Notes under the pieces: generated by a model
Told to the model about the DNA's origin: nothing
Database searches by the model: none
Seen by the model: the letters and a program-made list of their open reading frames with translations, nothing else
Assembly (NCBI GenBank): GCA_030679955.1
Contig: JAUXSF010000033.1
Coordinates: 80,789 to 144,788, forward strand
Reading direction: 5' to 3'
Length of the DNA stretch: 64,000 nucleotides
Source of the DNA: Chlamydiales bacterium
GTDB taxonomy: Bacteria; Chlamydiota; Chlamydiia; Chlamydiales; JAJFMA01
Made by a program: the position numbers and the translations under genes
In this document: positions 1 through 64,000 of the stretch, piece after piece
Position numbering within the stretch: the first letter of the stretch is position 1
Layout: each line of letters starts with the position of its first letter

Positions 1-84
1 TCCAGACCTACCGGCGCGAAGGAAGCCTCTAAAGGCGTTCCATCGGATGTTTTGCTGCGCAGAACTATGGCGTCCATCGATTTC

Positions 85-528
85 CTATTGCTCCTTTAAA
101 CCTACAGAGTACCCGAGCCACACTAAATAAGTAAAAACTCCTAACAGAGTGATCGCTGAAAGACATTCTTTGACGGGCAGCGTTTTTTGTAAAGTGTAGC
201 GGTCAGGATGGCTGGGATCGTACCACACAAGCCACTTCTGGCGTGAAAGGTAATGTACCATCTCTGCGGCTGCTGGGGCATTGCGTGCAATGGGATGCGT
301 CAAATCAGCCCGTCCTTCGAACAACTCGCCGACCACTTCATACTGAAAGTGCGTCACGGGCTTATATAATCCAGAGGCTTCCCTAGTAGACCAGCTGCCA
401 TTAACTAATGGTGTTGTTTCAGACAGCGCCGAGTAGGTTTGGATTGAGCGCAGGGCACTAAAGCTAAACCATAGGGTCGCCACCGATACAATAGCTAAAA
501 AGGCAAGCCAGATCGTGTTCTTATGCAT
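85..528 (-). CDS. hypothetical membrane protein (TM helix at each end, soluble core; DUF3592-like layout)
   Basis: 147-aa ORF. Hydrophobic N-terminus IWLAFLAIVSVATLWF and C-terminus ITLLGVFTYLVWLGY. Its start overlaps the upstream pseudouridine synthase gene by 8 nt. Confidence 0.5.
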   Translation of the reverse strand: MHKNTIWLAFLAIVSVATLWFSFSALRSIQTYSALSETTPLVNGSWSTREASGLYKPVTHFQYEVVGELFEGRADLTHPIARNAPAAAEMVHYLSRQKWLVWYDPSHPDRYTLQKTLPVKECLSAITLLGVFTYLVWLGYSVGLKEQ

Positions 529-1378
529 GGCGCCCCTTTGGGTTTACCAGCTTGAAGAACTCATCCGGTGGCGGTGCGATAAATTTCATCCACTTTTTCG
601 TCACAGGGTGGTGAAACGCTAGTACGTGCGCGTGCAGGCATAGTCTCTTTAGCGGATTGCTACTCGCTCCATACTTAGTGTCTCCCACAATGGGGTGTCC
701 GGCTTCTTGGCAGTGTATGCGTATCTGATTCTTTTTGCCGGTTTCTAAGGTAAGCTCCATCCACGAGTATCTGCGAGAGGTTGCTTTCACTTCAAAATGC
801 GTGATAGCTTTTTCGCCTTTGGTGGGGTCGTTGGTGCTGTGAACGCGGTACGCGGCATCTTCCCAAAGGTAGCTAGTCCAGGTTCCTTGTCCCTCTTCTA
901 GATGCCCCTCGACGATGGCGATATACAGTCTTTGCAACGAATGCGTCTTAAAGTCGTCTTTTAGACCCTCAAAACCCTCGTCAGATAGTCCAAAGAGCAT
1001 TACACCGGAGGTGTCCTGATCTAAGCGATGGATGACGAAGACGCGTTGTGGAGCATAATGCTCCTTAAGGATCGCGTGAGCGGTCTTTTGCGTTTCAAAG
1101 TTAGATGCTACGCTGAGCAATCCCTTTGGCTTGTCGATAACGACAAGGTGTTTATCTTCGTATACAATACTAAGATCTTGGTAGAGCGGTTTGCTTTTGT
1201 GAGCTAAACGCACTTTTTGTCCCGGTTTAACGGGTGTGTCAAATCGTGAGACCAGTCGCCCATCTAATGTGACCCTGCCAACTTTTACCCAGTTTCTCTG
1301 GGCGGATTTGGAGCTGCCGGGGGCTAGACGGGTGAGGACGTCGGTAAGACTTATACTTTCATTTGCTTGGTATTCCAT
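521..1378 (-). CDS. RluA-family 23S rRNA/tRNA pseudouridine synthase with N-terminal S4-like domain
   Basis: 285 aa. Catalytic motif HRLDQDTSGVMLF. C-terminal KNQIRIHC and LHAH motifs are typical of the RluA/RluC/RluD family. Confidence 0.9.
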   Translation of the reverse strand: MEYQANESISLTDVLTRLAPGSSKSAQRNWVKVGRVTLDGRLVSRFDTPVKPGQKVRLAHKSKPLYQDLSIVYEDKHLVVIDKPKGLLSVASNFETQKTAHAILKEHYAPQRVFVIHRLDQDTSGVMLFGLSDEGFEGLKDDFKTHSLQRLYIAIVEGHLEEGQGTWTSYLWEDAAYRVHSTNDPTKGEKAITHFEVKATSRRYSWMELTLETGKKNQIRIHCQEAGHPIVGDTKYGASSNPLKRLCLHAHVLAFHHPVTKKWMKFIAPPPDEFFKLVNPKGRHA

Positions 1379-1407
1379 GGGTTGAGAGAATAGCAGAACC
1401 TTCTCTT

Positions 1408-1436
1408 TTGACGAAATATCTCTCTGTGGCTATAAT
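1408..1436 (+). promoter_or_regulatory. sigma-70/66-type promoter for rpsT (TTGACG-17 nt-TATAAT)
   Basis: TTGACG at 1408-1413, a 17-nt spacer, TATAAT at 1431-1436, about 48 nt upstream of the rpsT ATG. Confidence 0.6.
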
Positions 1437-1484
1437 GCCTCTTTATTAGATGTTCTGAGATGTTAAAACGTAAGAGGATCTCTC

Positions 1485-1763
1485 ATGGCTGATGCCAAAG
1501 AAAAGAAAACACGCCGTCCAACAGCACAGAAGCGGGACGACCAGAGTAAAAGACGCAACCTTCGCAATAAAGTGTATAAGTCTCGTGTGAAGACTGCAGT
1601 GCGACACTTGGACGAAGCTAGTAAAACTGGCGATGCGAATGCGACCACCGTTCGTCTGAATGAGGTTTATAGCCTCATGGACAAAGGTGTTAAGAAGGGC
1701 ATTTTCAACGCTAATGCAGCTAGCCGTACAAAGTCTCGCATTACACAGCGAATCGCTAAGTAG
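1485..1763 (+). CDS. rpsT: 30S ribosomal protein S20
   Basis: 92 aa and strongly basic. The N-terminus KKTRRPTAQKRDDQSKRRNLRNKVYKSRVKTAVR matches the S20 pattern. Confidence 0.95.
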   Translation: MADAKEKKTRRPTAQKRDDQSKRRNLRNKVYKSRVKTAVRHLDEASKTGDANATTVRLNEVYSLMDKGVKKGIFNANAASRTKSRITQRIAK

Positions 1764-1830
1764 TCTACGTTATTGCGTAGATTGCCTAGGTTAGAGGTCA
1801 AGGTGAGCGACTAAGTTCCCTTGCCCTCCT

Positions 1831-1923
1831 TTTCGTCCATAAGTTGTCAAATTTTTTATGAACAACATGGACGATATGGACCCTATGGACAAAGCACTGT
1901 CCATTTCGTCCATAAGGTCCATC
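1831..1923. repeat. GTCCAT/ATGGAC word-repeat cluster (direct plus inverted copies)
   Basis: cgtccataag (1833-1843), atggacgatatggaccctatggac (1867-1890) and gtccatttcgtccataaggtccat (1899-1922). The ORFs predicted across this stretch merely translate the repeat. Confidence 0.8.
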
Positions 1924-1942
1924 CAATTCAAAAAAAAATCGA

Positions 1943-2215
1943 TTATTCGCGTTCGATTTCTGCTGTGCTATACTCGACACCGCCGAAATTTTTTGCTGCG
2001 ATGTTGTAAACCCAAGCGAGCATTGCTGCAGCGCCGTAGGTTAACAGCCAGTAAGCAAAAGGGACCAAAACTAGGGCTAGATATTCCAGTTTGCGCGTTA
2101 GCAGAAATGCTAAAACAGCCAGCGGCATGCAGATCAATGCGCTGAGCAAGAAGTGGAATACACCTAAGACTTTACTCGACTGGTGCACGGATATCTGAGT
2201 CACTTGTCTTTTCAT
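1943..2215 (-). CDS. small hypothetical membrane protein (about 90 aa, 2-3 TM helices)
   Basis: The ORF is 1943..2233. The internal ATG at 2215 is preceded by AGGAGG (revcomp of 2219-2226) and is the preferred start. Hydrophobic core VLGVFHFLLSALICMPLAVLAFLL and LVLVPFAYWLLTYGAAAMLAWV. Confidence 0.5.
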   Translation of the reverse strand: MKRQVTQISVHQSSKVLGVFHFLLSALICMPLAVLAFLLTRKLEYLALVLVPFAYWLLTYGAAAMLAWVYNIAAKNFGGVEYSTAEIERE

Positions 2216-2423
2216 AGTACCTCCTGAGGCCATAAGTTGCTGTTTCGTCCCGGGGAAAACCTCCCTAGATCGGGTCTGAAATCGCAGCTTACCACTTCGG
2301 TCTTTTGAGACAAATAAAAACTTTATTTGTTCTGTTAGATTTTAGGTAGGGTTCAAATAGTCGTTCTGGTATGATCTCTACTCGGTTTTACTATAAATTT
2401 GTACTATATCAGGAGACGAGGTA

Positions 2424-4055
2424 ATGCGGTTCTATCTTGCCTGCCTGGCAGTGATTTGTACTTTAAGCTGTTCTTTTAGCTATGCGGAGATAGATCCACC
2501 GGTTCTGTCGGTGGAGATGCCAATGCGTGACGGCGTGAAGTTGCCTACAGATCTTTATTTGCCGGAGGAGGGTGCGCAAAATCTTCCATGTATATTGATT
2601 CGCGCGCCGAATGGACGTTTGACTCATTGTAAAGCCTTCGCACCCTTGGCATTAAAGGGATATGTCGTAGCTATCCAGGATACGCGTAGCCGTATCGACA
2701 GTGAGGGTAAGACTATGCCCTATCTGGCTGATGGCTGGGGAACTCAGCAAGATGGCTATGATGCTGTACAGTGGCTAGCTAAGAGTCCCTATACTAATGG
2801 GAAAGTTGGCACATTGGGAGCTTCTGCCCAGGGTATTACACAATTGTTAATGGCGCCTTCTTGTCCGCCTAATCTTGTTTGTCAGCATATAGGCGTTGCG
2901 GCGTCCAGTATATTTGACCAAGGTATATTTGCCGGAGGGCAGCTGCGCAAGAATCAGGTTGAGCAGTGGTTAAACTATTATGCACCGCATCCTTCTGTCT
3001 TAAACGAAGTAGCCAACCAACCTTCTTATAACGATTTTTGGTCGCATTTTGATACCTGTAAGGTAGCTCATCGCGTCGAAGTACCTGCCATACATCATGG
3101 AGGGTGGTACGATACATTTTGTCAGGGAACGATAGACTCATTTTTATCGCGTCAGAAGAATGGCGGACCGGGTGCTCGTGGCAATCAGAAAATGATTATT
3201 GGCCCTTGGACACATTTTTGGCCGGAAAGCACCGATCTGGGAGATTATCCTATTCCTGTGGCGGGGCAGCAGGCTCCGGTTGACTTTTCCCCGGCTCGTT
3301 GGTTTGAATATTATCTTAAGGGTATTGAAAACGGCATAGAAGCAATACCTGCGGTTACCTACTATGTGATGGGGCCATTCGATGGAACACCATCCAGTGG
3401 TAATGTGTGGCGTACGGCCGAGACTTGGCCACCGGAAGCAACGCAGACTTCGTTATACCTAGAAGCCTCAGGGAAGTTAGTTGAGCAGCCTCCAGCTCAG
3501 GGATCGATTGATTTTTGCTACGATCCGGCTAATCCGTGTCCGACATTGGGTGGCCGTAACCTATTTCTCAAGGCCGGTCCTATGGATCAGAGACCTTTGG
3601 AGGAGCGTGAAGATGTCCTTGTCTTTACTTCTGAGCCCTTGAAGGGAGATACAGAAGTAACTGGTAGAATTACTGCTCAGGTCCTTTTCTCTACTAACGT
3701 CAAAGATACCGACGTGGTTGTTAGGCTTACGGATGTTTACCCTGATGGCACCAGTGTGTTAATTTCTGATGGTATCCGTAAGTTAAGTGACGTATTTCCA
3801 GAGGGCCATACGGTGGGTAAGCCGCGGGGACCTCGTTATATTGACGTAGATTTGTGGTCGACTAGCATGGTCTTTGCCAAAGGGCACCGCATTCGTGTAT
3901 CTATTACAGGTTCTAACTACCCACGTTTTGATCGCGCGACGAACCTTCCTAGGTATACGGTGGCTACCGAGCCTTTCCCAATCGCCAAAAATTCGGTTCA
4001 TGTTGGCGGTGTTAGGGGATCGAGGATCATTCTGCCTGTGGTTCGTAAGAGCTAG
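2424..4055 (+). CDS. secreted CocE/NonD-family (S15 X-Pro dipeptidyl-peptidase-like) alpha/beta hydrolase
   Basis: 543 aa. Signal peptide MRFYLACLAVICTLSCSFSYAE. Nucleophile-elbow-like GTLGASAQG. The length and C-terminal beta-rich domain are typical of the CocE/NonD family. Confidence 0.7.
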   Translation: MRFYLACLAVICTLSCSFSYAEIDPPVLSVEMPMRDGVKLPTDLYLPEEGAQNLPCILIRAPNGRLTHCKAFAPLALKGYVVAIQDTRSRIDSEGKTMPYLADGWGTQQDGYDAVQWLAKSPYTNGKVGTLGASAQGITQLLMAPSCPPNLVCQHIGVAASSIFDQGIFAGGQLRKNQVEQWLNYYAPHPSVLNEVANQPSYNDFWSHFDTCKVAHRVEVPAIHHGGWYDTFCQGTIDSFLSRQKNGGPGARGNQKMIIGPWTHFWPESTDLGDYPIPVAGQQAPVDFSPARWFEYYLKGIENGIEAIPAVTYYVMGPFDGTPSSGNVWRTAETWPPEATQTSLYLEASGKLVEQPPAQGSIDFCYDPANPCPTLGGRNLFLKAGPMDQRPLEEREDVLVFTSEPLKGDTEVTGRITAQVLFSTNVKDTDVVVRLTDVYPDGTSVLISDGIRKLSDVFPEGHTVGKPRGPRYIDVDLWSTSMVFAKGHRIRVSITGSNYPRFDRATNLPRYTVATEPFPIAKNSVHVGGVRGSRIILPVVRKS

Positions 4056-4059
4056 GACT

Positions 4060-4135
4060 TTTATCGCAAAGTCGCAGAGACGCCAAGGTAGAAATTTGGG
4101 GAAGTTCTTTGCGTCTTCGCGCCTTTGCGTTAAAA
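4060..4135. repeat. ACGCAAAGGCGC-family intergenic hairpin repeat (copy 1, inverted orientation)
   Basis: cgcaaag...gcagagacgc on the left. On the right ctttgcgtcttcgcgcctttgcgttaaaag, with gcgcctttgcgt at 4119-4130. The arms can pair. Confidence 0.7.
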
Positions 4136-4200
4136 GTCCTATCACCGATTGCTAAAAAAGGAAATGAGTGTTTTGATAGTCCAGAAGGGGATCTAACACT

Positions 4201-4890
4201 ATGAAGATTATCATTTTGGCTGCGGGATTGGGCAGTCGTCTTGGAGCTGAGGAAGGGCCAAAGGCGCTTGTTCCTCTCATTAATGGCAAAACCATCCTTG
4301 AACATCAGCTCGATAACTTGGCACGTTACGTCAAAATTAGTGATGTCAGGGTTGTCGTGGGCTATCAGGAGGAGAAGATTCGCGCGCATTTTCCGCATCT
4401 TGCCTTTGTCCAGAACCCTCATTTTCGCACAGAAAATACATCTAAAAGCTTGCTAAGAGCCCTGCAGGACATCGAGAATGAGGATGTTTTGTGGCTCAAT
4501 GGCGATGTAGTTTTCAACCACTCTGTGATTGCCAAGTTATTGCTTAATCGGCGCAATTCGATGGTTGTCAATATCTCTATTGTTGGTGAAGAGGAAGTTA
4601 AGTACCGTTTAGACGGTGTGGGTTGTATTGTGGAGGTTTCTAAGACGGTGGATGATGCACCAGGAGAGGCGGTGGGCATTAATTACTTCACCGCTGCAGA
4701 TCTTAATCTGCTTAAAGAAGCATTGTCAGAGTGCAAACCCGACGATTATTTCGAGAAGGGTATTCAACTTTGTTTAGATGCTGCGGTCGACGTGTGGGCA
4801 GTTGAGGTTGTGCCGGAAGATACGGTGGAAATTGATTTCCCCGAAGATCTTGAAAAAGCTAATCGACTGATAAAGACCTGGGGCGAGTAA
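4201..4890 (+). CDS. NTP-transferase family protein, probable CDP-alcohol-forming cytidylyltransferase (LicC/MobA-like)
   Basis: 229 aa. N-terminal MKIIILAAGLGSRLG nucleotide-binding loop, NP.F..ENTSKSL and NGDVVF motifs. Confidence 0.75.
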   Translation: MKIIILAAGLGSRLGAEEGPKALVPLINGKTILEHQLDNLARYVKISDVRVVVGYQEEKIRAHFPHLAFVQNPHFRTENTSKSLLRALQDIENEDVLWLNGDVVFNHSVIAKLLLNRRNSMVVNISIVGEEEVKYRLDGVGCIVEVSKTVDDAPGEAVGINYFTAADLNLLKEALSECKPDDYFEKGIQLCLDAAVDVWAVEVVPEDTVEIDFPEDLEKANRLIKTWGE

Positions 4891-5959
4891 CGGCCGCCAA
4901 AACTTCTTGTTTAACAGTTTCAAACGAGCGCTCAGAGCCGAATGTATAGTGATATACTTCGTCGCGAATGTCTTTGAAATGATGGTCAGAAGGTAGACTC
5001 TGTTCGATCACATCATAGATCGACTCAAAATTATTCTCATCCACGACCACACCACAACGAGATAGGTATGGCTGTCGTTGCCCACGAGTTAGGAAGAACA
5101 TAGGCTTTCTAAACGTTAACCAGTCATAGCCTACGGCTGAACGATCGCCAATATAAATATCGCATTTGGCCGCCAGTGGGTAGATGAGGGGGAATTCCGT
5201 TAACATCACCACATTGGGTTCATTTTCGTATTTGCTGATGATTTCATAGACATCGATCATGTGATCGTGATCGTGTTCTAGGTTAGGGTGTAGCTTTACA
5301 ATAAGGTTATAGTGTTTAGGAAGACCTGACAGGATAGCTTTAGCGGCTTGGAAAAATGATGTGGAGTCCTCGCTATCCCTCCAGGTGGGTGCATATAGGA
5401 TAGTTGGTTGCTGTTTAGCAAAGCGGCTGAAAACGTCGGTGTGGGTTACAGCATCAAATGCTTCGCGATGCTCCATGTAATAGCGATGGCGTAAATTGCC
5501 TGTAATGACATAGTTAGGTAGTACTGCTTCGGGGCGTCTGATGACAATAAGATCCAGCATGTTTTTCCCGTAAGCGAGAGTAATGTCTTGCTCTAGGCAG
5601 TGCTCAAACCAAAATCCTTTATCAGAAAATCCGTGGGGGCAGTGAACAATGCGCAGCTGTTTATTTAGGGCCTTTTCGCTCTGTTCGAACTTAGCGCGCA
5701 GTTGTTTTTTATCCCACATTTCGGAGACGAAAAGTACATCATAGTGCTCGACAATATAATGAGGGGTGAATGCTTGCCAATCATGCAGTTCGACTTTTAG
5801 ATCCGGATAAAGCCTCTGACTTTGTTCAAAATGGTCGATATCTGTGAAAATTAATGGGATTTGCATGGTCACTGCGACAGCCGCTAGATGATCGGTGAAA
5901 TGTGTGTAGCCCATAGGATTTAGGGCGGCGCCGATTATTTGCTTAGATGAAGTCATCAT
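4859..5959 (-). CDS. CDP-glycerol glycerophosphotransferase (TagB/TagF)-family protein
   Basis: Motif ILYAPTWRD plus KLHPNLEHDHDH and IYIGDRSAVGYDW, resembling the TagF family (YAPTWR, HP, D.SS). The start is trimmed to the ATG at 5959, which overlaps the mcsB stop as ATGA. The 5960-6073 extension lies inside mcsB. Confidence 0.7.
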   Translation of the reverse strand: MMTSSKQIIGAALNPMGYTHFTDHLAAVAVTMQIPLIFTDIDHFEQSQRLYPDLKVELHDWQAFTPHYIVEHYDVLFVSEMWDKKQLRAKFEQSEKALNKQLRIVHCPHGFSDKGFWFEHCLEQDITLAYGKNMLDLIVIRRPEAVLPNYVITGNLRHRYYMEHREAFDAVTHTDVFSRFAKQQPTILYAPTWRDSEDSTSFFQAAKAILSGLPKHYNLIVKLHPNLEHDHDHMIDVYEIISKYENEPNVVMLTEFPLIYPLAAKCDIYIGDRSAVGYDWLTFRKPMFFLTRGQRQPYLSRCGVVVDENNFESIYDVIEQSLPSDHHFKDIRDEVYHYTFGSERSFETVKQEVLAAVTRPRSLSVD

Positions 5960-7026
5960 ACCGCAAGTTGTAGCCCTTCCAGGCCTTTTTGCAGGAATAT
6001 CGCTCGCTGCCTTGCTAACTCTTCCTGAGGTGTATTTTCTGCCACTTGAAAAAGCAGGTGTGCGCGGCGACAATTGAAGAACAGCTCATTGAGCTTGCTA
6101 TGAGTAATTCCTGAAATCCAATTAACGTCCAAGCCTAGTTTTAATAAGCTTAGAGCGTTAAGAGCTTCAAATGTTTCGATTTGATAAGAGTGTTTAAGTA
6201 GGCCATAGGCGCGGCCAACTTGATCTCTAATTTCTGATCTTGGCTGTGTTTGCAGGCGGGCGCGAAGGCCTTTTTCCTCGACTAGCAGATGAGTAGCGAA
6301 CGTTCTCACTTCGCTAAGAACTTTCTCTTCGGTGATTCCTAGCGTAAAGGCGTTGGAGATCATTACGACGTTACCCACAAAATCGGAGGACTCACTGCCG
6401 GTTAGACCTGCGATGTTGATAAACTCTGTTTTATGCTTTTCTACAATGGTCTCAAGCTGTTTGGTAAGAATGATGCCTGGTACTTGAAGGAAGGCGCGCG
6501 CTAAAAACCCGGTTCCAGCATGTGCGGGATTAGTGGTGAGGAAACCAAAAGTTGAAGAGAAGGCGTAATTGAGTGTTTTACCGACATCGGTTTCTAGTTT
6601 AACGAGGCTTTCAAACGACTTCTCAGGTTCGTCACCACAATCCATGCGGGTAAGTTCCAGATGGTCTTCCATATTGATTACGGCAAGGGTGGTGCCCTTT
6701 TTGTCGATGATAAAGCCTTCGCCGCGTTGAGCGTGGACGAATGGGTGAGTGGCTAAGAAGTGCTCAAAAAGCAATTCTTTGTCTCGAGCCGATGTTTCAT
6801 CCATCTTGAAGAGCTGAGGCTCTGAAAGGCCTTCGTAGTCCATTAGCTGTGTGCTGATAAGACCCATTATTTGCTTGCGGCTATCATCGTCAAGCTTACT
6901 AGGGAAATTGAATTTTTCCAGATTACGCAACAGCGTAAGCGTGGAGCAAATCCATATTGGATGGCATTGCGAGGCTCCGACGTTGGCCTGAGATAAAATA
7001 GCGGAGACTTTACTGTGGTCCGTCAT
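5956..7026 (-). CDS. mcsB: protein arginine kinase McsB (ATP:guanido phosphotransferase)
   Basis: 356 aa. Contains INMEDHLEL (the N.EDHL motif) and TTNPAHAGTGF (the CP.N.GTG-like motif) of guanidino kinases. Confidence 0.9.
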   Translation of the reverse strand: MTDHSKVSAILSQANVGASQCHPIWICSTLTLLRNLEKFNFPSKLDDDSRKQIMGLISTQLMDYEGLSEPQLFKMDETSARDKELLFEHFLATHPFVHAQRGEGFIIDKKGTTLAVINMEDHLELTRMDCGDEPEKSFESLVKLETDVGKTLNYAFSSTFGFLTTNPAHAGTGFLARAFLQVPGIILTKQLETIVEKHKTEFINIAGLTGSESSDFVGNVVMISNAFTLGITEEKVLSEVRTFATHLLVEEKGLRARLQTQPRSEIRDQVGRAYGLLKHSYQIETFEALNALSLLKLGLDVNWISGITHSKLNELFFNCRRAHLLFQVAENTPQEELARQRAIFLQKGLEGLQLAV

Positions 7027-7549
7027 TGGACTGCTCCGTCAATTTCTTAATTTGGTCGCGTAGCCAGGCTGACTGCTCGTAATCTTCACGGTTCAGCGTA
7101 TCGGCAAGAGCTTGGTTAAGTGCTTGCAGGCGTGCGGCGGGGCTAATTTCAGCCGTCTCACCGCGAGAGCGTCCTACGTGCAAGCTTGTATCTTTGGTGA
7201 TGTGACCTATTGACATAGGCACTTTATCATTGACCACCAGTTCGTTAATAATCACATCAGCAAAAGTTAGGTAGCATTGACTACATCCTAGCGGCATGCC
7301 AGATCGGACATGTGTCACAGAGGTGCCGCAGTTGCTGCATTTTTCCTGTGCTGCCAAAAATTCATCGTGGGGGTGTTCGTGCGAGGTCGTGCCATGCAGG
7401 CGGCGTTCTAGTTGCGGACACGAGCTGCACATTACGGTGTGCGAAATCGATCCTTGCTCGATCACAGTATAGAGCGTAGCGATCGCTTTACGGCATTCAC
7501 TGCACTCTAAGGGTCTTTCAGCTGATTTTTCTGGGGGTTCTTCCGTCAT
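7010..7549 (-). CDS. mcsA: McsA-like activator (Cys-rich zinc-finger modules plus C-terminal UVR motif)
   Basis: 179 aa. Paired CxxC motifs (CSECRK, CSSCPQ, CSNCG, CSQCY) and the UVR-like YEQSAWLRDQIKKL. Overlaps the mcsB start by 17 nt. Confidence 0.75.
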   Translation of the reverse strand: MTEEPPEKSAERPLECSECRKAIATLYTVIEQGSISHTVMCSSCPQLERRLHGTTSHEHPHDEFLAAQEKCSNCGTSVTHVRSGMPLGCSQCYLTFADVIINELVVNDKVPMSIGHITKDTSLHVGRSRGETAEISPAARLQALNQALADTLNREDYEQSAWLRDQIKKLTEQSNDGPQ

Positions 7550-7596
7550 AGCCGGAATATAGAAAAATTTACCTAAAATGTAACGAAAATAGTTTT

Positions 7597-9516
7597 TTAG
7601 ATAACCTTACGAAGTTTTTTTACTGCGGCTGCCATGAGTCCTTCACCTAGGTAGCGGGAGTCGTCATGTCGACGCATCTTCATTAGCGCGAAGTTATAGC
7701 GGCGCCATTGCTTACCCTCAGGTGGGTCATTAACTAGCGCAGCTGCCCAATCAGCAGGTCCCCACTCAGGGGGCATAGATTTGTAGTGCTTTTTCAAAAT
7801 CTTGAACATGATTGCACTGGTAGTTGAGTTGGCCATGCCCGACCCTTCTATAGCATCCCAGTTATTCACCTCGGCTTCAAGTCGTGACTTCAGCTCCTCG
7901 TTAAACTGCTTTGTGCTGACACGATTTTTCCCTTGAACGGTCTTAATTAGCAGTTTGGTTGCCATTGAGACTGGTAGTTGCACAGCGAGACTCGTGAGGC
8001 CCACAATAGCGCCGGCTGAGATTAACGGGATGCCGGAGCCCCCTGCTGCGGTTGTAATTAAGCCGCTGGTTGTTAGTATAGTTGAAACAATAGTAAGTCC
8101 CTCAGCACCTACTCGCAGAGACTCCAAAGTTGTCTTGATCACTGTTTTTTGCTGAATGTAGGGGAGTAACGTACTATCAAGGGCTTGTGAATTTTGAAAT
8201 AGGATGTCGTTAGCTACAACACGGTCTCGCACCAAATCTAAGGAGAAATGTTGATTCGAAACGGCTTCTATAACCGCCTCACGATGGCCTTTAATTTCGA
8301 GTTCCAAATTTGCGCGATCTGCTTTTTTTTGCGCGACAATCGATTTGTCTTTTATGCCATTACGCAAGTCTCGGTTAATGACATTGATTGCGCTGCGTTT
8401 TGCGACAATTTGCTCGTTCGCGTGCTGAATAGATTCCCTTAATGCCGGATAGGCATCGAGTTGCCGCATATTATGCACATCCGCAAAGCACTCTGTGTCC
8501 TTCTTTAGGGTCACCAGCTCTTTATTTCTTAGGCCAATCGATATCTTTAAATTTTGTACGCAGGTTCTTATGTTCTTATAGCATGAGCTAAGGCCCCTCG
8601 CGGAAAGAAATAGGCCTATTGGAATTGTCACTACGCTGGTAGCTAAGCCAACCATTCCCATTACCTGTGATGTTCCCTGTAGCACTAATGGGATAACTGT
8701 ACTTAGAGCCTGAATGAACCTGCTGTATGAATAGATGCACTTTAGGCCATTTGATAGAGTTTGTTGAATGCCTATGGAAATCGGATCCCGCCCTAGTTCT
8801 TCTTTTAAGATCGTTAATCCATCGTTCAGAGTCTTATGTTCGACTAGCAGAGTTATCCTTTCTGCGGGGTTTCTAATGGCGCCTGACCGTAGGATGTCAT
8901 CGATCTCTACTAAGCGATTTTCAGCTAGATTGACTAGTTCTTTCATCTGCTTTTCTTCGCCGATGTGCTTGGATGTGTCACGGCTCCAAAAATACATCCA
9001 TCCGGTATCTAAACCCATCTGTAGAAACATTAGAGGGTTAGGGTAAGGACCCAATTGCACAGATGCGCCACGCCCTTCAACTCCGTACTTGAAAAACTCT
9101 TCGAGCGATTTTCCGGCTATTTCTTTTCCCTTGGCAGTAACCCTACCTACTCGCCCCGGAGCTATTTGTTGATGGAGTGTATCGATCTCATTCTTTTTGG
9201 CGCGAATATCGCGTTCGAGGCTCTGTAGTTGTATAAAAGAGGCCATGCGATCCCCTATGGGTCGAACGCTCGCCCCACTGCCATGCACTACTCTCGATGT
9301 CTTTTTACTTTTAACTGGTTTATTATGAACAACTTGACGCAGTACTTTGACCTGCGTCTTCATGCTCTCTAAGTCAGATTGAAGGCCTTCAATCTGACTT
9401 TTAATCACCTGGCGATCTGCTCGTTTCTGCTCTTTAGCTACTGGGTCTTTGGGAGGTCTAAACTGCTCCCACCTGTTTCTTATCCCGCCAAAGTAGCCTG
9501 CATCTCCAACACTCAT
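7597..9516 (-). CDS. hypothetical coiled-coil protein with two bilobed hydrophobic domains (Inc-like / T3SS substrate candidate)
   Basis: 639 aa with no signal peptide. Hydrophobic stretches LSTVIPLVLQGTSQVMGMVGLATSVVTIPIGLFLSA and GLTIVSTILTTSGLITTAAGGSGIPLISAGAIVGLTSLAV. Heptad-rich segments elsewhere. Confidence 0.45.
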   Translation of the reverse strand: MSVGDAGYFGGIRNRWEQFRPPKDPVAKEQKRADRQVIKSQIEGLQSDLESMKTQVKVLRQVVHNKPVKSKKTSRVVHGSGASVRPIGDRMASFIQLQSLERDIRAKKNEIDTLHQQIAPGRVGRVTAKGKEIAGKSLEEFFKYGVEGRGASVQLGPYPNPLMFLQMGLDTGWMYFWSRDTSKHIGEEKQMKELVNLAENRLVEIDDILRSGAIRNPAERITLLVEHKTLNDGLTILKEELGRDPISIGIQQTLSNGLKCIYSYSRFIQALSTVIPLVLQGTSQVMGMVGLATSVVTIPIGLFLSARGLSSCYKNIRTCVQNLKISIGLRNKELVTLKKDTECFADVHNMRQLDAYPALRESIQHANEQIVAKRSAINVINRDLRNGIKDKSIVAQKKADRANLELEIKGHREAVIEAVSNQHFSLDLVRDRVVANDILFQNSQALDSTLLPYIQQKTVIKTTLESLRVGAEGLTIVSTILTTSGLITTAAGGSGIPLISAGAIVGLTSLAVQLPVSMATKLLIKTVQGKNRVSTKQFNEELKSRLEAEVNNWDAIEGSGMANSTTSAIMFKILKKHYKSMPPEWGPADWAAALVNDPPEGKQWRRYNFALMKMRRHDDSRYLGEGLMAAAVKKLRKVI

Positions 9517-9574
9517 AGATAGCCTTTTCTAAAAACGATCTATGATTATTATAACAATTAGTTAAATTATTTCC

Positions 9575-10639
9575 TTAACTTGTTTTTAAAGTAGAGTTGT
9601 CTATGACAAAGCGGTATTTAACATCACTTTTAAGCATGCGTTCATAAGCTTCGTTAATTTTCTGGATAGGAATAAGTTCAATCTCAGACAGAATGTGGTG
9701 TTGAGCGCAGAAATCCAGCATTTCTTGTGTTTCTTTTATGCCGCCGATTAGAGATCCTCCAAGCTTTCTACGCTTAAAAATTAGGTTGGTGACGTTTGGG
9801 CTAGGGTGAGGGTGGTCGGGAGCTCCAACGAGGCACAGCGTGCCATCTAGCTTAAGAAGCTCAAGGTAAGTATCGAGGTTATGCTGAGCTGATACCGTAT
9901 CAATAATAAAGTCTAGGCTATTGGCGAATTTTTTTACATCTTGTTGATTTTTAGAGACAATCGCTTCATCAGCGCCTAGTTTTTTGGCATCTTGCAGCTT
10001 GCTTTCCGACGTGGTGAAAACGACGACATGCGCGCCCATGGCGTGAGCAAGTTTAATGGCCATATGTCCTAAACCGCCAATACCTACAACGCCGACTCTG
10101 CTGCCCTTGCCCACTTTCCAATGGCGCAGTGGTGAATAGGTTGTGATGCCAGCGCAGAGGAGGGGAGCGACACCAGGCAGATCTGCTTCGCTAAATTCTT
10201 TCGGGACCCTTAGGACATATTTGTCATCAACTACAATTTGCGAGGAATATCCACCATAGGTGATCGTGCCGTCGATCTTGTCCTTACTATTGTAAGTGAA
10301 AGTCATTTCATTCTCGCAATATTGCTCGAGATGTTCCTTACAGCTTGAACATTCGCGGCAAGAGTCGACCAAACATCCCACAGCCGCAAAATCGCCCACC
10401 TTAAAATCCTTAACTTCTTTGCCGACTTCTGTAACACGACCGACAATTTCATGACCTGGAACGACAGGGTAAATAGTACCCTTCCACTCGTTCTTCACTT
10501 GGTGAAGGTCAGAATGGCATACGCCACAGTAGAGAATTTCAATCTTAACATCGTGAGGTCGCAGATCTCTGCGATCGAATGAAAAAGGAGCCAAGGGAGC
10601 TTTTTCACTCGTTGCTGCATAAGCTAGTGTTTTTGCCAT
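9575..10639 (-). CDS. zinc-dependent NAD(P)-alcohol dehydrogenase (YahK/cinnamyl-ADH-like)
   Basis: 354 aa. GVCHSDLH catalytic zinc motif, the structural zinc cluster CRECSSCKEHLEQYC, and Rossmann motif GVVGIGGLGH. Confidence 0.9.
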   Translation of the reverse strand: MAKTLAYAATSEKAPLAPFSFDRRDLRPHDVKIEILYCGVCHSDLHQVKNEWKGTIYPVVPGHEIVGRVTEVGKEVKDFKVGDFAAVGCLVDSCRECSSCKEHLEQYCENEMTFTYNSKDKIDGTITYGGYSSQIVVDDKYVLRVPKEFSEADLPGVAPLLCAGITTYSPLRHWKVGKGSRVGVVGIGGLGHMAIKLAHAMGAHVVVFTTSESKLQDAKKLGADEAIVSKNQQDVKKFANSLDFIIDTVSAQHNLDTYLELLKLDGTLCLVGAPDHPHPSPNVTNLIFKRRKLGGSLIGGIKETQEMLDFCAQHHILSEIELIPIQKINEAYERMLKSDVKYRFVIDNSTLKTS

Positions 10640-10720
10640 GACTTTGCCCTCGGTTAAGGTTTTAACGTCATTTTAACCTATCAAGGGTTTCTTTTGATTT
10701 AATTCACAATGAATTGGTTA

Positions 10721-13027
10721 TTAGCCGCCTAAAGCAAGCTCTGAAGGTCTAATAGACAAGCCGAACCATTGATTTTCTCTAGCGTGAGCGAGGATATCAA
10801 TCTCTGCCTCATCCCTAGCTCCCTTAGCATAGCCAGCTAGAATCGCCTTGCGCTGCTCGATGACCAGAGGGAATATGAACCTATTATGCATTTCTTTTCG
10901 GAAATCAGCGATGGTCTGGCTTGGATTTTTGACGCTGCTAAGTTTGAAGTTGGGGTCTGCGCAAAGGTTATAGGCAGTAAAACATGTCCATGTTCCACAT
11001 TGATAGCCGTCGCGCTGAACACTGCTTGATTTGTCACTAGCCCTAAAGAATTTGCCGAATCTCTTTGATAGGGTATTGGCATGTTCCTTGACTACCCTTG
11101 GGACGGCTTTTGCACCCATGCTGTCATAATGTTCGATGGTTCCCTTTTCTACATCGACGATGGCGACTGACCAGTGGCTTCTTCCATGATTAATAGGTAT
11201 GGGAAACCTTGCCAATGTCTTATGACCATTGACGGTGATTGTGCGGGCATTTTCATGGGTCTCGGTTAGGAATGCTAACATCAGATTTACACAGTCGTCG
11301 TTCAACCATTTCTGCCAGTTTTCATCCATAGCGCCGTTGGTAACTAGCGCGGCCTCGACATCACGCCGACCCTCTGCGGTTAATCCGGGGGAATTCCTTA
11401 AACGGCCTGTAACTGGGTCAAGTAATGTTGACCAATGGTGAGTGTTCAGAAAATCTAAATCTGCCTTAACGTCATTAACACGTTGTTCTACCTCAAAAGC
11501 CATAGCTTGCTCAAAGAAAGGGGGCTCTTCAGAGACCACGCGTTCATTGGTGAGGCGTGCGATTACCCACGACTCAATGTTAGCCAAATAGCTATCAATT
11601 GCCTCCAGTCGTGCACTTCTAACCCATTGGGCGCTATTCATTACATTACGTTCAACGGCGCTGCGCCATTCTTGCAGGGTGTCTTGCAGGCCTATCACAT
11701 CATCGATGGACTGTTCTGCGCTGGTCACCCAGTTTTCAATCTGATCAGAAAGGAGTCGCATAGCATCTTCGCCATAGGGTTTGATGTACTGTCTTTCGGA
11801 AACGACCGGCGCTCTCGCCGGTCTGGAAGATTGCAAGGCTCGACGCCACTCCTGGATATGTGAAGCCGATCTAGCAGAAAAATAAATGATGTTAGGGCGA
11901 TCTACATAGTCCAAGAAGCGTGTCATTGCTAGCTTATTGCCCGCGATAGCGGCCTCTTCATAGGCGGAAATGATTTCGCCGGCATTAATGCGAGCGCTTT
12001 GTGCCTGTAAGAGTTCGGCCTTTTCTATTAGCAAATCTGCGGTAGCTAAATCGGGGTCTTTTCTTAATAACTCTAGAGCCGCTTTAGGATCGGCCTTACA
12101 GCCTCTTCCGTATCGCAGGAAACGTACCACATTCAATTTAGCCTCTTGGTTACCCAATTCTGTGGCTTTCAAGAAGAATTGTAGGCTCTGAGCAAGATTA
12201 TGCCCCTTGGAGAATCGCTGGCCCGCTTCATACAGAGACTGGCTTGCATCGGGCAACAATTGCAGGGCGTAAGGGCTATCTAAGCTAGCTTTTAACAGCC
12301 AATCGTTTGGTTCCGAGGGGTGGTGCTTGGCAAAGCCTTCTGATAGGGCGATCATAGCGCCCAGATTCCCTTGGTTAGCTAATTTTGTAAGCGTGGGAAT
12401 ATCATTTGTTTTGCGAGCTTGGTAGTACGCGGCGATGGGATAACCGAGGTCGCTGAAACGTCTCCAAAATTGATCTAACGCGAGATCTTTGCCGAATATA
12501 CTCTTTGCGTGATCGTCTAATGTTTTAAGAGTTTCGGGATCGCCCAGGTCCAAGTCTCTGGAAGCGGTGAGCAACGCGTAGGCGGAATCAACAAAAGCTT
12601 GTTTATCGTAGAGTTCCTTGGGGTTGCCGACCGACGAGAAGAATTTGAACAGTTCATCGTAGACAGCATGTGTTAGATCTGCCGCAGATCCGTTCACATC
12701 ACCATGCCCCCATAGAGCCCTTCCTATAGAGGTTGTTTTGTTATAGTAAGAGGTTGAGAGGCCTTGGACGCGGTCCTTTAGCTCAATTCTGCTTTTAATA
12801 TCGTTGTAGCGGACCTTCAGCCTTTTATCCTGCTCAACCAGCTTGGTAATGATTTTAAAACTGTCACTAAGTTTGTTGGATCCTATCAGGCGGTCCCAGC
12901 AGCGACCCCATAGGCCGCGTTTTGCAATAACGACATTTGAGGAATAGTTTGTGCGTTGAATAACGAACTGATGTCCATTATTTAGTTTCTGTAGTGAATT
13001 TACTATTTTTTGTAGTCTATTAATCAT
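10721..13027 (-). CDS. Sel1/TPR-repeat protein with C-terminal Ulp1-like (peptidase C48, CE clan) protease domain; candidate deubiquitinase/deSUMOylase effector
   Basis: 768 aa. Catalytic signature in canonical order and spacing: HWSVAIVD (His), EHYDSMG (Asp), QRDGYQCGTW (Gln..Cys). Sel1-like repeats occur in residues about 200-330 (LANQGNLGAMIALSEGF..., ELGNQEAKLNVVRFLRYGRGCKADPKAALELL). Confidence 0.8.
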   Translation of the reverse strand: MINRLQKIVNSLQKLNNGHQFVIQRTNYSSNVVIAKRGLWGRCWDRLIGSNKLSDSFKIITKLVEQDKRLKVRYNDIKSRIELKDRVQGLSTSYYNKTTSIGRALWGHGDVNGSAADLTHAVYDELFKFFSSVGNPKELYDKQAFVDSAYALLTASRDLDLGDPETLKTLDDHAKSIFGKDLALDQFWRRFSDLGYPIAAYYQARKTNDIPTLTKLANQGNLGAMIALSEGFAKHHPSEPNDWLLKASLDSPYALQLLPDASQSLYEAGQRFSKGHNLAQSLQFFLKATELGNQEAKLNVVRFLRYGRGCKADPKAALELLRKDPDLATADLLIEKAELLQAQSARINAGEIISAYEEAAIAGNKLAMTRFLDYVDRPNIIYFSARSASHIQEWRRALQSSRPARAPVVSERQYIKPYGEDAMRLLSDQIENWVTSAEQSIDDVIGLQDTLQEWRSAVERNVMNSAQWVRSARLEAIDSYLANIESWVIARLTNERVVSEEPPFFEQAMAFEVEQRVNDVKADLDFLNTHHWSTLLDPVTGRLRNSPGLTAEGRRDVEAALVTNGAMDENWQKWLNDDCVNLMLAFLTETHENARTITVNGHKTLARFPIPINHGRSHWSVAIVDVEKGTIEHYDSMGAKAVPRVVKEHANTLSKRFGKFFRASDKSSSVQRDGYQCGTWTCFTAYNLCADPNFKLSSVKNPSQTIADFRKEMHNRFIFPLVIEQRKAILAGYAKGARDEAEIDILAHARENQWFGLSIRPSELALGG

Positions 13028-13178
13028 AGATCACAATTTTAACATACTATACTAGTAATGTCAATTTCAAAAATAGACACGGTCATCAGCTTAAGAAAGT
13101 TTTGTTCTCAGCGCTGAGATCAAGACTCTCAGGATATGTATGACAAATCGTATGGGCATTGGAACATAATTATGGTGT

Positions 13179-13200
13179 GTCCATAAGGTCCATAAGGTCC
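13179..13200. repeat. GTCCATAAG tandem word repeat
   Basis: gtccataaggtccataaggtcc lies immediately upstream of the tRNA pair. Confidence 0.8.
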
Positions 13201-13250
13201 TGAACCGACTACGGACTGTGAGTGTTGTGTGGGCTTTGGGTGGGAAGGAT

Positions 13251-13324
13251 TGGGTCTTGATGGACTCGAACCATCGACTCCCTCATTAAAAGTGAGGTGC
13301 TCTAACCAACTGAGCTAAAGACCC
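13251..13324 (-). tRNA. tRNA-Lys (anticodon UUU)
   Basis: The reverse complement folds as a cloverleaf: GGGTCTT / GCTC-AGTTGGTTA-GAGC / CCTCA-CTTTTAA-TGAGG / GATGG-TTCGAGT-CCATC / AAGACCC-A. No CCA is encoded. Confidence 0.93.
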
Positions 13325-13343
13325 TTTAGGAAAAGGTATGTAT

Positions 13344-13418
13344 TGACCCCAAGGGGATTCGAACCCCTGTTATCGGAATGAAAATCCGGTGTCCTAGGCC
13401 AGACTAGACGATGGGGCC
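13344..13418 (-). tRNA. tRNA-Glu (anticodon UUC)
   Basis: The reverse complement GGCCCCATCGTCTAG...ACACCGGATTTTCATTCCGATAACAGGGGTTCGAATCCCCTTGGGGTCA closely resembles bacterial tRNA-Glu. The anticodon loop is TT-TTC-AT. Confidence 0.9.
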
Positions 13419-13474
13419 ATAAAAGGCACGTTTTGGACCCATGATGGTACATTTTGTGCCAATTTATCGCAACG

Positions 13475-14023
13475 TTAAATATGCAAGATCTCTCTTTCTT
13501 TTACTTGGACCACTTCATCCGCCTTGTGGCAGTACTTATCTGTAGCATCCTGCACGGATTTCTCATAGCGCTTAAGGTCGTCCTCAGACATGTCTCCGTT
13601 GGTTTTTTGCTTACGGAACTCTTCTATGAAGTCGCGGCGAACATGGCGAACGCTTACTTTACATTCTTCACAACGCTTGTAGGCTAGTTTAACCATTTCT
13701 TTACGAGTGTCAGCATCCATTTGAGGAATGTTGATACGTACAACTTTACCGTCTACAACTGGCTGATAGCCCATATTTGCTTTTTCGATGCCTTTAGCAA
13801 TCGCGTGTGCGTTGTTAGCATCGAATGGAGTGATCAAAATTTGTCGTGGTTCGGGCGTTGTGACAGATGCAACATCGCGCAGACGCATCTGTGTACCGTA
13901 AACTTCCAGCGTCACGTTATCCAACATTCCAGGGTTGGCACGTCCGGTACGAATATTTTTCAATTCTTGCTTAAGGTGTTCGATGGCTGCGGCCATCTTC
14001 TCTTCAACTTGTTTGAGAGGCAT
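13475..14023 (-). CDS. frr: ribosome recycling factor
   Basis: 182 aa. Contains RTGRANPGMLD and the typical C-terminal helical region. Sits in the conserved frr-pyrH-tsf-rpsB order. Confidence 0.97.
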   Translation of the reverse strand: MPLKQVEEKMAAAIEHLKQELKNIRTGRANPGMLDNVTLEVYGTQMRLRDVASVTTPEPRQILITPFDANNAHAIAKGIEKANMGYQPVVDGKVVRINIPQMDADTRKEMVKLAYKRCEECKVSVRHVRRDFIEEFRKQKTNGDMSEDDLKRYEKSVQDATDKYCHKADEVVQVKEREILHI

Positions 14024-14026
14024 ATT

Positions 14027-14776
14027 TTACCCTGGGGTTACCAATGTTCCGATGTTCTGTTGCGATAACAATGTAAGAATTTGCGTATCGTTAAGTCGCG
14101 ACATATTGAAGACAAGTACTGGAATGTTATTGCTTCGGCATAGCGCGATGGACGTAGCATCCATCACTTCAAGTTTTTCTGCAAGAATCTGGCCATATGT
14201 AATGGTTTCATATTTGACCGCATCAGGCGATTTCATAGGATCTTTGTTGTAGATGCCGTCTACTTTGGTTGCTTTAAGCAGGACATCTGCTTTAATTTCA
14301 GCAGCACGAAGGGCTGCACAGGTATCTGTCGTAAAGTATGGATTTCCGGTGCCACCTACAAAAATGACTGGGAAGCCCGCTGAGAGGTATTCTTGCGCTT
14401 TAGCCCAAGTATAGGATTCGACAACTTTAGGGCAATCGAGGGCGCTTAGGATTTTTGCAGGGCAACCGATCGCTTCTAACGACTGTTGTAGGGAGATGCC
14501 ATTGATCATGGTAGCGAGCATGCCCATATGGTCCGCAGGCGTGCGCGCCATGCCTAGAGATTCAAGCTTAAGACCGCGGAAGATGTTACCGCCGCCGATG
14601 ACCAGGCCTACCTGTACGCCCTGGGAATGAAGAGCTTTTATAGCTTTTGCAGTATTTAAACAGGCCTCAGGAGAGATACCGAATTTATCGGGTCCTGCTA
14701 AAAGTTCACCGGAGAGTTTGAGTAAGACACGTTTATATGGAATATGCCGACCCTCCCTTAAGACGTTTTCTATCAC
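14027..14776 (-). CDS. pyrH: UMP kinase
   Basis: 249 aa. Contains KRVLLKLSGE, GLVIGGGNIFRG and GGTGNPYFTTD motifs. Confidence 0.97.
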   Translation of the reverse strand: MIENVLREGRHIPYKRVLLKLSGELLAGPDKFGISPEACLNTAKAIKALHSQGVQVGLVIGGGNIFRGLKLESLGMARTPADHMGMLATMINGISLQQSLEAIGCPAKILSALDCPKVVESYTWAKAQEYLSAGFPVIFVGGTGNPYFTTDTCAALRAAEIKADVLLKATKVDGIYNKDPMKSPDAVKYETITYGQILAEKLEVMDATSIALCRSNNIPVLVFNMSRLNDTQILTLLSQQNIGTLVTPG

Positions 14777-14789
14777 AGAGATTTTTCAG

Positions 14790-14897
14790 AAGGGACACAA
14801 GATACTTTAGAGACGAAAGGGACAATAGTGACAGTAACTTTTCTAAGTCCTATGTCTCTAAGGTCCCTTTGTCTTTAAGGTCTCTTTGTCCCTTTCG
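14790..14897. repeat. GTCYCTTT/TAAGGTC word-repeat cluster with inverted ends, between tsf and pyrH
   Basis: agagacgaaagggacaat (about 14809-14826) is the inverse of ctctttgtccctttcg (about 14881-14896). Between them lies gtctctaaggtccctttgtctttaaggtctctttgtcc. Confidence 0.7.
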
Positions 14898-14898
14898 C

Positions 14899-15747
14899 TT
14901 ATTGTCCGACTACCCAACGGATAAATCCAACCAGCTTGAGTGGCTTGCCAGCTTCTTTAGCACGTTGCTGCACAAGTTCTTCGATGGTGATTTTATCGTC
15001 TTTAATGTAGTGCTGATTTAGCAAACAAGCTTGATCGTAGAAGGCCTTAAGTTTACCGTCAACGATCTTCTCGACGATATTGTCCGGCTTTCCAACGACT
15101 TGACCTTTGGCTATCTCACGCTCATTTTCGATGACGTCAGCGGGTATTTTGTCAGCAGATAGAAACTCCGGGGCTGCTGCTGCGATGTGCATGCCAATCT
15201 CTTTGGCAAATGCTTCTTCGCCGGCGGCGCCTTCGATCTCTACAACGCAAACGATTTTACCGTTCATATGGGAGTAAACACCCACGGAGCGGTTGCTACC
15301 TTTGTCGATGATTTTCAAACGGCGGATTTGAATGTTCTCGCCGATTGTCTGAACCATGGTCGCGCGGTATTCGTCGATTGTCAGATCGCTGTCCTTGGAG
15401 TATTTCTGCGCCAAGAAGTCTTCTAGCGATGCTGGGTTCGTCTTAGCTACTTCTTCAGCCATATCTTTTACGAACTGCTGGAAAAGTGCATTTTGTACGA
15501 CGAAGTCAGTTTCGCTGTTGATTTCAGTAACAGCTGTACGCTCAGCGGTCTCGGAATTGCTAATCATTCCTTCGTTTGTCTGACGTCCTTGCTTTTTCAC
15601 AGCAGAGGCCATGCCGGACTTACGGAGTATAGAGATCGCATCGTCGATATTGCCATTAGCTTCAACTAGGGCTTGCTTGCACTTGCCCATACCAACGCCG
15701 GTACGTTCACGAACTTCTTGAATCATTGCAGTTGTAACATCAGCCAT
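14899..15747 (-). CDS. tsf: elongation factor Ts
   Basis: 282 aa. The N-terminal UBA-like motif is RERTGVGMGKCKQALVEANGNIDDAISILRKSG. Confidence 0.97.
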   Translation of the reverse strand: MADVTTAMIQEVRERTGVGMGKCKQALVEANGNIDDAISILRKSGMASAVKKQGRQTNEGMISNSETAERTAVTEINSETDFVVQNALFQQFVKDMAEEVAKTNPASLEDFLAQKYSKDSDLTIDEYRATMVQTIGENIQIRRLKIIDKGSNRSVGVYSHMNGKIVCVVEIEGAAGEEAFAKEIGMHIAAAAPEFLSADKIPADVIENEREIAKGQVVGKPDNIVEKIVDGKLKAFYDQACLLNQHYIKDDKITIEELVQQRAKEAGKPLKLVGFIRWVVGQ

Positions 15748-15749
15748 AA

Positions 15750-16574
15750 CTATGCTTTCTCCTTGTCAGAGCCTTCATAGGCTTCTTCAGATTCCTGCAT
15801 TTTTGCGGCTAGTTCAACATCAGACGATTCTTCGCCTTCGTTAACGTCATCCTTATCACCCATCACACGTAGTTCACGCTTTCTGTCTAGAATTGCGTTT
15901 GCTAGGGCGGAGAGGATCAATTTAATGCTCTTTAGAGCGTCGTCGTTACAAGCAATAACGTGTGTGATTGGATCTGGGTCGCAGTTGGTATCAACCAAGC
16001 CTAGCACTGGAATGCCTAGTTTGTTAGCTTCAGCGACAGCGATGTGTTCTTTACCTGGGTCGACAACGACCAATAGGCCTGGCAGCTTGCGCATACCGCG
16101 AACGCCGGATAGGTTCTTATCTAGTTTAATTTGATCTTTCGTCAGCAACGAAATTTCTTTTTTAGTCAGGATTTCTTCAGCGGTAGCAATACGCTTTTCG
16201 ATACGCTCAAGTTTCTTGATAGACTGACGGATGGTTTGCAAGTTGGTGAGCATGCCACCTAACCAGCGCTCGCATACGTAGTATTCATCGCAATGCTCAG
16301 CACATTCGCGAACGACGGCTTTAGCTTGCTTCTTGGTGCCTACGAAAAGAATTGATTGACGTTTGCCGACAATCTCTCTAACAACTTCGATGCCTTTACG
16401 CAGCTGTTGCAGCGTCTTAGCTAGGTCGATGATGTAGATACCGTTGCGAGCTTCGAAGATAAAACGCTTCATCTTCGGGTTCCAGCGGCGAGTTTGGTGC
16501 CCGTAGTGAGCGCCCGCTTCTAGAAGGTCCTTAATAGTAACTTCTTGAGATGGTTGTTGCTGTTGTTGCGCCAA
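15750..16574 (-). CDS. rpsB: 30S ribosomal protein S2
   Basis: 274 aa. Contains GAHYGHQTRRWNPKM and FVGTKKQA motifs and an acidic C-terminal tail. The apparent start codon is TTG. Confidence 0.97.
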   Translation of the reverse strand: MAQQQQQPSQEVTIKDLLEAGAHYGHQTRRWNPKMKRFIFEARNGIYIIDLAKTLQQLRKGIEVVREIVGKRQSILFVGTKKQAKAVVRECAEHCDEYYVCERWLGGMLTNLQTIRQSIKKLERIEKRIATAEEILTKKEISLLTKDQIKLDKNLSGVRGMRKLPGLLVVVDPGKEHIAVAEANKLGIPVLGLVDTNCDPDPITHVIACNDDALKSIKLILSALANAILDRKRELRVMGDKDDVNEGEESSDVELAAKMQESEEAYEGSDKEKA

Positions 16575-16656
16575 GCCTTGTCCCTTTATATTGTTGACAC
16601 TGGCATCCCACCTCTAAGGGCGAGATTCGGTCTTGGTTAATAGTGATGAAAGTGAT

Positions 16657-16727
16657 AGCGCCTGATCAGAATCGAACTGACACTCGTAGCTTGGAAGGCT
16701 ACTGTTCTACCATTGAACTACAGGCGC
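16657..16727 (-). tRNA. tRNA-Gly (anticodon UCC)
   Basis: Reverse complement: GCGCCTG-TA-GTTC-AATGGTA-GAAC-A-GTAGC-CTTCCAA-GCTAC-GAGT-GTCAG-TTCGATT-CTGAT-CAGGCGC-T. The U73 discriminator fits tRNA-Gly. Confidence 0.9.
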
Positions 16728-16785
16728 AGAGGTATAAATATACCGTTTGACTACTTTCCGGTCAACAACTAGGAATTCAAAGCCA

Positions 16786-16822
16786 AGACTCAGAGACGCA
16801 AAGGCGCAAAGAAGAACACTTT
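16786..16822. repeat. ACGCAAAGGCGC-family repeat (copy 2)
   Basis: ctcagagacgcaaaggcgcaaagaagaac, with the core acgcaaaggcgc at 16796-16807. Lies between tRNA-Gly and the pbp2 start. Confidence 0.65.
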
Positions 16823-16851
16823 TTTGTTCCTTTCGTTTATCTTATTTCGCG

Positions 16852-19800
16852 ATGAGAGCTTCTTCCTTTTCACATGTTCCGTTTAAGGCAACGCGCGTTC
16901 TGCACGTGGTCCTGATCGCCATGGCGCTGATTTTGCTGCGTGTCTGGCACTTGGCTGTCATCCAACATGAAGCTCGCGTCGAGGCGGCAGAAGCCCCTAC
17001 CAGGCGCGTGGTCATTGAGCCAGCCCGTCGAGCCTCTATTCGAGATCGCTTTGGGCTGCCTCTGGCAATTAACCGCGTTCAGTACAATGCGGCCATCGGC
17101 TACGCGCAAATAGGCGCTATACCGGCGGTGAAGTATGAGGCGGATGCTGACGGGAAGAAGGTAAGACGTTATAAGCGCCGCGAGCACATTCGTCAACTAT
17201 CTGAGCTGTTGGCGACGGAGTTGAACCTCAATGCCGATGAGCTAGAGGATCGTATTCACGCCGAAGCTGCTTTTTACGACCATGTTCCTTATGTCGTCAA
17301 AAAAGATATTTCCGAAAAGGAATATTATCGGTTGAAAATGCTCGAGATGTCTTGGCCGGGCTTGATTGCCCAGCGTGTTCCCAAAAGGCACTACCCACAA
17401 GGGAAGGTTGCTGGGGATGTTGTGGGATTTATGGGGGCAATCGATGCCCAAACCTATCAGAATATTCTTCAAGAGCGCAAAGTCCTACAGGCCTATGTAC
17501 GCTCACGCGATGCGGGGGAGGATCCTCCTCTTCCCAACCGAATGGAATCCCCCCAGGAGGTACGTGAGCGCCTCAGAGATATTGAAGAAATGGCCTATTC
17601 TATCAATGATCACATCGGAAAAGGTGGCGTAGAAGCCTATTTTGAAGAGTCTTTGCGCGGCTATCATGGAAAGAAGCGTTTTTACGTAGACTCCAAAGGT
17701 CACTATTTGCGCGAGCTTCCGGGGCAGAGACCCCCGATTCCTGGCAGGGGATTGACGTTAACGCTATCTTCAGAACTACAGCAATTTTCAGAGCAGTTGC
17801 TCGCACAAAATGACAAGCTGCGTCAAACGAGGGTTTTTAAGCCCCACCGCGAGGCAGAGGATGATCTCCCTGCTAAGGATCCCTGGATAAAAGGAGGCGC
17901 CATTGTAGCCCTTGATCCTAACAATGGCGAGGTGATTGCTTTGGCATCTTATCCAAGGTTTGATCCGAACGACTTTGTTCCCTCGGGCGATCCTGCAGTA
18001 GATAGTGGTAAAAGCGCTAATATTCGACGTTGGTTTGAAACCGAAAGTTATATTGCCGAGATGTGGGATGGAAAACGACCGCTTGCTCGCGAGACCTTTG
18101 ATGTGGAAAAAGGTTTTGTGGAAGAGGAACAAGATCTTAGTTGGGAACGTTATTTAGATCTAATATTGTATGATCAAGGTGATGCACGAAAGGGCTTACA
18201 GCGTGTTCGCAATGTAGAAAATGCTGTAGCAATTCAGAAGGCGGCGGAATCGCTGATAGCTTTAAGCGGTGGAGGGGATTTATGTTATTTACTAAACCTT
18301 CTTTACCAAGAAGAGGGGCATGTCACGCAAAAGTGTCCGTTGCCGGCAGCTGAACGCGAGCGTATCGAAGCCAACCTTAATATGAATGCCGATGATATTG
18401 AGAAGGCTAAAACGCAACTGGATCCTTTTCTAGGACGTATTAAGCATGCTTATGACAAAGTGCTGATTGTGGACTTTTGTCGGTTGGCGGTTAACGGCGA
18501 GCTTTTTAACGAAGAGTTATTAAACGTAGTTGGAAATCAGTCTTTGACGGCCTATAGAAGGCTTAACCAAGCTACAGTGAACTTGGAAGAAGTTACGTAC
18601 GCTATGGCTAAGGAGCTTTTTCACACTACGCTCTTTGTGGATTGGCGAGCGGAAAATGAGAAGTCTTTCCTAAAAGAGAAACGGCATCTAGAAAGGCTTG
18701 CAGGCAAGTATGCGCGGCCTTATACAGAATATTTAGATGCGAAAGAGAAAGAGCTCTTTCGAGACTTCTGGCAGGATCATTCATCAGATATCTTAATAGC
18801 TTTTCTACAAGGCAGACAAGCAGCGGGGCTGCCAGATATCTTCGCTACGCATTTTCGCTCTTGGCATCAGGAGTTAGCCTCCGGCGCCCATGCGGCCGTT
18901 CCATGGCGCTCTGACTATATTTATCTTCAAAAAGCGTTGAGAGGTATAGATCCATCTGTTGCACAGGCGTATTTAGCGTCCATGCGTTCATTTAAGCAGC
19001 TTACCCGTCCGTTATTTGGTCGCTATCGACAGCTTAGGACGGAGAAAGGGCAGCAGTTAGAACGTCATTTAGCCGCCGCGTTCTATCCTACCTATGGCTA
19101 TGGCTACGGGCGTTCCTTGGCATACCGTCAGGCAACTCCTCAGGGGTCGATATACAAGCTGGTGACTGCTTATGGCGCCTTAGTGCAGAGCTACCAGAGC
19201 GATCCCACCCAGCTGAATCCGCTGAAGATTATTGACCAGCCGATGAAGCTTAATGGGAATTGGATCGTCGGTTATACCATGGATGGTAAACCCATTCCAC
19301 AAGCATATAAGGGTGGAAATCTTCCCAGGACTTTAACCAAGAACATTGGCGAGATAGACATTGTTCGGGCTATTGAGGTTTCTTCCAACGCCTATTTCTC
19401 TCTTTTAGCCAGCGACTATTTGAGCAAACCTACAGACTTGGCAGATGCGGGAAGAGCTCTTTCTTATGGTGCCAAGACTGGTATCGCGCTACCAGGGGAA
19501 ATCAGCGGGCGTATTCCAACAGACTTGGAATATAATCGTGCAGGGCTATACAGCATGGCGATTGGGCAGCACTCTCTTGTTGTCACTCCTTTACAGACAG
19601 CAGTTATGTTTGCTACCATAGCTAATGGCGGTAAAGTTTTTGAGCCAAAAATTGTTCGTACCATGGGAGGAAGGGTTCCTTCGTCCAGCCTGGTCAATGA
19701 CTATAGCGAGAGCTTGTCGCTGGCCGGTATCGATTTCCCATTGTTTGTTAATACTCTTCCGGCGCGTCGTTTACCACCTCCGGAGCTGGTTCCTAGCGTT

Positions 19801-20232
19801 ATTAAACGACAGGTATTTATGCCTGCGCAGGTGCGAAGTATGCTGTTAGATGGCATGTTTCGTGTGGCTCACCGATATCAGAATCGAGCTGTTAAGGCTT
19901 TACAGCTCATGCCAGGTGATAATTCTCAAGCGATTCATGCTGTTAATAGTATGGGTGGTCAGATGGCTGGGAAGACAAGTACAGCGGAAATTGTGGAAAG
20001 TCTTGGTCCTGACCGGCAGATTGGCTCGCGAACCTATAACCATGTCTGGTTTGGATCAATTGTGTACGACAAAGATGGTGGCCAGGAAACTGTTTTTTAC
20101 GACTCCAAAGGCAAGCCAGAGCTTGTTGTTATCGTATTTCTGCGTTACGGTGCGGTCGGCAGCGATGCAGTGCCTTTGGCGGCACAAGTAGCAGCCAAAT
20201 GGCGCGAAGTCAAGCAGCGCGCCCTTCATTGA
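16852..20232 (+). CDS. pbp2: penicillin-binding protein 2 (class B transpeptidase), extended chlamydial-type
   Basis: TM anchor VLHVVLIAMALILLRVW. Transpeptidase motifs S-x-x-K (GSIYK), S-x-N (SSN) and K-T/S-G-like (GKTST). The length of about 1126 aa, with a large insertion between the N-terminal and transpeptidase domains, matches chlamydial PBP2. The start is set at ATG 16852 because the TTG 16747 extension runs over the intergenic repeat. Confidence 0.88.
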   Translation: MRASSFSHVPFKATRVLHVVLIAMALILLRVWHLAVIQHEARVEAAEAPTRRVVIEPARRASIRDRFGLPLAINRVQYNAAIGYAQIGAIPAVKYEADADGKKVRRYKRREHIRQLSELLATELNLNADELEDRIHAEAAFYDHVPYVVKKDISEKEYYRLKMLEMSWPGLIAQRVPKRHYPQGKVAGDVVGFMGAIDAQTYQNILQERKVLQAYVRSRDAGEDPPLPNRMESPQEVRERLRDIEEMAYSINDHIGKGGVEAYFEESLRGYHGKKRFYVDSKGHYLRELPGQRPPIPGRGLTLTLSSELQQFSEQLLAQNDKLRQTRVFKPHREAEDDLPAKDPWIKGGAIVALDPNNGEVIALASYPRFDPNDFVPSGDPAVDSGKSANIRRWFETESYIAEMWDGKRPLARETFDVEKGFVEEEQDLSWERYLDLILYDQGDARKGLQRVRNVENAVAIQKAAESLIALSGGGDLCYLLNLLYQEEGHVTQKCPLPAAERERIEANLNMNADDIEKAKTQLDPFLGRIKHAYDKVLIVDFCRLAVNGELFNEELLNVVGNQSLTAYRRLNQATVNLEEVTYAMAKELFHTTLFVDWRAENEKSFLKEKRHLERLAGKYARPYTEYLDAKEKELFRDFWQDHSSDILIAFLQGRQAAGLPDIFATHFRSWHQELASGAHAAVPWRSDYIYLQKALRGIDPSVAQAYLASMRSFKQLTRPLFGRYRQLRTEKGQQLERHLAAAFYPTYGYGYGRSLAYRQATPQGSIYKLVTAYGALVQSYQSDPTQLNPLKIIDQPMKLNGNWIVGYTMDGKPIPQAYKGGNLPRTLTKNIGEIDIVRAIEVSSNAYFSLLASDYLSKPTDLADAGRALSYGAKTGIALPGEISGRIPTDLEYNRAGLYSMAIGQHSLVVTPLQTAVMFATIANGGKVFEPKIVRTMGGRVPSSSLVNDYSESLSLAGIDFPLFVNTLPARRLPPPELVPSVIKRQVFMPAQVRSMLLDGMFRVAHRYQNRAVKALQLMPGDNSQAIHAVNSMGGQMAGKTSTAEIVESLGPDRQIGSRTYNHVWFGSIVYDKDGGQETVFYDSKGKPELVVIVFLRYGAVGSDAVPLAAQVAAKWREVKQRALH

Positions 20233-20239
20233 AAGACCC

Positions 20240-23176
20240 CTAGCAAGACATGACGTACGCGATGCGTTTGGTGAGGGATAGATTGTTGTAAAACTCGATG
20301 TCCTGCACCTTTTCGCCAGCAATAGTGACAGCGATGCGGCTAAATTGATGACAAAGGCTTTCCGCCTCTGCGCTTGTTGGAGGAGCGGAGTGCACCGCCA
20401 GGATCACATCGTATTTCTGCGATAAGCTATCAAGTAAATCACGGAAACGTTGGCTGTGCAACAGTTCATGCCCATGGACAGAGGTGCCGCCAGCTTCAAT
20501 GGAATCATATCCATCCAGAGTTGAAATTGTAGGCTTGGCGGCACTGCCTTCTAATACTTGAAGGAGTCCTGCCATTTGGGTCGAGGACTCTTGATCAAAC
20601 GATAGTCTTAGACGTAGTACCTTAAGGCCCTTTTTGGCAAGCAGAATGGCTAAGGATCTACTGTAGTCAACTCCACATCCAGTTAATAGCAGGACTTTTT
20701 TGTCTTGTGGGGCATTTACATCGCGGAACAAGTGTGCTGCCAAACGTCTAAGGGTGGTTAGTTGCTTCGGGTTTTCAAAGGGTCTATATTTGGCTTCTGA
20801 TTTACGCGGTGGCACATAGCCTGCGATATATTGCTTGGCTAGTCTTAGATTCGTTTCGGAAACCTCGATACCCCTCCTCAGTCCCATAGCCAGTGTGTAA
20901 ACGGCACCAAAACCGGCCCCGAGAATAAGTCCTAGCATTGCAAACATATGTAGCATAGGCCGCTTTGGAAGGACTGCTGGTATAGCTAAATCTAGTGGTG
21001 ACGATTGTATCGTTTCCAGGTGGTGCGAAATATTTTTGGTCTCAACTAGCTTGGTAACTTCTTCTACTATGGAGCCGTTGATTTTTGCCTGATGCTTAAT
21101 CATTTGTTCTGCGCCCCATTTTAAGGGCAGAGACGACATCTGCTGGTGGATATCTTTTAGGCACTGGTTTAAAAACCCGCGCTGTTCTTTAAGTTGGTCG
21201 ATATGAGAGCTTGTGTAGTCTTGAAGGTGTTTTTCTAACACACTGACTTGTTGGTGCGTCAGATCCAGCATCGCTCCCTGGATAGAATCAATTTTCTGCC
21301 CCAAAAAGTCTTCTCGTAGTCGTAATAACTGATTGGCTTGCTGGAGGTGGTATAACAGGAAGGCACGGCAATTATTCAGTTCTTCCTTAATACGATCCTG
21401 CTCTTTTGGGCTTCTTATGGTGATATCCTTAAGACTCATCGATAACACGCTGTAGCGTTCGATTAGTCCGTGGCTCACCGGATCTTTTAGGAGGCCGCTT
21501 AGGCTGCTAATTTCGAATGTTGGATCCGCAACTTGATCAATAATAAAGCCGTTTTGGCGGATTTCCCCTTGAGTGTCATTCAAGCGATAGTTGAGGTCCA
21601 GATAGATCGTGTTTGCAGTAGGCAGATCCATGCCTTGAAGCTGATCATCAACATGCTGTTGTTGTAAAGCTAGGCGCTCTTCCATTAAACGTTGATGCAC
21701 TTTCGACAAGCGTAGGTAATGATTTAGGTACCCTTTGAAGTGCGCCTTATGCTCATCCCAGGACTCATGGTTTGGACTTGAGTCAGACTGAAGTAGCTTG
21801 TTGTACCATAGCTTTAGCATGGGGCTGGAGTTATGAGAGAGCTCTTCTAAAAGAGTGGCCACGTCATCAGACTCTGCAAATTGATATAGATGGTTCATTC
21901 GGTCAATATCGTTATTTACCGCAAGGAGATTGGTGACTTGGCTCTCAAACTGTTCTTCAAATTGATTGGGCGCTGGTGAAGAGGTTTTTGACAGCGCCAG
22001 CACTAAACGGTCGCGACGTTGCTTGAGCTCATTTATTGTGGAGATGGTCTGACGAACCAGCTCGGGCAAGTCTTTAGAAGCTCCTAGGGTGTTTAGATAG
22101 CTTTCGGCATCGCGGTTTTTTTCCAGCCGACTAAGCTCTAAATCGATAGTGATGAGAGACTGTCGCAGTTTGGCTTTTTGCCCTTCTAAGACCGCAAGTT
22201 CCTTTTCTGAATCAATAATGCCTGAATTGGGAAGATCTTTAGAGAGCTGGCAGGCGTAGTCTACGATTAGTTTTTCCAGATTTTGATTGGACTCAAATCG
22301 TCTACGTTCTAGGTAGTCTAATTGCGCTCCCGCTACTTGCTTGTGATCTTCACGAAGGTAGCGTTGATAACCTTCCATCAAATCATTTAGCAACTCACTG
22401 GCTAGGAGGCGGTTGGAATGCGCTAAGGTCAACTTTAAGACCTTGGGGCTCTTTTCATCAGGTTTGATTGTTAGTCGATTTGTGAAGGTCTTTGCCGTGA
22501 ATTCTAAAGTGTCTAAATGAACGGCAAAGGACTTTCCAGATACGGATTTGTCATCCAATCGTTCAACTTGAAAGGAGTAATTATCCGTTTGGATAGGGCT
22601 TCCTAAATGGGCATGAGCGATCTCAGTCCCGAACTGGTCCTTAACTATGAAGGAGCTTTCGTCCGTAAATTCCAGCGTTAATTTTAGTGGGATCTCAGAC
22701 TGATAATCTATCTGTGTGAGTTTCAGCGTTGGTTTGGCATCAGTAAAGAGAGGCTCGCGTTGATGGGAAAAATAGGCCCGCTCGATCAAAAGATTGTCGC
22801 GAATGCAGGAGATTAAAGGTTGCGAATCTCTATTAATTTCATAGACTTGTCCCTGAAGGTTGTGTCGCTGGATCAGGGGCGCCCAGAGGCGGCGTGACTT
22901 CATGAGTGGAATGGTGTTTTCTTGCTGACCGTTAAGATTTCCAGTAAGCATGCCTAAAAAGCCGGACATTCCCCCAGAGCTATTGCCTTGCAGGCCTTTT
23001 TCTTGAAAGGAAGAGTCTGAAATATAAACGATCGGTTGAGTCAGTGCCCAAAAGGATAGTACGGATGCTCCTACCAATCCAGACAGGCCAATCAACCATT
23101 TTTTCCGACCTAGAAGACTGAATATATCTGACAGACTGACGGGTCGAGTTGAGGGAGAGTTGTCGTCTGCAACCAT
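20240..23176 (-). CDS. polysaccharide co-polymerase (PCP-2a/Wzc-like) with a degenerate C-terminal BY-kinase-like domain
   Basis: 978 aa. Wzz-type N-terminus (LSDIFSLLGRKKWLIGLSGLVGASVLSFWAL), a very long coiled-coil periplasmic region, and a second TM (MFAMLGLILGAGFGAVYTLAMGL). The C-terminal P-loop-fold region has Walker A as TGCGVDYS, A' as RLSFD and B as VHSAPP. There is no terminal Tyr cluster. Confidence 0.75.
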   Translation of the reverse strand: MVADDNSPSTRPVSLSDIFSLLGRKKWLIGLSGLVGASVLSFWALTQPIVYISDSSFQEKGLQGNSSGGMSGFLGMLTGNLNGQQENTIPLMKSRRLWAPLIQRHNLQGQVYEINRDSQPLISCIRDNLLIERAYFSHQREPLFTDAKPTLKLTQIDYQSEIPLKLTLEFTDESSFIVKDQFGTEIAHAHLGSPIQTDNYSFQVERLDDKSVSGKSFAVHLDTLEFTAKTFTNRLTIKPDEKSPKVLKLTLAHSNRLLASELLNDLMEGYQRYLREDHKQVAGAQLDYLERRRFESNQNLEKLIVDYACQLSKDLPNSGIIDSEKELAVLEGQKAKLRQSLITIDLELSRLEKNRDAESYLNTLGASKDLPELVRQTISTINELKQRRDRLVLALSKTSSPAPNQFEEQFESQVTNLLAVNNDIDRMNHLYQFAESDDVATLLEELSHNSSPMLKLWYNKLLQSDSSPNHESWDEHKAHFKGYLNHYLRLSKVHQRLMEERLALQQQHVDDQLQGMDLPTANTIYLDLNYRLNDTQGEIRQNGFIIDQVADPTFEISSLSGLLKDPVSHGLIERYSVLSMSLKDITIRSPKEQDRIKEELNNCRAFLLYHLQQANQLLRLREDFLGQKIDSIQGAMLDLTHQQVSVLEKHLQDYTSSHIDQLKEQRGFLNQCLKDIHQQMSSLPLKWGAEQMIKHQAKINGSIVEEVTKLVETKNISHHLETIQSSPLDLAIPAVLPKRPMLHMFAMLGLILGAGFGAVYTLAMGLRRGIEVSETNLRLAKQYIAGYVPPRKSEAKYRPFENPKQLTTLRRLAAHLFRDVNAPQDKKVLLLTGCGVDYSRSLAILLAKKGLKVLRLRLSFDQESSTQMAGLLQVLEGSAAKPTISTLDGYDSIEAGGTSVHGHELLHSQRFRDLLDSLSQKYDVILAVHSAPPTSAEAESLCHQFSRIAVTIAGEKVQDIEFYNNLSLTKRIAYVMSC

Positions 23177-23186
23177 GATATGTGTC

Positions 23187-24239
23187 CTAGTTCATGAAAA
23201 TTTTATAACATCCCATCCCGGTTTGGAAGCAGTTCATCGACGGCAATAGCTGGCTGATCCAGCGGTTCCAGCGCGTAATAGGAGTTTCTACAACATACAC
23301 CGTATCGCCCGGCATAAGCAAGAGACTTTCATTAGGAAGTTGTGTGATATGACACCAATTTAATTCGTAAACCTTGGGGCAAATAGTGCCTCCACGGATT
23401 ACCTGGATGCGATGTCGGTCTCCTGTATAAGGAATGCCACCCGCAGCCACTAATGCTTCACGCAAGCTGGTGAAACCATAATAGAGGTTTACGGCTTTTG
23501 GACATCCAACCTCTCCCATTACCGTGACAACCGCATCGCGCGCATCTGCTATGAAAATTTTATCGCCAGGACGCATAACAATGTTATTGCACATATCGCC
23601 TTCGTTTAGGAGACGGTGCAGGTCGATCGCTAAGGGGCATCCGCAGCGTGTCACGTAGCTCATAAAGAGGTTGGCATGGGTAGGAACGCGTGCTTGTGAG
23701 AGCACATCAAAGAGGCGTATTTTGCCGTTCACAGGGATACTAGGCATGGAAACTAGGCCAGCCAGCTCAACTTTGTGAGAGGGTCTTTCTTTGTAATTGA
23801 TGAAGACTTCAATGCCTTTCACATGCTGCTGGTACTTACAGGAAAGGGCATCATGAGCTTCTTGCAACGTTAAACCTGCTACGATTACAGGTTCCATATC
23901 CGGAAGATCAATGCGTCCTTGATATACTCTAAAGCCTACATATTTGTTGATGGTCTCGATTGCTTCCATCAAATCTTTGCGTGAAGGGTGGTAGACCGCT
24001 ACGCTTAGGACATCGTCCTCGCAGATGACATCTTCAAACTCGTCCATAGCACAGTCTGGAACTTCCATCAGCTCATGGCCAGTCATTTCGACGATCGAGA
24101 GTTTGCCTTGGCGAATCTTATAGCTGTCCGTTACGAATTCATCGACATGATGAAGACAGTAACAGCACTCCATGTTTGATCCGCAAGAGCCAAAGAGGAG
24201 GGGCAGGGCACCTAATAAAATAAGACTATAGTAACGCAA
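23187..24239 (-). CDS. outer-membrane polysaccharide export lipoprotein (Wza-like; Poly_export plus SLBB domains)
   Basis: 350 aa. Lipobox LLFGSCGS. Contains GRIDLPDMEPVIVAGLTLQEAHDAL (Poly_export pattern). Repeated PGDKIFI and PGDTVYV motifs are typical of SLBB domains. Confidence 0.75.
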   Translation of the reverse strand: MRYYSLILLGALPLLFGSCGSNMECCYCLHHVDEFVTDSYKIRQGKLSIVEMTGHELMEVPDCAMDEFEDVICEDDVLSVAVYHPSRKDLMEAIETINKYVGFRVYQGRIDLPDMEPVIVAGLTLQEAHDALSCKYQQHVKGIEVFINYKERPSHKVELAGLVSMPSIPVNGKIRLFDVLSQARVPTHANLFMSYVTRCGCPLAIDLHRLLNEGDMCNNIVMRPGDKIFIADARDAVVTVMGEVGCPKAVNLYYGFTSLREALVAAGGIPYTGDRHRIQVIRGGTICPKVYELNWCHITQLPNESLLLMPGDTVYVVETPITRWNRWISQLLPSMNCFQTGMGCYKIFMN

Positions 24240-24321
24240 GAGATTCTCCTATCCGGGAAGGCGTTAATTTTTACCCGAATAGCCTTTAATCTGAAAGGGG
24301 AAAAACGTCTTTAGCCTCCAA

Positions 24322-24397
24322 ATGGACCTTATGGACTCGATGGACCTATTATTTTGTCCATAAGGTCTATAAGGTCCATCGAGTCCATAAGCTCCAT
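24322..24397. repeat. GTCCATAAG-family 25-bp inverted repeat (hairpin) upstream of the suf operon
   Basis: atggaccttatggactcgatggacc (24322-24346) is the reverse complement of ggtccatcgagtccataagctccat (24373-24397) with 1 mismatch. The loop itself contains gtccataaggtctataa. Confidence 0.85.
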
Positions 24398-24596
24398 AAA
24401 TAGGATGATGTATTTCTAATTGCCTTCAAAACTTTCCATTTAATATATAAAATGCTACTATTAAGATGGATGCATATTGGTTTGTGCTTTGGAGTATAGC
24501 TCCATTCTGGTCCAAATTTTGTTGATGCTTCTATTGATGCAAACATGTTAGCCTAAGGGCCAATTTAACGGCTTCAGAGGTAAAAAGGGTAATTTA

Positions 24597-26057
24597 ATGG
24601 AGACAGAGCGTTTGGACTCCAATACCGAAGAGATTCTACGAGAGCAATCGGACTATAAGTACGGCTTTGTAACCGAAGTCGAGATGGACCGTATTCCCAA
24701 GGGGCTGAGCGAGGATGTCATTCGTTTGATATCCGAGAAGAAGAAAGAGCCCGATTGGATGCTTGAATTCCGCCTTAAGGCTTACCACCGTTGGCTAGAG
24801 CACCAGGAGCCCCATTGGGCTAATGTATCTCATGCCAAAATCGACTATCAAAATCTTAGCTACTATTCCGCGCCGAAGAAAAAGGCGACCCTCAATAGCT
24901 TAGACGAAGTTGATCCTGAAATTCTGAAGACTTTTGAGCGCTTGGGCATTCCTCTGGACGAGCAGAAGAAGCTGGCCAATGTCGCAGTGGATGTTGTTTT
25001 TGACTCGGTTTCGATCCATACAACATTTCAGAAGAAGCTAGAAGAAGCCGGCGTTGTGTTGTGCTCTATTTCCGAAGCTATCCACCGTTACCCAGATCTG
25101 GTGCGTAAATACATGGGTAGCGTTGTACCGATTGGTGATAACTTTTACGCAACACTGAATTCTGCTGTCTTTTCCGACGGATCCTTTGTTTATGTTCCGA
25201 AAGGCGTCAAGTGCCCGATGGAGCTATCGACTTACTTCCGCATTAACGACAAAGAGTCCGGTCAGTTTGAGCGTACGTTGATTATTGCCGAGGAAAGCTC
25301 ATTTGTTAGCTACTTAGAGGGGTGTACTGCTCCTGCCTTTGATAATAATCAGTTGCATGCTGCTGTTGTAGAGCTTATTGCGCTCGACAATGCCGAGATT
25401 AAGTACGCTACTGTCCAGAACTGGTACTCGGGCGATCCTAAGACCGGCAAGGGTGGCATTTATAACTTTGTGACCAAGCGCGGCCGCTGTGCAGGTGTGA
25501 ACTCCAAAATTTCCTGGACACAGGTCGAAGTGGGCGCTGCTATTACCTGGAAGTACCCAAGCTGTATCCTGCAGGGCGATAACTCGGTGGGCGAATTTTA
25601 TTCTGTCGCCTTGACGACCGGAGCTATGCAGGCCGACACCGGCACCAAGATGATTCATTTGGGCAAAAACACTCGTTCGACAATTATCTCGAAAGGTATT
25701 GCTGCTGACCGCTCGCATAATAGCTACAGAGGTCTAGTGCAGGTTGTAGGACGTGCAGAAGGCGCTCGAAATTACACGCAGTGCGACTCGATGCTTGTTG
25801 GTGCTGAGTGCTCCGCGAATACCTTCCCTTACATTGAGGTAGCCAACTCTACTAGCCAAGTAGAGCATGAGGCATCTACCTCTAAGATGAACGAAGAACA
25901 GCTTTTCTATTTCCAATCTCGCGGTCTTTCACAAGAAGATGCGATTAATATGATCGTTAACGGCTTCTGTAAAGAAGTCATTCGTGAACTGCCGTTGGAA
26001 TTTGCCGTAGAGGCACAAAAACTCCTTACCTTAAAGTTAGAACACTCGGTCGGATAA
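24597..26057 (+). CDS. sufB: Fe-S cluster assembly scaffold SufB
   Basis: 486 aa. Typical SufB C-terminal beta-helix region ([15 protein letters not shown]..., [22 protein letters not shown]). Followed by sufC, sufD and sufS. Confidence 0.95.
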
Positions 26058-26062
26058 TCAGT

Positions 26063-26827
26063 ATGCTAGAAATCAATAATTTGACGGCCTCGGTCGATGA
26101 TAACCTCATTCTGCGTGGACTTTCATTAACGGTTAAGAAAGGCGAAATACACGCTATCATGGGTCCTAATGGCGCTGGCAAGTCTACTTTGGCAAAAGTG
26201 ATTGCTGGACACCCCGCCTATGAGGTTATTGAAGGTGAAGTCTTGCTGGATGGCAAGAACTTGCTAGAGATGGATCCCCCAGAGCGCGCTCATGCCGGGC
26301 TTTTTATGAGCTTCCAATATCCAGTCGAAATTCCAGGCGTCAGCAACAGCCAATTTTTACGCAGCGCTTACAATGCCAAGAGAAAGGCGTTGAGCCAACC
26401 AGAGCTAGACGAAGCGGATTTCGAAGCTTTCCTCGACGAAAAGATGGCGATGATGGAAATTAAGCCTGAATTCAAAGCACGTAACGTCAACGAAGGCTTT
26501 TCTGGCGGTGAAAAGAAACGCAATGAGATTCTGCAGCTCGCTGTCTTGATGCCTGAGTTTGCCATCTTAGACGAAACTGACTCTGGTCTAGACATCGACG
26601 CTATACGCGTTGTATCAGCGGGTGTTAATAAGATCATGAACCCAAATATGGGTCTTTTGATGATCACTCACTATCAGCGCTTACTTAACTTCATCAAGCC
26701 AGATTATGTACACGTGATGATGGATGGTCGCATTGTTCAGTCGGGTGGTCCTGAGTTCGCTTTAGAGCTCGAAAGCAAAGGTTACGATTGGCTACAGCCT
26801 ACCGACCGGGAGGTTGCAGGATGCTAG
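26063..26827 (+). CDS. sufC: Fe-S cluster assembly ATPase SufC
   Basis: 254 aa. Walker A GPNGAGKST, ABC signature FSGGEKKRNEI, Walker B FAILDETDSGLD. Confidence 0.95.
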   Translation: MLEINNLTASVDDNLILRGLSLTVKKGEIHAIMGPNGAGKSTLAKVIAGHPAYEVIEGEVLLDGKNLLEMDPPERAHAGLFMSFQYPVEIPGVSNSQFLRSAYNAKRKALSQPELDEADFEAFLDEKMAMMEIKPEFKARNVNEGFSGGEKKRNEILQLAVLMPEFAILDETDSGLDIDAIRVVSAGVNKIMNPNMGLLMITHYQRLLNFIKPDYVHVMMDGRIVQSGGPEFALELESKGYDWLQPTDREVAGC

Positions 26828-36849: not shown

Positions 36850-37734
36850 TTAGCGGAACGTTAGCACTAGTCCTTCGATCAATAGGGTCCAACCATCCAA
36901 CATCACCAGCAAGAAGAGCTTTAGCGGCATAGATATTGTAACGGGTGAAAGCATCATCATACCCATCGCCAGCAGGATGTTGGACGTCACAAGGTCGATA
37001 ACGAAGAAGGGTATGTAGATCAGTACTCCGATCTCGAAGGCATCCTTAAGCTGTCCCGTGATGTACGCGGGTACGAGGATGATAAAGTCTTCGGGGGACA
37101 GACTTTCTTTATGTATTTCTGGCAGAATGCGGTATGCCATACGGTAGAACAGCACTTGGTGTTTCACTGCAGAGTTACGCTTCAAGAACAGGCGAAGGGG
37201 TTCTCTGGTCTTTTCTGCGATATTGAGGACGTAGGCAGATGATTCGGTCTGGAAAAGGGATTCAGGAGCCGTCGATTCGTTAACAGCTTCCTGGCCAGCC
37301 TCATACATCAGTAGTACTGTTGGATACATAATGTACATGGTGAGCATGAAGGCGACGCCGTTGATGATCTGGTTTGGCGGTGCTTGCTGCACACCAAGGG
37401 CACTTCGAAGCAGTGAGAGAACTACGACGATCTTCAAGAACGATGTCAGCAACATGACGATAAAAGGCAGCAGAGCCATCAAGGATAGCGCAACCGCTTG
37501 CGTAATCAAGCTGGGGTGGTATGGTGCTTCAAATGGTGTTGATTCGATGATCTGAGCCCCAGTAGGATCCAGACTACGTTTCAGTTTAGCGTCGGCGTCT
37601 TCCTTCTGAGTTTTCTTGGCGTCTTTGACTTGTGCTTGTGGATATAGGTCGCTAGGAACGAACCACAAGACGACAAAAGCCAACGTTAGGCTGAGAATGA
37701 ATCGCAGTGAAAAGACCCTGTTGAGGTATGGCAT
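36850..37734 (-). CDS. sctR: type III secretion export apparatus protein SctR (CdsR/YscR)
   Basis: 294 aa with an N-terminal extension as in chlamydial CdsR. Contains FLKIVVVLSLLRSALG and the GMMMLSP.....PLKL FliP/SctR motifs. Confidence 0.9.
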   Translation of the reverse strand: MPYLNRVFSLRFILSLTLAFVVLWFVPSDLYPQAQVKDAKKTQKEDADAKLKRSLDPTGAQIIESTPFEAPYHPSLITQAVALSLMALLPFIVMLLTSFLKIVVVLSLLRSALGVQQAPPNQIINGVAFMLTMYIMYPTVLLMYEAGQEAVNESTAPESLFQTESSAYVLNIAEKTREPLRLFLKRNSAVKHQVLFYRMAYRILPEIHKESLSPEDFIILVPAYITGQLKDAFEIGVLIYIPFFVIDLVTSNILLAMGMMMLSPVTISMPLKLFLLVMLDGWTLLIEGLVLTFR

Positions 37735-37745
37735 AACTGATAATC

Positions 37746-38375
37746 CTAGGTCATCATAGATTTAAAAGCCTGTTCCAGTATTTCCCATTGCTTATCGAGC
37801 TGAGCGTTGATAATCCCTGCTTCTGTCTCGATGATGCAGCCTCCTGGCTTTACATCGTCGTTAGCTCGGATAGATAAGGACTCAAGTTTCTCAAACACGG
37901 CGAAGAGGTCTGCTCGGTGTTTCTCAACGTTTTGGAGGTCCTTAGGGCATACATGAACGATTACTTGCTTGCTTTGTTTCACGGACTTTAACTTGCTAGC
38001 GACGATATCTACGATAGCTGTTTCGGACAGTTCGATTTCACGTCCTACAATCTTCTTAGCAGCCTTTAGGGCCACAGGGATAATCATCTTCTCTGTAGCT
38101 TTGTTAACATTAGCCATCTCGGCTTCGAGCTCAGCCATATGTCCAGCCCATTGAGCGAAGCCCTCTTGAAAGCCTTCTTGTTGAGCCTGCACCTTCAGTT
38201 TTTCACATTCGATGGCTACTTCTTCTTTGTATTGGTCAACTTCTTTGTAGGCGCGCTCGAGGACCTGGGCAGCTGTTATTGCTTCAGAAAATTCTTTCCT
38301 GGGAATGACTTTGGCATTTGGAGCTGCATGAACGCTGGCTCCTGAAAGTAGTGTGAAGAACTTTTTCTTTCCCAC
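37746..38375 (-). CDS. sctL: type III secretion stator protein SctL (CdsL/YscL, FliH-like)
   Basis: 209 aa. Charged coiled-coil N-terminal half with a FliH-like C-terminal half. Sits between the CT560-like gene and sctR, as in Chlamydia. GTG start. Confidence 0.75.
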   Translation of the reverse strand: MGKKKFFTLLSGASVHAAPNAKVIPRKEFSEAITAAQVLERAYKEVDQYKEEVAIECEKLKVQAQQEGFQEGFAQWAGHMAELEAEMANVNKATEKMIIPVALKAAKKIVGREIELSETAIVDIVASKLKSVKQSKQVIVHVCPKDLQNVEKHRADLFAVFEKLESLSIRANDDVKPGGCIIETEAGIINAQLDKQWEILEQAFKSMMT

Positions 38376-38378
38376 GTA

Positions 38379-39239
38379 TTACTCGTTTTTACTAAAATAA
38401 TTAATCAGACCGATCACTTGTCTTCTGAGCTCGTTGGCGACATTGTCCAGTGGCTGTGTGTTGCAGTTTTGCTCGATAATGCCAGCTCGTCCTGTATCCA
38501 AAGTATGTAGAATGTACCAGAGAAGGTCTTTGTTTTGTCCTGAAAGCGCTCTTCCTAGACGAATAAGGCCGCGTAGGTGGATTTGCTGTCGTAGCTTTGC
38601 CGCATCACCGCCCCATTGTTTAAGATCGAGGCGCGGAACGGTCAGCTTTTCGCGTTCTTTATAGAGGTAGAAATCCAGGAATTTGCGTTCTTCGTCAGTC
38701 AAGCACTTCAGGATAGTCTCTTGATGTGTTTTGTGAACCACGAGGCGAATTTCTTGAGCCAGGTCTCGAATACCCAACAGGTCAATTAGACGTTGTAGTT
38801 GTGTCTTGGAGTATCCAGCTAACGGATTTAGTAGGGAGGATGGAAGGTAGGCAGGGGGTAGACGTTCCTGCGGGCTTATCTGCTTAAAGAGTCCATCCAA
38901 AAGATACTGTCGCAATGGTGGTACTGGTTTTGCCGATGGCATAGGAAGCTTAAGTAAACGGCAAATCCCTTGCGTTTGGGGCAATGATAACGCGGCTATC
39001 GTTGGAGCCTGTAGAGCCTTTGGAAGTTTTTGAACGCTTGGTGCTAACCACGAATAGTGGATGGCCGATACGCGTTCGAAGGGCTGTGCGAGCAGGGGCG
39101 TAGGATCAGCAGCGGCGATGTCGGTCTGCTTCAGATTGTCTTGATATTTGGAGGGGAGTGAACGGATGAGCTCTTCCGACGAAGCGCCGTAATAGCGATT
39201 GAGTAGCACCCGAAACATCATCCAGCTTTTTGGTTCCAT
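38379..39239 (-). CDS. T3SS-associated hypothetical protein (positional equivalent of C. trachomatis CT560; possible SctK-like)
   Basis: 286 aa. Lies between sctJ and sctL, with a 3-nt gap to sctL. Only the synteny argument supports the call. Confidence 0.5.
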   Translation of the reverse strand: MEPKSWMMFRVLLNRYYGASSEELIRSLPSKYQDNLKQTDIAAADPTPLLAQPFERVSAIHYSWLAPSVQKLPKALQAPTIAALSLPQTQGICRLLKLPMPSAKPVPPLRQYLLDGLFKQISPQERLPPAYLPSSLLNPLAGYSKTQLQRLIDLLGIRDLAQEIRLVVHKTHQETILKCLTDEERKFLDFYLYKEREKLTVPRLDLKQWGGDAAKLRQQIHLRGLIRLGRALSGQNKDLLWYILHTLDTGRAGIIEQNCNTQPLDNVANELRRQVIGLINYFSKNE

Positions 39240-39275
39240 TTTTCCTCTTTAGGCGTCGTAAGAAGCTGTCAGGTG

Positions 39276-40271
39276 CTATTCCTCGTCATCGTCGTCGTCA
39301 TCATCATCGTCATCCTTTTTCTTTTCTTTCTTAGCTTTCTCTTCTGCGGCAGCTGGCGGAGGTTCCTCTTTCTTGGTTAAAGATGCCACGTCAATGCGCT
39401 TTAGGGATATGAGACGCGCATTAGGGCCAGCAGCGTGTAAGATGGGTAGCACCTTCCACAATAGCAGTAGGAACAGAGTTAGAAGTACAAGAATAGAGAC
39501 GAAAAAGGAAAAGAAAATGACACGGAAGCGTGTGACAGATTCCTTAGCCAGAATGATGGTCCACACAGATACGAGGGGTTTATCACCACTGCGCATACTA
39601 TCGTCGCCTCGGCCACCTGTAACAGGAGCATCGCGGTAGCGGGCTAAGTCTGGGACTACGGTTACGTTATCGAAGTTTAGCTCAGGCACAGCACCAGCTA
39701 CAAGCCATTTGATACTGGAAATAAGGTGGCTATTAGGGTCACTAAGCACGCCAGTATGCTTGACGTAGACGGAAGCTGTCACTTGCCCCTTCTTAGCATT
39801 AGGGTTCAGAACGTCCTCTTTCGGAAAGGATAGCTGCACTTCAGCGTCGATGACACCATCCATCTTACGTATGATACTTGCAATTTGTTCTGCTAGGCCA
39901 GACTGATAGCGAATCTGTTGTTGTATTTCGGAGGGTACGAGGCCTGATTCTTTAAAGAGGTCTAGCAAATTCTGTCCTTGGCGTCGTGGTAGGCCAGCTT
40001 GGCTCAATATGGACATCGCCTCACTGCGCTTGGCTTCGGGTACAGAGATGTTCCACTTCGCTGCTCCACCGCCTCCACCAGCACCTTCTGCTGCGGCTGC
40101 TTCCTTAGTTGCATCGATTCCACGGCCTTCTAAGAATACCAGAATTTCATTGGCTTCACGTTCATCTAGATCGTGAGCGATGATTTCTTGGCCCGCGCAG
40201 CCAACCAGAAGAAATAGCATCATAGAAAAGAGACCAAAAATCGACAGAAGTCGAGCAACAGAGTTTCTCAT
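39276..40271 (-). CDS. sctJ: type III secretion inner-membrane ring lipoprotein SctJ (CdsJ/YscJ) with a poly-acidic C-terminal tail
   Basis: Start set at ATG 40271, giving MRNSVARLLSIFGLFSMMLFLLVGCAGQ with a lipobox. Contains the YscJ/FliF-type motifs LDEREANEILVFL and AEQIASIIRKMDGV, and a C-terminal TM. The tail is EEKAKKEKKKDDDDDDDDDDEE. Confidence 0.85.
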   Translation of the reverse strand: MRNSVARLLSIFGLFSMMLFLLVGCAGQEIIAHDLDEREANEILVFLEGRGIDATKEAAAAEGAGGGGGAAKWNISVPEAKRSEAMSILSQAGLPRRQGQNLLDLFKESGLVPSEIQQQIRYQSGLAEQIASIIRKMDGVIDAEVQLSFPKEDVLNPNAKKGQVTASVYVKHTGVLSDPNSHLISSIKWLVAGAVPELNFDNVTVVPDLARYRDAPVTGGRGDDSMRSGDKPLVSVWTIILAKESVTRFRVIFFSFFVSILVLLTLFLLLLWKVLPILHAAGPNARLISLKRIDVASLTKKEEPPPAAAEEKAKKEKKKDDDDDDDDDDEE

Positions 40272-40350
40272 AACGTTAAGTACCATATGTGATGAATATG
40301 AACATGACGGTAGCACATTTAGGTCGTTATTGCAAAAGGCCATTTTCTAG

Positions 40351-40416
40351 GACATTTAACGCAAAGGCGCAGAGGCGCGAAGAAACAATGTCATTATTTG
40401 CGTCTTTGCGTTAAAT
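40351..40416. repeat. ACGCAAAGGCGC-family hairpin repeat (copy 3)
   Basis: ttaacgcaaag (40356-40366) pairs perfectly with ctttgcgttaa (40404-40414). The core acgcaaaggcgc is at 40359-40370. Lies between the HEAT-like gene and sctJ. Confidence 0.75.
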
Positions 40417-41397
40417 GCCTTTCCACGACCTTGCAATGGCTTTAATATCGAGATGTAAGGTGTGAAGGTCATCGCGTTTGTCTAGCTCGACAAAGCGTTC
40501 ACGGTCAGTAGGGTCCACTAGACCTTCACAGCATAACACGAGATATGCGGCTAGGTTCTGATGGCGGCATACCGCTGGATCTTGTAGCTGCTCCAGTGCG
40601 ATTTTGGCAACTTCTTCATCGGGCACAAAGTGAGTAAGAGCTCTAGCTGCCTGTTCATTATCATGGACCATCGGGCGTAGGGTTAACACGCGTATTAAGA
40701 ACTGCTTAGCTTTAGGACCAATTTCAACCAGAGCATGAATCACGGCTTCTTCATGGTCGAAATCGCCAGAATTACTAGCTTCAAAAAGTGCTGGAATGGC
40801 TTTGGGATCTTTAAGCATTCCCAATGCCTTGATCGCTAGCGACGGAGCAAGGCCATATCCAGGAAATAGCGGATCATAGAACTCTTTTGCAGAAGCTAAT
40901 TGGATAAGGCTTGGAATAATGCCAGGGCCTTCAGCAACAATGGCATCGATCTCCTCTTCTGAATCGAGATCTTCGCTAAGAATTAGAGCAGCAATAAGCC
41001 TAGGGTGTAGGCTTTCGGGGGAATCGAATTCACAGATATCTCTAAGCGTTTTATAAATATCGCGTGATCGGCCAACTCTTTCAGCATCCGCACCGCTAAG
41101 CAGCATTGCTGCTAGGTCTTGACCAGTTGCAAGTTCTAGACGGTTAAGTTCTTCTGCACGAGGAATGCTGATGTCTTCTTGGATCCCTTTTCCTTCGCGG
41201 CGGTAATATTCGAGCATAATATCGAAGGAACCACCAAAGTGCACATCGCGGTGCATGAGGATGGCAACATCTTCGGCATCGGCCAATTCGAATCCTTCCT
41301 CGGAAAGATCGGCATGAACTTCTTCTTCTTTGTCTTCGGATGGGGAGCCAAACACTTGGCGCATCATATCCTGAAAGGATTTTGTTTCGTCGTCCAT
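40411..41397 (-). CDS. HEAT-like repeat protein (hypothetical)
   Basis: About 328 aa from ATG 41397, 1 nt after the lipA stop. Repeated helical motifs ALGMLKDPKAIPALFEA, HALVEIGPKAKQFLIRVL and LEQLQDPAV. Acidic N-terminus. Confidence 0.4.
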   Translation of the reverse strand: MDDETKSFQDMMRQVFGSPSEDKEEEVHADLSEEGFELADAEDVAILMHRDVHFGGSFDIMLEYYRREGKGIQEDISIPRAEELNRLELATGQDLAAMLLSGADAERVGRSRDIYKTLRDICEFDSPESLHPRLIAALILSEDLDSEEEIDAIVAEGPGIIPSLIQLASAKEFYDPLFPGYGLAPSLAIKALGMLKDPKAIPALFEASNSGDFDHEEAVIHALVEIGPKAKQFLIRVLTLRPMVHDNEQAARALTHFVPDEEVAKIALEQLQDPAVCRHQNLAAYLVLCCEGLVDPTDRERFVELDKRDDLHTLHLDIKAIARSWKGI

Positions 41398-41398
41398 A

Positions 41399-42385
41399 TT
41401 ACACACTATTGATTGTTTGAATATCGCCATTGGCTTTCTGAATAACCAGGTTGGCATTATAGCTAGAGCGCACAAAAGGCCCGCAGTACATAGTTTTAAT
41501 ACCTATTGAAAGTCCATAGGCCTCGTATTGTGTGAACTGATCGGGTGTTACAAAAGATTGCAGACGCAGCTTGGTGCGGCCTGCCTGTAGGTATTGGCCC
41601 ATGGTTACAATATCGCATCCAGCATTGTACAGATCGTGCAGCGTTTCATGAACCTGCTCTTGCGTTTCGCCAAGGCCAACCATGATACCCGATTTTACGT
41701 ATAAGCTGCCACCATTGTCTTTAGCGTGCCTTAGTAACGATAAGGTTCGCTCATAGGTCGCTTTGTGGCGAACTCGGGGAGTCAGCTCTCTAACTGTTTC
41801 GATGTTGTGGTTGAATATCTCAGGCTTGGACGCTAGCATAGCGTCCCAGGAGCTGTGTTTGCCATCGAAATCGGATGTCAGAAGCTCCACCGTAACATCA
41901 GGAACTGTTTTACGTATTGCGTCAACGACGTGGCAAAGGTGTTCTGCACCGCCATCGGCAAGGTCATCGCGTGCTACCATGGTGATGACGACGTGCTTAA
42001 GCTCCAGCTGAAGCACCGAATCTGCAACACGTTGTGGCTCATCTGGGGATAGAGGTTCTGGTGTCTTGGAAAAATCAATGCTACAAAAGCCACAGCTGCG
42101 GGTGCATTCCTTACCCATTACCAAGAAGGTGGCTGTCTTTCGTGAATAGCACTCCAGTAGGTTGGGACACTTGGCTTCCTCGCAGACAGTATGTAGGCGA
42201 TTTTCGCGAAGAATTTTGTTTGTGGCAAGCAGTTCGCTACCTTTTGGCAATGGCCTGTGAAGCCAAGAGGGAAAGCGTCCGGGTCCTACAGCATCCTCGG
42301 GATCAGCCTTTTCAGGGTTTTCAGGTAGGCGATTTAGGCGCTGCTTGACTTGCGGCGTAGTATCAAACTGATCTTTGGTGTGCAT
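41399..42385 (-). CDS. lipA: lipoyl synthase
   Basis: 328 aa. CEEAKCPNLLEC and the radical-SAM motif CTRSCGFC. Confidence 0.95.
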   Translation of the reverse strand: MHTKDQFDTTPQVKQRLNRLPENPEKADPEDAVGPGRFPSWLHRPLPKGSELLATNKILRENRLHTVCEEAKCPNLLECYSRKTATFLVMGKECTRSCGFCSIDFSKTPEPLSPDEPQRVADSVLQLELKHVVITMVARDDLADGGAEHLCHVVDAIRKTVPDVTVELLTSDFDGKHSSWDAMLASKPEIFNHNIETVRELTPRVRHKATYERTLSLLRHAKDNGGSLYVKSGIMVGLGETQEQVHETLHDLYNAGCDIVTMGQYLQAGRTKLRLQSFVTPDQFTQYEAYGLSIGIKTMYCGPFVRSSYNANLVIQKANGDIQTINSV

Positions 42386-42386
42386 T

Positions 42387-43808
42387 CTAACCCTTTGTAA
42401 AAGCCATGCCCCGTTTGGGAGGCAGGTGTAGGGGTGTCTCTCCTGCTATCATAGCGGCTTCTAGCCACGCTTCTGCAATAGTAGGGTGAGCGTGGATGGT
42501 ATCGGTTAGACATTCTACAGTGAGTTCATTAGCAATGGCAACACCCATTTCAGCTACTAATGTCGCTGCCTCATATCCCACCACTTGAGCGCCTAGGATT
42601 TGACCGGTCGACCGATCAGTAACGATCTGTGCGAAGCCTTCTATATCGTCTGTAGCTAGCGACTTGCCAAGAAACTGAAAAGGGAATGAGCCTACAGTTG
42701 CTTTATAACCATCTTCGATTGCCTGCTCGAGTGTCAAACCAACAGTACCGATTTCCGGTTCGGTAAAAATGACAGCTGGAACAGCATTGTAGTGCATGCG
42801 TGCTGGTTTACCTACAGCATTGCTAGCAGCAACTAGCCCTTGATGGGAGGCTACATGAGCCAACCACCAGTTACGGGTGATGTCTCCGATGGCATAGATG
42901 TGTTTTACGTTGGTACGCATGTCATCTGTGGTAGGAATTTCGCCATCTTTGTTTACAACTACACCAGCTTTCTCTAGCCCAATGTCGCGCGTGTTGCGTG
43001 AACGACCGATAGCCACCAAGGCCATATCGGCCTCAAAATTTCGTGGACCGCAATTGACCGTTACACCTTTGTCCGTAACGTCTATTTTCTGAACGGCGAC
43101 GCTTGTTTCAATTTTGATGCCTTTGTGTTCAAAGGCCTTCTTCAATGTGTTACGAACGCTGACAGCCTGCTGGAACAAGATATCCTCTAGTGCTTCTAGA
43201 ATCGTCACTTCAATTCCTAGGGAGCGGTAAAGCGATGCAAACTCGCAGCCGATGACCCCTCCGCCAACAATCACCAAACTTTTTGGTAGTTCAGTGAGCT
43301 CTAGCATTGATGTCGAGCTGTGGATGCGCTTGTTGTCGAATGGAAAGGCTGCGATGTCTTTGGGTTCAGAACCAGTAGCAATGATGATCGATTCGCCAGA
43401 CACGAGGCAATTGTCTTTACCGATGACCTTAAGCTGTTTAGGAGAGGTAAAGCGCCCGTAACCCCGGATGATGGTAATTTTGTTAGCGGTAATTAACTGC
43501 TCTAAGCTCTTGCGCACTTGTAAGACAATGCGGTCTTTACGGCTATTCATTTTACCATAATCGAAGGCAACTCCAGTGACAGTAATGCCGAACTCTTCAG
43601 CCTTGCGTATTTTATTCAGCACATCGCCGTTGGCAATCAGTACTTTAGTAGGTATGCAACCTCGATTAAGGCAGGTGCCCCCTAGCTGATTCGCCTCAAT
43701 AAGCGCCACAGACTTACCTGATTGAGCAGCGCGTATTGCTGCTGGGTAGCCTCCAGGGCCTCCGCCTAATACAACTACGTCAAATCTACGTTCTTCTAGT
43801 TCAGACAT
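42387..43808 (-). CDS. lpdA: dihydrolipoyl dehydrogenase (E3)
   Basis: VVVLGGGPGGY FAD motif, redox-active GGTCLNRGCIPTK, C-terminal HAHPTIAEA. The start at ATG 43808 is preceded by GGAGG. Confidence 0.95.
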   Translation of the reverse strand: MSELEERRFDVVVLGGGPGGYPAAIRAAQSGKSVALIEANQLGGTCLNRGCIPTKVLIANGDVLNKIRKAEEFGITVTGVAFDYGKMNSRKDRIVLQVRKSLEQLITANKITIIRGYGRFTSPKQLKVIGKDNCLVSGESIIIATGSEPKDIAAFPFDNKRIHSSTSMLELTELPKSLVIVGGGVIGCEFASLYRSLGIEVTILEALEDILFQQAVSVRNTLKKAFEHKGIKIETSVAVQKIDVTDKGVTVNCGPRNFEADMALVAIGRSRNTRDIGLEKAGVVVNKDGEIPTTDDMRTNVKHIYAIGDITRNWWLAHVASHQGLVAASNAVGKPARMHYNAVPAVIFTEPEIGTVGLTLEQAIEDGYKATVGSFPFQFLGKSLATDDIEGFAQIVTDRSTGQILGAQVVGYEAATLVAEMGVAIANELTVECLTDTIHAHPTIAEAWLEAAMIAGETPLHLPPKRGMAFTKG

Positions 43809-43865
43809 GCTGCCTCCTCTGTCTCTGCGTCGCATCATATTCTTGGAAGAGATTTAACGCAAAAA

Positions 43866-44549
43866 TCAATCGCATTTACGATTTGCGAAGGGGTTAAAGC
43901 GAAAGCCGAAGTTTCCACGGCAGCGCCATCCGAGATAGAAACGACTTTCGCGTGTGTTCGACCACACGATGCGCGATGAAATAAAAGGCTTACCGCCATG
44001 TAGAGCCATGTATAGGGAATTGCCTTTGCCAGCAAACACCGTTGTTGCTTCGGGTCGATAGACAAGTGCTTCCTTGCAACAAGGCGTAAGACGTAACAGT
44101 GTGAATTCAGAGTTGCAACGATCTGCGCTACCAATGACATAGAAACAGAAGTTATGGCATGGGTTGCGCCAACTCCAAGCGGCCGCTTTGTAAAGTCCCG
44201 GCCGGCAGCTCCTTCTGAAGTTAGCTGTCGGTTCTTCGCCAAAGATGCCGTCGTCGTCATTACCAAAGAATGCCCATGTTATCCAATGCCCAACATCCCA
44301 AGGATAGATTAGGCAGCGGTGTCTGGGAACGATGTTGTAGAGCCAGTGTGAAAGGGCGTCCTGTCGCCGTTCCTCCACGCATGGATCGCAGGTTTCCGGC
44401 ATAATCAGGCATGTTGTCGGGCAGCGGTAGCAGCAGCTACTAAGCGGCACCAGCAAAAGCAGCACAAAAAATATGCTGCGAGGCACAAATGTAGCTTGAA
44501 AGAAATCCACTATATAAGACATAGATGTAATGCTATATTGATATATCAA
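43866..44549 (-). CDS. hypothetical Cys-rich membrane/secreted protein
   Basis: 227-aa ORF; start uncertain, with an alternative Met at 44522. Hydrophobic segment IFFVLLLLVPLSSCC. Trp/Cys-rich, with no motif I recognise. Confidence 0.35.
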   Translation of the reverse strand: MIYQYSITSMSYIVDFFQATFVPRSIFFVLLLLVPLSSCCYRCPTTCLIMPETCDPCVEERRQDALSHWLYNIVPRHRCLIYPWDVGHWITWAFFGNDDDGIFGEEPTANFRRSCRPGLYKAAAWSWRNPCHNFCFYVIGSADRCNSEFTLLRLTPCCKEALVYRPEATTVFAGKGNSLYMALHGGKPFISSRIVWSNTRESRFYLGWRCRGNFGFRFNPFANRKCD

Positions 44550-44559
44550 GTGACTATTT

Positions 44560-45036
44560 ATGAGTGCAACACCTAAGCGTAAACTTTGCTGGAATTGTGA
44601 CGGAAGCGTTCCTTTGGCTGTAGATCAATGCACCTATTGTGGAGCTAGCCTCAGAGAAGGGGCTTCTCCGCAACCGGTGAAGAAAGTTAGAGACGACCTA
44701 GCGCCTCCCTATGCCATGCATGGTGGGCAGCGTGATTCTTCAGATATTCCTCAGCCACCTTTTAATGTGCTGCAAAAAGAAGCAGCAAAGCCTGTGGAAG
44801 AGGAAGAAGCTACCGAAGAAACCACAGCTGGCGCCAATAAGGAGTTATCTCCTTTGATGTTTCTGCTTGGTGGATCTGTTTTTTTCCTGTTTGGCTTGGT
44901 ACTGAAGCTATTTTCTCAAAACGGCGAATTTACACTACAGTGGAGCAGTGACTACTGGTATGTTTATCTTTTTGGCGGTATTGCCCTTCTTATTTTTGGA
45001 TGCAGAAGCCTCAAGTATGTCGAAGATAGTGACTGA
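44560..45036 (+). CDS. zinc-ribbon membrane protein (hypothetical)
   Basis: 158 aa. N-terminal CWNCDG..(10)..CTYCG zinc ribbon, an acidic linker, then two C-terminal TM helices. Confidence 0.5.
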   Translation: MSATPKRKLCWNCDGSVPLAVDQCTYCGASLREGASPQPVKKVRDDLAPPYAMHGGQRDSSDIPQPPFNVLQKEAAKPVEEEEATEETTAGANKELSPLMFLLGGSVFFLFGLVLKLFSQNGEFTLQWSSDYWYVYLFGGIALLIFGCRSLKYVEDSD

Positions 45037-45046
45037 GGAAACGAAA

Positions 45047-45928
45047 ATGACACAAGTGATCACACATCGAGGCCTTAGGCCATCTCAATCTGACTTCTTC
45101 AGCGAAAGCTCTGTCGAAGCATTTGAAGCATTTTTGCAACGCGGTTGGGGCTTGGAGTTTGATCCAGCCTTTGCTACAGATGGCATTGCGGTTACGCATG
45201 ACACCACACTGACCAGGCTGACAAACGGTCACGACAAGCGCTATGTCAAAGACGTATCACTGCATGATTTGCTAACCATTCCATTAAAAAATGGCCGGCT
45301 ATGTACGTTGGACGAACTATTAGATCTAATAGTGCGTTATGGTGTGGGCAACAACGCTCTTCATTTTAAGGGCGGTTATCAGAATCCAGAAAACACAGAG
45401 CGATTAATAGAGGTGCTAAAGGATCATCCTAAAGCCCTGGAGTTGCTTTTTGTGTTCGACGCAACGCCACAGATAGCTAAACAGCTAAAAGCTGCCTTGC
45501 CAACTCTTAAAATTGGAGCATCGGTAGCGCATCCGTATGATATTCAGCGCTATCAAAAATGCGTTTATGGCACCCTGCTGACGCTAGATGAAGCCATAGC
45601 TCACAAAGATCTATACTCATGGGTTTGGTTAGACGAATGGGATCTCACCGATTCCGATGGTGGCCCCAAAGATCTGTATAACCGCGATGTTTTCGCTAAA
45701 GCGAAGAAAGCGGGTTTTAAGGTAGCTCTGGTAACACCAGAATTGCACGGAACCTCTCCAGGTCTGCTGGGTGGCGAAGCACACCCCGATGCTAGCGATC
45801 GCGATACATTATTCAATCGTATCGAGCAGATTATTCTTCTGCAACCCGATGCTATTTGCACTGATTATCCAGACGAAGCTGAAACGTTGATTGCTGAAAG
45901 TATTCACAGCATCGCCAAAACGGACTAA
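45047..45928 (+). CDS. glycerophosphodiester phosphodiesterase (GDPD) family protein
   Basis: ITHRG...ESSVEAFEAF...GWGLEFD matches the GDPD HR..E..E.D pattern. The start at ATG 45047 is preceded by GAGGA; the track ORF starts further upstream at 44948. Confidence 0.7.
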   Translation: MTQVITHRGLRPSQSDFFSESSVEAFEAFLQRGWGLEFDPAFATDGIAVTHDTTLTRLTNGHDKRYVKDVSLHDLLTIPLKNGRLCTLDELLDLIVRYGVGNNALHFKGGYQNPENTERLIEVLKDHPKALELLFVFDATPQIAKQLKAALPTLKIGASVAHPYDIQRYQKCVYGTLLTLDEAIAHKDLYSWVWLDEWDLTDSDGGPKDLYNRDVFAKAKKAGFKVALVTPELHGTSPGLLGGEAHPDASDRDTLFNRIEQIILLQPDAICTDYPDEAETLIAESIHSIAKTD

Positions 45929-45999
45929 GTGGACGTAGTGGACTGAGTGGACGTAGTGGACAAGAAAATCACTCGTCCGCTGCGTCCACCCAGTCCACT
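45922..45999. repeat. AGTGGAC word-repeat hairpin between convergent genes
   Basis: taagtggacgtagtggactgagtggacgtagtggac (four direct copies) is followed by the inverted cgtccgctgcgtccacccagtccact. It overlaps both stop codons. Confidence 0.85.
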
Positions 46000-47365
46000 A
46001 ACCTTTATACCTTGCTTGTACTTCTTCCAACGTACTGCAACCAGCCAATAGCAAAATATCTGCAATGGACATATTGCTAATCTTGCCTTGAGCATCAGGC
46101 ATCGGCACATATTTTAGATCGTAAAAGCTCTGACCAATCGCTGGCAATAGTGCACGTAGAATAGTAACCGTACCTGCTACATTGGTGAAGTCGTTGCCAT
46201 TTTCATCGGTAACCATAACCATTTGTGAAGGTTTGGTGAGATTGGAAATGGACTTCATACCTCCGACAAAGATACCCAGATCGCTGCTATGCATCATAGG
46301 CAAGTCAACTGAGCTATCACCAAACACTATTACAAAGGCATTCGGATTTTTCTGCATATAACCTGATACGAGTCCTGCTATGGCCTGGCCTTTGTCCAGT
46401 TTGCTGATCTTGACGAAGTTGAAATCTACACTACCACGTTTTGCGGGTCCGGAAGCTGGGATCCGTTGATGCGGTTCCAGAGAAGACAAGGAGTTTTCTT
46501 TGTCCAGAAGCTTCAAGTGAAGCAAAAATGTTAAATTTTTCTGCATCGTTATTGCCTCACCATCAATACCACGAGATACTTGTAGTTCAACATCAGCACC
46601 ATTACATAGCAGACGCAATTCAGGATCTAACTGAGAACGAATGCTCTCAAGCAACTCAACAAACTCATCTGGAGTCCTGGATATATCCTGGTGGGGATTG
46701 ATTAACTGGATGTTATGTAGGGCATGCATCAACGAACCTGCTATGGCAGCTTGAGGAGGCGTTCCCGTTTCAACTACACGTTCCAGAAAAACCTCTAACA
46801 ATAGTTTTGCTATTTGAAAGCTCTGATCCAAGGTAAAGTGTTCGATAATCTCTACTTCCCCGTTTGGCGCCAATTGTTGTCCACCCATAGCCCCCAAAAT
46901 ACGCACTCTTTCAGCCTTGATATCTTCAGCAAAGTGTTCTTCGAAAATTGGCTTTAGGGATGTATTCCCTCTGCGGCATTCCTCTACATTGAGATCAGAA
47001 AATACTGGGGTACCGGAAATGAATGTGCCGAAGACTTTCTCTGTCTTCAGAAGCTCCTTAGCAAGGCTGACGACGTCCTGATCCAAAGGGCGATCCGCAA
47101 GAGTGCGCATGACGCCATCGACATCGGAGATGTACAGCACGTTGTTGATAATCTCGCCATTGGCAAAGCGGTTAGGAACAGGAATGGTTACCCAGCGGGG
47201 TTGGTCGTCACTGATATTGTGCAGCTGATTGGCATCTATTGTGTAGTTCAGCGTGTCGAATTGTTTTGTCTTAGGTAGTTCAACAACTCTCTCGTGGTGA
47301 ATTGGTGTGGCCCGTACGTCTTGAACATAGTCCATGGAGCAAGCCTCTTCTTTTGAATTTTTCAT
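45998..47365 (-). CDS. HAD-IIB-like hydrolase with a large cap insertion (hypothetical phosphatase)
   Basis: HAD motif I YISDVDGV, Lys motif KLDKG, motif IV VFGDSSVDLPMM. Start uncertain: TTG 47428, ATG 47365 or ATG 47335. Confidence 0.5.
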   Translation of the reverse strand: MKNSKEEACSMDYVQDVRATPIHHERVVELPKTKQFDTLNYTIDANQLHNISDDQPRWVTIPVPNRFANGEIINNVLYISDVDGVMRTLADRPLDQDVVSLAKELLKTEKVFGTFISGTPVFSDLNVEECRRGNTSLKPIFEEHFAEDIKAERVRILGAMGGQQLAPNGEVEIIEHFTLDQSFQIAKLLLEVFLERVVETGTPPQAAIAGSLMHALHNIQLINPHQDISRTPDEFVELLESIRSQLDPELRLLCNGADVELQVSRGIDGEAITMQKNLTFLLHLKLLDKENSLSSLEPHQRIPASGPAKRGSVDFNFVKISKLDKGQAIAGLVSGYMQKNPNAFVIVFGDSSVDLPMMHSSDLGIFVGGMKSISNLTKPSQMVMVTDENGNDFTNVAGTVTILRALLPAIGQSFYDLKYVPMPDAQGKISNMSIADILLLAGCSTLEEVQARYKG

Positions 47366-47465
47366 TGCGTAAATGATAGAGCTACCTGTTATTAGTGCAA
47401 AGTCATTTTTAGTGCGCTTTGAAATCAAATTTTGCTAGAATGCCGCATCCAAAAGGTAGTGGTTT

Positions 47466-48113
47466 ATGGATCAAATTAAAGCAGTTTTGTTCGACATGGA
47501 CGGCGTTTTAATCGACGCCAAAGATTGGCACTATGAGGCCCTAAACAAGGCCTTAAAGCTATTTGGCATGGAAATCACACGTTATGATCACTTGGTTACG
47601 TATGATGGTCTGCCAACACGCAAAAAGCTGGAAATGCTTACACTAGAGCGAGGCTTGCCAGCTTCACTGCACAGTTTCATCAATGAACTGAAGCAGCGAT
47701 ATACGCTGGAAATTGTGTATAGCTCCTGCTTTCCGACCTTTCACCACCAGTTTGCACTTTCTAAGCTACGTCAGCAAGGTTATAAGCTGGGTGTTTGCTC
47801 GAATTCCATTCGCCAATCTGTAGAGGTTATGCTCGATCGTGCAGAGCTAAGCGGATACTTTGAGTTTTTTCTGTCCAACCAAGATGTTTCGAAGCCAAAG
47901 CCACATCCTGAGATCTATGAGAAGGCTATTGAAAGAATGGAGTTGTATCCCCACGAGTGCTTAATTGTAGAGGACAACCACCACGGCATTCAGGCTGCAA
48001 AGGCTAGTGGAGCGCATGTTTTGGAGGTAGTGGGTCCTGCGCAGGTAACCTTCGGAGCTATTCGTGGTAAGATTGCAGAAATTGAATCATTAGTTGAGGT
48101 GACTCATGCTTAA
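47466..48113 (+). CDS. HAD-IA family phosphatase (beta-phosphoglucomutase-like)
   Basis: 215 aa. VLFDMDGVLID (motif I), CSNS (motif II), KPKPHPEIY and VEDNHHGIQAA (motifs III and IV). Confidence 0.85.
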   Translation: MDQIKAVLFDMDGVLIDAKDWHYEALNKALKLFGMEITRYDHLVTYDGLPTRKKLEMLTLERGLPASLHSFINELKQRYTLEIVYSSCFPTFHHQFALSKLRQQGYKLGVCSNSIRQSVEVMLDRAELSGYFEFFLSNQDVSKPKPHPEIYEKAIERMELYPHECLIVEDNHHGIQAAKASGAHVLEVVGPAQVTFGAIRGKIAEIESLVEVTHA

Positions 48114-48840
48114 TGTAGTCCTTCCGTTAGCTGGCAAATCACTGTTCTTCCGTGAAGAAGAGTATGTCTTTCCAAAGCCGCTAGTAGAAGTAGCGGGAAA
48201 GCCTATGATTCAATTGGTCGTAGAGAACCTTTCTACCATCACACAGCCAAAGAAATTTATTTTTATTCTTAATAGCAGCGACTGCTCCAACTTTCATTTA
48301 GATAGCAGTGTAAGCCTTTTAGCTGACTCGTGCGAAATACTGCGCATAAAAAGCGAAACAGCTGGAGCTACTTGCAGCGCCTTGATGGCAATCGAACATA
48401 TCAATAATGATGATCCACTGCTCATTGTGAATGGTGACCAGGTAATTCACGAAGATCTGAACGATGTGATCACCAAATTTACGAAAGACGATGTAGATGC
48501 TGGCGTTGTCTGCTTTGAGTCAGTTCATCCACGCTGGTCATTTGCTAGAATAGACGATGACGGAATGGTTGTCGAAACAGCAGAAAAGCGCCCCATCAGC
48601 AAGCATGCTATAGCGGGTTTTTACTACTTCAAGCGCGGCAGAGACTTTGTCACTAGTGCCATGATGTCTATACGCAAAAAAGCAGCAATCGGCGGAGTCT
48701 TCTATATAGCCCCGGTTATTAACGAAATGATTCTGGATAACCGCACAGTGGGGATGTATCAAATCCCTGACGCAAAATACCACACCTTTTACGCACCACA
48801 ACGTATCGAAGAATACGAAAAACGATTTTGGAGAGCATAA
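48106..48840 (+). CDS. nucleotidyltransferase-like (GT-A fold) protein, paralog 1, degenerate G-x-G-S-R loop
   Basis: 244 aa. Begins VVLPLAGKSLFF where paralog 2 has PMAGKGSRF. Shares PKPL..V.GKPMI, NGDQ and AGFYYF blocks. Overlaps the HAD gene by 8 nt. Confidence 0.6.
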   Translation: MLNVVLPLAGKSLFFREEEYVFPKPLVEVAGKPMIQLVVENLSTITQPKKFIFILNSSDCSNFHLDSSVSLLADSCEILRIKSETAGATCSALMAIEHINNDDPLLIVNGDQVIHEDLNDVITKFTKDDVDAGVVCFESVHPRWSFARIDDDGMVVETAEKRPISKHAIAGFYYFKRGRDFVTSAMMSIRKKAAIGGVFYIAPVINEMILDNRTVGMYQIPDAKYHTFYAPQRIEEYEKRFWRA

Positions 48841-49598
48841 TGTCTCAAGAGTTGACGATAGTTATACCCATGGCAGGCAAAGGCAGCCGCTTTGCTGAAG
48901 CTGGCTTTAAGAACCCCAAGCCCTTCATACCGGTCGAAGGCAAGCCTATGATCACTCATGTCATGGACAACCTTGACTATCCCAATGCCAAGTATGTGTT
49001 GATTGCACGTCAGGAACACTTAGATGCGGAACCTGAATGCGTGCAGCACATTCAAAATAGCTACAACGCAACTTTTATTGGAATTGATCTGCTAACTGAG
49101 GGCACAGCATGCACCATGCTTTTTGCACGGCGCTTGTGGCAGCCTGAGTCACCCTTGCTTATTGCTAATTGCGACCAGATTGTCGATGGAGGCATTCAGC
49201 CATACATTGATGACTGTTTTGAGCGCCAGTTGGACGGTTCTATCCTCACTTTTGAGGAGCCGACACTACATCCAAAGTGGTCCTATGCCAAAATTAACGC
49301 GCAGGGTTTAGTTACTGAAGTGGCAGAGAAAAAGGCGATTTCTCCATGGGCGACCGTTGGTCTTTATTTGTTCACACAAGCATCTACTTTTGTTGAATCA
49401 GCGATCGACATGATTATTCGCAATGAGCGTGTCAACAACGAGTTCTACACCTGTCCGACCTATAACTACGCCATCGAGAAGGGTAAGCGGATAGGCATCT
49501 ATAATATACCTACAAGTGCCATGCATGGCATCGGAACACCGGAAGACTTGGATGCCTACCTACTGCATCGCAACCAAGAAGTGCTATGTACGTTGTAG
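48840..49598 (+). CDS. sugar-phosphate nucleotidyltransferase-like protein, paralog 2 (canonical loop)
   Basis: IVIPMAGKGSRFAEAGFKNPKPFIPVEGKPMI, NCDQ, ATVGLYLF. ATG 48840 overlaps the preceding TAA (TAATG) and has a GGAGAG RBS. Confidence 0.7.
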   Translation: MSQELTIVIPMAGKGSRFAEAGFKNPKPFIPVEGKPMITHVMDNLDYPNAKYVLIARQEHLDAEPECVQHIQNSYNATFIGIDLLTEGTACTMLFARRLWQPESPLLIANCDQIVDGGIQPYIDDCFERQLDGSILTFEEPTLHPKWSYAKINAQGLVTEVAEKKAISPWATVGLYLFTQASTFVESAIDMIIRNERVNNEFYTCPTYNYAIEKGKRIGIYNIPTSAMHGIGTPEDLDAYLLHRNQEVLCTL

Positions 49599-50242
49599 TG
49601 CCTCTAGCCGGCCCAGACTGCTATGATGCGAAGTACGGCATTCGTCCCATGATGCCGATGGGAGAGTCTACGCTTATTCACAGCGTCCTTTCCTCTCGAT
49701 GGAATGATGTCAGCTATGTATTTGTTTTACGCGAGCATGAGAACATGCCGCGCTTACGACAATACCTTCGGGATACCTTTGTGGGGTGTCAGATAGTGGT
49801 TGTTTCCCAGCTGGCTGCTGGAGCAGCCTTTTCTGCGCTTGCAGGAATGAGTTTGGTACCCGACAATGTTCCGGTGGTAGTAGACCTTGCTGACATAGCA
49901 TTCGAGGGTAATTGCGATTTTAAAGCAGCTTTTGCCGCAGACGAGCAATTGCAGGGCATAGTTCCTTATTTTGAATCGAGTGAGCCACAATATAGCTACC
50001 TACAGCTTGATGAAGAAGGCTATCTGCTACAAGCGGTAGAGAAAAAAGTTATCTCCAACCACGCTACAGCTGGTGTTTATGCTTTTCGCAATGTAGGAGC
50101 CTATTTGCAAGCTCTAGCACGTTGTGTGCGCGATGGCGACACGTATAAGGGGCTCTATTTCGTGTGCCCGCTGTTAAACGATATGTGTGTTACAGGGGTT
50201 CCTGTGACAGTGACTGAGCAACACAGTCTGGCTTTTCATTAA
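49586..50242 (+). CDS. nucleotidyltransferase-like protein, paralog 3, degenerate loop
   Basis: 218 aa. VVPLAGPDCYD replaces the G-x-G-S-R loop. Retains the ATAGVYAF block. Overlaps paralog 2 by 13 nt. Confidence 0.55.
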   Translation: MYVVVPLAGPDCYDAKYGIRPMMPMGESTLIHSVLSSRWNDVSYVFVLREHENMPRLRQYLRDTFVGCQIVVVSQLAAGAAFSALAGMSLVPDNVPVVVDLADIAFEGNCDFKAAFAADEQLQGIVPYFESSEPQYSYLQLDEEGYLLQAVEKKVISNHATAGVYAFRNVGAYLQALARCVRDGDTYKGLYFVCPLLNDMCVTGVPVTVTEQHSLAFH

Positions 50243-50282
50243 CTAATAAGAATGGACTTCCAGGATAGGCAGGCGTATGCCT

Positions 50283-50525
50283 CTAACGCTGCGTAGCAGC
50301 AAATCTTATCTTAGCCCCTAGCCATACCCGAAAAATGAGGGTTGGCTAGGGGTAAGTTCAACAAACCGTTCGCGTTGCGGAAGCACCGCGTCTTTTCAAT
50401 GAAAGCAAATGGACAGACGCGATGCTCCGCAGCGCGTGCTCATTGATATGCTGCCCCCTAGCCAACCCTCATTTTTCGGGTATGGCTAGGGGCTAAGATA
50501 AGAATTGCTACTTTGCAGCATTAGC
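50283..50525. repeat. about 240-bp nested imperfect palindrome with perfect 49-bp arms (MITE-like or giant hairpin)
   Basis: Arm 50304-50352 (tcttatcttagcccctagccatacccgaaaaatgagggttggctagggg) is the exact reverse complement of 50455-50503. Each arm is itself a hairpin (cccctagcca...tggctagggg). An inner imperfect inverted repeat is gcgttgcggaagcaccgcgtct / agacgcgatgctccgcagcgc. Outer imperfect pairing extends to about 50283 and 50525. Confidence 0.9.
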
Positions 50526-50636
50526 TGCAGAAACACCCTTTAAAGATGTATAATTCTACTCTAGTTTGATGCGTAAGGGCCAGGCAGGATGCACCGAACG
50601 AATTTCCGCCTTAAATCGCAGAGCGATTATTCTCTC

Positions 50637-50674
50637 CCCAGCCCATTGCCATACCCGAAGGGTTGGTTGTGGGC
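50637..50674. repeat. third, degenerate copy of the gccatacccgaa...gggttgg hairpin module
   Basis: cccagcccattgccatacccgaagggttggttgtgggc shares gccatacccgaa and gggttgg with the palindrome arms. Confidence 0.6.
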
Positions 50675-50711
50675 AGTTGCATAAACATTTTACGTTTCGG
50701 CAGCATCAAGT

Positions 50712-51260
50712 CTAATCGTGCTCTCCACATGATACCTCTGTATTGGCTTCTCGATTTAAGATCTCAATAGCCTCCTCAAAGCTTTCTTCACAGATTTCGC
50801 AGAACCCAATTCCACTAGCTTTTCGCGTTTCATAGCTTATTTTTTCATTTGCAAAGATGATCAGAGCTATGAAAGGAGGAGGATAGTATTCACCGCTGGT
50901 GCGTTGAAATGCGAGCATATAGGATAGACTAGAAGGTTCAAACGGACCGTTGGTTTGCAATATAGATTTGCTCTGGTTGTCACCTAGCATGGCAATTGCC
51001 TTTTGAACTTCAGGCACAAATAGTCTCCTAGCCTCCTCCAGCTCTACCATTTGATCGCTTTTAAAGGTCACAGAAACGCACTCCCGTTTTTTACGATTAA
51101 AACAACCTTCGGCTGTTTGAAACCGCCCATTGCGTTTGTGCAAATCTTTGGCATATTTCTGTAAGCCTTTCCTGTCCCAACGCTTTCCTTCAAAGCCCTG
51201 GAGATTAGCTGAAAAGATCATGAATAAGGACGCTAATGTAAATGCCAGGGTAGAGCGCAT
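50712..51260 (-). CDS. signal-peptide protein, paralog 2 of the Rhs-adjacent pair (candidate immunity protein)
   Basis: 182 aa. Signal-like MRSTLAFTLASLFMIFSANLQG. Shares EGKRWDR.GLQ.YAKD, LFVPEV.KAIAML, EYYPPPFI, IFANEKISY and GFCEICEESFEEAIEILNREA with the neighbour. Confidence 0.5.
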   Translation of the reverse strand: MRSTLAFTLASLFMIFSANLQGFEGKRWDRKGLQKYAKDLHKRNGRFQTAEGCFNRKKRECVSVTFKSDQMVELEEARRLFVPEVQKAIAMLGDNQSKSILQTNGPFEPSSLSYMLAFQRTSGEYYPPPFIALIIFANEKISYETRKASGIGFCEICEESFEEAIEILNREANTEVSCGEHD

Positions 51261-51272
51261 GCTTAATACCTA

Positions 51273-51830
51273 TTATTTATGCTCTGCAGAAGTATCTGTA
51301 AGCATTTCTGTTTGGCTGGCTTCTCGATTTAGGATCTCAATAGCTTCCTCAAAACTCTCCTCACAGATTTCGCAGAATCCTTTGCCATTGGCGTTTCGAG
51401 TATGATAGCTTATTTTTTCATTTGCAAAGATGACCATAGTTATAAATGGGGGGGGGTAATATTCGTCATCTGGTCGATTCAGTGTGAGCGAAAAAGTTAG
51501 GTTGGTGGGACCAAAAGGACCGTTTGTGGCTAATATTGATTTTTTCTGCTTGTTTTGTAACATAGCAATTGCCTTCCGAACTTCCGGTACGAATAATTTT
51601 CTAGCCTCATCGAACTCTACCATCTGATAACTTTCAAATCTCACAGAAACCTTTTCCAGTTTACCGTTGAAAAAGCCTTCGCTCCGCTGTACCCATCCTT
51701 TACGCTTCTGTACATCTTTAGCATATTCCTGTAAGCCTCTTCTGTCCCAACGTTTTCCTTCATAGCCCTGCAGATCAGTCAAAAAGGTAATGAATAGAGA
51801 CATCAGCGTAAGTATGATCGATAAGCGCAT
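51273..51830 (-). CDS. signal-peptide protein, paralog 1, immediately downstream of the Rhs toxin (candidate immunity protein)
   Basis: 185 aa. Starts 5 nt after the Rhs stop. Signal-like MRLSIILTLMSLFITFLTDLQG. Contains a 9-nt homopolymer (51448-51456) encoding PPP. Confidence 0.5.
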   Translation of the reverse strand: MRLSIILTLMSLFITFLTDLQGYEGKRWDRRGLQEYAKDVQKRKGWVQRSEGFFNGKLEKVSVRFESYQMVEFDEARKLFVPEVRKAIAMLQNKQKKSILATNGPFGPTNLTFSLTLNRPDDEYYPPPFITMVIFANEKISYHTRNANGKGFCEICEESFEEAIEILNREASQTEMLTDTSAEHK

Positions 51831-51835
51831 TTCTA

Positions 51836-54800
51836 TTATCTGTTGTTGAGTTCTTTTAGTGCCGTTTTAGCTTCTTTGACAACTTCTTTTTTGTAGTGCT
51901 CATAGCCGTGGCAAGAGCTCGGGCGACGGTTCGATGGGGTCAGCGACCTGAAATTGACGCTGGATGATCCGCAGCGAGCTTTCATATAGCCCCAAGGGTC
52001 ACCAATTATAACGACACATTCGTTGGTGTAAAGAAGATTTGAAATACCGGCCAAATCGGAATCGTCCTCAAGCTTAGCGGATGCGGCGGTGATGCTGTGG
52101 ACAATTGTTTTGGTCTCTTTGTCGAGTTTTTCTCGAGCTCTATGTCCTGTCCACCCTCCCTTGCTGTGATCGGCGGTGACGACGTAGCCGTCTCTATCCT
52201 TTGCGATATCTGTTCCGAAGCGCAGTGCTTCGTCGGCGACTTGTGAAAGTTCTGTGTTAATGCCAAAGATAGAGAGTCCTGTGTTGAATAGGTCTGCGAC
52301 AGCCCCACAGCTGGGATAAACACAGCCGATGATGGTGACGTCTCCCATATCTTCAAACATTTCATTAATTCGCGCTTCTGCCTCGAAGCGGGATACGCAG
52401 ATGCCGTTATTCATAACCATGACATCGTTGCCTGTTCCCAGCTTAGTTTGAACATAGGGTTTGTCAAAGTACCCCTCGAGCACTGTAGTGCCGGCAAATA
52501 AGCTGCACGCATTGATTAGTGTCTGTTGGATCGTTCTGTTGGGCACTAAATGGAATACCAGGGTGGCTATCGGAGTAGCTATTTTTTCTCTTGAGGATGA
52601 CCGCCTGGAACTGTCTGGCCCCGAATATCCACAGTGACTACAGGAGCCGTTTTCATCGAGTGGCCTTCCACAGTTTGGGCATGATTCGCTGCGCAGCCCT
52701 GTGGGGTCCATATATGACAAGGGATTATTGTATACGTATGCATAAAGGTTGGGCCCATCTTGAAAGCCAATAGGATCCGGAGTAAGCCAACGGGCTGTGT
52801 CCGGATCGTAATATCTGCGTCCGAAAAGTACCCATCCGGTTTCAGGATCGTGTCGTTTGCTAGAAAATCTCCATGGGTTAATCGAGGTGCTATCCGGGTA
52901 TGCAGTTTCTTCTCCAAAAGCTGTGTGGCGGTAGAATTCTGTGACTTGACCTGAATCTGCCGCCAGCAACACAGCTACGTTTCCGCAGTGATCATGAATG
53001 GGCACGTAGACCTTGCTATCTATTTCGATGGCAATGGCTGCTCCTATTTCCGCTCCCTTACCCTGGCCAAGGACGCGCAACTGTTGTATCGTGCCATCAG
53101 GATGGGTAGCGCTAATTTCCACTTGATCGCAATAGAGGTAGAGGGTAGTTTCCGAACCTTTTTTGCTGATGCGACGATTGAAGGGATCGTAGCGATATTC
53201 CCATTTGCTACCATCTTGGGATTCAACTTCGATAAGGCGTCCTAGCACGTCGTAGCGATAGCGGTTTTCTCCACAAGCTATTCGGTTGCCCTGGACATCG
53301 TAGCTAAAATGGGTGTCGCCTTGCTGAAGAAGCCTATTAAGGGTATCGACGACACAAACAGAGCTGTCCATGCTTAAACGGTTATGTAGAGAATCATAAC
53401 TATAGTTGTGGTTACTAAGTCCTGTCTCGTCGGTTAGTTGATTTAGTGGGTCGAAGGCAAACTGACAAGAGGCTATGTCAAGGGGGTCGCGTCTAGTAAT
53501 CGACAGTAGATTGCTTATAGCATCGTAGCCACCTTGTGGGATTTGCTCTTCAAAGCAAGGATGCGATAAATGTTTCAATCGGCCGAGGGTGTCCCATGAA
53601 TAATGTAGATCACCTCCATTGCCCACCAGCTGTGCCTCAATTAGTTTCCCTGAAAGATCCCTCTTTAAGTAGCGATGTGAGTAGGAAATGGCGCCGGATG
53701 CGTCCAGTCGATGTACATCCGTTAGGTTAGTGGCGTCGAGCCTATAACCTATCCCCGAGCCATCGGGCAGATCTATCTGCGTGACTCGTGCAAGTGCGTC
53801 GTATTGGTAAGATAATGCAAGACCGGTTGCAAGAGTTTCCTTTGTCATGCGGTTGGCGTGGTCGTAAACTCTGGATGTCGTTTCAGCGCTTGCGGCATCG
53901 AATACAGAAAGTAGATTTCCATTGGAATCATAGGAATACGAATAGTCAATAGAGCCATCAGAAGAGGTGTGGTGTGATAAGCGGTTAAAGGCGTCATATG
54001 CATATCTTAAAATAATACCACTAGGAAGAATGTCCGATTCACGTTGGCCATGTACGTTATAGCTGTAGTAAGTTTGACGTAACAAGGGTGTGCCAACCGC
54101 TTCACGGATGACGACCAGTCGCCCAAGGGTGTCATATTGCCACTCGGTGATAACAGTACGATCTGGGGTGTTGTTGGCCTTAACCGTATCAAGACGGATT
54201 TCAGGCTTACCCAATGCGTTGTATTTGAGTTCAGTTTTACTCAGCTCGTTACCAAAGGGATCCTTCTTAATGATACAAGCTGGGTTGCCCAATGTGTCGT
54301 GTGTGGTTATTGTTTGCCTTCCAAGAGCATCCACAAGTGTTACTATAAGCCTGCCGTTGTATTCATAGTGGAACAGGGTTTCATTGCCATCAGCATCGAC
54401 AATTTTCGTAGGCTCTCCGAAGGGATTGTATTCAGTGAGCGTTGTAGAAGGACCTTGTTCAAAATGTCTTGTGACTGCTGAACGGTTGCCCTGCAAGTCA
54501 TATTCAAAATTTACTTGGTTTAATCTGGTATTGAAAGCATCTTCTACGCGTTCTTCAACCACTCGATTTAATAGGTCAAATTCTTGGATGGTAATTCGTA
54601 CGTTGTCCTCTTCTGGCCCAATCCATTGAATGGTTTTGAATTTTCTACCGAGCCCATCATACTCAAAGCGTGTCCAACCTTCGGGTTTAAGGATGTGTGT
54701 TAAACGTCCGGCACCGTCATAGCGATAAGAGGTAACGTTGCCGTTTGCATCTGTTTCCGAAGTAATTAGAAAGCTCTTATAGGTGGCGGATGTCTTGGCT

Positions 54801-64000: not shown

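Follow-up and report, generated by a model that had tools for sequence, protein, structure and literature searches.

A TagF-like transferase gene as the third cistron of mcsAB in one group of environmental chlamydiae

Gene organization at the mcsAB locus

The window, by which we mean the whole 64-kb stretch of DNA that was analysed, carries a minus-strand unit of three genes and a plus-strand pair that converges on it. The features are:

2424-4055, plus strand: PepX-like S15 (CocE/NonD) hydrolase, with Pfam Peptidase_S15 and PepX_C matches
4201-4890, plus strand: NTP transferase (cytidylyltransferase) ORF, 229 aa
4859-4890, no strand: convergent 3' coding overlap of 32 nt, from the ORF coordinates
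4859-5959, minus strand: TagF-like (Glyphos_transf) ORF, 366 aa, third cistron
5956-5959, minus strand: ATGA junction, the TagF-like start over the mcsB stop, read from the sequence
5956-7026, minus strand: mcsB, protein-arginine kinase, 356 aa, second cistron
7010-7549, minus strand: mcsA, activator of protein-arginine kinase, 179 aa, first cistron

On the minus strand, mcsA, mcsB and the TagF-like gene follow each other head to tail. The first two overlap by 17 nt, and at the second junction the minus-strand letters, ...gcggtATGAtgact, place the ATG of the TagF-like gene (5959-5957) over the TGA of mcsB (5958-5956), an overlap of 4 nt. Coordinates and sequence therefore agree with the three-gene unit described in the first-pass annotation, and the ORF coordinates agree equally with its plus-strand cytidylyltransferase gene converging on that unit. 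A mechanical ORF finder had started the TagF-like gene at a TTG at 6073; this start was set aside, as an alignment of 20 homologues favours the ATG at 5959 (MMTSSKQ...), giving a protein of 366 aa. Promoter and terminator scans of the locus gave results at chance level.

The ATGA overlap recurs at the same junction in loci L001, L002, L011 and L101. Four-nucleotide gene overlaps are frequent among bacteria and a lone ATGA is unremarkable; it is the conservation of the spacing between mcsB and the TagF-like gene that exceeds chance. The 32-nt convergent overlap is retained, with one nucleotide changed, in L167 (protein 93% identical), but varies beyond it: L003 overlaps by 16 nt and L006 by 23 nt, and elsewhere there are gaps of 41-287 nt. 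The homologue alignment traces the overlap to the C-terminal end of the TagF-like ORF, a tail that is not conserved. Relative to L167, all four genes are under strong purifying selection, with dN/dS values of 0.029 (mcsA), 0.039 (mcsB), 0.046 (TagF-like gene) and 0.094 (NTP transferase).

The mcsA product matches the NCBIfam McsA model (5.4e-11), and its translation shows four CxxC pairs followed by a C-terminal UVR-like EDYEQSAWLRDQIKKL; the gene is found upstream of mcsB in nearly all related loci. The mcsB product matches Pfam ATP-gua_Ptrans (6e-34) and the NCBIfam protein arginine kinase model (8e-106), the latter at 354 bits, slightly below the cut-off of 381. Elsewhere the window carries Wzm/Wzt(TagH-like), GT2, WavE and OPX genes, which would constitute an acceptor pathway, and there is no CDP-ribitol synthase within its 64 kb. 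The earlier suggestion that the GDPD gene (44948-45928) belongs to the same chemistry found no support: its Pfam match is weak (1.9e-7), it lies 39 kb from the unit, past the SUF and T3SS clusters, and it was never found near the mcsAB-TagF-like unit in the other loci examined.

The third cistron encodes a TagB/TagF family protein

Placement of the third gene in the TagB/TagF family, proposed initially from an ILYAPTWRD motif (residues 187-195), was borne out by profile, PDB sequence search and fold. The protein matches Pfam Glyphos_transf (PF04464, 1.4e-13; 51 bits, cut-off 22.1), over residues 183-307 only, and a weak match to Epimerase_2 falls under its cut-off. Cps3D and TarL were the only matches in a PDB sequence search. 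The AF2 model (pLDDT 88.8) has a GT-B fold, and Foldseek retrieved TagF (3l7j) at a TM of 0.62, level with UDP-GlcNAc 2-epimerases, which were the top matches (E = 5e-12). Three motifs, YAPTW, K-x-H-P and GD-x-S-x-x-GYD, do not vary among 21 homologues, and H224, within KLHP, aligns with H433 of TarL, the histidine that contacts the alpha-phosphate (PMC10901376).

The search found 539 homologues, chiefly chlamydial, and the protein is a stand-alone, GT-B-only family member belonging to a Chlamydiota-specific 'C-type' subfamily. Residues 1-178 matched no solved structure by sequence search, and for this reason H109, within an invariant PHGxSDK, is put forward as the catalytic base as a proposal.

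The convergent cytidylyltransferase

The plus-strand gene product matches Pfam NTP_transf_3 (6e-20), its PDB sequence matches are PntC-AEPT and LicC, and its AF2 model (pLDDT 95) gave PntC, LicC and IPCT as the top Foldseek matches (TM 0.81-0.85), all in keeping with the LicC-like cytidylyltransferase originally annotated. The gene lies next to the TagF-like gene in at least 12 loci. In L101 it is co-directional with the TagF-like gene and overlaps its end as a fourth cistron, pepX being absent, and a cytidylyltransferase gene without pepX was seen only where it adjoins the TagF-like gene (L004, L085 and L101). In L104, L105 and L118, pepX lies against mcsB, and the cytidylyltransferase and TagF-like genes are both absent.

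The cytidylyltransferase gene is also part of a conserved rpsT-pepX-NTP block, in which the PepX-like hydrolase, with a signal-like N-terminus in translation, is its conserved upstream partner. The closest genome has it 11 kb from the TagF-like gene. The pepX-NTP pair is apart from the TagF-like gene in L084 and in L083 (11 kb, same contig), where a 4-nt overlap ties the cytidylyltransferase gene more closely to pepX than to the TagF-like gene, and a radical-SAM gene occupies the convergent position in Parachlamydia acanthamoebae. The earlier idea of a two-gene CDP-alcohol pathway is thus plausible but not secure: the cytidylyltransferase gene tracks the TagF-like gene in presence and absence, but its membership of the rpsT-pepX-NTP block and its distance in the closest genome weaken the pairing. 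It is probable that the enzyme supplies a CDP-activated alcohol.

Conservation of the linkage and CDP-ribitol synthases in other lineages

The mcsA-mcsB-TagF-like triad is present at 32 loci, all of them in a single clade of the McsB tree. The triad is missing at 14 loci within that clade and at 27 of 27 outside it. It occurs in 15 of 15 genome loci, plus Parachlamydia acanthamoebae and L167. At 16 further orthologous loci the mcsB stop and the start of the TagF-like gene are -20 to +13 nt apart, with one locus at +70, and at 16 metagenome loci about 3 to 61 nt, while both flanks of the triad vary between loci. The wiring to the arginine-kinase module, which had seemed odd from one sequence, is therefore a clade-wide feature: in one group of environmental chlamydiae, the TagF-like gene is third in the mcsAB operon. 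Chlamydiaceae keep mcsAB without a TagF-like gene (PMC10128030) and, together with the 14 in-clade loci lacking it, indicate that McsAB has no need of it.

At 14 loci of other lineages, mcsB is followed by a Bcs1/TarIJ-type CDP-ribitol synthase gene (a TarI-like and SDR fusion), with a gap of 190 nt or less at 9 of them; two complete genomes also have the fusion after mcsB. It scores 176.6 against the NCBIfam D-ribitol-5-P cytidylyltransferase model (cut-off 166), and its best PDB matches are TarI proteins. In L026, L050 and L061 the fusion directly adjoins TagF-like genes and glycosyltransferases. Given the clade-wide triad, the synthase after mcsB elsewhere and the synthase beside TagF-like genes, the tie of mcsAB to a CDP-polyol pathway is recurrent, not accidental. 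Since this is the enzyme that relatives place beside TagF-like genes and mcsB, ribitol-phosphate is at least as likely as glycerol-phosphate to be the transferred unit. We found no account in the literature of the mcsAB-TagF-like linkage, the CDP-ribitol synthase neighbours or the cytidylyltransferase association.

Proposed role and alternative explanations

We slightly favour, taken as a whole, an explanation in which the TagF-like enzyme is a CDP-alcohol envelope transferase expressed with mcsAB for envelope remodelling. It would most likely take a polyol- or alcohol-phosphate off a CDP-activated donor and attach it to a glycan or lipid-linked envelope acceptor, and so may decorate a surface glycan. 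Because it has no counterpart to the additional N-terminal domain found in the polymerases, it probably resembles TagB and TarF in adding one or a few units and builds no long chain. CDP-ribitol from the Bcs1/TarIJ-type synthase is the most likely donor in relatives; in the window's clade, the LicC-like cytidylyltransferase encoded next to it probably makes the donor. As a translationally coupled third cistron, the transferase would be produced whenever the arginine-kinase system is. In C. trachomatis, overexpression of ClpC raises mcsA 3.7-fold and mcsB 4-fold, alongside late genes (PMC11708050), which suggests that the likely purpose is remodelling near the reticulate-to-elementary-body transition.

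A competing view of the cytidylyltransferase, somewhat doubtful but to be taken seriously, is that it serves the exported PepX-like hydrolase or another pathway. The convergent overlap would then be no more than the point where rpsT-pepX-NTP and mcsA-mcsB-tagF, each conserved but unrelated to the other, meet. The co-directional pepX-NTP pairing seen everywhere, its separation from the TagF-like gene in L083 and L084, the radical-SAM gene of P. acanthamoebae and the unconserved overlap size all fit this view. The L101 inversion does not, nor do the loci that retain the cytidylyltransferase without pepX (L004, L085) or pepX without the other two genes, and the signal-like N-terminus of PepX makes it unlikely to act on cytosolic nucleotides. 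It is rather unlikely that the mcsAB linkage itself is historical and neutral, the TagF-like or CDP-ribitol synthase gene having landed beside mcsAB or been acquired with it, for example by a single transfer from a Gram-positive donor, and persisting only through the rare rearrangement of compact intracellular genomes; a promoter common with the arginine-kinase system would then give shared expression without purpose. Such a history is favoured by the commonness of 4-nt overlaps, by the Firmicutes-typical character that McsAB, ClpC, Tar/Tag and LicC-type genes share, and by ispD, which in B. subtilis follows ctsR-mcsA-mcsB-clpC at a distance of a few genes. The 14 in-clade losses also fit, as does the tRNA-flanked mcsAB of C. 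trachomatis, for which horizontal acquisition has been suggested (PMC10128030). However, the mcsB/TagF-like junction stays tight while the flanks are shuffled, two enzymes of one pathway follow mcsB in different lineages and adjoin each other elsewhere, and the TagF-like gene is under strong selection.

That the TagF-like protein is a GT-B enzyme of another chemistry (a glycosyltransferase, epimerase-like enzyme or CMP-sugar user) is improbable. The confined Pfam match, the N-terminal half lacking a sequence relative among solved structures, the epimerases heading the Foldseek results and the weak Epimerase_2 match would allow it, but TagF-like enzymes are the only PDB sequence matches, the donor-side motifs and alpha-phosphate histidine are invariant, and family members directly adjoin the CDP-ribitol synthase. 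Very improbable indeed is a biochemical link to arginine phosphorylation, by which the P-N chemistry of McsB would yield a phospho-arginine-type compound that a LicC/Cj1416-like enzyme cytidylylates and the TagF-like enzyme transfers, resembling the capsule phosphoramidate modification of Campylobacter jejuni. All four genes do form a single overlapping operon in L101, and the cytidylyltransferase family includes Cj1416, a promiscuous enzyme that acts on an N-phosphoryl substrate (PMC12275187). Some sources name homologues 'L-glutamine-phosphate cytidylyltransferase', but these annotations are automatic and inconsistent. Moreover, mcsAB is pan-chlamydial and mostly lacks TagF-like or cytidylyltransferase neighbours, the neighbour in other lineages is a CDP-ribitol synthase that requires no kinase, and degradation of arginine-phosphorylated casein by chlamydial ClpCP fits the canonical protein-tagging role (PMC10128030). 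Returning to the envelope-transferase explanation, the linkage, with a synthase in the same position elsewhere, points to an undescribed envelope pathway co-expressed with McsAB, a key developmental regulator.

Comparison with known systems

The unit resembles ctsR-mcsA-mcsB-clpC of Firmicutes and the mcsAB operon of C. trachomatis (CT676/CT675) in the four CxxC pairs and UVR-like motif of McsA, the guanido-kinase domain of McsB and the overlap of the two genes, and frr and pyrH lie close to mcsAB, as in other chlamydiae. It differs in lacking the ctsR and clpC of Firmicutes, and in having a third cistron added from an envelope pathway, which to our knowledge is unreported for Firmicutes or Chlamydiaceae.

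The cytidylyltransferase shares fold, size and the N-terminal G-x-G-x-R-L nucleotide loop with COG1213 enzymes (LicC, PntC, IPCT/IMPCT, Cj1416, CpgD), but is only about 20% identical to any characterised member, and its substrate cannot be read from sequence. Pneumococcal lic/tar (TarI, TarJ, LicC) likewise combines, for one phospho-alcohol glycopolymer, a TarI-type enzyme (as in the chlamydial relatives) with a LicC-type one (as here), whereas its phosphocholine is moved by LicD-family, not TagF-like, enzymes, and neither a choline kinase nor a choline transporter was seen here.

With TagB, TagF, TarF and TarL (TagF 3L7I-M, TarL 8VA1), the chlamydial protein shares the GT-B fold, the donor-side YAPTW(R), K-x-H-P and D-x-S-S-like motifs and the invariant alpha-phosphate histidine, and its length is typical of TagB and TarF, which are likewise GT-B-only. 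Its acceptor-side N-terminal half is without detectable sequence similarity to theirs, an invariant P-H-G replaces their W-H catalytic-base motif, and it is encoded in an mcsAB operon, not a tag/tar cluster. The host, too, differs, being a Gram-negative, obligate intracellular bacterium, a type in which we know of no teichoic acid. Bcs1/Bcs3 of Haemophilus influenzae type b and Cps3D of Actinobacillus (8QOY) are large multidomain polymerases from kps-type capsule loci, whereas the chlamydial protein consists of one 366-aa domain, carries neither a fused glycosyltransferase nor a TPR domain, and has a gene that is separate from those for export. Yet these systems too have a TagF-like domain in a Gram-negative bacterium; chlamydial relatives pair the TagF-like gene with a Bcs1-architecture cytidylyltransferase/SDR and glycosyltransferases, and the window has ABC transporter and OPX export genes.

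Organization of the mcsAB unit

The mcsA, mcsB and TagF-like genes all lie on the minus strand, as the first-pass annotation had it, and a cytidylyltransferase gene converges on them.

Genes of the unit and the convergent gene, with the source of their coordinates
7010–7549, minus strand: mcsA (ORF list and minus-strand sequence)
5956–7026, minus strand: mcsB (ORF list and minus-strand sequence)
4859–5959, minus strand: TagF-like gene (ORF list; start set by alignment)
4201–4890, plus strand: cytidylyltransferase (ORF list)

The mechanical ORF finder extends the TagF-like frame back to a TTG at 6073, and alignment with 20 homologues favours the ATG at 5959, giving a protein of 366 aa; the minus-strand sequence confirms that this ATG overlaps the mcsB stop codon as ATGA. 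The overlap between mcsA and mcsB is 17 nt. By their ORF coordinates, the convergent 3' ends do share 32 nt (4859–4890), but this overlap is considered incidental: a non-conserved tail of the TagF-like ORF produces it, and in other species the two ends lie anywhere between 23 nt of overlap and a 287-nt gap. Relative to the closely related locus L167 (proteins ~91–93% identical), all four genes show dN/dS values of 0.03–0.09, indicating strong purifying selection, and none of them is a decaying remnant. A promoter and terminator scan of 4000–9800 returned counts at or below the shuffled expectation, and a weak promoter-like site upstream of mcsA (7584–7556) was discounted as evidence, the scan being at chance level.

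McsB carries the guanido-phosphotransferase domain PF00217 (ATP-gua_Ptrans; Pfam, 6e-34, 118 bits) and scores 354 bits (E = 8e-106) against the NCBIfam protein arginine kinase model NF002191, slightly below the curated cut-off of 381; the Parachlamydia McsB orthologue is annotated with a McsB_C domain. The McsA translation has four CxxC pairs and a UVR-like C-terminal sequence, EDYEQSAWLRDQIKKL, and its NCBIfam match (5.4e-11) lies under the cut-off. These features identify the pair as a predicted McsB protein-arginine kinase with its adjacent McsA activator.

The gene at 7597–9516 (minus strand), 47 nt ahead of mcsA, encodes a 639-aa protein without a Pfam match; its two long hydrophobic stretches recall chlamydial inclusion-membrane proteins, it lacks a homologue in the related loci, and it is seemingly fragmented in L167. 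Inserted between frr and mcsA is a gene (10721–13027, minus strand) whose effector-like product of 768 aa carries a Ulp1/C48 cysteine-peptidase domain; the gene is missing from L167 and so represents a recent insertion or deletion.

The TagF-like protein

Both anticipated Pfam profiles were matched, NTP_transf_3 by the cytidylyltransferase (PF12804, 72 bits) and Glyphos_transf by the product of the third gene (PF04464, 51 bits against a cut-off of 22.1, E = 1.4e-13), which places the latter in the TagB/TagF family as proposed. The PF04464 match is confined to residues 183–307, corresponding to profile positions 191–308 of 367. The AF2 model (pLDDT 88.8, pTM 0.89) is a GT-B fold of two Rossmann-like subdomains, for which Foldseek found TagF (3l7j; E = 6e-11, TM 0.62), with UDP-GlcNAc 2-epimerases scoring level with it. 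A profile built from 21 family members had only two matches among PDB sequences, the TagF-like capsule polymerase Cps3D and the ribitol-phosphate polymerase TarL, both in the donor-binding half. In the HMM alignment, the KMHP motif of TarL (H433) aligns with KLHP in the family, and H224 is invariant in the 21 sequences, as are YAPTW and GD-x-S-x-x-GYD. TarL H433 (TagF H584) touches the alpha-phosphate of the donor, CDP-ribitol in the case of TarL, and is essential in that enzyme (PMC10901376). The gene product is thus a TagB/TagF-family enzyme with its donor-side catalytic motifs intact.

Among solved structures, the N-terminal half finds no relative by sequence: a profile of residues 1–178 returned only noise against PDB sequences and brought neither a TagF-like structure nor its catalytic-base histidine into alignment. 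An invariant P-H-G-x-S-D-K (108–114) following a beta-strand, 115 residues before H224, is a candidate for the base, although the N-subdomain base histidine of TagF (H444) and TarL (H300) is preceded by Trp, whereas the candidate H109 is preceded by Pro. TagF-family polymerases bear an additional N-terminal domain (PMC10901376). The GT-B fold of the window's protein fills the whole 366-aa chain from residue 10, with no extra domain ahead of it, and the protein is therefore nearer to the primase-type enzymes TagB and TarF than to the polymerases.

Linkage of the TagF-like gene to mcsAB

The link to mcsB is kept in relatives. In all 15 of the closest genome loci, mcsB immediately precedes the TagF-like gene on the same strand, with mcsA also present wherever the contig extends that far, and the mcsA-mcsB-TagF-like arrangement recurs in Parachlamydia acanthamoebae and L167. 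In the closest orthologous loci, the TagF-like start lies between -20 and +13 nt from the mcsB stop (+70 in one locus), and the ATGA overlap is seen again in three loci (L001, L002 and L011). The TagF-like gene is the third cistron after mcsA and mcsB and is tightly coupled to them. The flanks of the unit vary between loci: upstream of mcsA there is frr in some and three inserted genes in the window, while downstream of the TagF-like gene the cytidylyltransferase is found in about half, and seven different, unrelated genes in the rest.

McsAB is independent of the TagF-like gene. Among 58 metagenome mcsB loci with at least 300 nt of downstream sequence, 16 have a TagF-like gene next and 42 do not. 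On the McsB tree, a single clade takes in all 32 linked loci together with 14 unlinked ones, and the 27 loci of the other clades are unlinked throughout; the TagF-like gene was therefore acquired by one capture and has mostly been retained. The mcsAB neighbourhood is an apparent insertion hotspot, and in the complete genome of L165 the CDP-ribitol synthase gene found there is followed, at 7577–11442, by transposases, an AbiEi/AbiEii toxin-antitoxin pair and a terminase fragment.

A CDP-ribitol synthase after mcsB in other lineages

In the unlinked clades, the commonest same-strand family after mcsB is a 435–460 aa protein with an IspD/TarI-like N-terminal and a short-chain dehydrogenase C-terminal domain, for example at 6348–7664 of L150 (IspD and adh_short). 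A fusion of this type scores 176.6 against NF001183 (D-ribitol-5-P cytidylyltransferase), over the cut-off of 166, and under the cut-off for ispD (TIGR00453); its best PDB matches are TarI proteins, and source names are either 'ribitol-5-phosphate 2-dehydrogenase / D-ribitol-5-phosphate cytidylyltransferase' or 'bifunctional cytidylyltransferase/SDR'. With a TarI-type domain joined to a reductase, it is a Bcs1/TarIJ-type synthase, built like the Haemophilus CDP-ribitol synthase Bcs1. Of the 42 unlinked loci, 14 have the fusion downstream of mcsB (nine with a gap of 190 nt or less), and in two complete genomes it follows mcsA-mcsB with one to four genes intervening.

In a third set of loci, the synthase and a TagF-like gene are neighbours. 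The order in L026 is synthase, TagF-like gene (basal C-type) and two glycosyltransferase-like genes, in L050 it is glycosyltransferase, TagF-like gene and synthase, and in L061 the synthase is close to the TagF-like gene. The TagF-like family is associated with CDP-ribitol synthase, glycosyltransferases and mcsAB across the phylum. The 64-kb window itself holds no copy of the synthase. A Zn-ADH gene at 9575–10639 was considered as a TarJ-like reductase and rejected, its best NCBIfam match being the aldehyde reductase Ahr and the gene being a singleton among related loci and fragmented in L167.

The convergent cytidylyltransferase

The AF2 model of the cytidylyltransferase has a pLDDT of 95. 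Its best PDB sequence matches are PntC-AEPT and LicC, and the top 19 Foldseek hits are PntC, LicC and inositol-1-phosphate cytidylyltransferases (IPCT), which rank ahead of sugar-1-phosphate enzymes. The description of the enzyme as LicC-like is borne out by its NTP_transf_3 fold and by these nearest relatives, which activate small phospho-alcohols or phosphonates with CTP. The COG1213 group also takes in Cj1416 and CpgD (PMC12275187). The Caulobacter pair CpgD/CpgA was rejected as an analogue of the window's pair, as CpgD is a COG1213 enzyme but CpgA is PgsA-type, not TagF-like. Source names disagree (phosphocholine cytidylyltransferase, L-glutamine-phosphate cytidylyltransferase, choline kinase), and the phospho-alcohol substrate is not readable from sequence.

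The gene could be unrelated to the TagF-like enzyme and belong instead with its upstream neighbours, since rpsT and a PepX-like S15 hydrolase gene precede it (pepX is absent in L004, L085 and L101), and in L083 and L084 this trio stands away from the TagF-like gene; L083 is on the same contig as L001, and there the two genes are 11 kb apart. However, the cytidylyltransferase adjoins the TagF-like gene in at least 12 loci, and in L101 it has been flipped to become a fourth cistron overlapping the TagF-like gene (ATGA), with pepX lost. L004 and L085 likewise retain it without pepX, while in L104, L105 and L118 pepX converges directly on mcsB and both the cytidylyltransferase and the TagF-like gene are absent. 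Its presence tracks the TagF-like gene better than it tracks pepX. The two proteins had been proposed to form a two-gene CDP-alcohol pathway; the proposal is plausible, but the cytidylyltransferase is also part of a separate rpsT-pepX block. For the window's clade, the balance tips slightly towards a putative donor-supplying role, in which the enzyme may replace the CDP-ribitol synthase. The PepX-like protein of the window (2424–4055, plus strand) has a signal-like N-terminus, and in L083 (6373–8687) the PepX-like gene overlaps the cytidylyltransferase start by 4 nt.

TagF-like genes across the chlamydiae

A protein search found 539 relatives, the named ones nearly all Parachlamydiaceae, and a scan of species-representative genomes gave 80 loci. 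The neighbour-joining tree of 132 extracted proteins contains three paralogue groups: A and B each contribute one gene of a tandem pair, and C includes the window's gene. Basal C-type genes also occur inside such tandems (L017, L028, L047 and L058). The block around the pair is conserved in most of 65 loci (Simkaniaceae, Rhabdochlamydiaceae and others), with a GT4 glycosyltransferase gene and mutY on one side, mreC and an aminotransferase gene converging from the other, and a small ORF (167–183 aa) followed by the A and B genes.

Several further observations concern this block, which spans 3249–10972 in L033 and 2889–11856 in L018 and is present in about 35–49 of loci L016–L080. The GT4 gene and mutY lie on one strand; the small ORF, which has no Pfam match, and the TagF-like pair lie on the other and look like an undescribed operon. 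The small ORF was rejected as McsA-like, having no similarity to McsA. Ten loci from MAGs labelled Verrucomicrobia or Acidobacteria (L018–L022, L024, L036, L045, L054 and L079) share the chlamydial synteny (mutY, small ORF, TagF-like pair, mreC) and carry a chlamydial-type CDP-ribitol synthase; these labels may be in error, or the block could extend further among PVC bacteria.

Glycan export and other genes of the window

Genes for an ABC-2 permease, a TagH/Wzt-like ATPase, two GT2 enzymes, a WavE-like protein and a Wza-like OPX protein are present in the window as well, so that a transporter-dependent glycan pathway that could supply an acceptor exists.

Glycan assembly and export genes
57487–63320: assembly/export cluster (WavE-like protein, two GT2 enzymes, ABC-2 permease, ATPase with Wzt_C domain)
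20240–24239, minus strand: Wza/OPX-like export protein (Poly_export, SLBB, Wza_C), then a 978-aa protein without Pfam match

The best NCBIfam match of the Wzt_C ATPase is the teichoic-acid export subunit TagH, below the cut-off, and the cluster at 57487–63320 could provide both the acceptor and the export route for the TagF-like enzyme. The GDPD gene (44948–45928) had been suggested to belong to the same chemistry, a suggestion we drop: its Pfam match is weak, 39 kb separate it from the unit, and in related loci the two are never found together. It is part of a stretch (44948–50242) that also holds a gene for a 476-aa protein with a HAD-like region and, after these two, four plus-strand genes that overlap one another. 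The four encode a HAD phosphatase (beta-phosphoglucomutase family), two paralogous sugar-phosphate nucleotidyltransferases and one unknown protein, and the stretch may represent a separate nucleotide-sugar pathway. Elsewhere, an 1835-aa RHS-repeat protein (51836–57343, minus strand) and then two small ORFs without Pfam match (50712–51830) form a toxin-like cassette, here in an intracellular bacterium, and four consecutive ORFs of 355–542 aa, also without Pfam match, lie between the SUF operon and type III secretion genes (29492–35472).

Discussion

The chlamydial envelope is an old puzzle, with its cryptic peptidoglycan, truncated LPS and disulfide-linked outer-membrane complex, and we know of no teichoic-acid-type chemistry in chlamydiae. 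The mcsAB operon is now suspected of driving chlamydial differentiation via ClpC. The mcsAB operon of C. trachomatis has just two genes, with tRNAs on both sides (PMC10128030), and overexpression of ClpC in this species raises mcsA 3.7-fold and mcsB 4-fold, alongside late genes (PMC11708050). The TagF-like gene is probably co-transcribed with mcsAB, and its product would move ribitol-phosphate or another alcohol-phosphate from a CDP donor onto an envelope glycoconjugate. Use of a CDP-alcohol, with release of CMP, is suggested indirectly by gene adjacency to the CDP-ribitol synthase and the LicC-like cytidylyltransferase. By extension from the rise of mcsA and mcsB with late genes in C. trachomatis, the modification may accompany late-cycle envelope remodelling.

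Other readings differ on the linkage or on the chemistry. A purely historical association with mcsAB would agree with the 14 unlinked loci inside the linked McsB clade; yet chance adjacency is inadequate, because two consecutive steps of the canonical pathway fill the post-mcsB slot in different lineages and adjoin in a third set. A chemistry other than phosphotransfer is suggested by the epimerases that match the fold as well as TagF does, while the invariant motifs shared with TarL in the donor-binding half argue for phosphotransfer. A direct biochemical link of the pathway to phospho-arginine seems very improbable; McsAB occurs independently of the TagF-like gene. Returning to alcohol-phosphate transfer, it seems rather improbable that McsAB and ClpC directly control the TagF-like and CDP-ribitol enzymes, by phosphorylation or degradation, and so limit a teichoic-acid-like ribitol- or alcohol-phosphate polymer of these Gram-negative, obligate intracellular environmental chlamydiae to a defined stage of elementary-body building.

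A phylum-wide set of TagF-like transferases, Bcs1-type CDP-ribitol synthase and LicC-like cytidylyltransferase has been identified, which is relevant to chlamydial cell-envelope and developmental biology and gives a new handle on the regulatory targets of McsAB. A polyol-phosphate decoration would be expected in elementary bodies of cultivable Parachlamydia or Protochlamydia, with its synthesis timed like mcsAB. The enzymes are missing from host cells and from Chlamydiaceae, and could therefore serve as lineage markers or targets. Our literature search found no paper on Tar/Tag-type genes in chlamydiae or on their attachment to mcsAB. The protein families themselves are known; what is new is a Tar/Tag-type gene set across the environmental chlamydiae and its repeated attachment to the mcsAB operon.

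Follow-up and report, generated by a model that had tools for sequence, protein, structure and literature searches.

Conserved Wza-like and Wzc-like gene pair with a predicted pseudokinase domain suggests surface-polysaccharide export in environmental Chlamydiae

Two adjacent genes in the 64-kb stretch of chlamydial DNA analysed (the window) probably code for the portion of a surface-polysaccharide exporter that bridges the periplasm and crosses the outer membrane. This exporter is conserved across environmental Chlamydiae and would work independently of phosphorylation; the probability of this reading is put at roughly 0.6. The genes are located on the same strand, with 10 nt between them, at 23187-24239 (-) and 20240-23176 (-), and encode proteins of 350 and 978 aa, respectively. 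The pair is flanked by pbp2 on one side and sufB on the other; its GC content (0.45-0.49) matches that of the flanking DNA in a composition check, and no mobile-element genes flanking the pair were found in the window. The intergenic region between the divergent Wza-like gene and sufB (24240-24596) presumably contains the promoter of the pair; in a consensus promoter scan, promoter-like sites were no commoner than chance, and none was found in this region on the strand of the pair.

The gene for the 350-aa protein starts with TTG, with AGGAG located 5' of it. The N-terminus of the product, MRYYSLILLGALPLLFGSC, resembles a lipoprotein signal with the putative lipobox LFGSC, assigned by eye; the relatives contain LSSC, LASC, VTGC or LTSC at this site. 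Pfam domains SLBB_2 (44.5 bits at a cut-off of 27), Wza_C (PF18412; 33.8 at 25.8), Poly_export (PF02563; 31.3 at 28) and SLBB (29.7 at 27) were found, as well as an NCBIfam match to the polysaccharide export protein PRK15078 (1.8e-25). The family profile aligned with Wza 2J58 from the PDB (E = 1.7e-29; residues 60-344 versus 58-352), including domains D1-D4 and the C-terminal membrane helix up to residue 352. The presence of Poly_export, SLBB and Wza_C assigns the protein, by sequence, to the class-1 Wza-type OPX outer-membrane proteins, the type known from the Escherichia coli K30 Wza-Wzc system (PDB 2J58, 7NHR, 9R60-9R6B), and it is a probable lipoprotein. It probably forms a multimeric outer-membrane channel with the C-terminal helices crossing the membrane. 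Unlike the K30 protein, the chlamydial OPX contains an unusually large number of cysteines (15 Cys).

The 978-aa protein matched no Pfam family above the cut-off, including Wzz, GNVR and WZC_N (E = 0.17 for WZC_N), and its kinship with Wzc was recovered with a family profile only, not at curated Pfam thresholds. This profile aligned with Wzc structures 7nhr and 9exq (E = 3e-37) in two blocks, namely, family positions 24-299 with Wzc 28-286 and 660-929 with Wzc 342-644. NCBIfam matches were Wzc (1e-7) and EpsG (1e-5). The full-length AF2 model is of moderate confidence only (pLDDT 71, pTM 0.36), and its best Foldseek matches in the PDB were structures of full-length Wzc, among them the complex of Wza with Wzc, 9r68 (E = 4e-24). 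The predicted TM1 (residues 26-46; 23039-23101 (-)) corresponds to a hydropathy peak at 27-46 and an AF2 helix at 26-46. TM2 (residues 742-768; 20873-20953 (-)), predicted from a hydropathy peak at 741-766, is accompanied by the Pro/Gly-rich PCP motif that precedes it, D729-x-A-x-P733-x3-P737-x2-P740 ... G749 ... G753, which aligns with DNAVTDPNPVRPKK of Wzc; D729, A731, P737, P740, G749 and G753 are conserved in 86-100% of 51 family members.

Two TMs, a Wzc-like periplasmic domain and this motif identify the protein, as judged from alignment and model, as a Wzc homologue of PCP-2a architecture. Like K30 Wzc, it would be located in the inner membrane and comprise TM1, an alpha/beta and helical periplasmic domain, TM2 and a cytoplasmic P-loop-fold domain, and the Wza and Wzc genes are adjacent and co-oriented, as in the K30 group-1 capsule. 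In contrast to K30 Wzc, the periplasmic part contains an all-helical insertion (residues about 300-659; 21200-22279 (-)), in which about 360 family residues face about 55 in Wzc, leaving about 305 aa extra; AF2 predicts helices throughout, and no internal repeat was detected within the stretch. A periplasmic domain enlarged in this way would be likely to extend as far as the OPX. The protein was also compared with PCP-3, and this identity was rejected on account of its 978 aa, its C-terminal BY-kinase-fold domain and Wzc as its best homologue, while KpsE is a short PCP-3 protein (about 380 aa) with no cytoplasmic domain.

The cytoplasmic domain (residues 770-978; 20243-20869 (-)) is predicted to have the BY-kinase fold. 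All of the top 50 Foldseek matches of its AF2 model (pLDDT 92, pTM 0.90) in the PDB were BY-kinase domains (E about 1e-10, TM 0.62-0.79), two canonical kinases in the AF2 alignment possibly biasing the fold. The motifs TGCGVDYS (832-839), RLSFD (857-861) and VHSAPP (928-933) of the translation align with Walker A (GEGKS), Walker A' (hhhhDxDxR) and Walker B (hhhhDtPP) of two canonical BY-kinase domains. The P-loop remnant TGCGVDYS (20660-20683 (-)), 4-5 residues shorter than the P-loop of K30 Wzc, belongs to the family consensus G-x-G-P-D-Y-S, from which Lys is absent; not one of the 146 representatives or of the 51 locus-derived members has an intact P-loop, with the Walker A Lys followed by Ser/Thr. 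In Walker A', VLRLRLSFD, Arg and both Asp positions are replaced, and in Walker B, YDVILAVHSAPP, the Asp position is occupied by Val (Val, Ile, Ala, Thr or Ser in the family). The protein stops about 45 residues short of the canonical Tyr-cluster tail, with 0-2 Tyr per member in the last 25 residues of 51 sequences. Only the first Arg of the ring-contact motif EX2RX2R is kept (R810, 96% conserved), Glu and the second Arg being replaced by Thr and Ala. Compared with K30 Wzc, the protein has thus lost the Lys of Walker A, the aspartates of A' and B and the Tyr tail, so autophosphorylation would not occur, and regulation based on it cannot apply. The domain is best classified, from sequence and model, as a catalytically dead BY pseudokinase, and this state as family-wide.

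The degenerate motifs are real. The 978-aa protein and the gene order are identical on a Logan contig (run SRR13727519), which may share source data with the MAG, and in NCBI entry Q8K75_09440; these records and, more tellingly, the same degenerate motifs in every relative examined exclude a sequencing artefact. The domain is conserved to the same degree as the remainder of the sequence, which, together with R810, suggests that it is under selection. It is absent altogether from a few relatives (L006, L021, P0007 and P0185) and is therefore not indispensable, and in one locus (L045) the protein is possibly split into ORFs of 691 and 307 aa, in contrast to the fused domain elsewhere. By analogy with known pseudokinases, it may act as a scaffold for assembly without dependence on phosphorylation.

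BY pseudokinases with a proposed phosphorylation-independent scaffold role have already been described (Blocher 2025, PMC12004946). EcpK of Myxococcus xanthus (partner EpsV) and HfsB of Caulobacter crescentus (partner HfsA) likewise have the BY-kinase fold with neither Walker motifs nor Tyr tail, but they are separate proteins docking on a PCP-2 that has no kinase domain, whereas the chlamydial domain is fused, with the split locus as a possible exception. The 978-aa protein joins a BY-kinase fold devoid of catalytic motifs and Tyr tail to a PCP-2. A PCP-2 part and a BY-kinase-like domain without catalytic residues are likewise combined in one polypeptide in SMc01795 of S. meliloti, Mlr8439 of M. 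japonicum and VV1_2305 of V. vulnificus (Cuthbertson 2009, as cited in PMC12004946), as judged from their described architecture. These proteins come from another phylum and probably had an independent origin, and the chlamydial family differs from them in the extended periplasmic domain and in its own G-x-G-P-D-Y-S motif.

The initial annotation had described a Wza-like lipoprotein beside a PCP-2a-like protein, with the three degenerate motifs, no terminal Tyr cluster and no scope for regulation by Tyr autophosphorylation, and all of this agrees with the present results, including the predicted structure of the domain; nor does the sequence on record elsewhere show an intact Walker A. Of the profiles it proposed, Poly_export and SLBB scored above the Pfam cut-off and Wzz did not. 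The pseudokinase state proved neither peculiar to one genome nor without precedent (PMC12004946).

GTDB species genomes with the Wza gene number at least 122, and the Wzc-like gene is located directly downstream of it in 79 of the 80 best loci, all but two of which are labelled Chlamydiae. The labels of their records range over Parachlamydiaceae, Waddliaceae (with Waddlia) and Protochlamydia. In five of them (L059, L066, L067, L070 and L081) pbp2 and suf are located on opposite sides of the pair, as in the window, and L006 contains the pair with pbp2 and a sufB fragment at a contig edge. The recurrence of the order pbp2, pair, suf shows an old conserved arrangement; the pair is an old feature of environmental chlamydiae, not a local insertion. 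Chlamydiaceae were reported to have no Wza (Heinz et al. 2009, PMC2811131, Table 2), in agreement with the statement of the initial annotation that Chlamydia has none, and Wza of Parachlamydiaceae was already listed in 2009; loss is the simpler explanation of its absence from Chlamydiaceae. Among cell-wall genes, pbp2 occurs no farther than 8 kb from the pair in 18 loci, and mreC recurs in the neighbourhood (its cluster comprises 6 loci; seen in L011, L034, L054), with rodA/ftsW in L062.

Recurrent glycan genes were found within 8 kb of the pair in 36 of the 80 best loci. Specific recurrent neighbours are represented by genes of GT2, Rml-like proteins, Wzm/Wzt, a Wzy_C-like protein, an acyltransferase and a methyltransferase. 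Waddliaceae-type loci contain RmlA-D-like genes and GT2 near the pair, while nine loci contain Wzm, Wzt and a Wzy_C-like gene beside it; these nine may all go back to one arrangement in the ancestor of a single clade. In the window, the genes of the ABC-2 permease Wzm (61219-62049 (+)) and the ABC ATPase Wzt with a Wzt_C domain (62046-63320 (+)), both assigned by Pfam and NCBIfam, are candidates for the inner-membrane exporter serving the pair. Directly upstream of them are genes of two family-2 glycosyltransferases (59483-61212 (+); Pfam Glycos_transf_2, NCBIfam EPS-type glycosyltransferases). The window Wzm/Wzt are located 37 kb from the pair, whereas in Parachlamydiaceae-type loci they adjoin it, and they are orthologous to the pair-adjacent Wzm/Wzt of the nine other chlamydial loci, with 44-50% identity over the full length. 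Gene neighbourhood suggests a functional link of Wzm/Wzt, and possibly of the two glycosyltransferases, to the pair. The association resembles KpsMT-KpsE-KpsD and Wzm/Wzt O-antigen exporters in that an ABC-2 permease and ATPase are genomically tied to an OPX and a PCP, but KpsD is a class-2 OPX with a GfcC module, and classical Wzm/Wzt systems use no OPX or PCP. Hand-over from Wzm/Wzt would be atypical, since ABC-transporter capsule systems usually have a class-2 (KpsD-like) OPX and PCP-3 (bioRxiv 10.1101/2022.02.11.480155).

According to the same source, class-1 OPX with PCP-2a normally serves Wzx/Wzy-dependent pathways, and this architecture, their hallmark, is an argument for a classical group-1-like route in the chlamydiae. 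The Wzy_C-like polytopic protein adjoining the pair in 12 loci would then be the polymerase, Wzx would be encoded elsewhere, and Wzm/Wzt, with the Wzy_C-like protein if it is in fact a WaaL, could form a separate O-antigen/LPS route. However, the Wzy_C match is below the Pfam cut-off (24.2 versus 31.7) in a family inseparable from WaaL ligases, the 80 best loci yielded no Wzx-type flippase among those neighbours, up to 8 kb away, that are recurrent or polytopic, and apart from Wzm/Wzt no glycan exporter was seen beside the pair; likewise, no Wzb phosphatase, Wzx or clear Wzy, known from K30, is located nearby. Such a pathway is possible but doubtful. Co-option of the pair for a non-capsular role tied to the cell-wall and division machinery would account for pbp2, mreC and rodA/ftsW in its vicinity; these, however, belong to the housekeeping genes of a conserved backbone, glycan genes are the specific neighbours, and both proteins keep every structural hallmark of polysaccharide exporters, which makes this role highly improbable.

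A C-terminal domain that is still an enzyme, either as a non-canonical kinase or ATPase that relies on D-Y-S together with further residues or by cooperating in trans with a separate BY-kinase, would explain selection on the old active-site region, where D (66%), Y (70%) and S (64%) of G-x-G-P-D-Y-S, as well as E904, Y922 and D923, are conserved. Against it stand the loss, in every member, of the Walker A Lys, the Asp of Walker B, both Asp of Walker A' and the Tyr cluster, an acidic residue within the P-loop, the members from which the domain is wholly absent and the lack of kinase or phosphatase genes among the recurrent neighbours of the pair; it is very unlikely. For the pseudokinase reading, too, the conserved D-Y-S is awkward, as it could point to a ligand or partner outside the present model. 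The initial annotation regarded the pair as the accessory module of a chlamydial lineage, with an insertion between pbp2 and the suf operon, for which horizontal transfer might be considered. The position of the pair in the window and the reported absence of Wza from Chlamydiaceae fit this view, but its distribution over many families of environmental Chlamydiae, often with the same flanks, its composition and the lack of flanking mobile-element genes leave it hardly any probability.

The preferred reading is that of a phosphorylation-independent exporter. The polymer is probably made at the cytoplasmic face by GT2 enzymes, with rhamnose-type precursors in some lineages, and would be carried across the inner membrane by Wzm/Wzt; for these two steps taken together the odds are about even. 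What is new is a PCP family of the chlamydiae that has so far had no annotation, with 708 clusters at E < 1e-30, its roughly 305-aa helical periplasmic insertion and the repeated linkage of the pair to Wzm/Wzt, Wzy_C-like, GT2 and rhamnose genes; Wza in Parachlamydiaceae (2009), scaffold-type BY pseudokinases and fused degenerate PCP-2 proteins were already known.

The gene pair, whose host, in contrast to that of K30, is an obligate intracellular bacterium, suggests the capacity of environmental chlamydiae to make a surface polysaccharide. Tentatively, they may have a hybrid envelope-spanning exporter, in which an O-antigen-type Wzm/Wzt transporter passes the polymer to a phosphorylation-independent Wzc-derived PCP, enlarged in its periplasmic domain, and a class-1 Wza. 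If so, environmental Chlamydiae would possess a capsule or EPS layer that Chlamydiaceae lost on adapting to animals.

The gene of the Wza-like outer-membrane polysaccharide export (OPX) protein, a putative lipoprotein (23187–24239, minus strand, 350 aa), lies 10 nt from the gene of the Wzc-like inner-membrane partner, PCP (20240–23176, minus strand, 978 aa), in the same orientation. The stop codons of the PCP gene and of the convergent pbp2 (16747–20232, plus strand) are 7 nt apart, and the Wza-like gene is divergent from sufBCDS (24597–29365, plus strand), from which it is separated by a 357-nt spacer; the genes frr-pyrH-tsf-rpsB are located on the far side of pbp2. The base composition of the pair agrees with that of its flanks. 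The 978-aa protein shows 100% identity to NCBI 'MAG: hypothetical protein Q8K75_09440 [Chlamydiales bacterium]', and its sequence, with identical gene order, was found in a Logan contig of run SRR13727519. A promoter and terminator scan gave no result exceeding chance.

The Wza-like protein matches SLBB_2, Wza_C, Poly_export and SLBB above Pfam gathering scores; its match to the NCBIfam model for polysaccharide export protein is at 1.8e-25. When 15 chlamydial homologues are combined in a profile, this aligns with solved E. coli Wza 2J58 (E=1.7e-29, 60–344 vs 58–352), the match taking in the C-terminal membrane helix; the protein is a class-1 OPX by the scheme of bioRxiv 10.1101/2022.02.11.480155. 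The gene has an AGGAG motif followed by a TTG start, and the N-terminus ends in LFGSC, at the equivalent place of which relatives carry LSSC, LASC or VTGC. The protein contains 15 cysteines (4.3%), several of which are conserved (C217, C287, C201); this richness recalls the disulfide-cross-linked chlamydial outer-membrane complex.

Searched singly, the 978-aa PCP reaches the threshold of no Pfam family, and it hits Wzc and EpsG only weakly in NCBIfam and PDB. The profile of the 36-member family aligns with solved Wzc (E=3e-37) over two blocks, family 24–299 vs Wzc 28–286 and family 660–929 vs Wzc 342–644, between which about 360 family residues stand opposite about 55 Wzc residues; thus, the PCP carries an insertion of about 305 aa. 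Internal duplication as the source of the insertion was rejected (hhalign probabilities of at most 29%, no repeat detected). According to hydropathy and AF2 modeling, TM1 (26–46) is followed by an alpha/beta and beta-rich base (51–253), helices from 256 to 722, TM2 (742–768) and a cytoplasmic domain; family members share a conserved Pro/Gly-rich PCP motif at TM2. The top matches of the full-length model (pLDDT 71, pTM 0.36; the AF2 alignments are shallow, of 8 and 7 rows) are full-length Wzc structures, including the Wza–Wzc complex 9R68 (E=4e-24).

The C-terminal domain (residues 770–978), modeled from an 8-row alignment with pLDDT 92 and pTM 0.90, has the fold of BY-kinases, the Wzc-type tyrosine kinase domains: the 50 PDB structures that match it best are all domains of this kind (Wzc, Etk, BceF, CapAB, VpsO), with E~1e-10 and TM 0.62–0.79. 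Alignment with two canonical BY-kinase domains gave the motif correspondences. Walker A, canonically GEGKS, is represented by GCGVD(Y)S in a loop 4–5 residues shorter, Walker A' (hhhhDxDxR) by VLRLRLSFD and Walker B (hhhhDtPP) by ILAVHSAPP, and the C-terminal Tyr-rich tail is missing. The sole survivor of the ring-contact motif EX2RX2R is its first Arg (R810), 96% conserved. The initial annotation had described a Wza-like and a Wzc-like protein, the latter with degenerate kinase motifs; profile searches place both proteins in these families, the predicted structure agrees, and the description of the motifs proved correct in detail.

The loss of motifs extends over the whole family. Not one of the 146 representatives or of the 51 locus-derived members has Lys followed by Ser/Thr in the P-loop; the P-loop consensus is G-x-G-P-D-Y-S, in which D-Y-S is conserved, and the Walker B Asp is missing in every member examined. 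In 21 representatives, GK[ST] motifs occur within the last 240 residues; they align to the start of strand beta-1 and were rejected as intact P-loops. The whole C-terminal domain is missing from a few members, namely, those of loci L006 and L021 and profile-search representatives P0007 and P0185; the PCPs of L006 (3466–5784) and L021 (8983–11262) stop just past TM2, at 772 and 759 aa, and the gap between PCP and pbp2 in L006 is 244 nt only. In locus L045 (9039–12049), the PCP gene is represented by two ORFs, of 691 and 307 aa, with the pseudokinase domain on the second; either the split results from a frameshift or an error of assembly, or L045 has a PCP-2 naturally made in two parts, the pseudokinase being a separate protein, similar to EpsV/EcpK. 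The IMG automatic annotation for an 88%-identical PCP relative is 'tyrosine-protein kinase Etk/Wzc'.

The Wza-like protein has more than 1,400 database relatives, the best 120 of which show 56–98% identity, and 122 relatives were found in a GTDB scan with one genome per species. Labels of the 80 best loci read Chlamydiae, Parachlamydiaceae, Waddliaceae (including Waddlia), Protochlamydia and the like; the exceptions are one MAG labelled 'Verrucomicrobia' and several labelled 'uncultured bacterium'. A PCP-like ORF directly follows Wza in 79 of them; complete ORFs are of 830–1,000 aa, and some are split or cut at the contig end. In L053 (9005–10262), Wza is present and no PCP ORF was found ahead of the suf genes. 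Within 8 kb of the pair, pbp2 is located in 18 of the 80 loci and suf genes in 19; they flank the pair on opposite sides, as in the window, in L059, L066, L067, L070 and L081, and L006 contains pbp2 and, at the edge of its contig, a fragment of sufB. Against 1.84 billion representatives, the family profile detected 708 clusters (50% identity) at E<1e-30, the best 150 being nearly all full length. The full-scan profile search and the genome context of Wza rejected a tiny PCP family, obtained by a single-protein shared-word search (8 relatives); the same search with the 36-sequence PCP alignment reached no further. The conserved pairing, the recurrent flanks and the family-wide loss of motifs indicate that the pair, dead kinase included, is old and conserved, and contradict the earlier view of the pair as an accessory module inserted locally between pbp2 and the suf operon. 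The feature is a PCP-2 that is fused to a pseudokinase and has an enlarged periplasmic domain, phylum-typical for environmental Chlamydiae.

A cluster 'Wza - polysaccharide export proteins', present in Parachlamydiaceae and other bacteria and not in Chlamydiaceae, was reported by Heinz et al. 2009 (PMC2811131); absence from Chlamydiaceae is based on this report and on the lack, among the 80 best hits, of any locus from a named Chlamydia species; these hits include L063, a MAG submitted as 'uncultured Chlamydiaceae bacterium'. A literature search found no paper on a chlamydial Wzc/PCP partner or on a Parachlamydiaceae capsule. In the 'Verrucomicrobia bacterium' locus L062 (JAEYWL010000087.1), a Wza/PCP pair of the chlamydial type is accompanied by rodA and sufC-like genes; either a chlamydial contig was mis-binned or the family reaches other PVC bacteria. 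A close relative of the window organism (PCP 50%, Wza 76% identical), 'uncultured Chlamydiae bacterium' CAVQMM010000001.1 (L001/L004), is represented by a single contig of 3,904,876 bp, unusually large for a chlamydial genome.

Besides pbp2 and suf, the recurrent neighbours of the pair are glycan genes, at least one of which lies within 8 kb in 36 of the 80 loci. The order UPF0242 – Wzm – Wzt (with Wzt_C domain) – Wzy_C-like – Wza – PCP was found in nine Parachlamydiaceae-type loci, in most of which GT2 comes after PCP; the Waddliaceae-type order is RmlA/B/C/D-like – GT2 – x – Wza – PCP, and in further loci the pair adjoins GT2, SAM methyltransferase or acyltransferase_3. ABC ATPases adjoining the pair in L014 and L015 were rejected as Wzt, being of the ZnuC type (znuABC operon), and were left out of the count. 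In the window, Wzm (61219–62049) and Wzt (62046–63320), preceded on the 5' side by two GT2 genes and a WavE-like gene, show 44–50% identity over the full length to Wzm/Wzt adjoining the pair in other genomes.

The best-supported role of the Wza-like OPX and PCP-2 would be a conduit for a surface polysaccharide. As to the supply of polymer, the gene neighbourhood favours Wzm/Wzt; the component types, class-1 OPX and PCP-2a, favour Wzx/Wzy. The pair is possibly fed by an ABC transporter; a Wzx-type flippase was sought among recurrent and polytopic neighbours of the pair and was not found. The cytoplasmic domain of the conduit may act as a catalytically dead scaffold, holding or guiding oligomerisation without Tyr phosphorylation. 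The same model was put forward for the BY pseudokinases EcpK and HfsB (PMC12004946), and fused PCP-2 proteins with degenerate kinases were already listed by Cuthbertson 2009, as cited there.

Other loci of the window deserve mention. PBP2, of 1,161 aa, is much longer than typical PBP2 proteins, with about 600 residues between the dimerisation domain (91–243) and the best transpeptidase match (867–1108). Directly 3' of sufS, three consecutive plus-strand ORFs (29492–34155; 467, 460 and 542 aa) have no Pfam match, and a homologue was found for the middle one only, in the single related locus L003. A type III secretion block (35673–40343) comprises SctT/Bac_export_1, SctR/FliP, SctL/FliH and SctJ; in L003 (12857–17287), such a block abuts the PCP gene where pbp2 would be, which indicates rearrangement at the junction. 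A TagF-like gene of the CDP-glycerol glycerophosphotransferase family (4859–6073, minus strand) adjoins mcsB and has a small nucleotidyltransferase gene (4201–4890, plus strand) next to it; the adjacency to mcsB recurs in the 3.9-Mb relative (L001, 15057–16163). A teichoic-acid-type polymerase is unexpected for a chlamydia. A TarI/TarJ/TagF-type route to a polyol-phosphate polymer (4.2–10.6 kb) was dropped, since the dehydrogenase proved to be an aldehyde reductase of the Ahr type and the nucleotidyltransferase a generic one. A small operon (47466–50242), encoding a HAD phosphatase, two paralogous sugar-1-phosphate nucleotidyltransferases and a 218-aa ORF without assigned function, may be a source of precursors for a glycan pathway. 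The 768-aa protein with an Ulp1/Peptidase_C48 catalytic domain (10721–13027) is a predicted eukaryote-like deubiquitinase/deSUMOylase, of the kind serving as effectors, and an RHS-repeat protein of 1,835 aa that contains DUF6531, together with the two small ORFs next in order, neither of which matches any family (51836–57343), possibly represents a polymorphic toxin and immunity locus.

Chlamydiae are usually regarded as lacking a capsule. The analysis names a protein family which NCBI annotates as hypothetical and which has no Pfam match. As a large natural family in which the Wzc kinase is long dead in evolution and mostly retained, it is well suited to testing the phosphorylation-independent scaffold model, a recent proposal, and PCP-2a and class-1 OPX components may here operate with an ABC transporter. 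Pairing in 79 of 80 environmental loci, often amid glycan-synthesis genes, argues for a high-molecular-weight surface polysaccharide, which would be an ancient feature of the phylum, Chlamydiaceae excepted. The polymer, in turn, would matter for survival outside the host, amoebal uptake and the envelope architecture of elementary bodies.

Follow-up and report, generated by a model that had tools for sequence, protein, structure and literature searches.

A 243-bp near-palindrome between two convergent operons of an uncultured chlamydia consists of two tail-to-tail copies of a three-hairpin unit

What is a near-palindrome of 243 bp made of, and what may it do, when it lies in the gap between two convergent operons of a chlamydia? 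The question was raised by a first-pass annotation of the DNA analysed here, a stretch of 64,000 nucleotides from Chlamydiales bacterium (hereafter the window), in which the element had been described as a nested palindrome with perfect 49-bp arms. Each of the two arms (50304-50352 and 50455-50503) equals the reverse complement of the other at 49/49 positions, and all the coordinates given for them were correct. The identity ends abruptly on both sides, with A against T at 50303 and T against G at 50353. As had also been claimed, weaker pairing extends outward (50278-50381 with 50426-50529, that is, 104-nt arms with 82% complementarity) and the centre holds an imperfect inverted repeat formed by 50382-50398 and 50410-50426. 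Both arms carry CCCCTAGCCA-N18-TGGCTAGGGG, and the stem-loop that had been read in them was recovered on folding as a hairpin with a 14-bp stem, one bulged T, and a 9-nt loop. Folding of both strands, which had been proposed as a check, was carried out on 50270-50540 and gave -176.7 kcal/mol for the plus strand (z = -20.5) and -189.2 kcal/mol for the minus strand (z = -22.6), with none of 200 shuffles as stable. By our own arithmetic, chance alone would place two exact inverted copies of 49 nt no more than 400 nt apart about 1e-22 times in 64 kb; the palindrome is by far the largest inverted repeat of the window.

The element is not explained by a coding sequence or by a described RNA family. 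The ORFs that overlap the palindrome region do not exceed 49 aa, and the 49-nt core has stop codons in five of the six frames, while the sixth frame stops 3 nt past the core. The Rfam search on the window returned only three tRNAs, all of them elsewhere, the best local match being to a eukaryotic lncRNA model with E = 1.7, and ARAGORN found neither tRNA nor tmRNA at the palindrome. The earlier statement that no ORF accounts for the element therefore stands.

The label of nested palindrome is correct as far as the palindrome itself is concerned and hides the true repeat, which is a unit of about 110 nt with three hairpins (H1, H2, and H3). The palindrome is formed by two tail-to-tail copies of this unit, named L and R, and a third decayed copy, C3, lies beside them:

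50283..50525, no strand: whole near-palindrome of 243 bp, units L and R tail to tail
50284..50394, plus strand: unit L, with H1 at 50287-50301, H2 at 50314-50353, and H3 at 50371-50390, followed by TCTTTTC
50274-50410, plus strand: covariance-model match of L, 153.9 bits
50304..50352, plus strand: 49-nt identical core of L, which holds H2; exact reverse complement of 50455-50503
50414..50523, minus strand: unit R, with H1 at 50506-50520, H2 at 50454-50493, and H3 at 50418-50436
50398-50533, minus strand: covariance-model match of R, 145.6 bits
50455..50503, minus strand: 49-nt identical core of R, inverted-repeat match to the core of L
50526..50610, no strand: head-to-head spacer of 85 nt between R and C3, with no promoter-like site in the scan
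50611..50714, plus strand: unit C3, degenerate, with H1 at 50614-50628, H2 at 50641-50674, and a remnant of H3 at 50691-50710
50601-50730, plus strand: covariance-model match of C3, 121.7 bits

The orientations alternate (L plus, R minus, C3 plus) within the 470-nt gap between the convergent operons, and the tail-to-tail arrangement of L and R is by itself sufficient to produce the 243-bp palindrome. The covariance model obtained from the three-way alignment found exactly three full-length matches. A third copy of the arm module had been placed at 50637-50674; the copy exists, and its extent was underestimated, since it is not limited to the hairpin and spans the whole half-palindrome, approximately 50601-50730 (69% identity to the left half over 81 nt by blastn). 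It abuts the stop codon of a 182-aa gene. H1 is a stem of 5-6 bp closed by a triloop, GCTGC-GTA-GCAGC in L. H2, which lies in the arm, has a stem of 14-15 bp with a conserved bulged T, and its loop is shortened to GAA in C3. H3 consists of a CGCG-TGC stem, a GGAA loop, and a T-rich run; in L it reads CGCG-T-TGC-GGAA-GCA-C-CGCG and then TCTTTTC. Each of the copies folds independently into the three hairpins (z = -4.7, -3.0, and -3.7).

The pattern of substitutions among the copies was analysed in order to see which parts seem to be kept. L and R are identical at 49/49 positions in the core and at 44/65 (68%) outside it, and under uniform divergence of the two units a perfect run of 49 nt has a probability of about 5e-9. 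The core of C3 retains 33/43 identities with that of L and has lost 6 nt in a gap; the doublet is thus better conserved than the singlet, a trait of REPINs. Outside the core, the differences between L and R fall in 3/27 paired columns vs 18/38 unpaired ones (Fisher p = 0.003), a statistic that, like those that follow, comes from three sequences only and from a structure derived from those same three. In the alignment of units 92.9% of the cells are paired, vs 29-47% with the partners slid, and there are five double-changed pairs, four in H1 and one in H2, a number reached by 2 of 500 shuffles. The stems of C3 have diverged as much as the rest of that copy. Its H1 has been re-formed from other bases, AATCGC-AGA-GCGATT, and four of the pairs are changed on both sides; its H2 still pairs thanks to a double change at one pair and a G-U at two others, and its H3 has decayed. 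The top of the H2 stem (GCCATACCCGA..AGGGTTGG) and the bulged T are invariant in all three copies.

Taken from the sequences, this pattern suggests that what selection maintains is apparently the hairpin triplet of each copy of about 110 nt and not the long-range pairing between L and R. The latter shows no sign of upkeep, since 14/25 of the counted differences between L and R are transversions and those compatible with wobble pairing are split 5:5 by strand. In quasi-palindromes, template-switch mutation can also yield compensatory changes without selection. Within the units the wobble cells (5 G-U vs 2 A-C) favour the sense strand, an excess that is not significant, and C3 has a better fold on its sense strand (z = -3.65) than on the opposite one (z = -1.42); we regard this bias as suggestive only. 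The perfect core would result either from recent gene conversion between inverted copies or from a strong constraint on H2, and C3 is probably a decaying extra copy.

A perfect inverted repeat in a metagenome-assembled genome (MAG) could be a fold-back chimera made by the assembler. In the Logan assembly of SRR13727519, two contigs approach the element from opposite sides and agree with the window at every base across the junction of flank and arm. One ends within the core at ...CTTAGCCCCTAGCCA (window 50324), the other at ...CCCCTAGCC (window 50484). By our own reasoning, a contig built with k=31 should enter the L/R repeat core by 30 nt, and the actual breaks come about 10 nt early, at the point where, on both sides, the 5' stem of H2 ends. 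In favour of an artefact it may be said that the sole other assembly of the sample breaks at the element and that the 102-nt centre was seen in no second assembly. Against it, a chimera would be perfect, whereas the halves are only 68% identical outside the core and each is homologous to C3; moreover, the two flanks of the palindrome adjoin in relatives. Because the junctions are confirmed and the halves are imperfect and each homologous to C3, we give the fold-back artefact next to no credence.

The genes around the element are the following:

49586..50242, plus strand: last gene of the plus-strand operon, 218 aa, diverged NTP-transferase-like paralog, locus tag Q8K75_09570
50243..59052, no strand: lineage-specific segment of 8.8 kb with the repeats, the Rhs operon, a WavE fragment, and a ParE/DUF6290 module
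50712..51830, minus strand: two tandem orphan paralogs (182 and 185 aa, with 66% identity) that close the Rhs operon
51836..57343, minus strand: Rhs repeat protein of 1835 aa, which heads an operon with two small genes, ending at 50712

The position had been described as the convergence of a nucleotidyltransferase operon on the plus strand with an Rhs locus on the minus strand, and the stop codons at 50242 and 50712 bear this out. The plus-strand operon encodes a HAD hydrolase, two NTP-transferases, and the 218-aa protein, and the palindrome begins 40 nt past its stop codon. A 221-kb NCBI contig encodes a perfect match (100% identity) to the 218-aa protein, 'MAG: hypothetical protein Q8K75_09570 [Chlamydiales bacterium]'; the next gene there is Q8K75_09575, and therefore the public record has no annotation at the palindrome. 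The 182-aa and 185-aa paralogs have a signal-peptide-like N-terminus, and no homologs of them were found outside this MAG. When the gap was considered as a decayed gene, tblastn found no remnants of the neighbour genes in it. The rest of the window is ordinary chromosome, with rpsB-tsf-pyrH-frr, the suf operon, and a penicillin-binding protein among others. Long hairpins are also present at the other two convergent junctions of the window that have a spacer (34220-34287 and 45936-46000), and two further ones lie at other junctions, which makes four in total besides the palindrome.

Two syntenic relatives, L028 (SRR8404394) and L029 (JGI 3300053033), were compared with the window. Both share the operon of the HAD hydrolase, the NTP-transferases, and the 218-aa protein. 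In the former, the 218-aa gene directly joins a SnoaL_2 gene and a GT2-GT2-ABC2 cluster, and in the latter one unrelated 210-aa orphan gene is placed between the 218-aa gene and the SnoaL_2 cluster; the SnoaL_2 proteins of the two relatives are 56% and 66% identical to that of the window. The segment 50243-59052 is considered lineage-specific because both relatives lack it at the syntenic junction, which agrees with the island boundary that had been suggested at this point. This is a variable junction, with the palindrome standing at the left edge of the segment. No comparable palindrome was found at the same junction in either of the relatives.

It had been proposed that the arm and the hairpin be counted across the genome and its relatives, the first-pass annotation having offered a MITE-like or REP/BIME-like element among its readings. 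Neither blastn nor the covariance model found a copy in the 64-kb window outside 50274-50730. There was also no copy in the 8 kb past the right end of the window, nor in two other contigs with paralogous Rhs genes (L032 and L033, 28 kb), which carry the same sample and organism name as the window and are not necessarily from the same genome. The count thus stays at one locus over some 100 kb of DNA from this sample, with none at the relatives' junction. Among 185,579 GTDB species genomes (one per species, the source genome being outside the set), the pattern CCCCTAGCCA-N8-30-TGGCTAGGGG found no relative: its 25 scattered single matches have unrelated loops and flanks, and about 12 are expected by chance according to our own estimate. 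In IMG/VR one pattern gave 0 matches and the other 7 unrelated ones, and in JGI metagenomes the core invariant in the three copies, GCCATACCCGA-N0-8-AGGGTTGG, gave 35 matches, all with unrelated flanks. By blastn, plasmids and phages held no copy and E. coli genomes gave no match.

The absence of a second locus from about 100 kb of same-sample sequence rules out the density of REP-rich genomes (about 1 per 5-13 kb), and a low-copy family confined to this genome, with fewer than about 60-90 copies, may be compatible with it. Of the MITE or REP reading, the REP/BIME-like anatomy fits; since no other copy, target-site duplication, or empty site was found, a dispersed family has no positive evidence. 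Three other candidate settings were discarded. The unit is not a general accessory of Rhs genes, as two paralogous Rhs loci of the same sample are without it; the idea that it travels with the 182-aa gene was dropped, that gene having no homolog outside this MAG; and a context like that of cyanobacterial HIP1 does not apply, GCGATCGC not being enriched.

The reading that we tentatively favour, while holding it a little short of probable, is that of a REP/BIME/REPIN-like cluster serving as a two-way transcript-end barrier. The sense strand of each unit would face its incoming operon, so that the NTP-transferase transcript would end in L and that of the Rhs operon in R, the latter after crossing C3 in antisense. 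Because each operon reads one unit in sense, both transcripts would end in an H1-H2-H3 series, and the stacked hairpins would attenuate or stop read-through and might shield the mRNA 3' ends from exonucleases. In this way a housekeeping glycan operon would be insulated from a newly acquired toxin island. The location just past the stop codons of convergent operons is where a terminator would be expected, and the long hairpins at the convergent junctions 34220-34287 and 45936-46000 are supporting evidence for the barrier. On the plus strand, the terminator-consensus scan flags H3 of L with its T-run (TCTTTTCAAT); on the minus strand it flags only H1 of R (ATTCTTATCT), while H3 of R precedes TCTGTCCATTT, a poor U-tract, and is unflagged. 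H2, the strongest hairpin, has no U-tract. REPs act as terminators and mRNA stabilisers and, when situated between convergent genes, have been linked to raised expression of both (bioRxiv 10.64898/2026.03.23.713779). REP dimers may fold apart or as one large stem-loop, and many of them lie between convergent ORFs (PMC3733652). By analogy, the element may work as REP/BIME clusters do in E. coli, including those between convergent genes. Several points weigh against the barrier: 243 bp is far beyond what a terminator needs, the perfect core fits a mobile model equally well, the Rhs transcript meets C3 in antisense before anything else, and only H3 of L has a decent T-run.

Among the alternatives, a non-autonomous mobile element is somewhat unlikely and has much of the anatomy on its side. 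Here, L and R would be a REPIN-like doublet or a whole-length palindromic MITE, belonging to a low-copy family confined to the genome and copied in trans by a RAYT, an IS200-type, or other transposase, and C3 would be a decayed singlet. The inverted invariant ends over imperfect palindromes and the less conserved spacer that still pairs are those of the REPIN definition, and the better conservation of the doublet is as described for REPINs (PMC3116915). The conserved bulged T of H2, the cluster-like alternation of orientations, and the perfect core in copies otherwise 68% identical point the same way, and since many REP families have 20-100 units or fewer (PMC3733652), the null result in about 100 kb is compatible with such a family. 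Nevertheless, no further copy was seen in the window, in the paralogous Rhs loci, in the 8 kb beyond, or in the databases; no Y1 transposase occurs in the 33 window ORFs scanned with Pfam; the H2 stem has no adjoining GTAG or CGTC tag; and the length is 2-3 times that of the P. fluorescens GI REPIN. The sole flanking direct repeat is CT (50281-50282 and 50526-50527), with a chance of 1/16, and because the relatives lack the whole 8.8-kb segment there is no clean empty site. A further step along this line would make the 49-nt core the recognition hairpin of an enzyme acting on single-stranded DNA (a RAYT-like HUH transposase or another hairpin-binding recombinase), and the element the first REPIN-type replicator described for Chlamydiota, or else a landing pad where accessory cassettes (Rhs tip and immunity genes, TA module) are exchanged. 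In that case the early Logan breaks, which fall exactly on the H2 stem, would come from a true heterogeneity of the population at this hairpin; we think the whole of this reading quite improbable. It is unlikely, too, that the copies are a functionless scar of local inverted and direct duplications, left by insertion of the Rhs island or by rearrangement, in which later gene conversion evened 49 nt. A single gap of 470 nt, at the border of the lineage-specific segment, does hold all copies, the adjoining genes are also tandem duplicates, one relative (L029) carries a different orphan gene at the same junction, and no relatives of the element were found anywhere searched. A scar does not explain, however, why substitutions avoid the stems (p = 0.003), why H1 of C3 is kept by four double compensatory changes, or why the hairpins persist in copies that are old (about 35-50% diverged in their flanks).

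Two other readings give a function to the units or to the centre between the arms. Each unit might be a small RNA gene of about 110 nt with its own promoter and with H3 as terminator, R and C3 diverging from the 85-nt spacer. The three-hairpin fold closes with a hairpin and a T-run, a TATAAT hexamer occurs at 50549-50554 on the plus strand, and both the wobble cells and the fold of C3 favour the sense strand. Such genes are nevertheless very doubtful: the scan retained no promoter-like site ahead of any of the units, only 40 nt separate the start of L from a stop codon, the G-U excess is not significant, and there is neither an Rfam match nor conservation beyond this genome. An invertible switch, in which the 49-bp inverted repeats recombine and flip the 102-bp centre, would keep the arms identical beside diverged flanks as observed, and the breaks of both Logan contigs in the arm could mean that the population has mixed orientations. 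We hold it to be extremely unlikely, as the centre (50353-50454) contains no promoter-like site, the element sits between two gene 3' ends, and no invertase or recombinase was seen nearby among the scanned ORFs. The centre is a quasi-palindrome, and therefore flipping it changes little.

If the element is a 3'-end barrier, an uncultured chlamydia would insulate a core glycan operon from an acquired Rhs toxin island, and the insulating device would be a home-grown REP-like module of duplicated hairpins; the four other long intergenic hairpins of the window suggest that such structures are a more general habit of the genome. If it is mobile, elements of REPIN type would be extended to Chlamydiota, where they could serve as a marker of within-genome dynamics in a group without genetics. 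In either case, the palindrome interrupts assemblies made with a short k, and the public record carries no annotation of it.

Comparison with known systems shows several partial likenesses. Whole-length palindromic MITEs, such as ERIC/IRU, Correia/NEMIS, Rickettsia RPE, and Yersinia YPAL, are intergenic elements of 100-250 bp that form a long RNA hairpin when transcribed and can alter the stability of the flanking mRNA; what characterises them is a large number of dispersed copies with terminal inverted repeats and target duplications. The element resembles them in size, intergenic position, and long hairpin. Its ends are inverted, and the search found neither dispersed copies nor a target duplication beyond the flanking CT. 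With a bidirectional terminator it shares the position between converging 3' ends, hairpins on both strands, and an H3 in L with a T-run, and it differs in being about 5 times larger, with six hairpins, duplicated units, and its strongest stems without a U-tract. The imperfect palindrome, the extrahelical T, and the adjoining small orphan genes and ParE module recall the attC site of integrons. This candidate was rejected: GTTCAAC at 50356-50362 fits R'' (RYYYAAC), but its partner is ATTGATA and not GTTRRRY, the outer ends are CTCTAAC and CATTAG, no integrase is present among the scanned ORFs, and a 5.5-kb Rhs gene is not a cassette. An inverton was set aside as well; the inverted repeats are present, but the centre has no promoter-like site and no recombinase is nearby.

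The closest resemblance is to REP elements. To our knowledge no chlamydial REP family has been described. The REP survey names Chlamydiales only within the PVC superphylum (PMC3733652). As in the REP dimers and BIMEs of that survey, the units alternate head to head and tail to tail and lie between convergent ORFs, and the spacers of 20-100 bp described there may themselves be structured; by analogy, the role of 3'-end terminator and stabiliser might also be shared. The difference from proteobacterial REPs is that a unit of about 110 nt with three hairpins takes the place of a single stem-loop of 20-40 nt, and the copy number is apparently one locus. The GTAG/CGTC end tag (PMC3733652) does not flank H2, which has CTTAG on the 5' side and TAAG (L) or GCAG (R) on the 3' side; GTAG is found only across the H1 loop, and a CGTC that overlaps H3 at its 3' end is present in L and R, where C3 reads AGTC. 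A REPIN is composed of two inverted, highly conserved ends, each over an imperfect palindrome, and a hairpin-forming spacer (Bertels & Rainey 2011, PMC3116915). In its arms, fold, and core conservation the palindrome has the structure by which REPINs and REP/BIMEs are defined: it is extragenic, its inverted ends are conserved, its less conserved spacer still pairs into one long hairpin, and the nearby singlet, C3, is more decayed than the doublet. It departs from the REPIN in its host, a chlamydia, and in its length, since the P. fluorescens GI REPIN has 71 bp between invariant 16-mers (PMC3116915) and here there are 243 bp with an invariant core of 49 nt instead of 16 nt. Each half carries H1 and H3 as additional hairpins, about 100 kb of sequence yielded no second locus, and a RAYT is absent from the 33 scanned ORFs of the window. 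The element is best filed as a longer and apparently single-locus version of the extragenic palindrome, with three hairpins per unit.

The Logan contigs L026 and L027 (k=31), which come from the same sample and reach the 243-bp palindrome from either flank, end at window 50324 and 50484, that is, 21 and 20 nt inside the 49-nt core. Both ends coincide exactly with the point where the 5' stem of H2, the hairpin inside the core, finishes, and lie about 10 nt short of the reach expected from the repeat alone. This early ending could be due to a drop in coverage or to population heterogeneity at H2.

Four further long intergenic hairpins were detected in the window:

4053-4141, long intergenic hairpin
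24322-24397, long intergenic hairpin
34220-34287, long intergenic hairpin
45936-46000, long intergenic hairpin

Their arms are 26-35 nt long and their RNA folds reach -44 to -54 kcal/mol (z -6 to -10), and none has sequence kinship to the palindrome or to the other three. Two consist of short tandem motifs (ATGGAC, GTGGAC) with inverted copies of the same motifs, two of the four are located at convergent gene junctions, and a canonical 3' U-tract was found in none of the four.

The genes considered around the palindrome, in the lineage-specific segment and in other contigs were the following:

window 49586-50242, 218-aa protein gene
window 50712-51260 and 51273-51830, tandem paralog pair 3' of the Rhs gene
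window 51836-57343, Rhs paralog
window 57487-58430, WavE (PF07507) lipopolysaccharide-synthesis gene fragment, without its N-terminal part
window 58471-58979, ParE / DUF6290 toxin-antitoxin pair
L029 5472-6104, 210-aa orphan gene at the junction of the 218-aa and SnoaL_2 genes
L032 1324-6816, Rhs paralog
L033 10001-14434, Rhs paralog

The 218-aa protein, which has no Pfam match, is a diverged paralog of the two NTP-transferases immediately upstream (22-25% identity). Both the WavE fragment and the ParE / DUF6290 pair are within the lineage-specific segment. In the syntenic relative L029 the orphan gene differs from the window content at the 218-aa / SnoaL_2 junction, and this junction is therefore a recurrent site of accessory DNA. 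Elsewhere in the window, positions 10721-13027 encode a protein of 768 aa that carries a protease domain of the Ulp1 type (Peptidase_C48) and looks like a candidate eukaryote-directed effector.

The tandem orphan paralogs are 66% identical, and no homologs outside their own MAG were found among 5.8 billion proteins. Their location makes a role as immunity proteins probable, but both have a signal-peptide-like N-terminus, and a signal for secretion would be unusual in such proteins. The gene next after the L032 Rhs paralog showed distant kinship with the 182-aa gene of the window (22% identity, E = 5e-4). The three Rhs paralogs of the sample, 43-44% identical and each named as Chlamydiales MAG, make up a polymorphic-toxin repertoire that is unexpected for a chlamydia.
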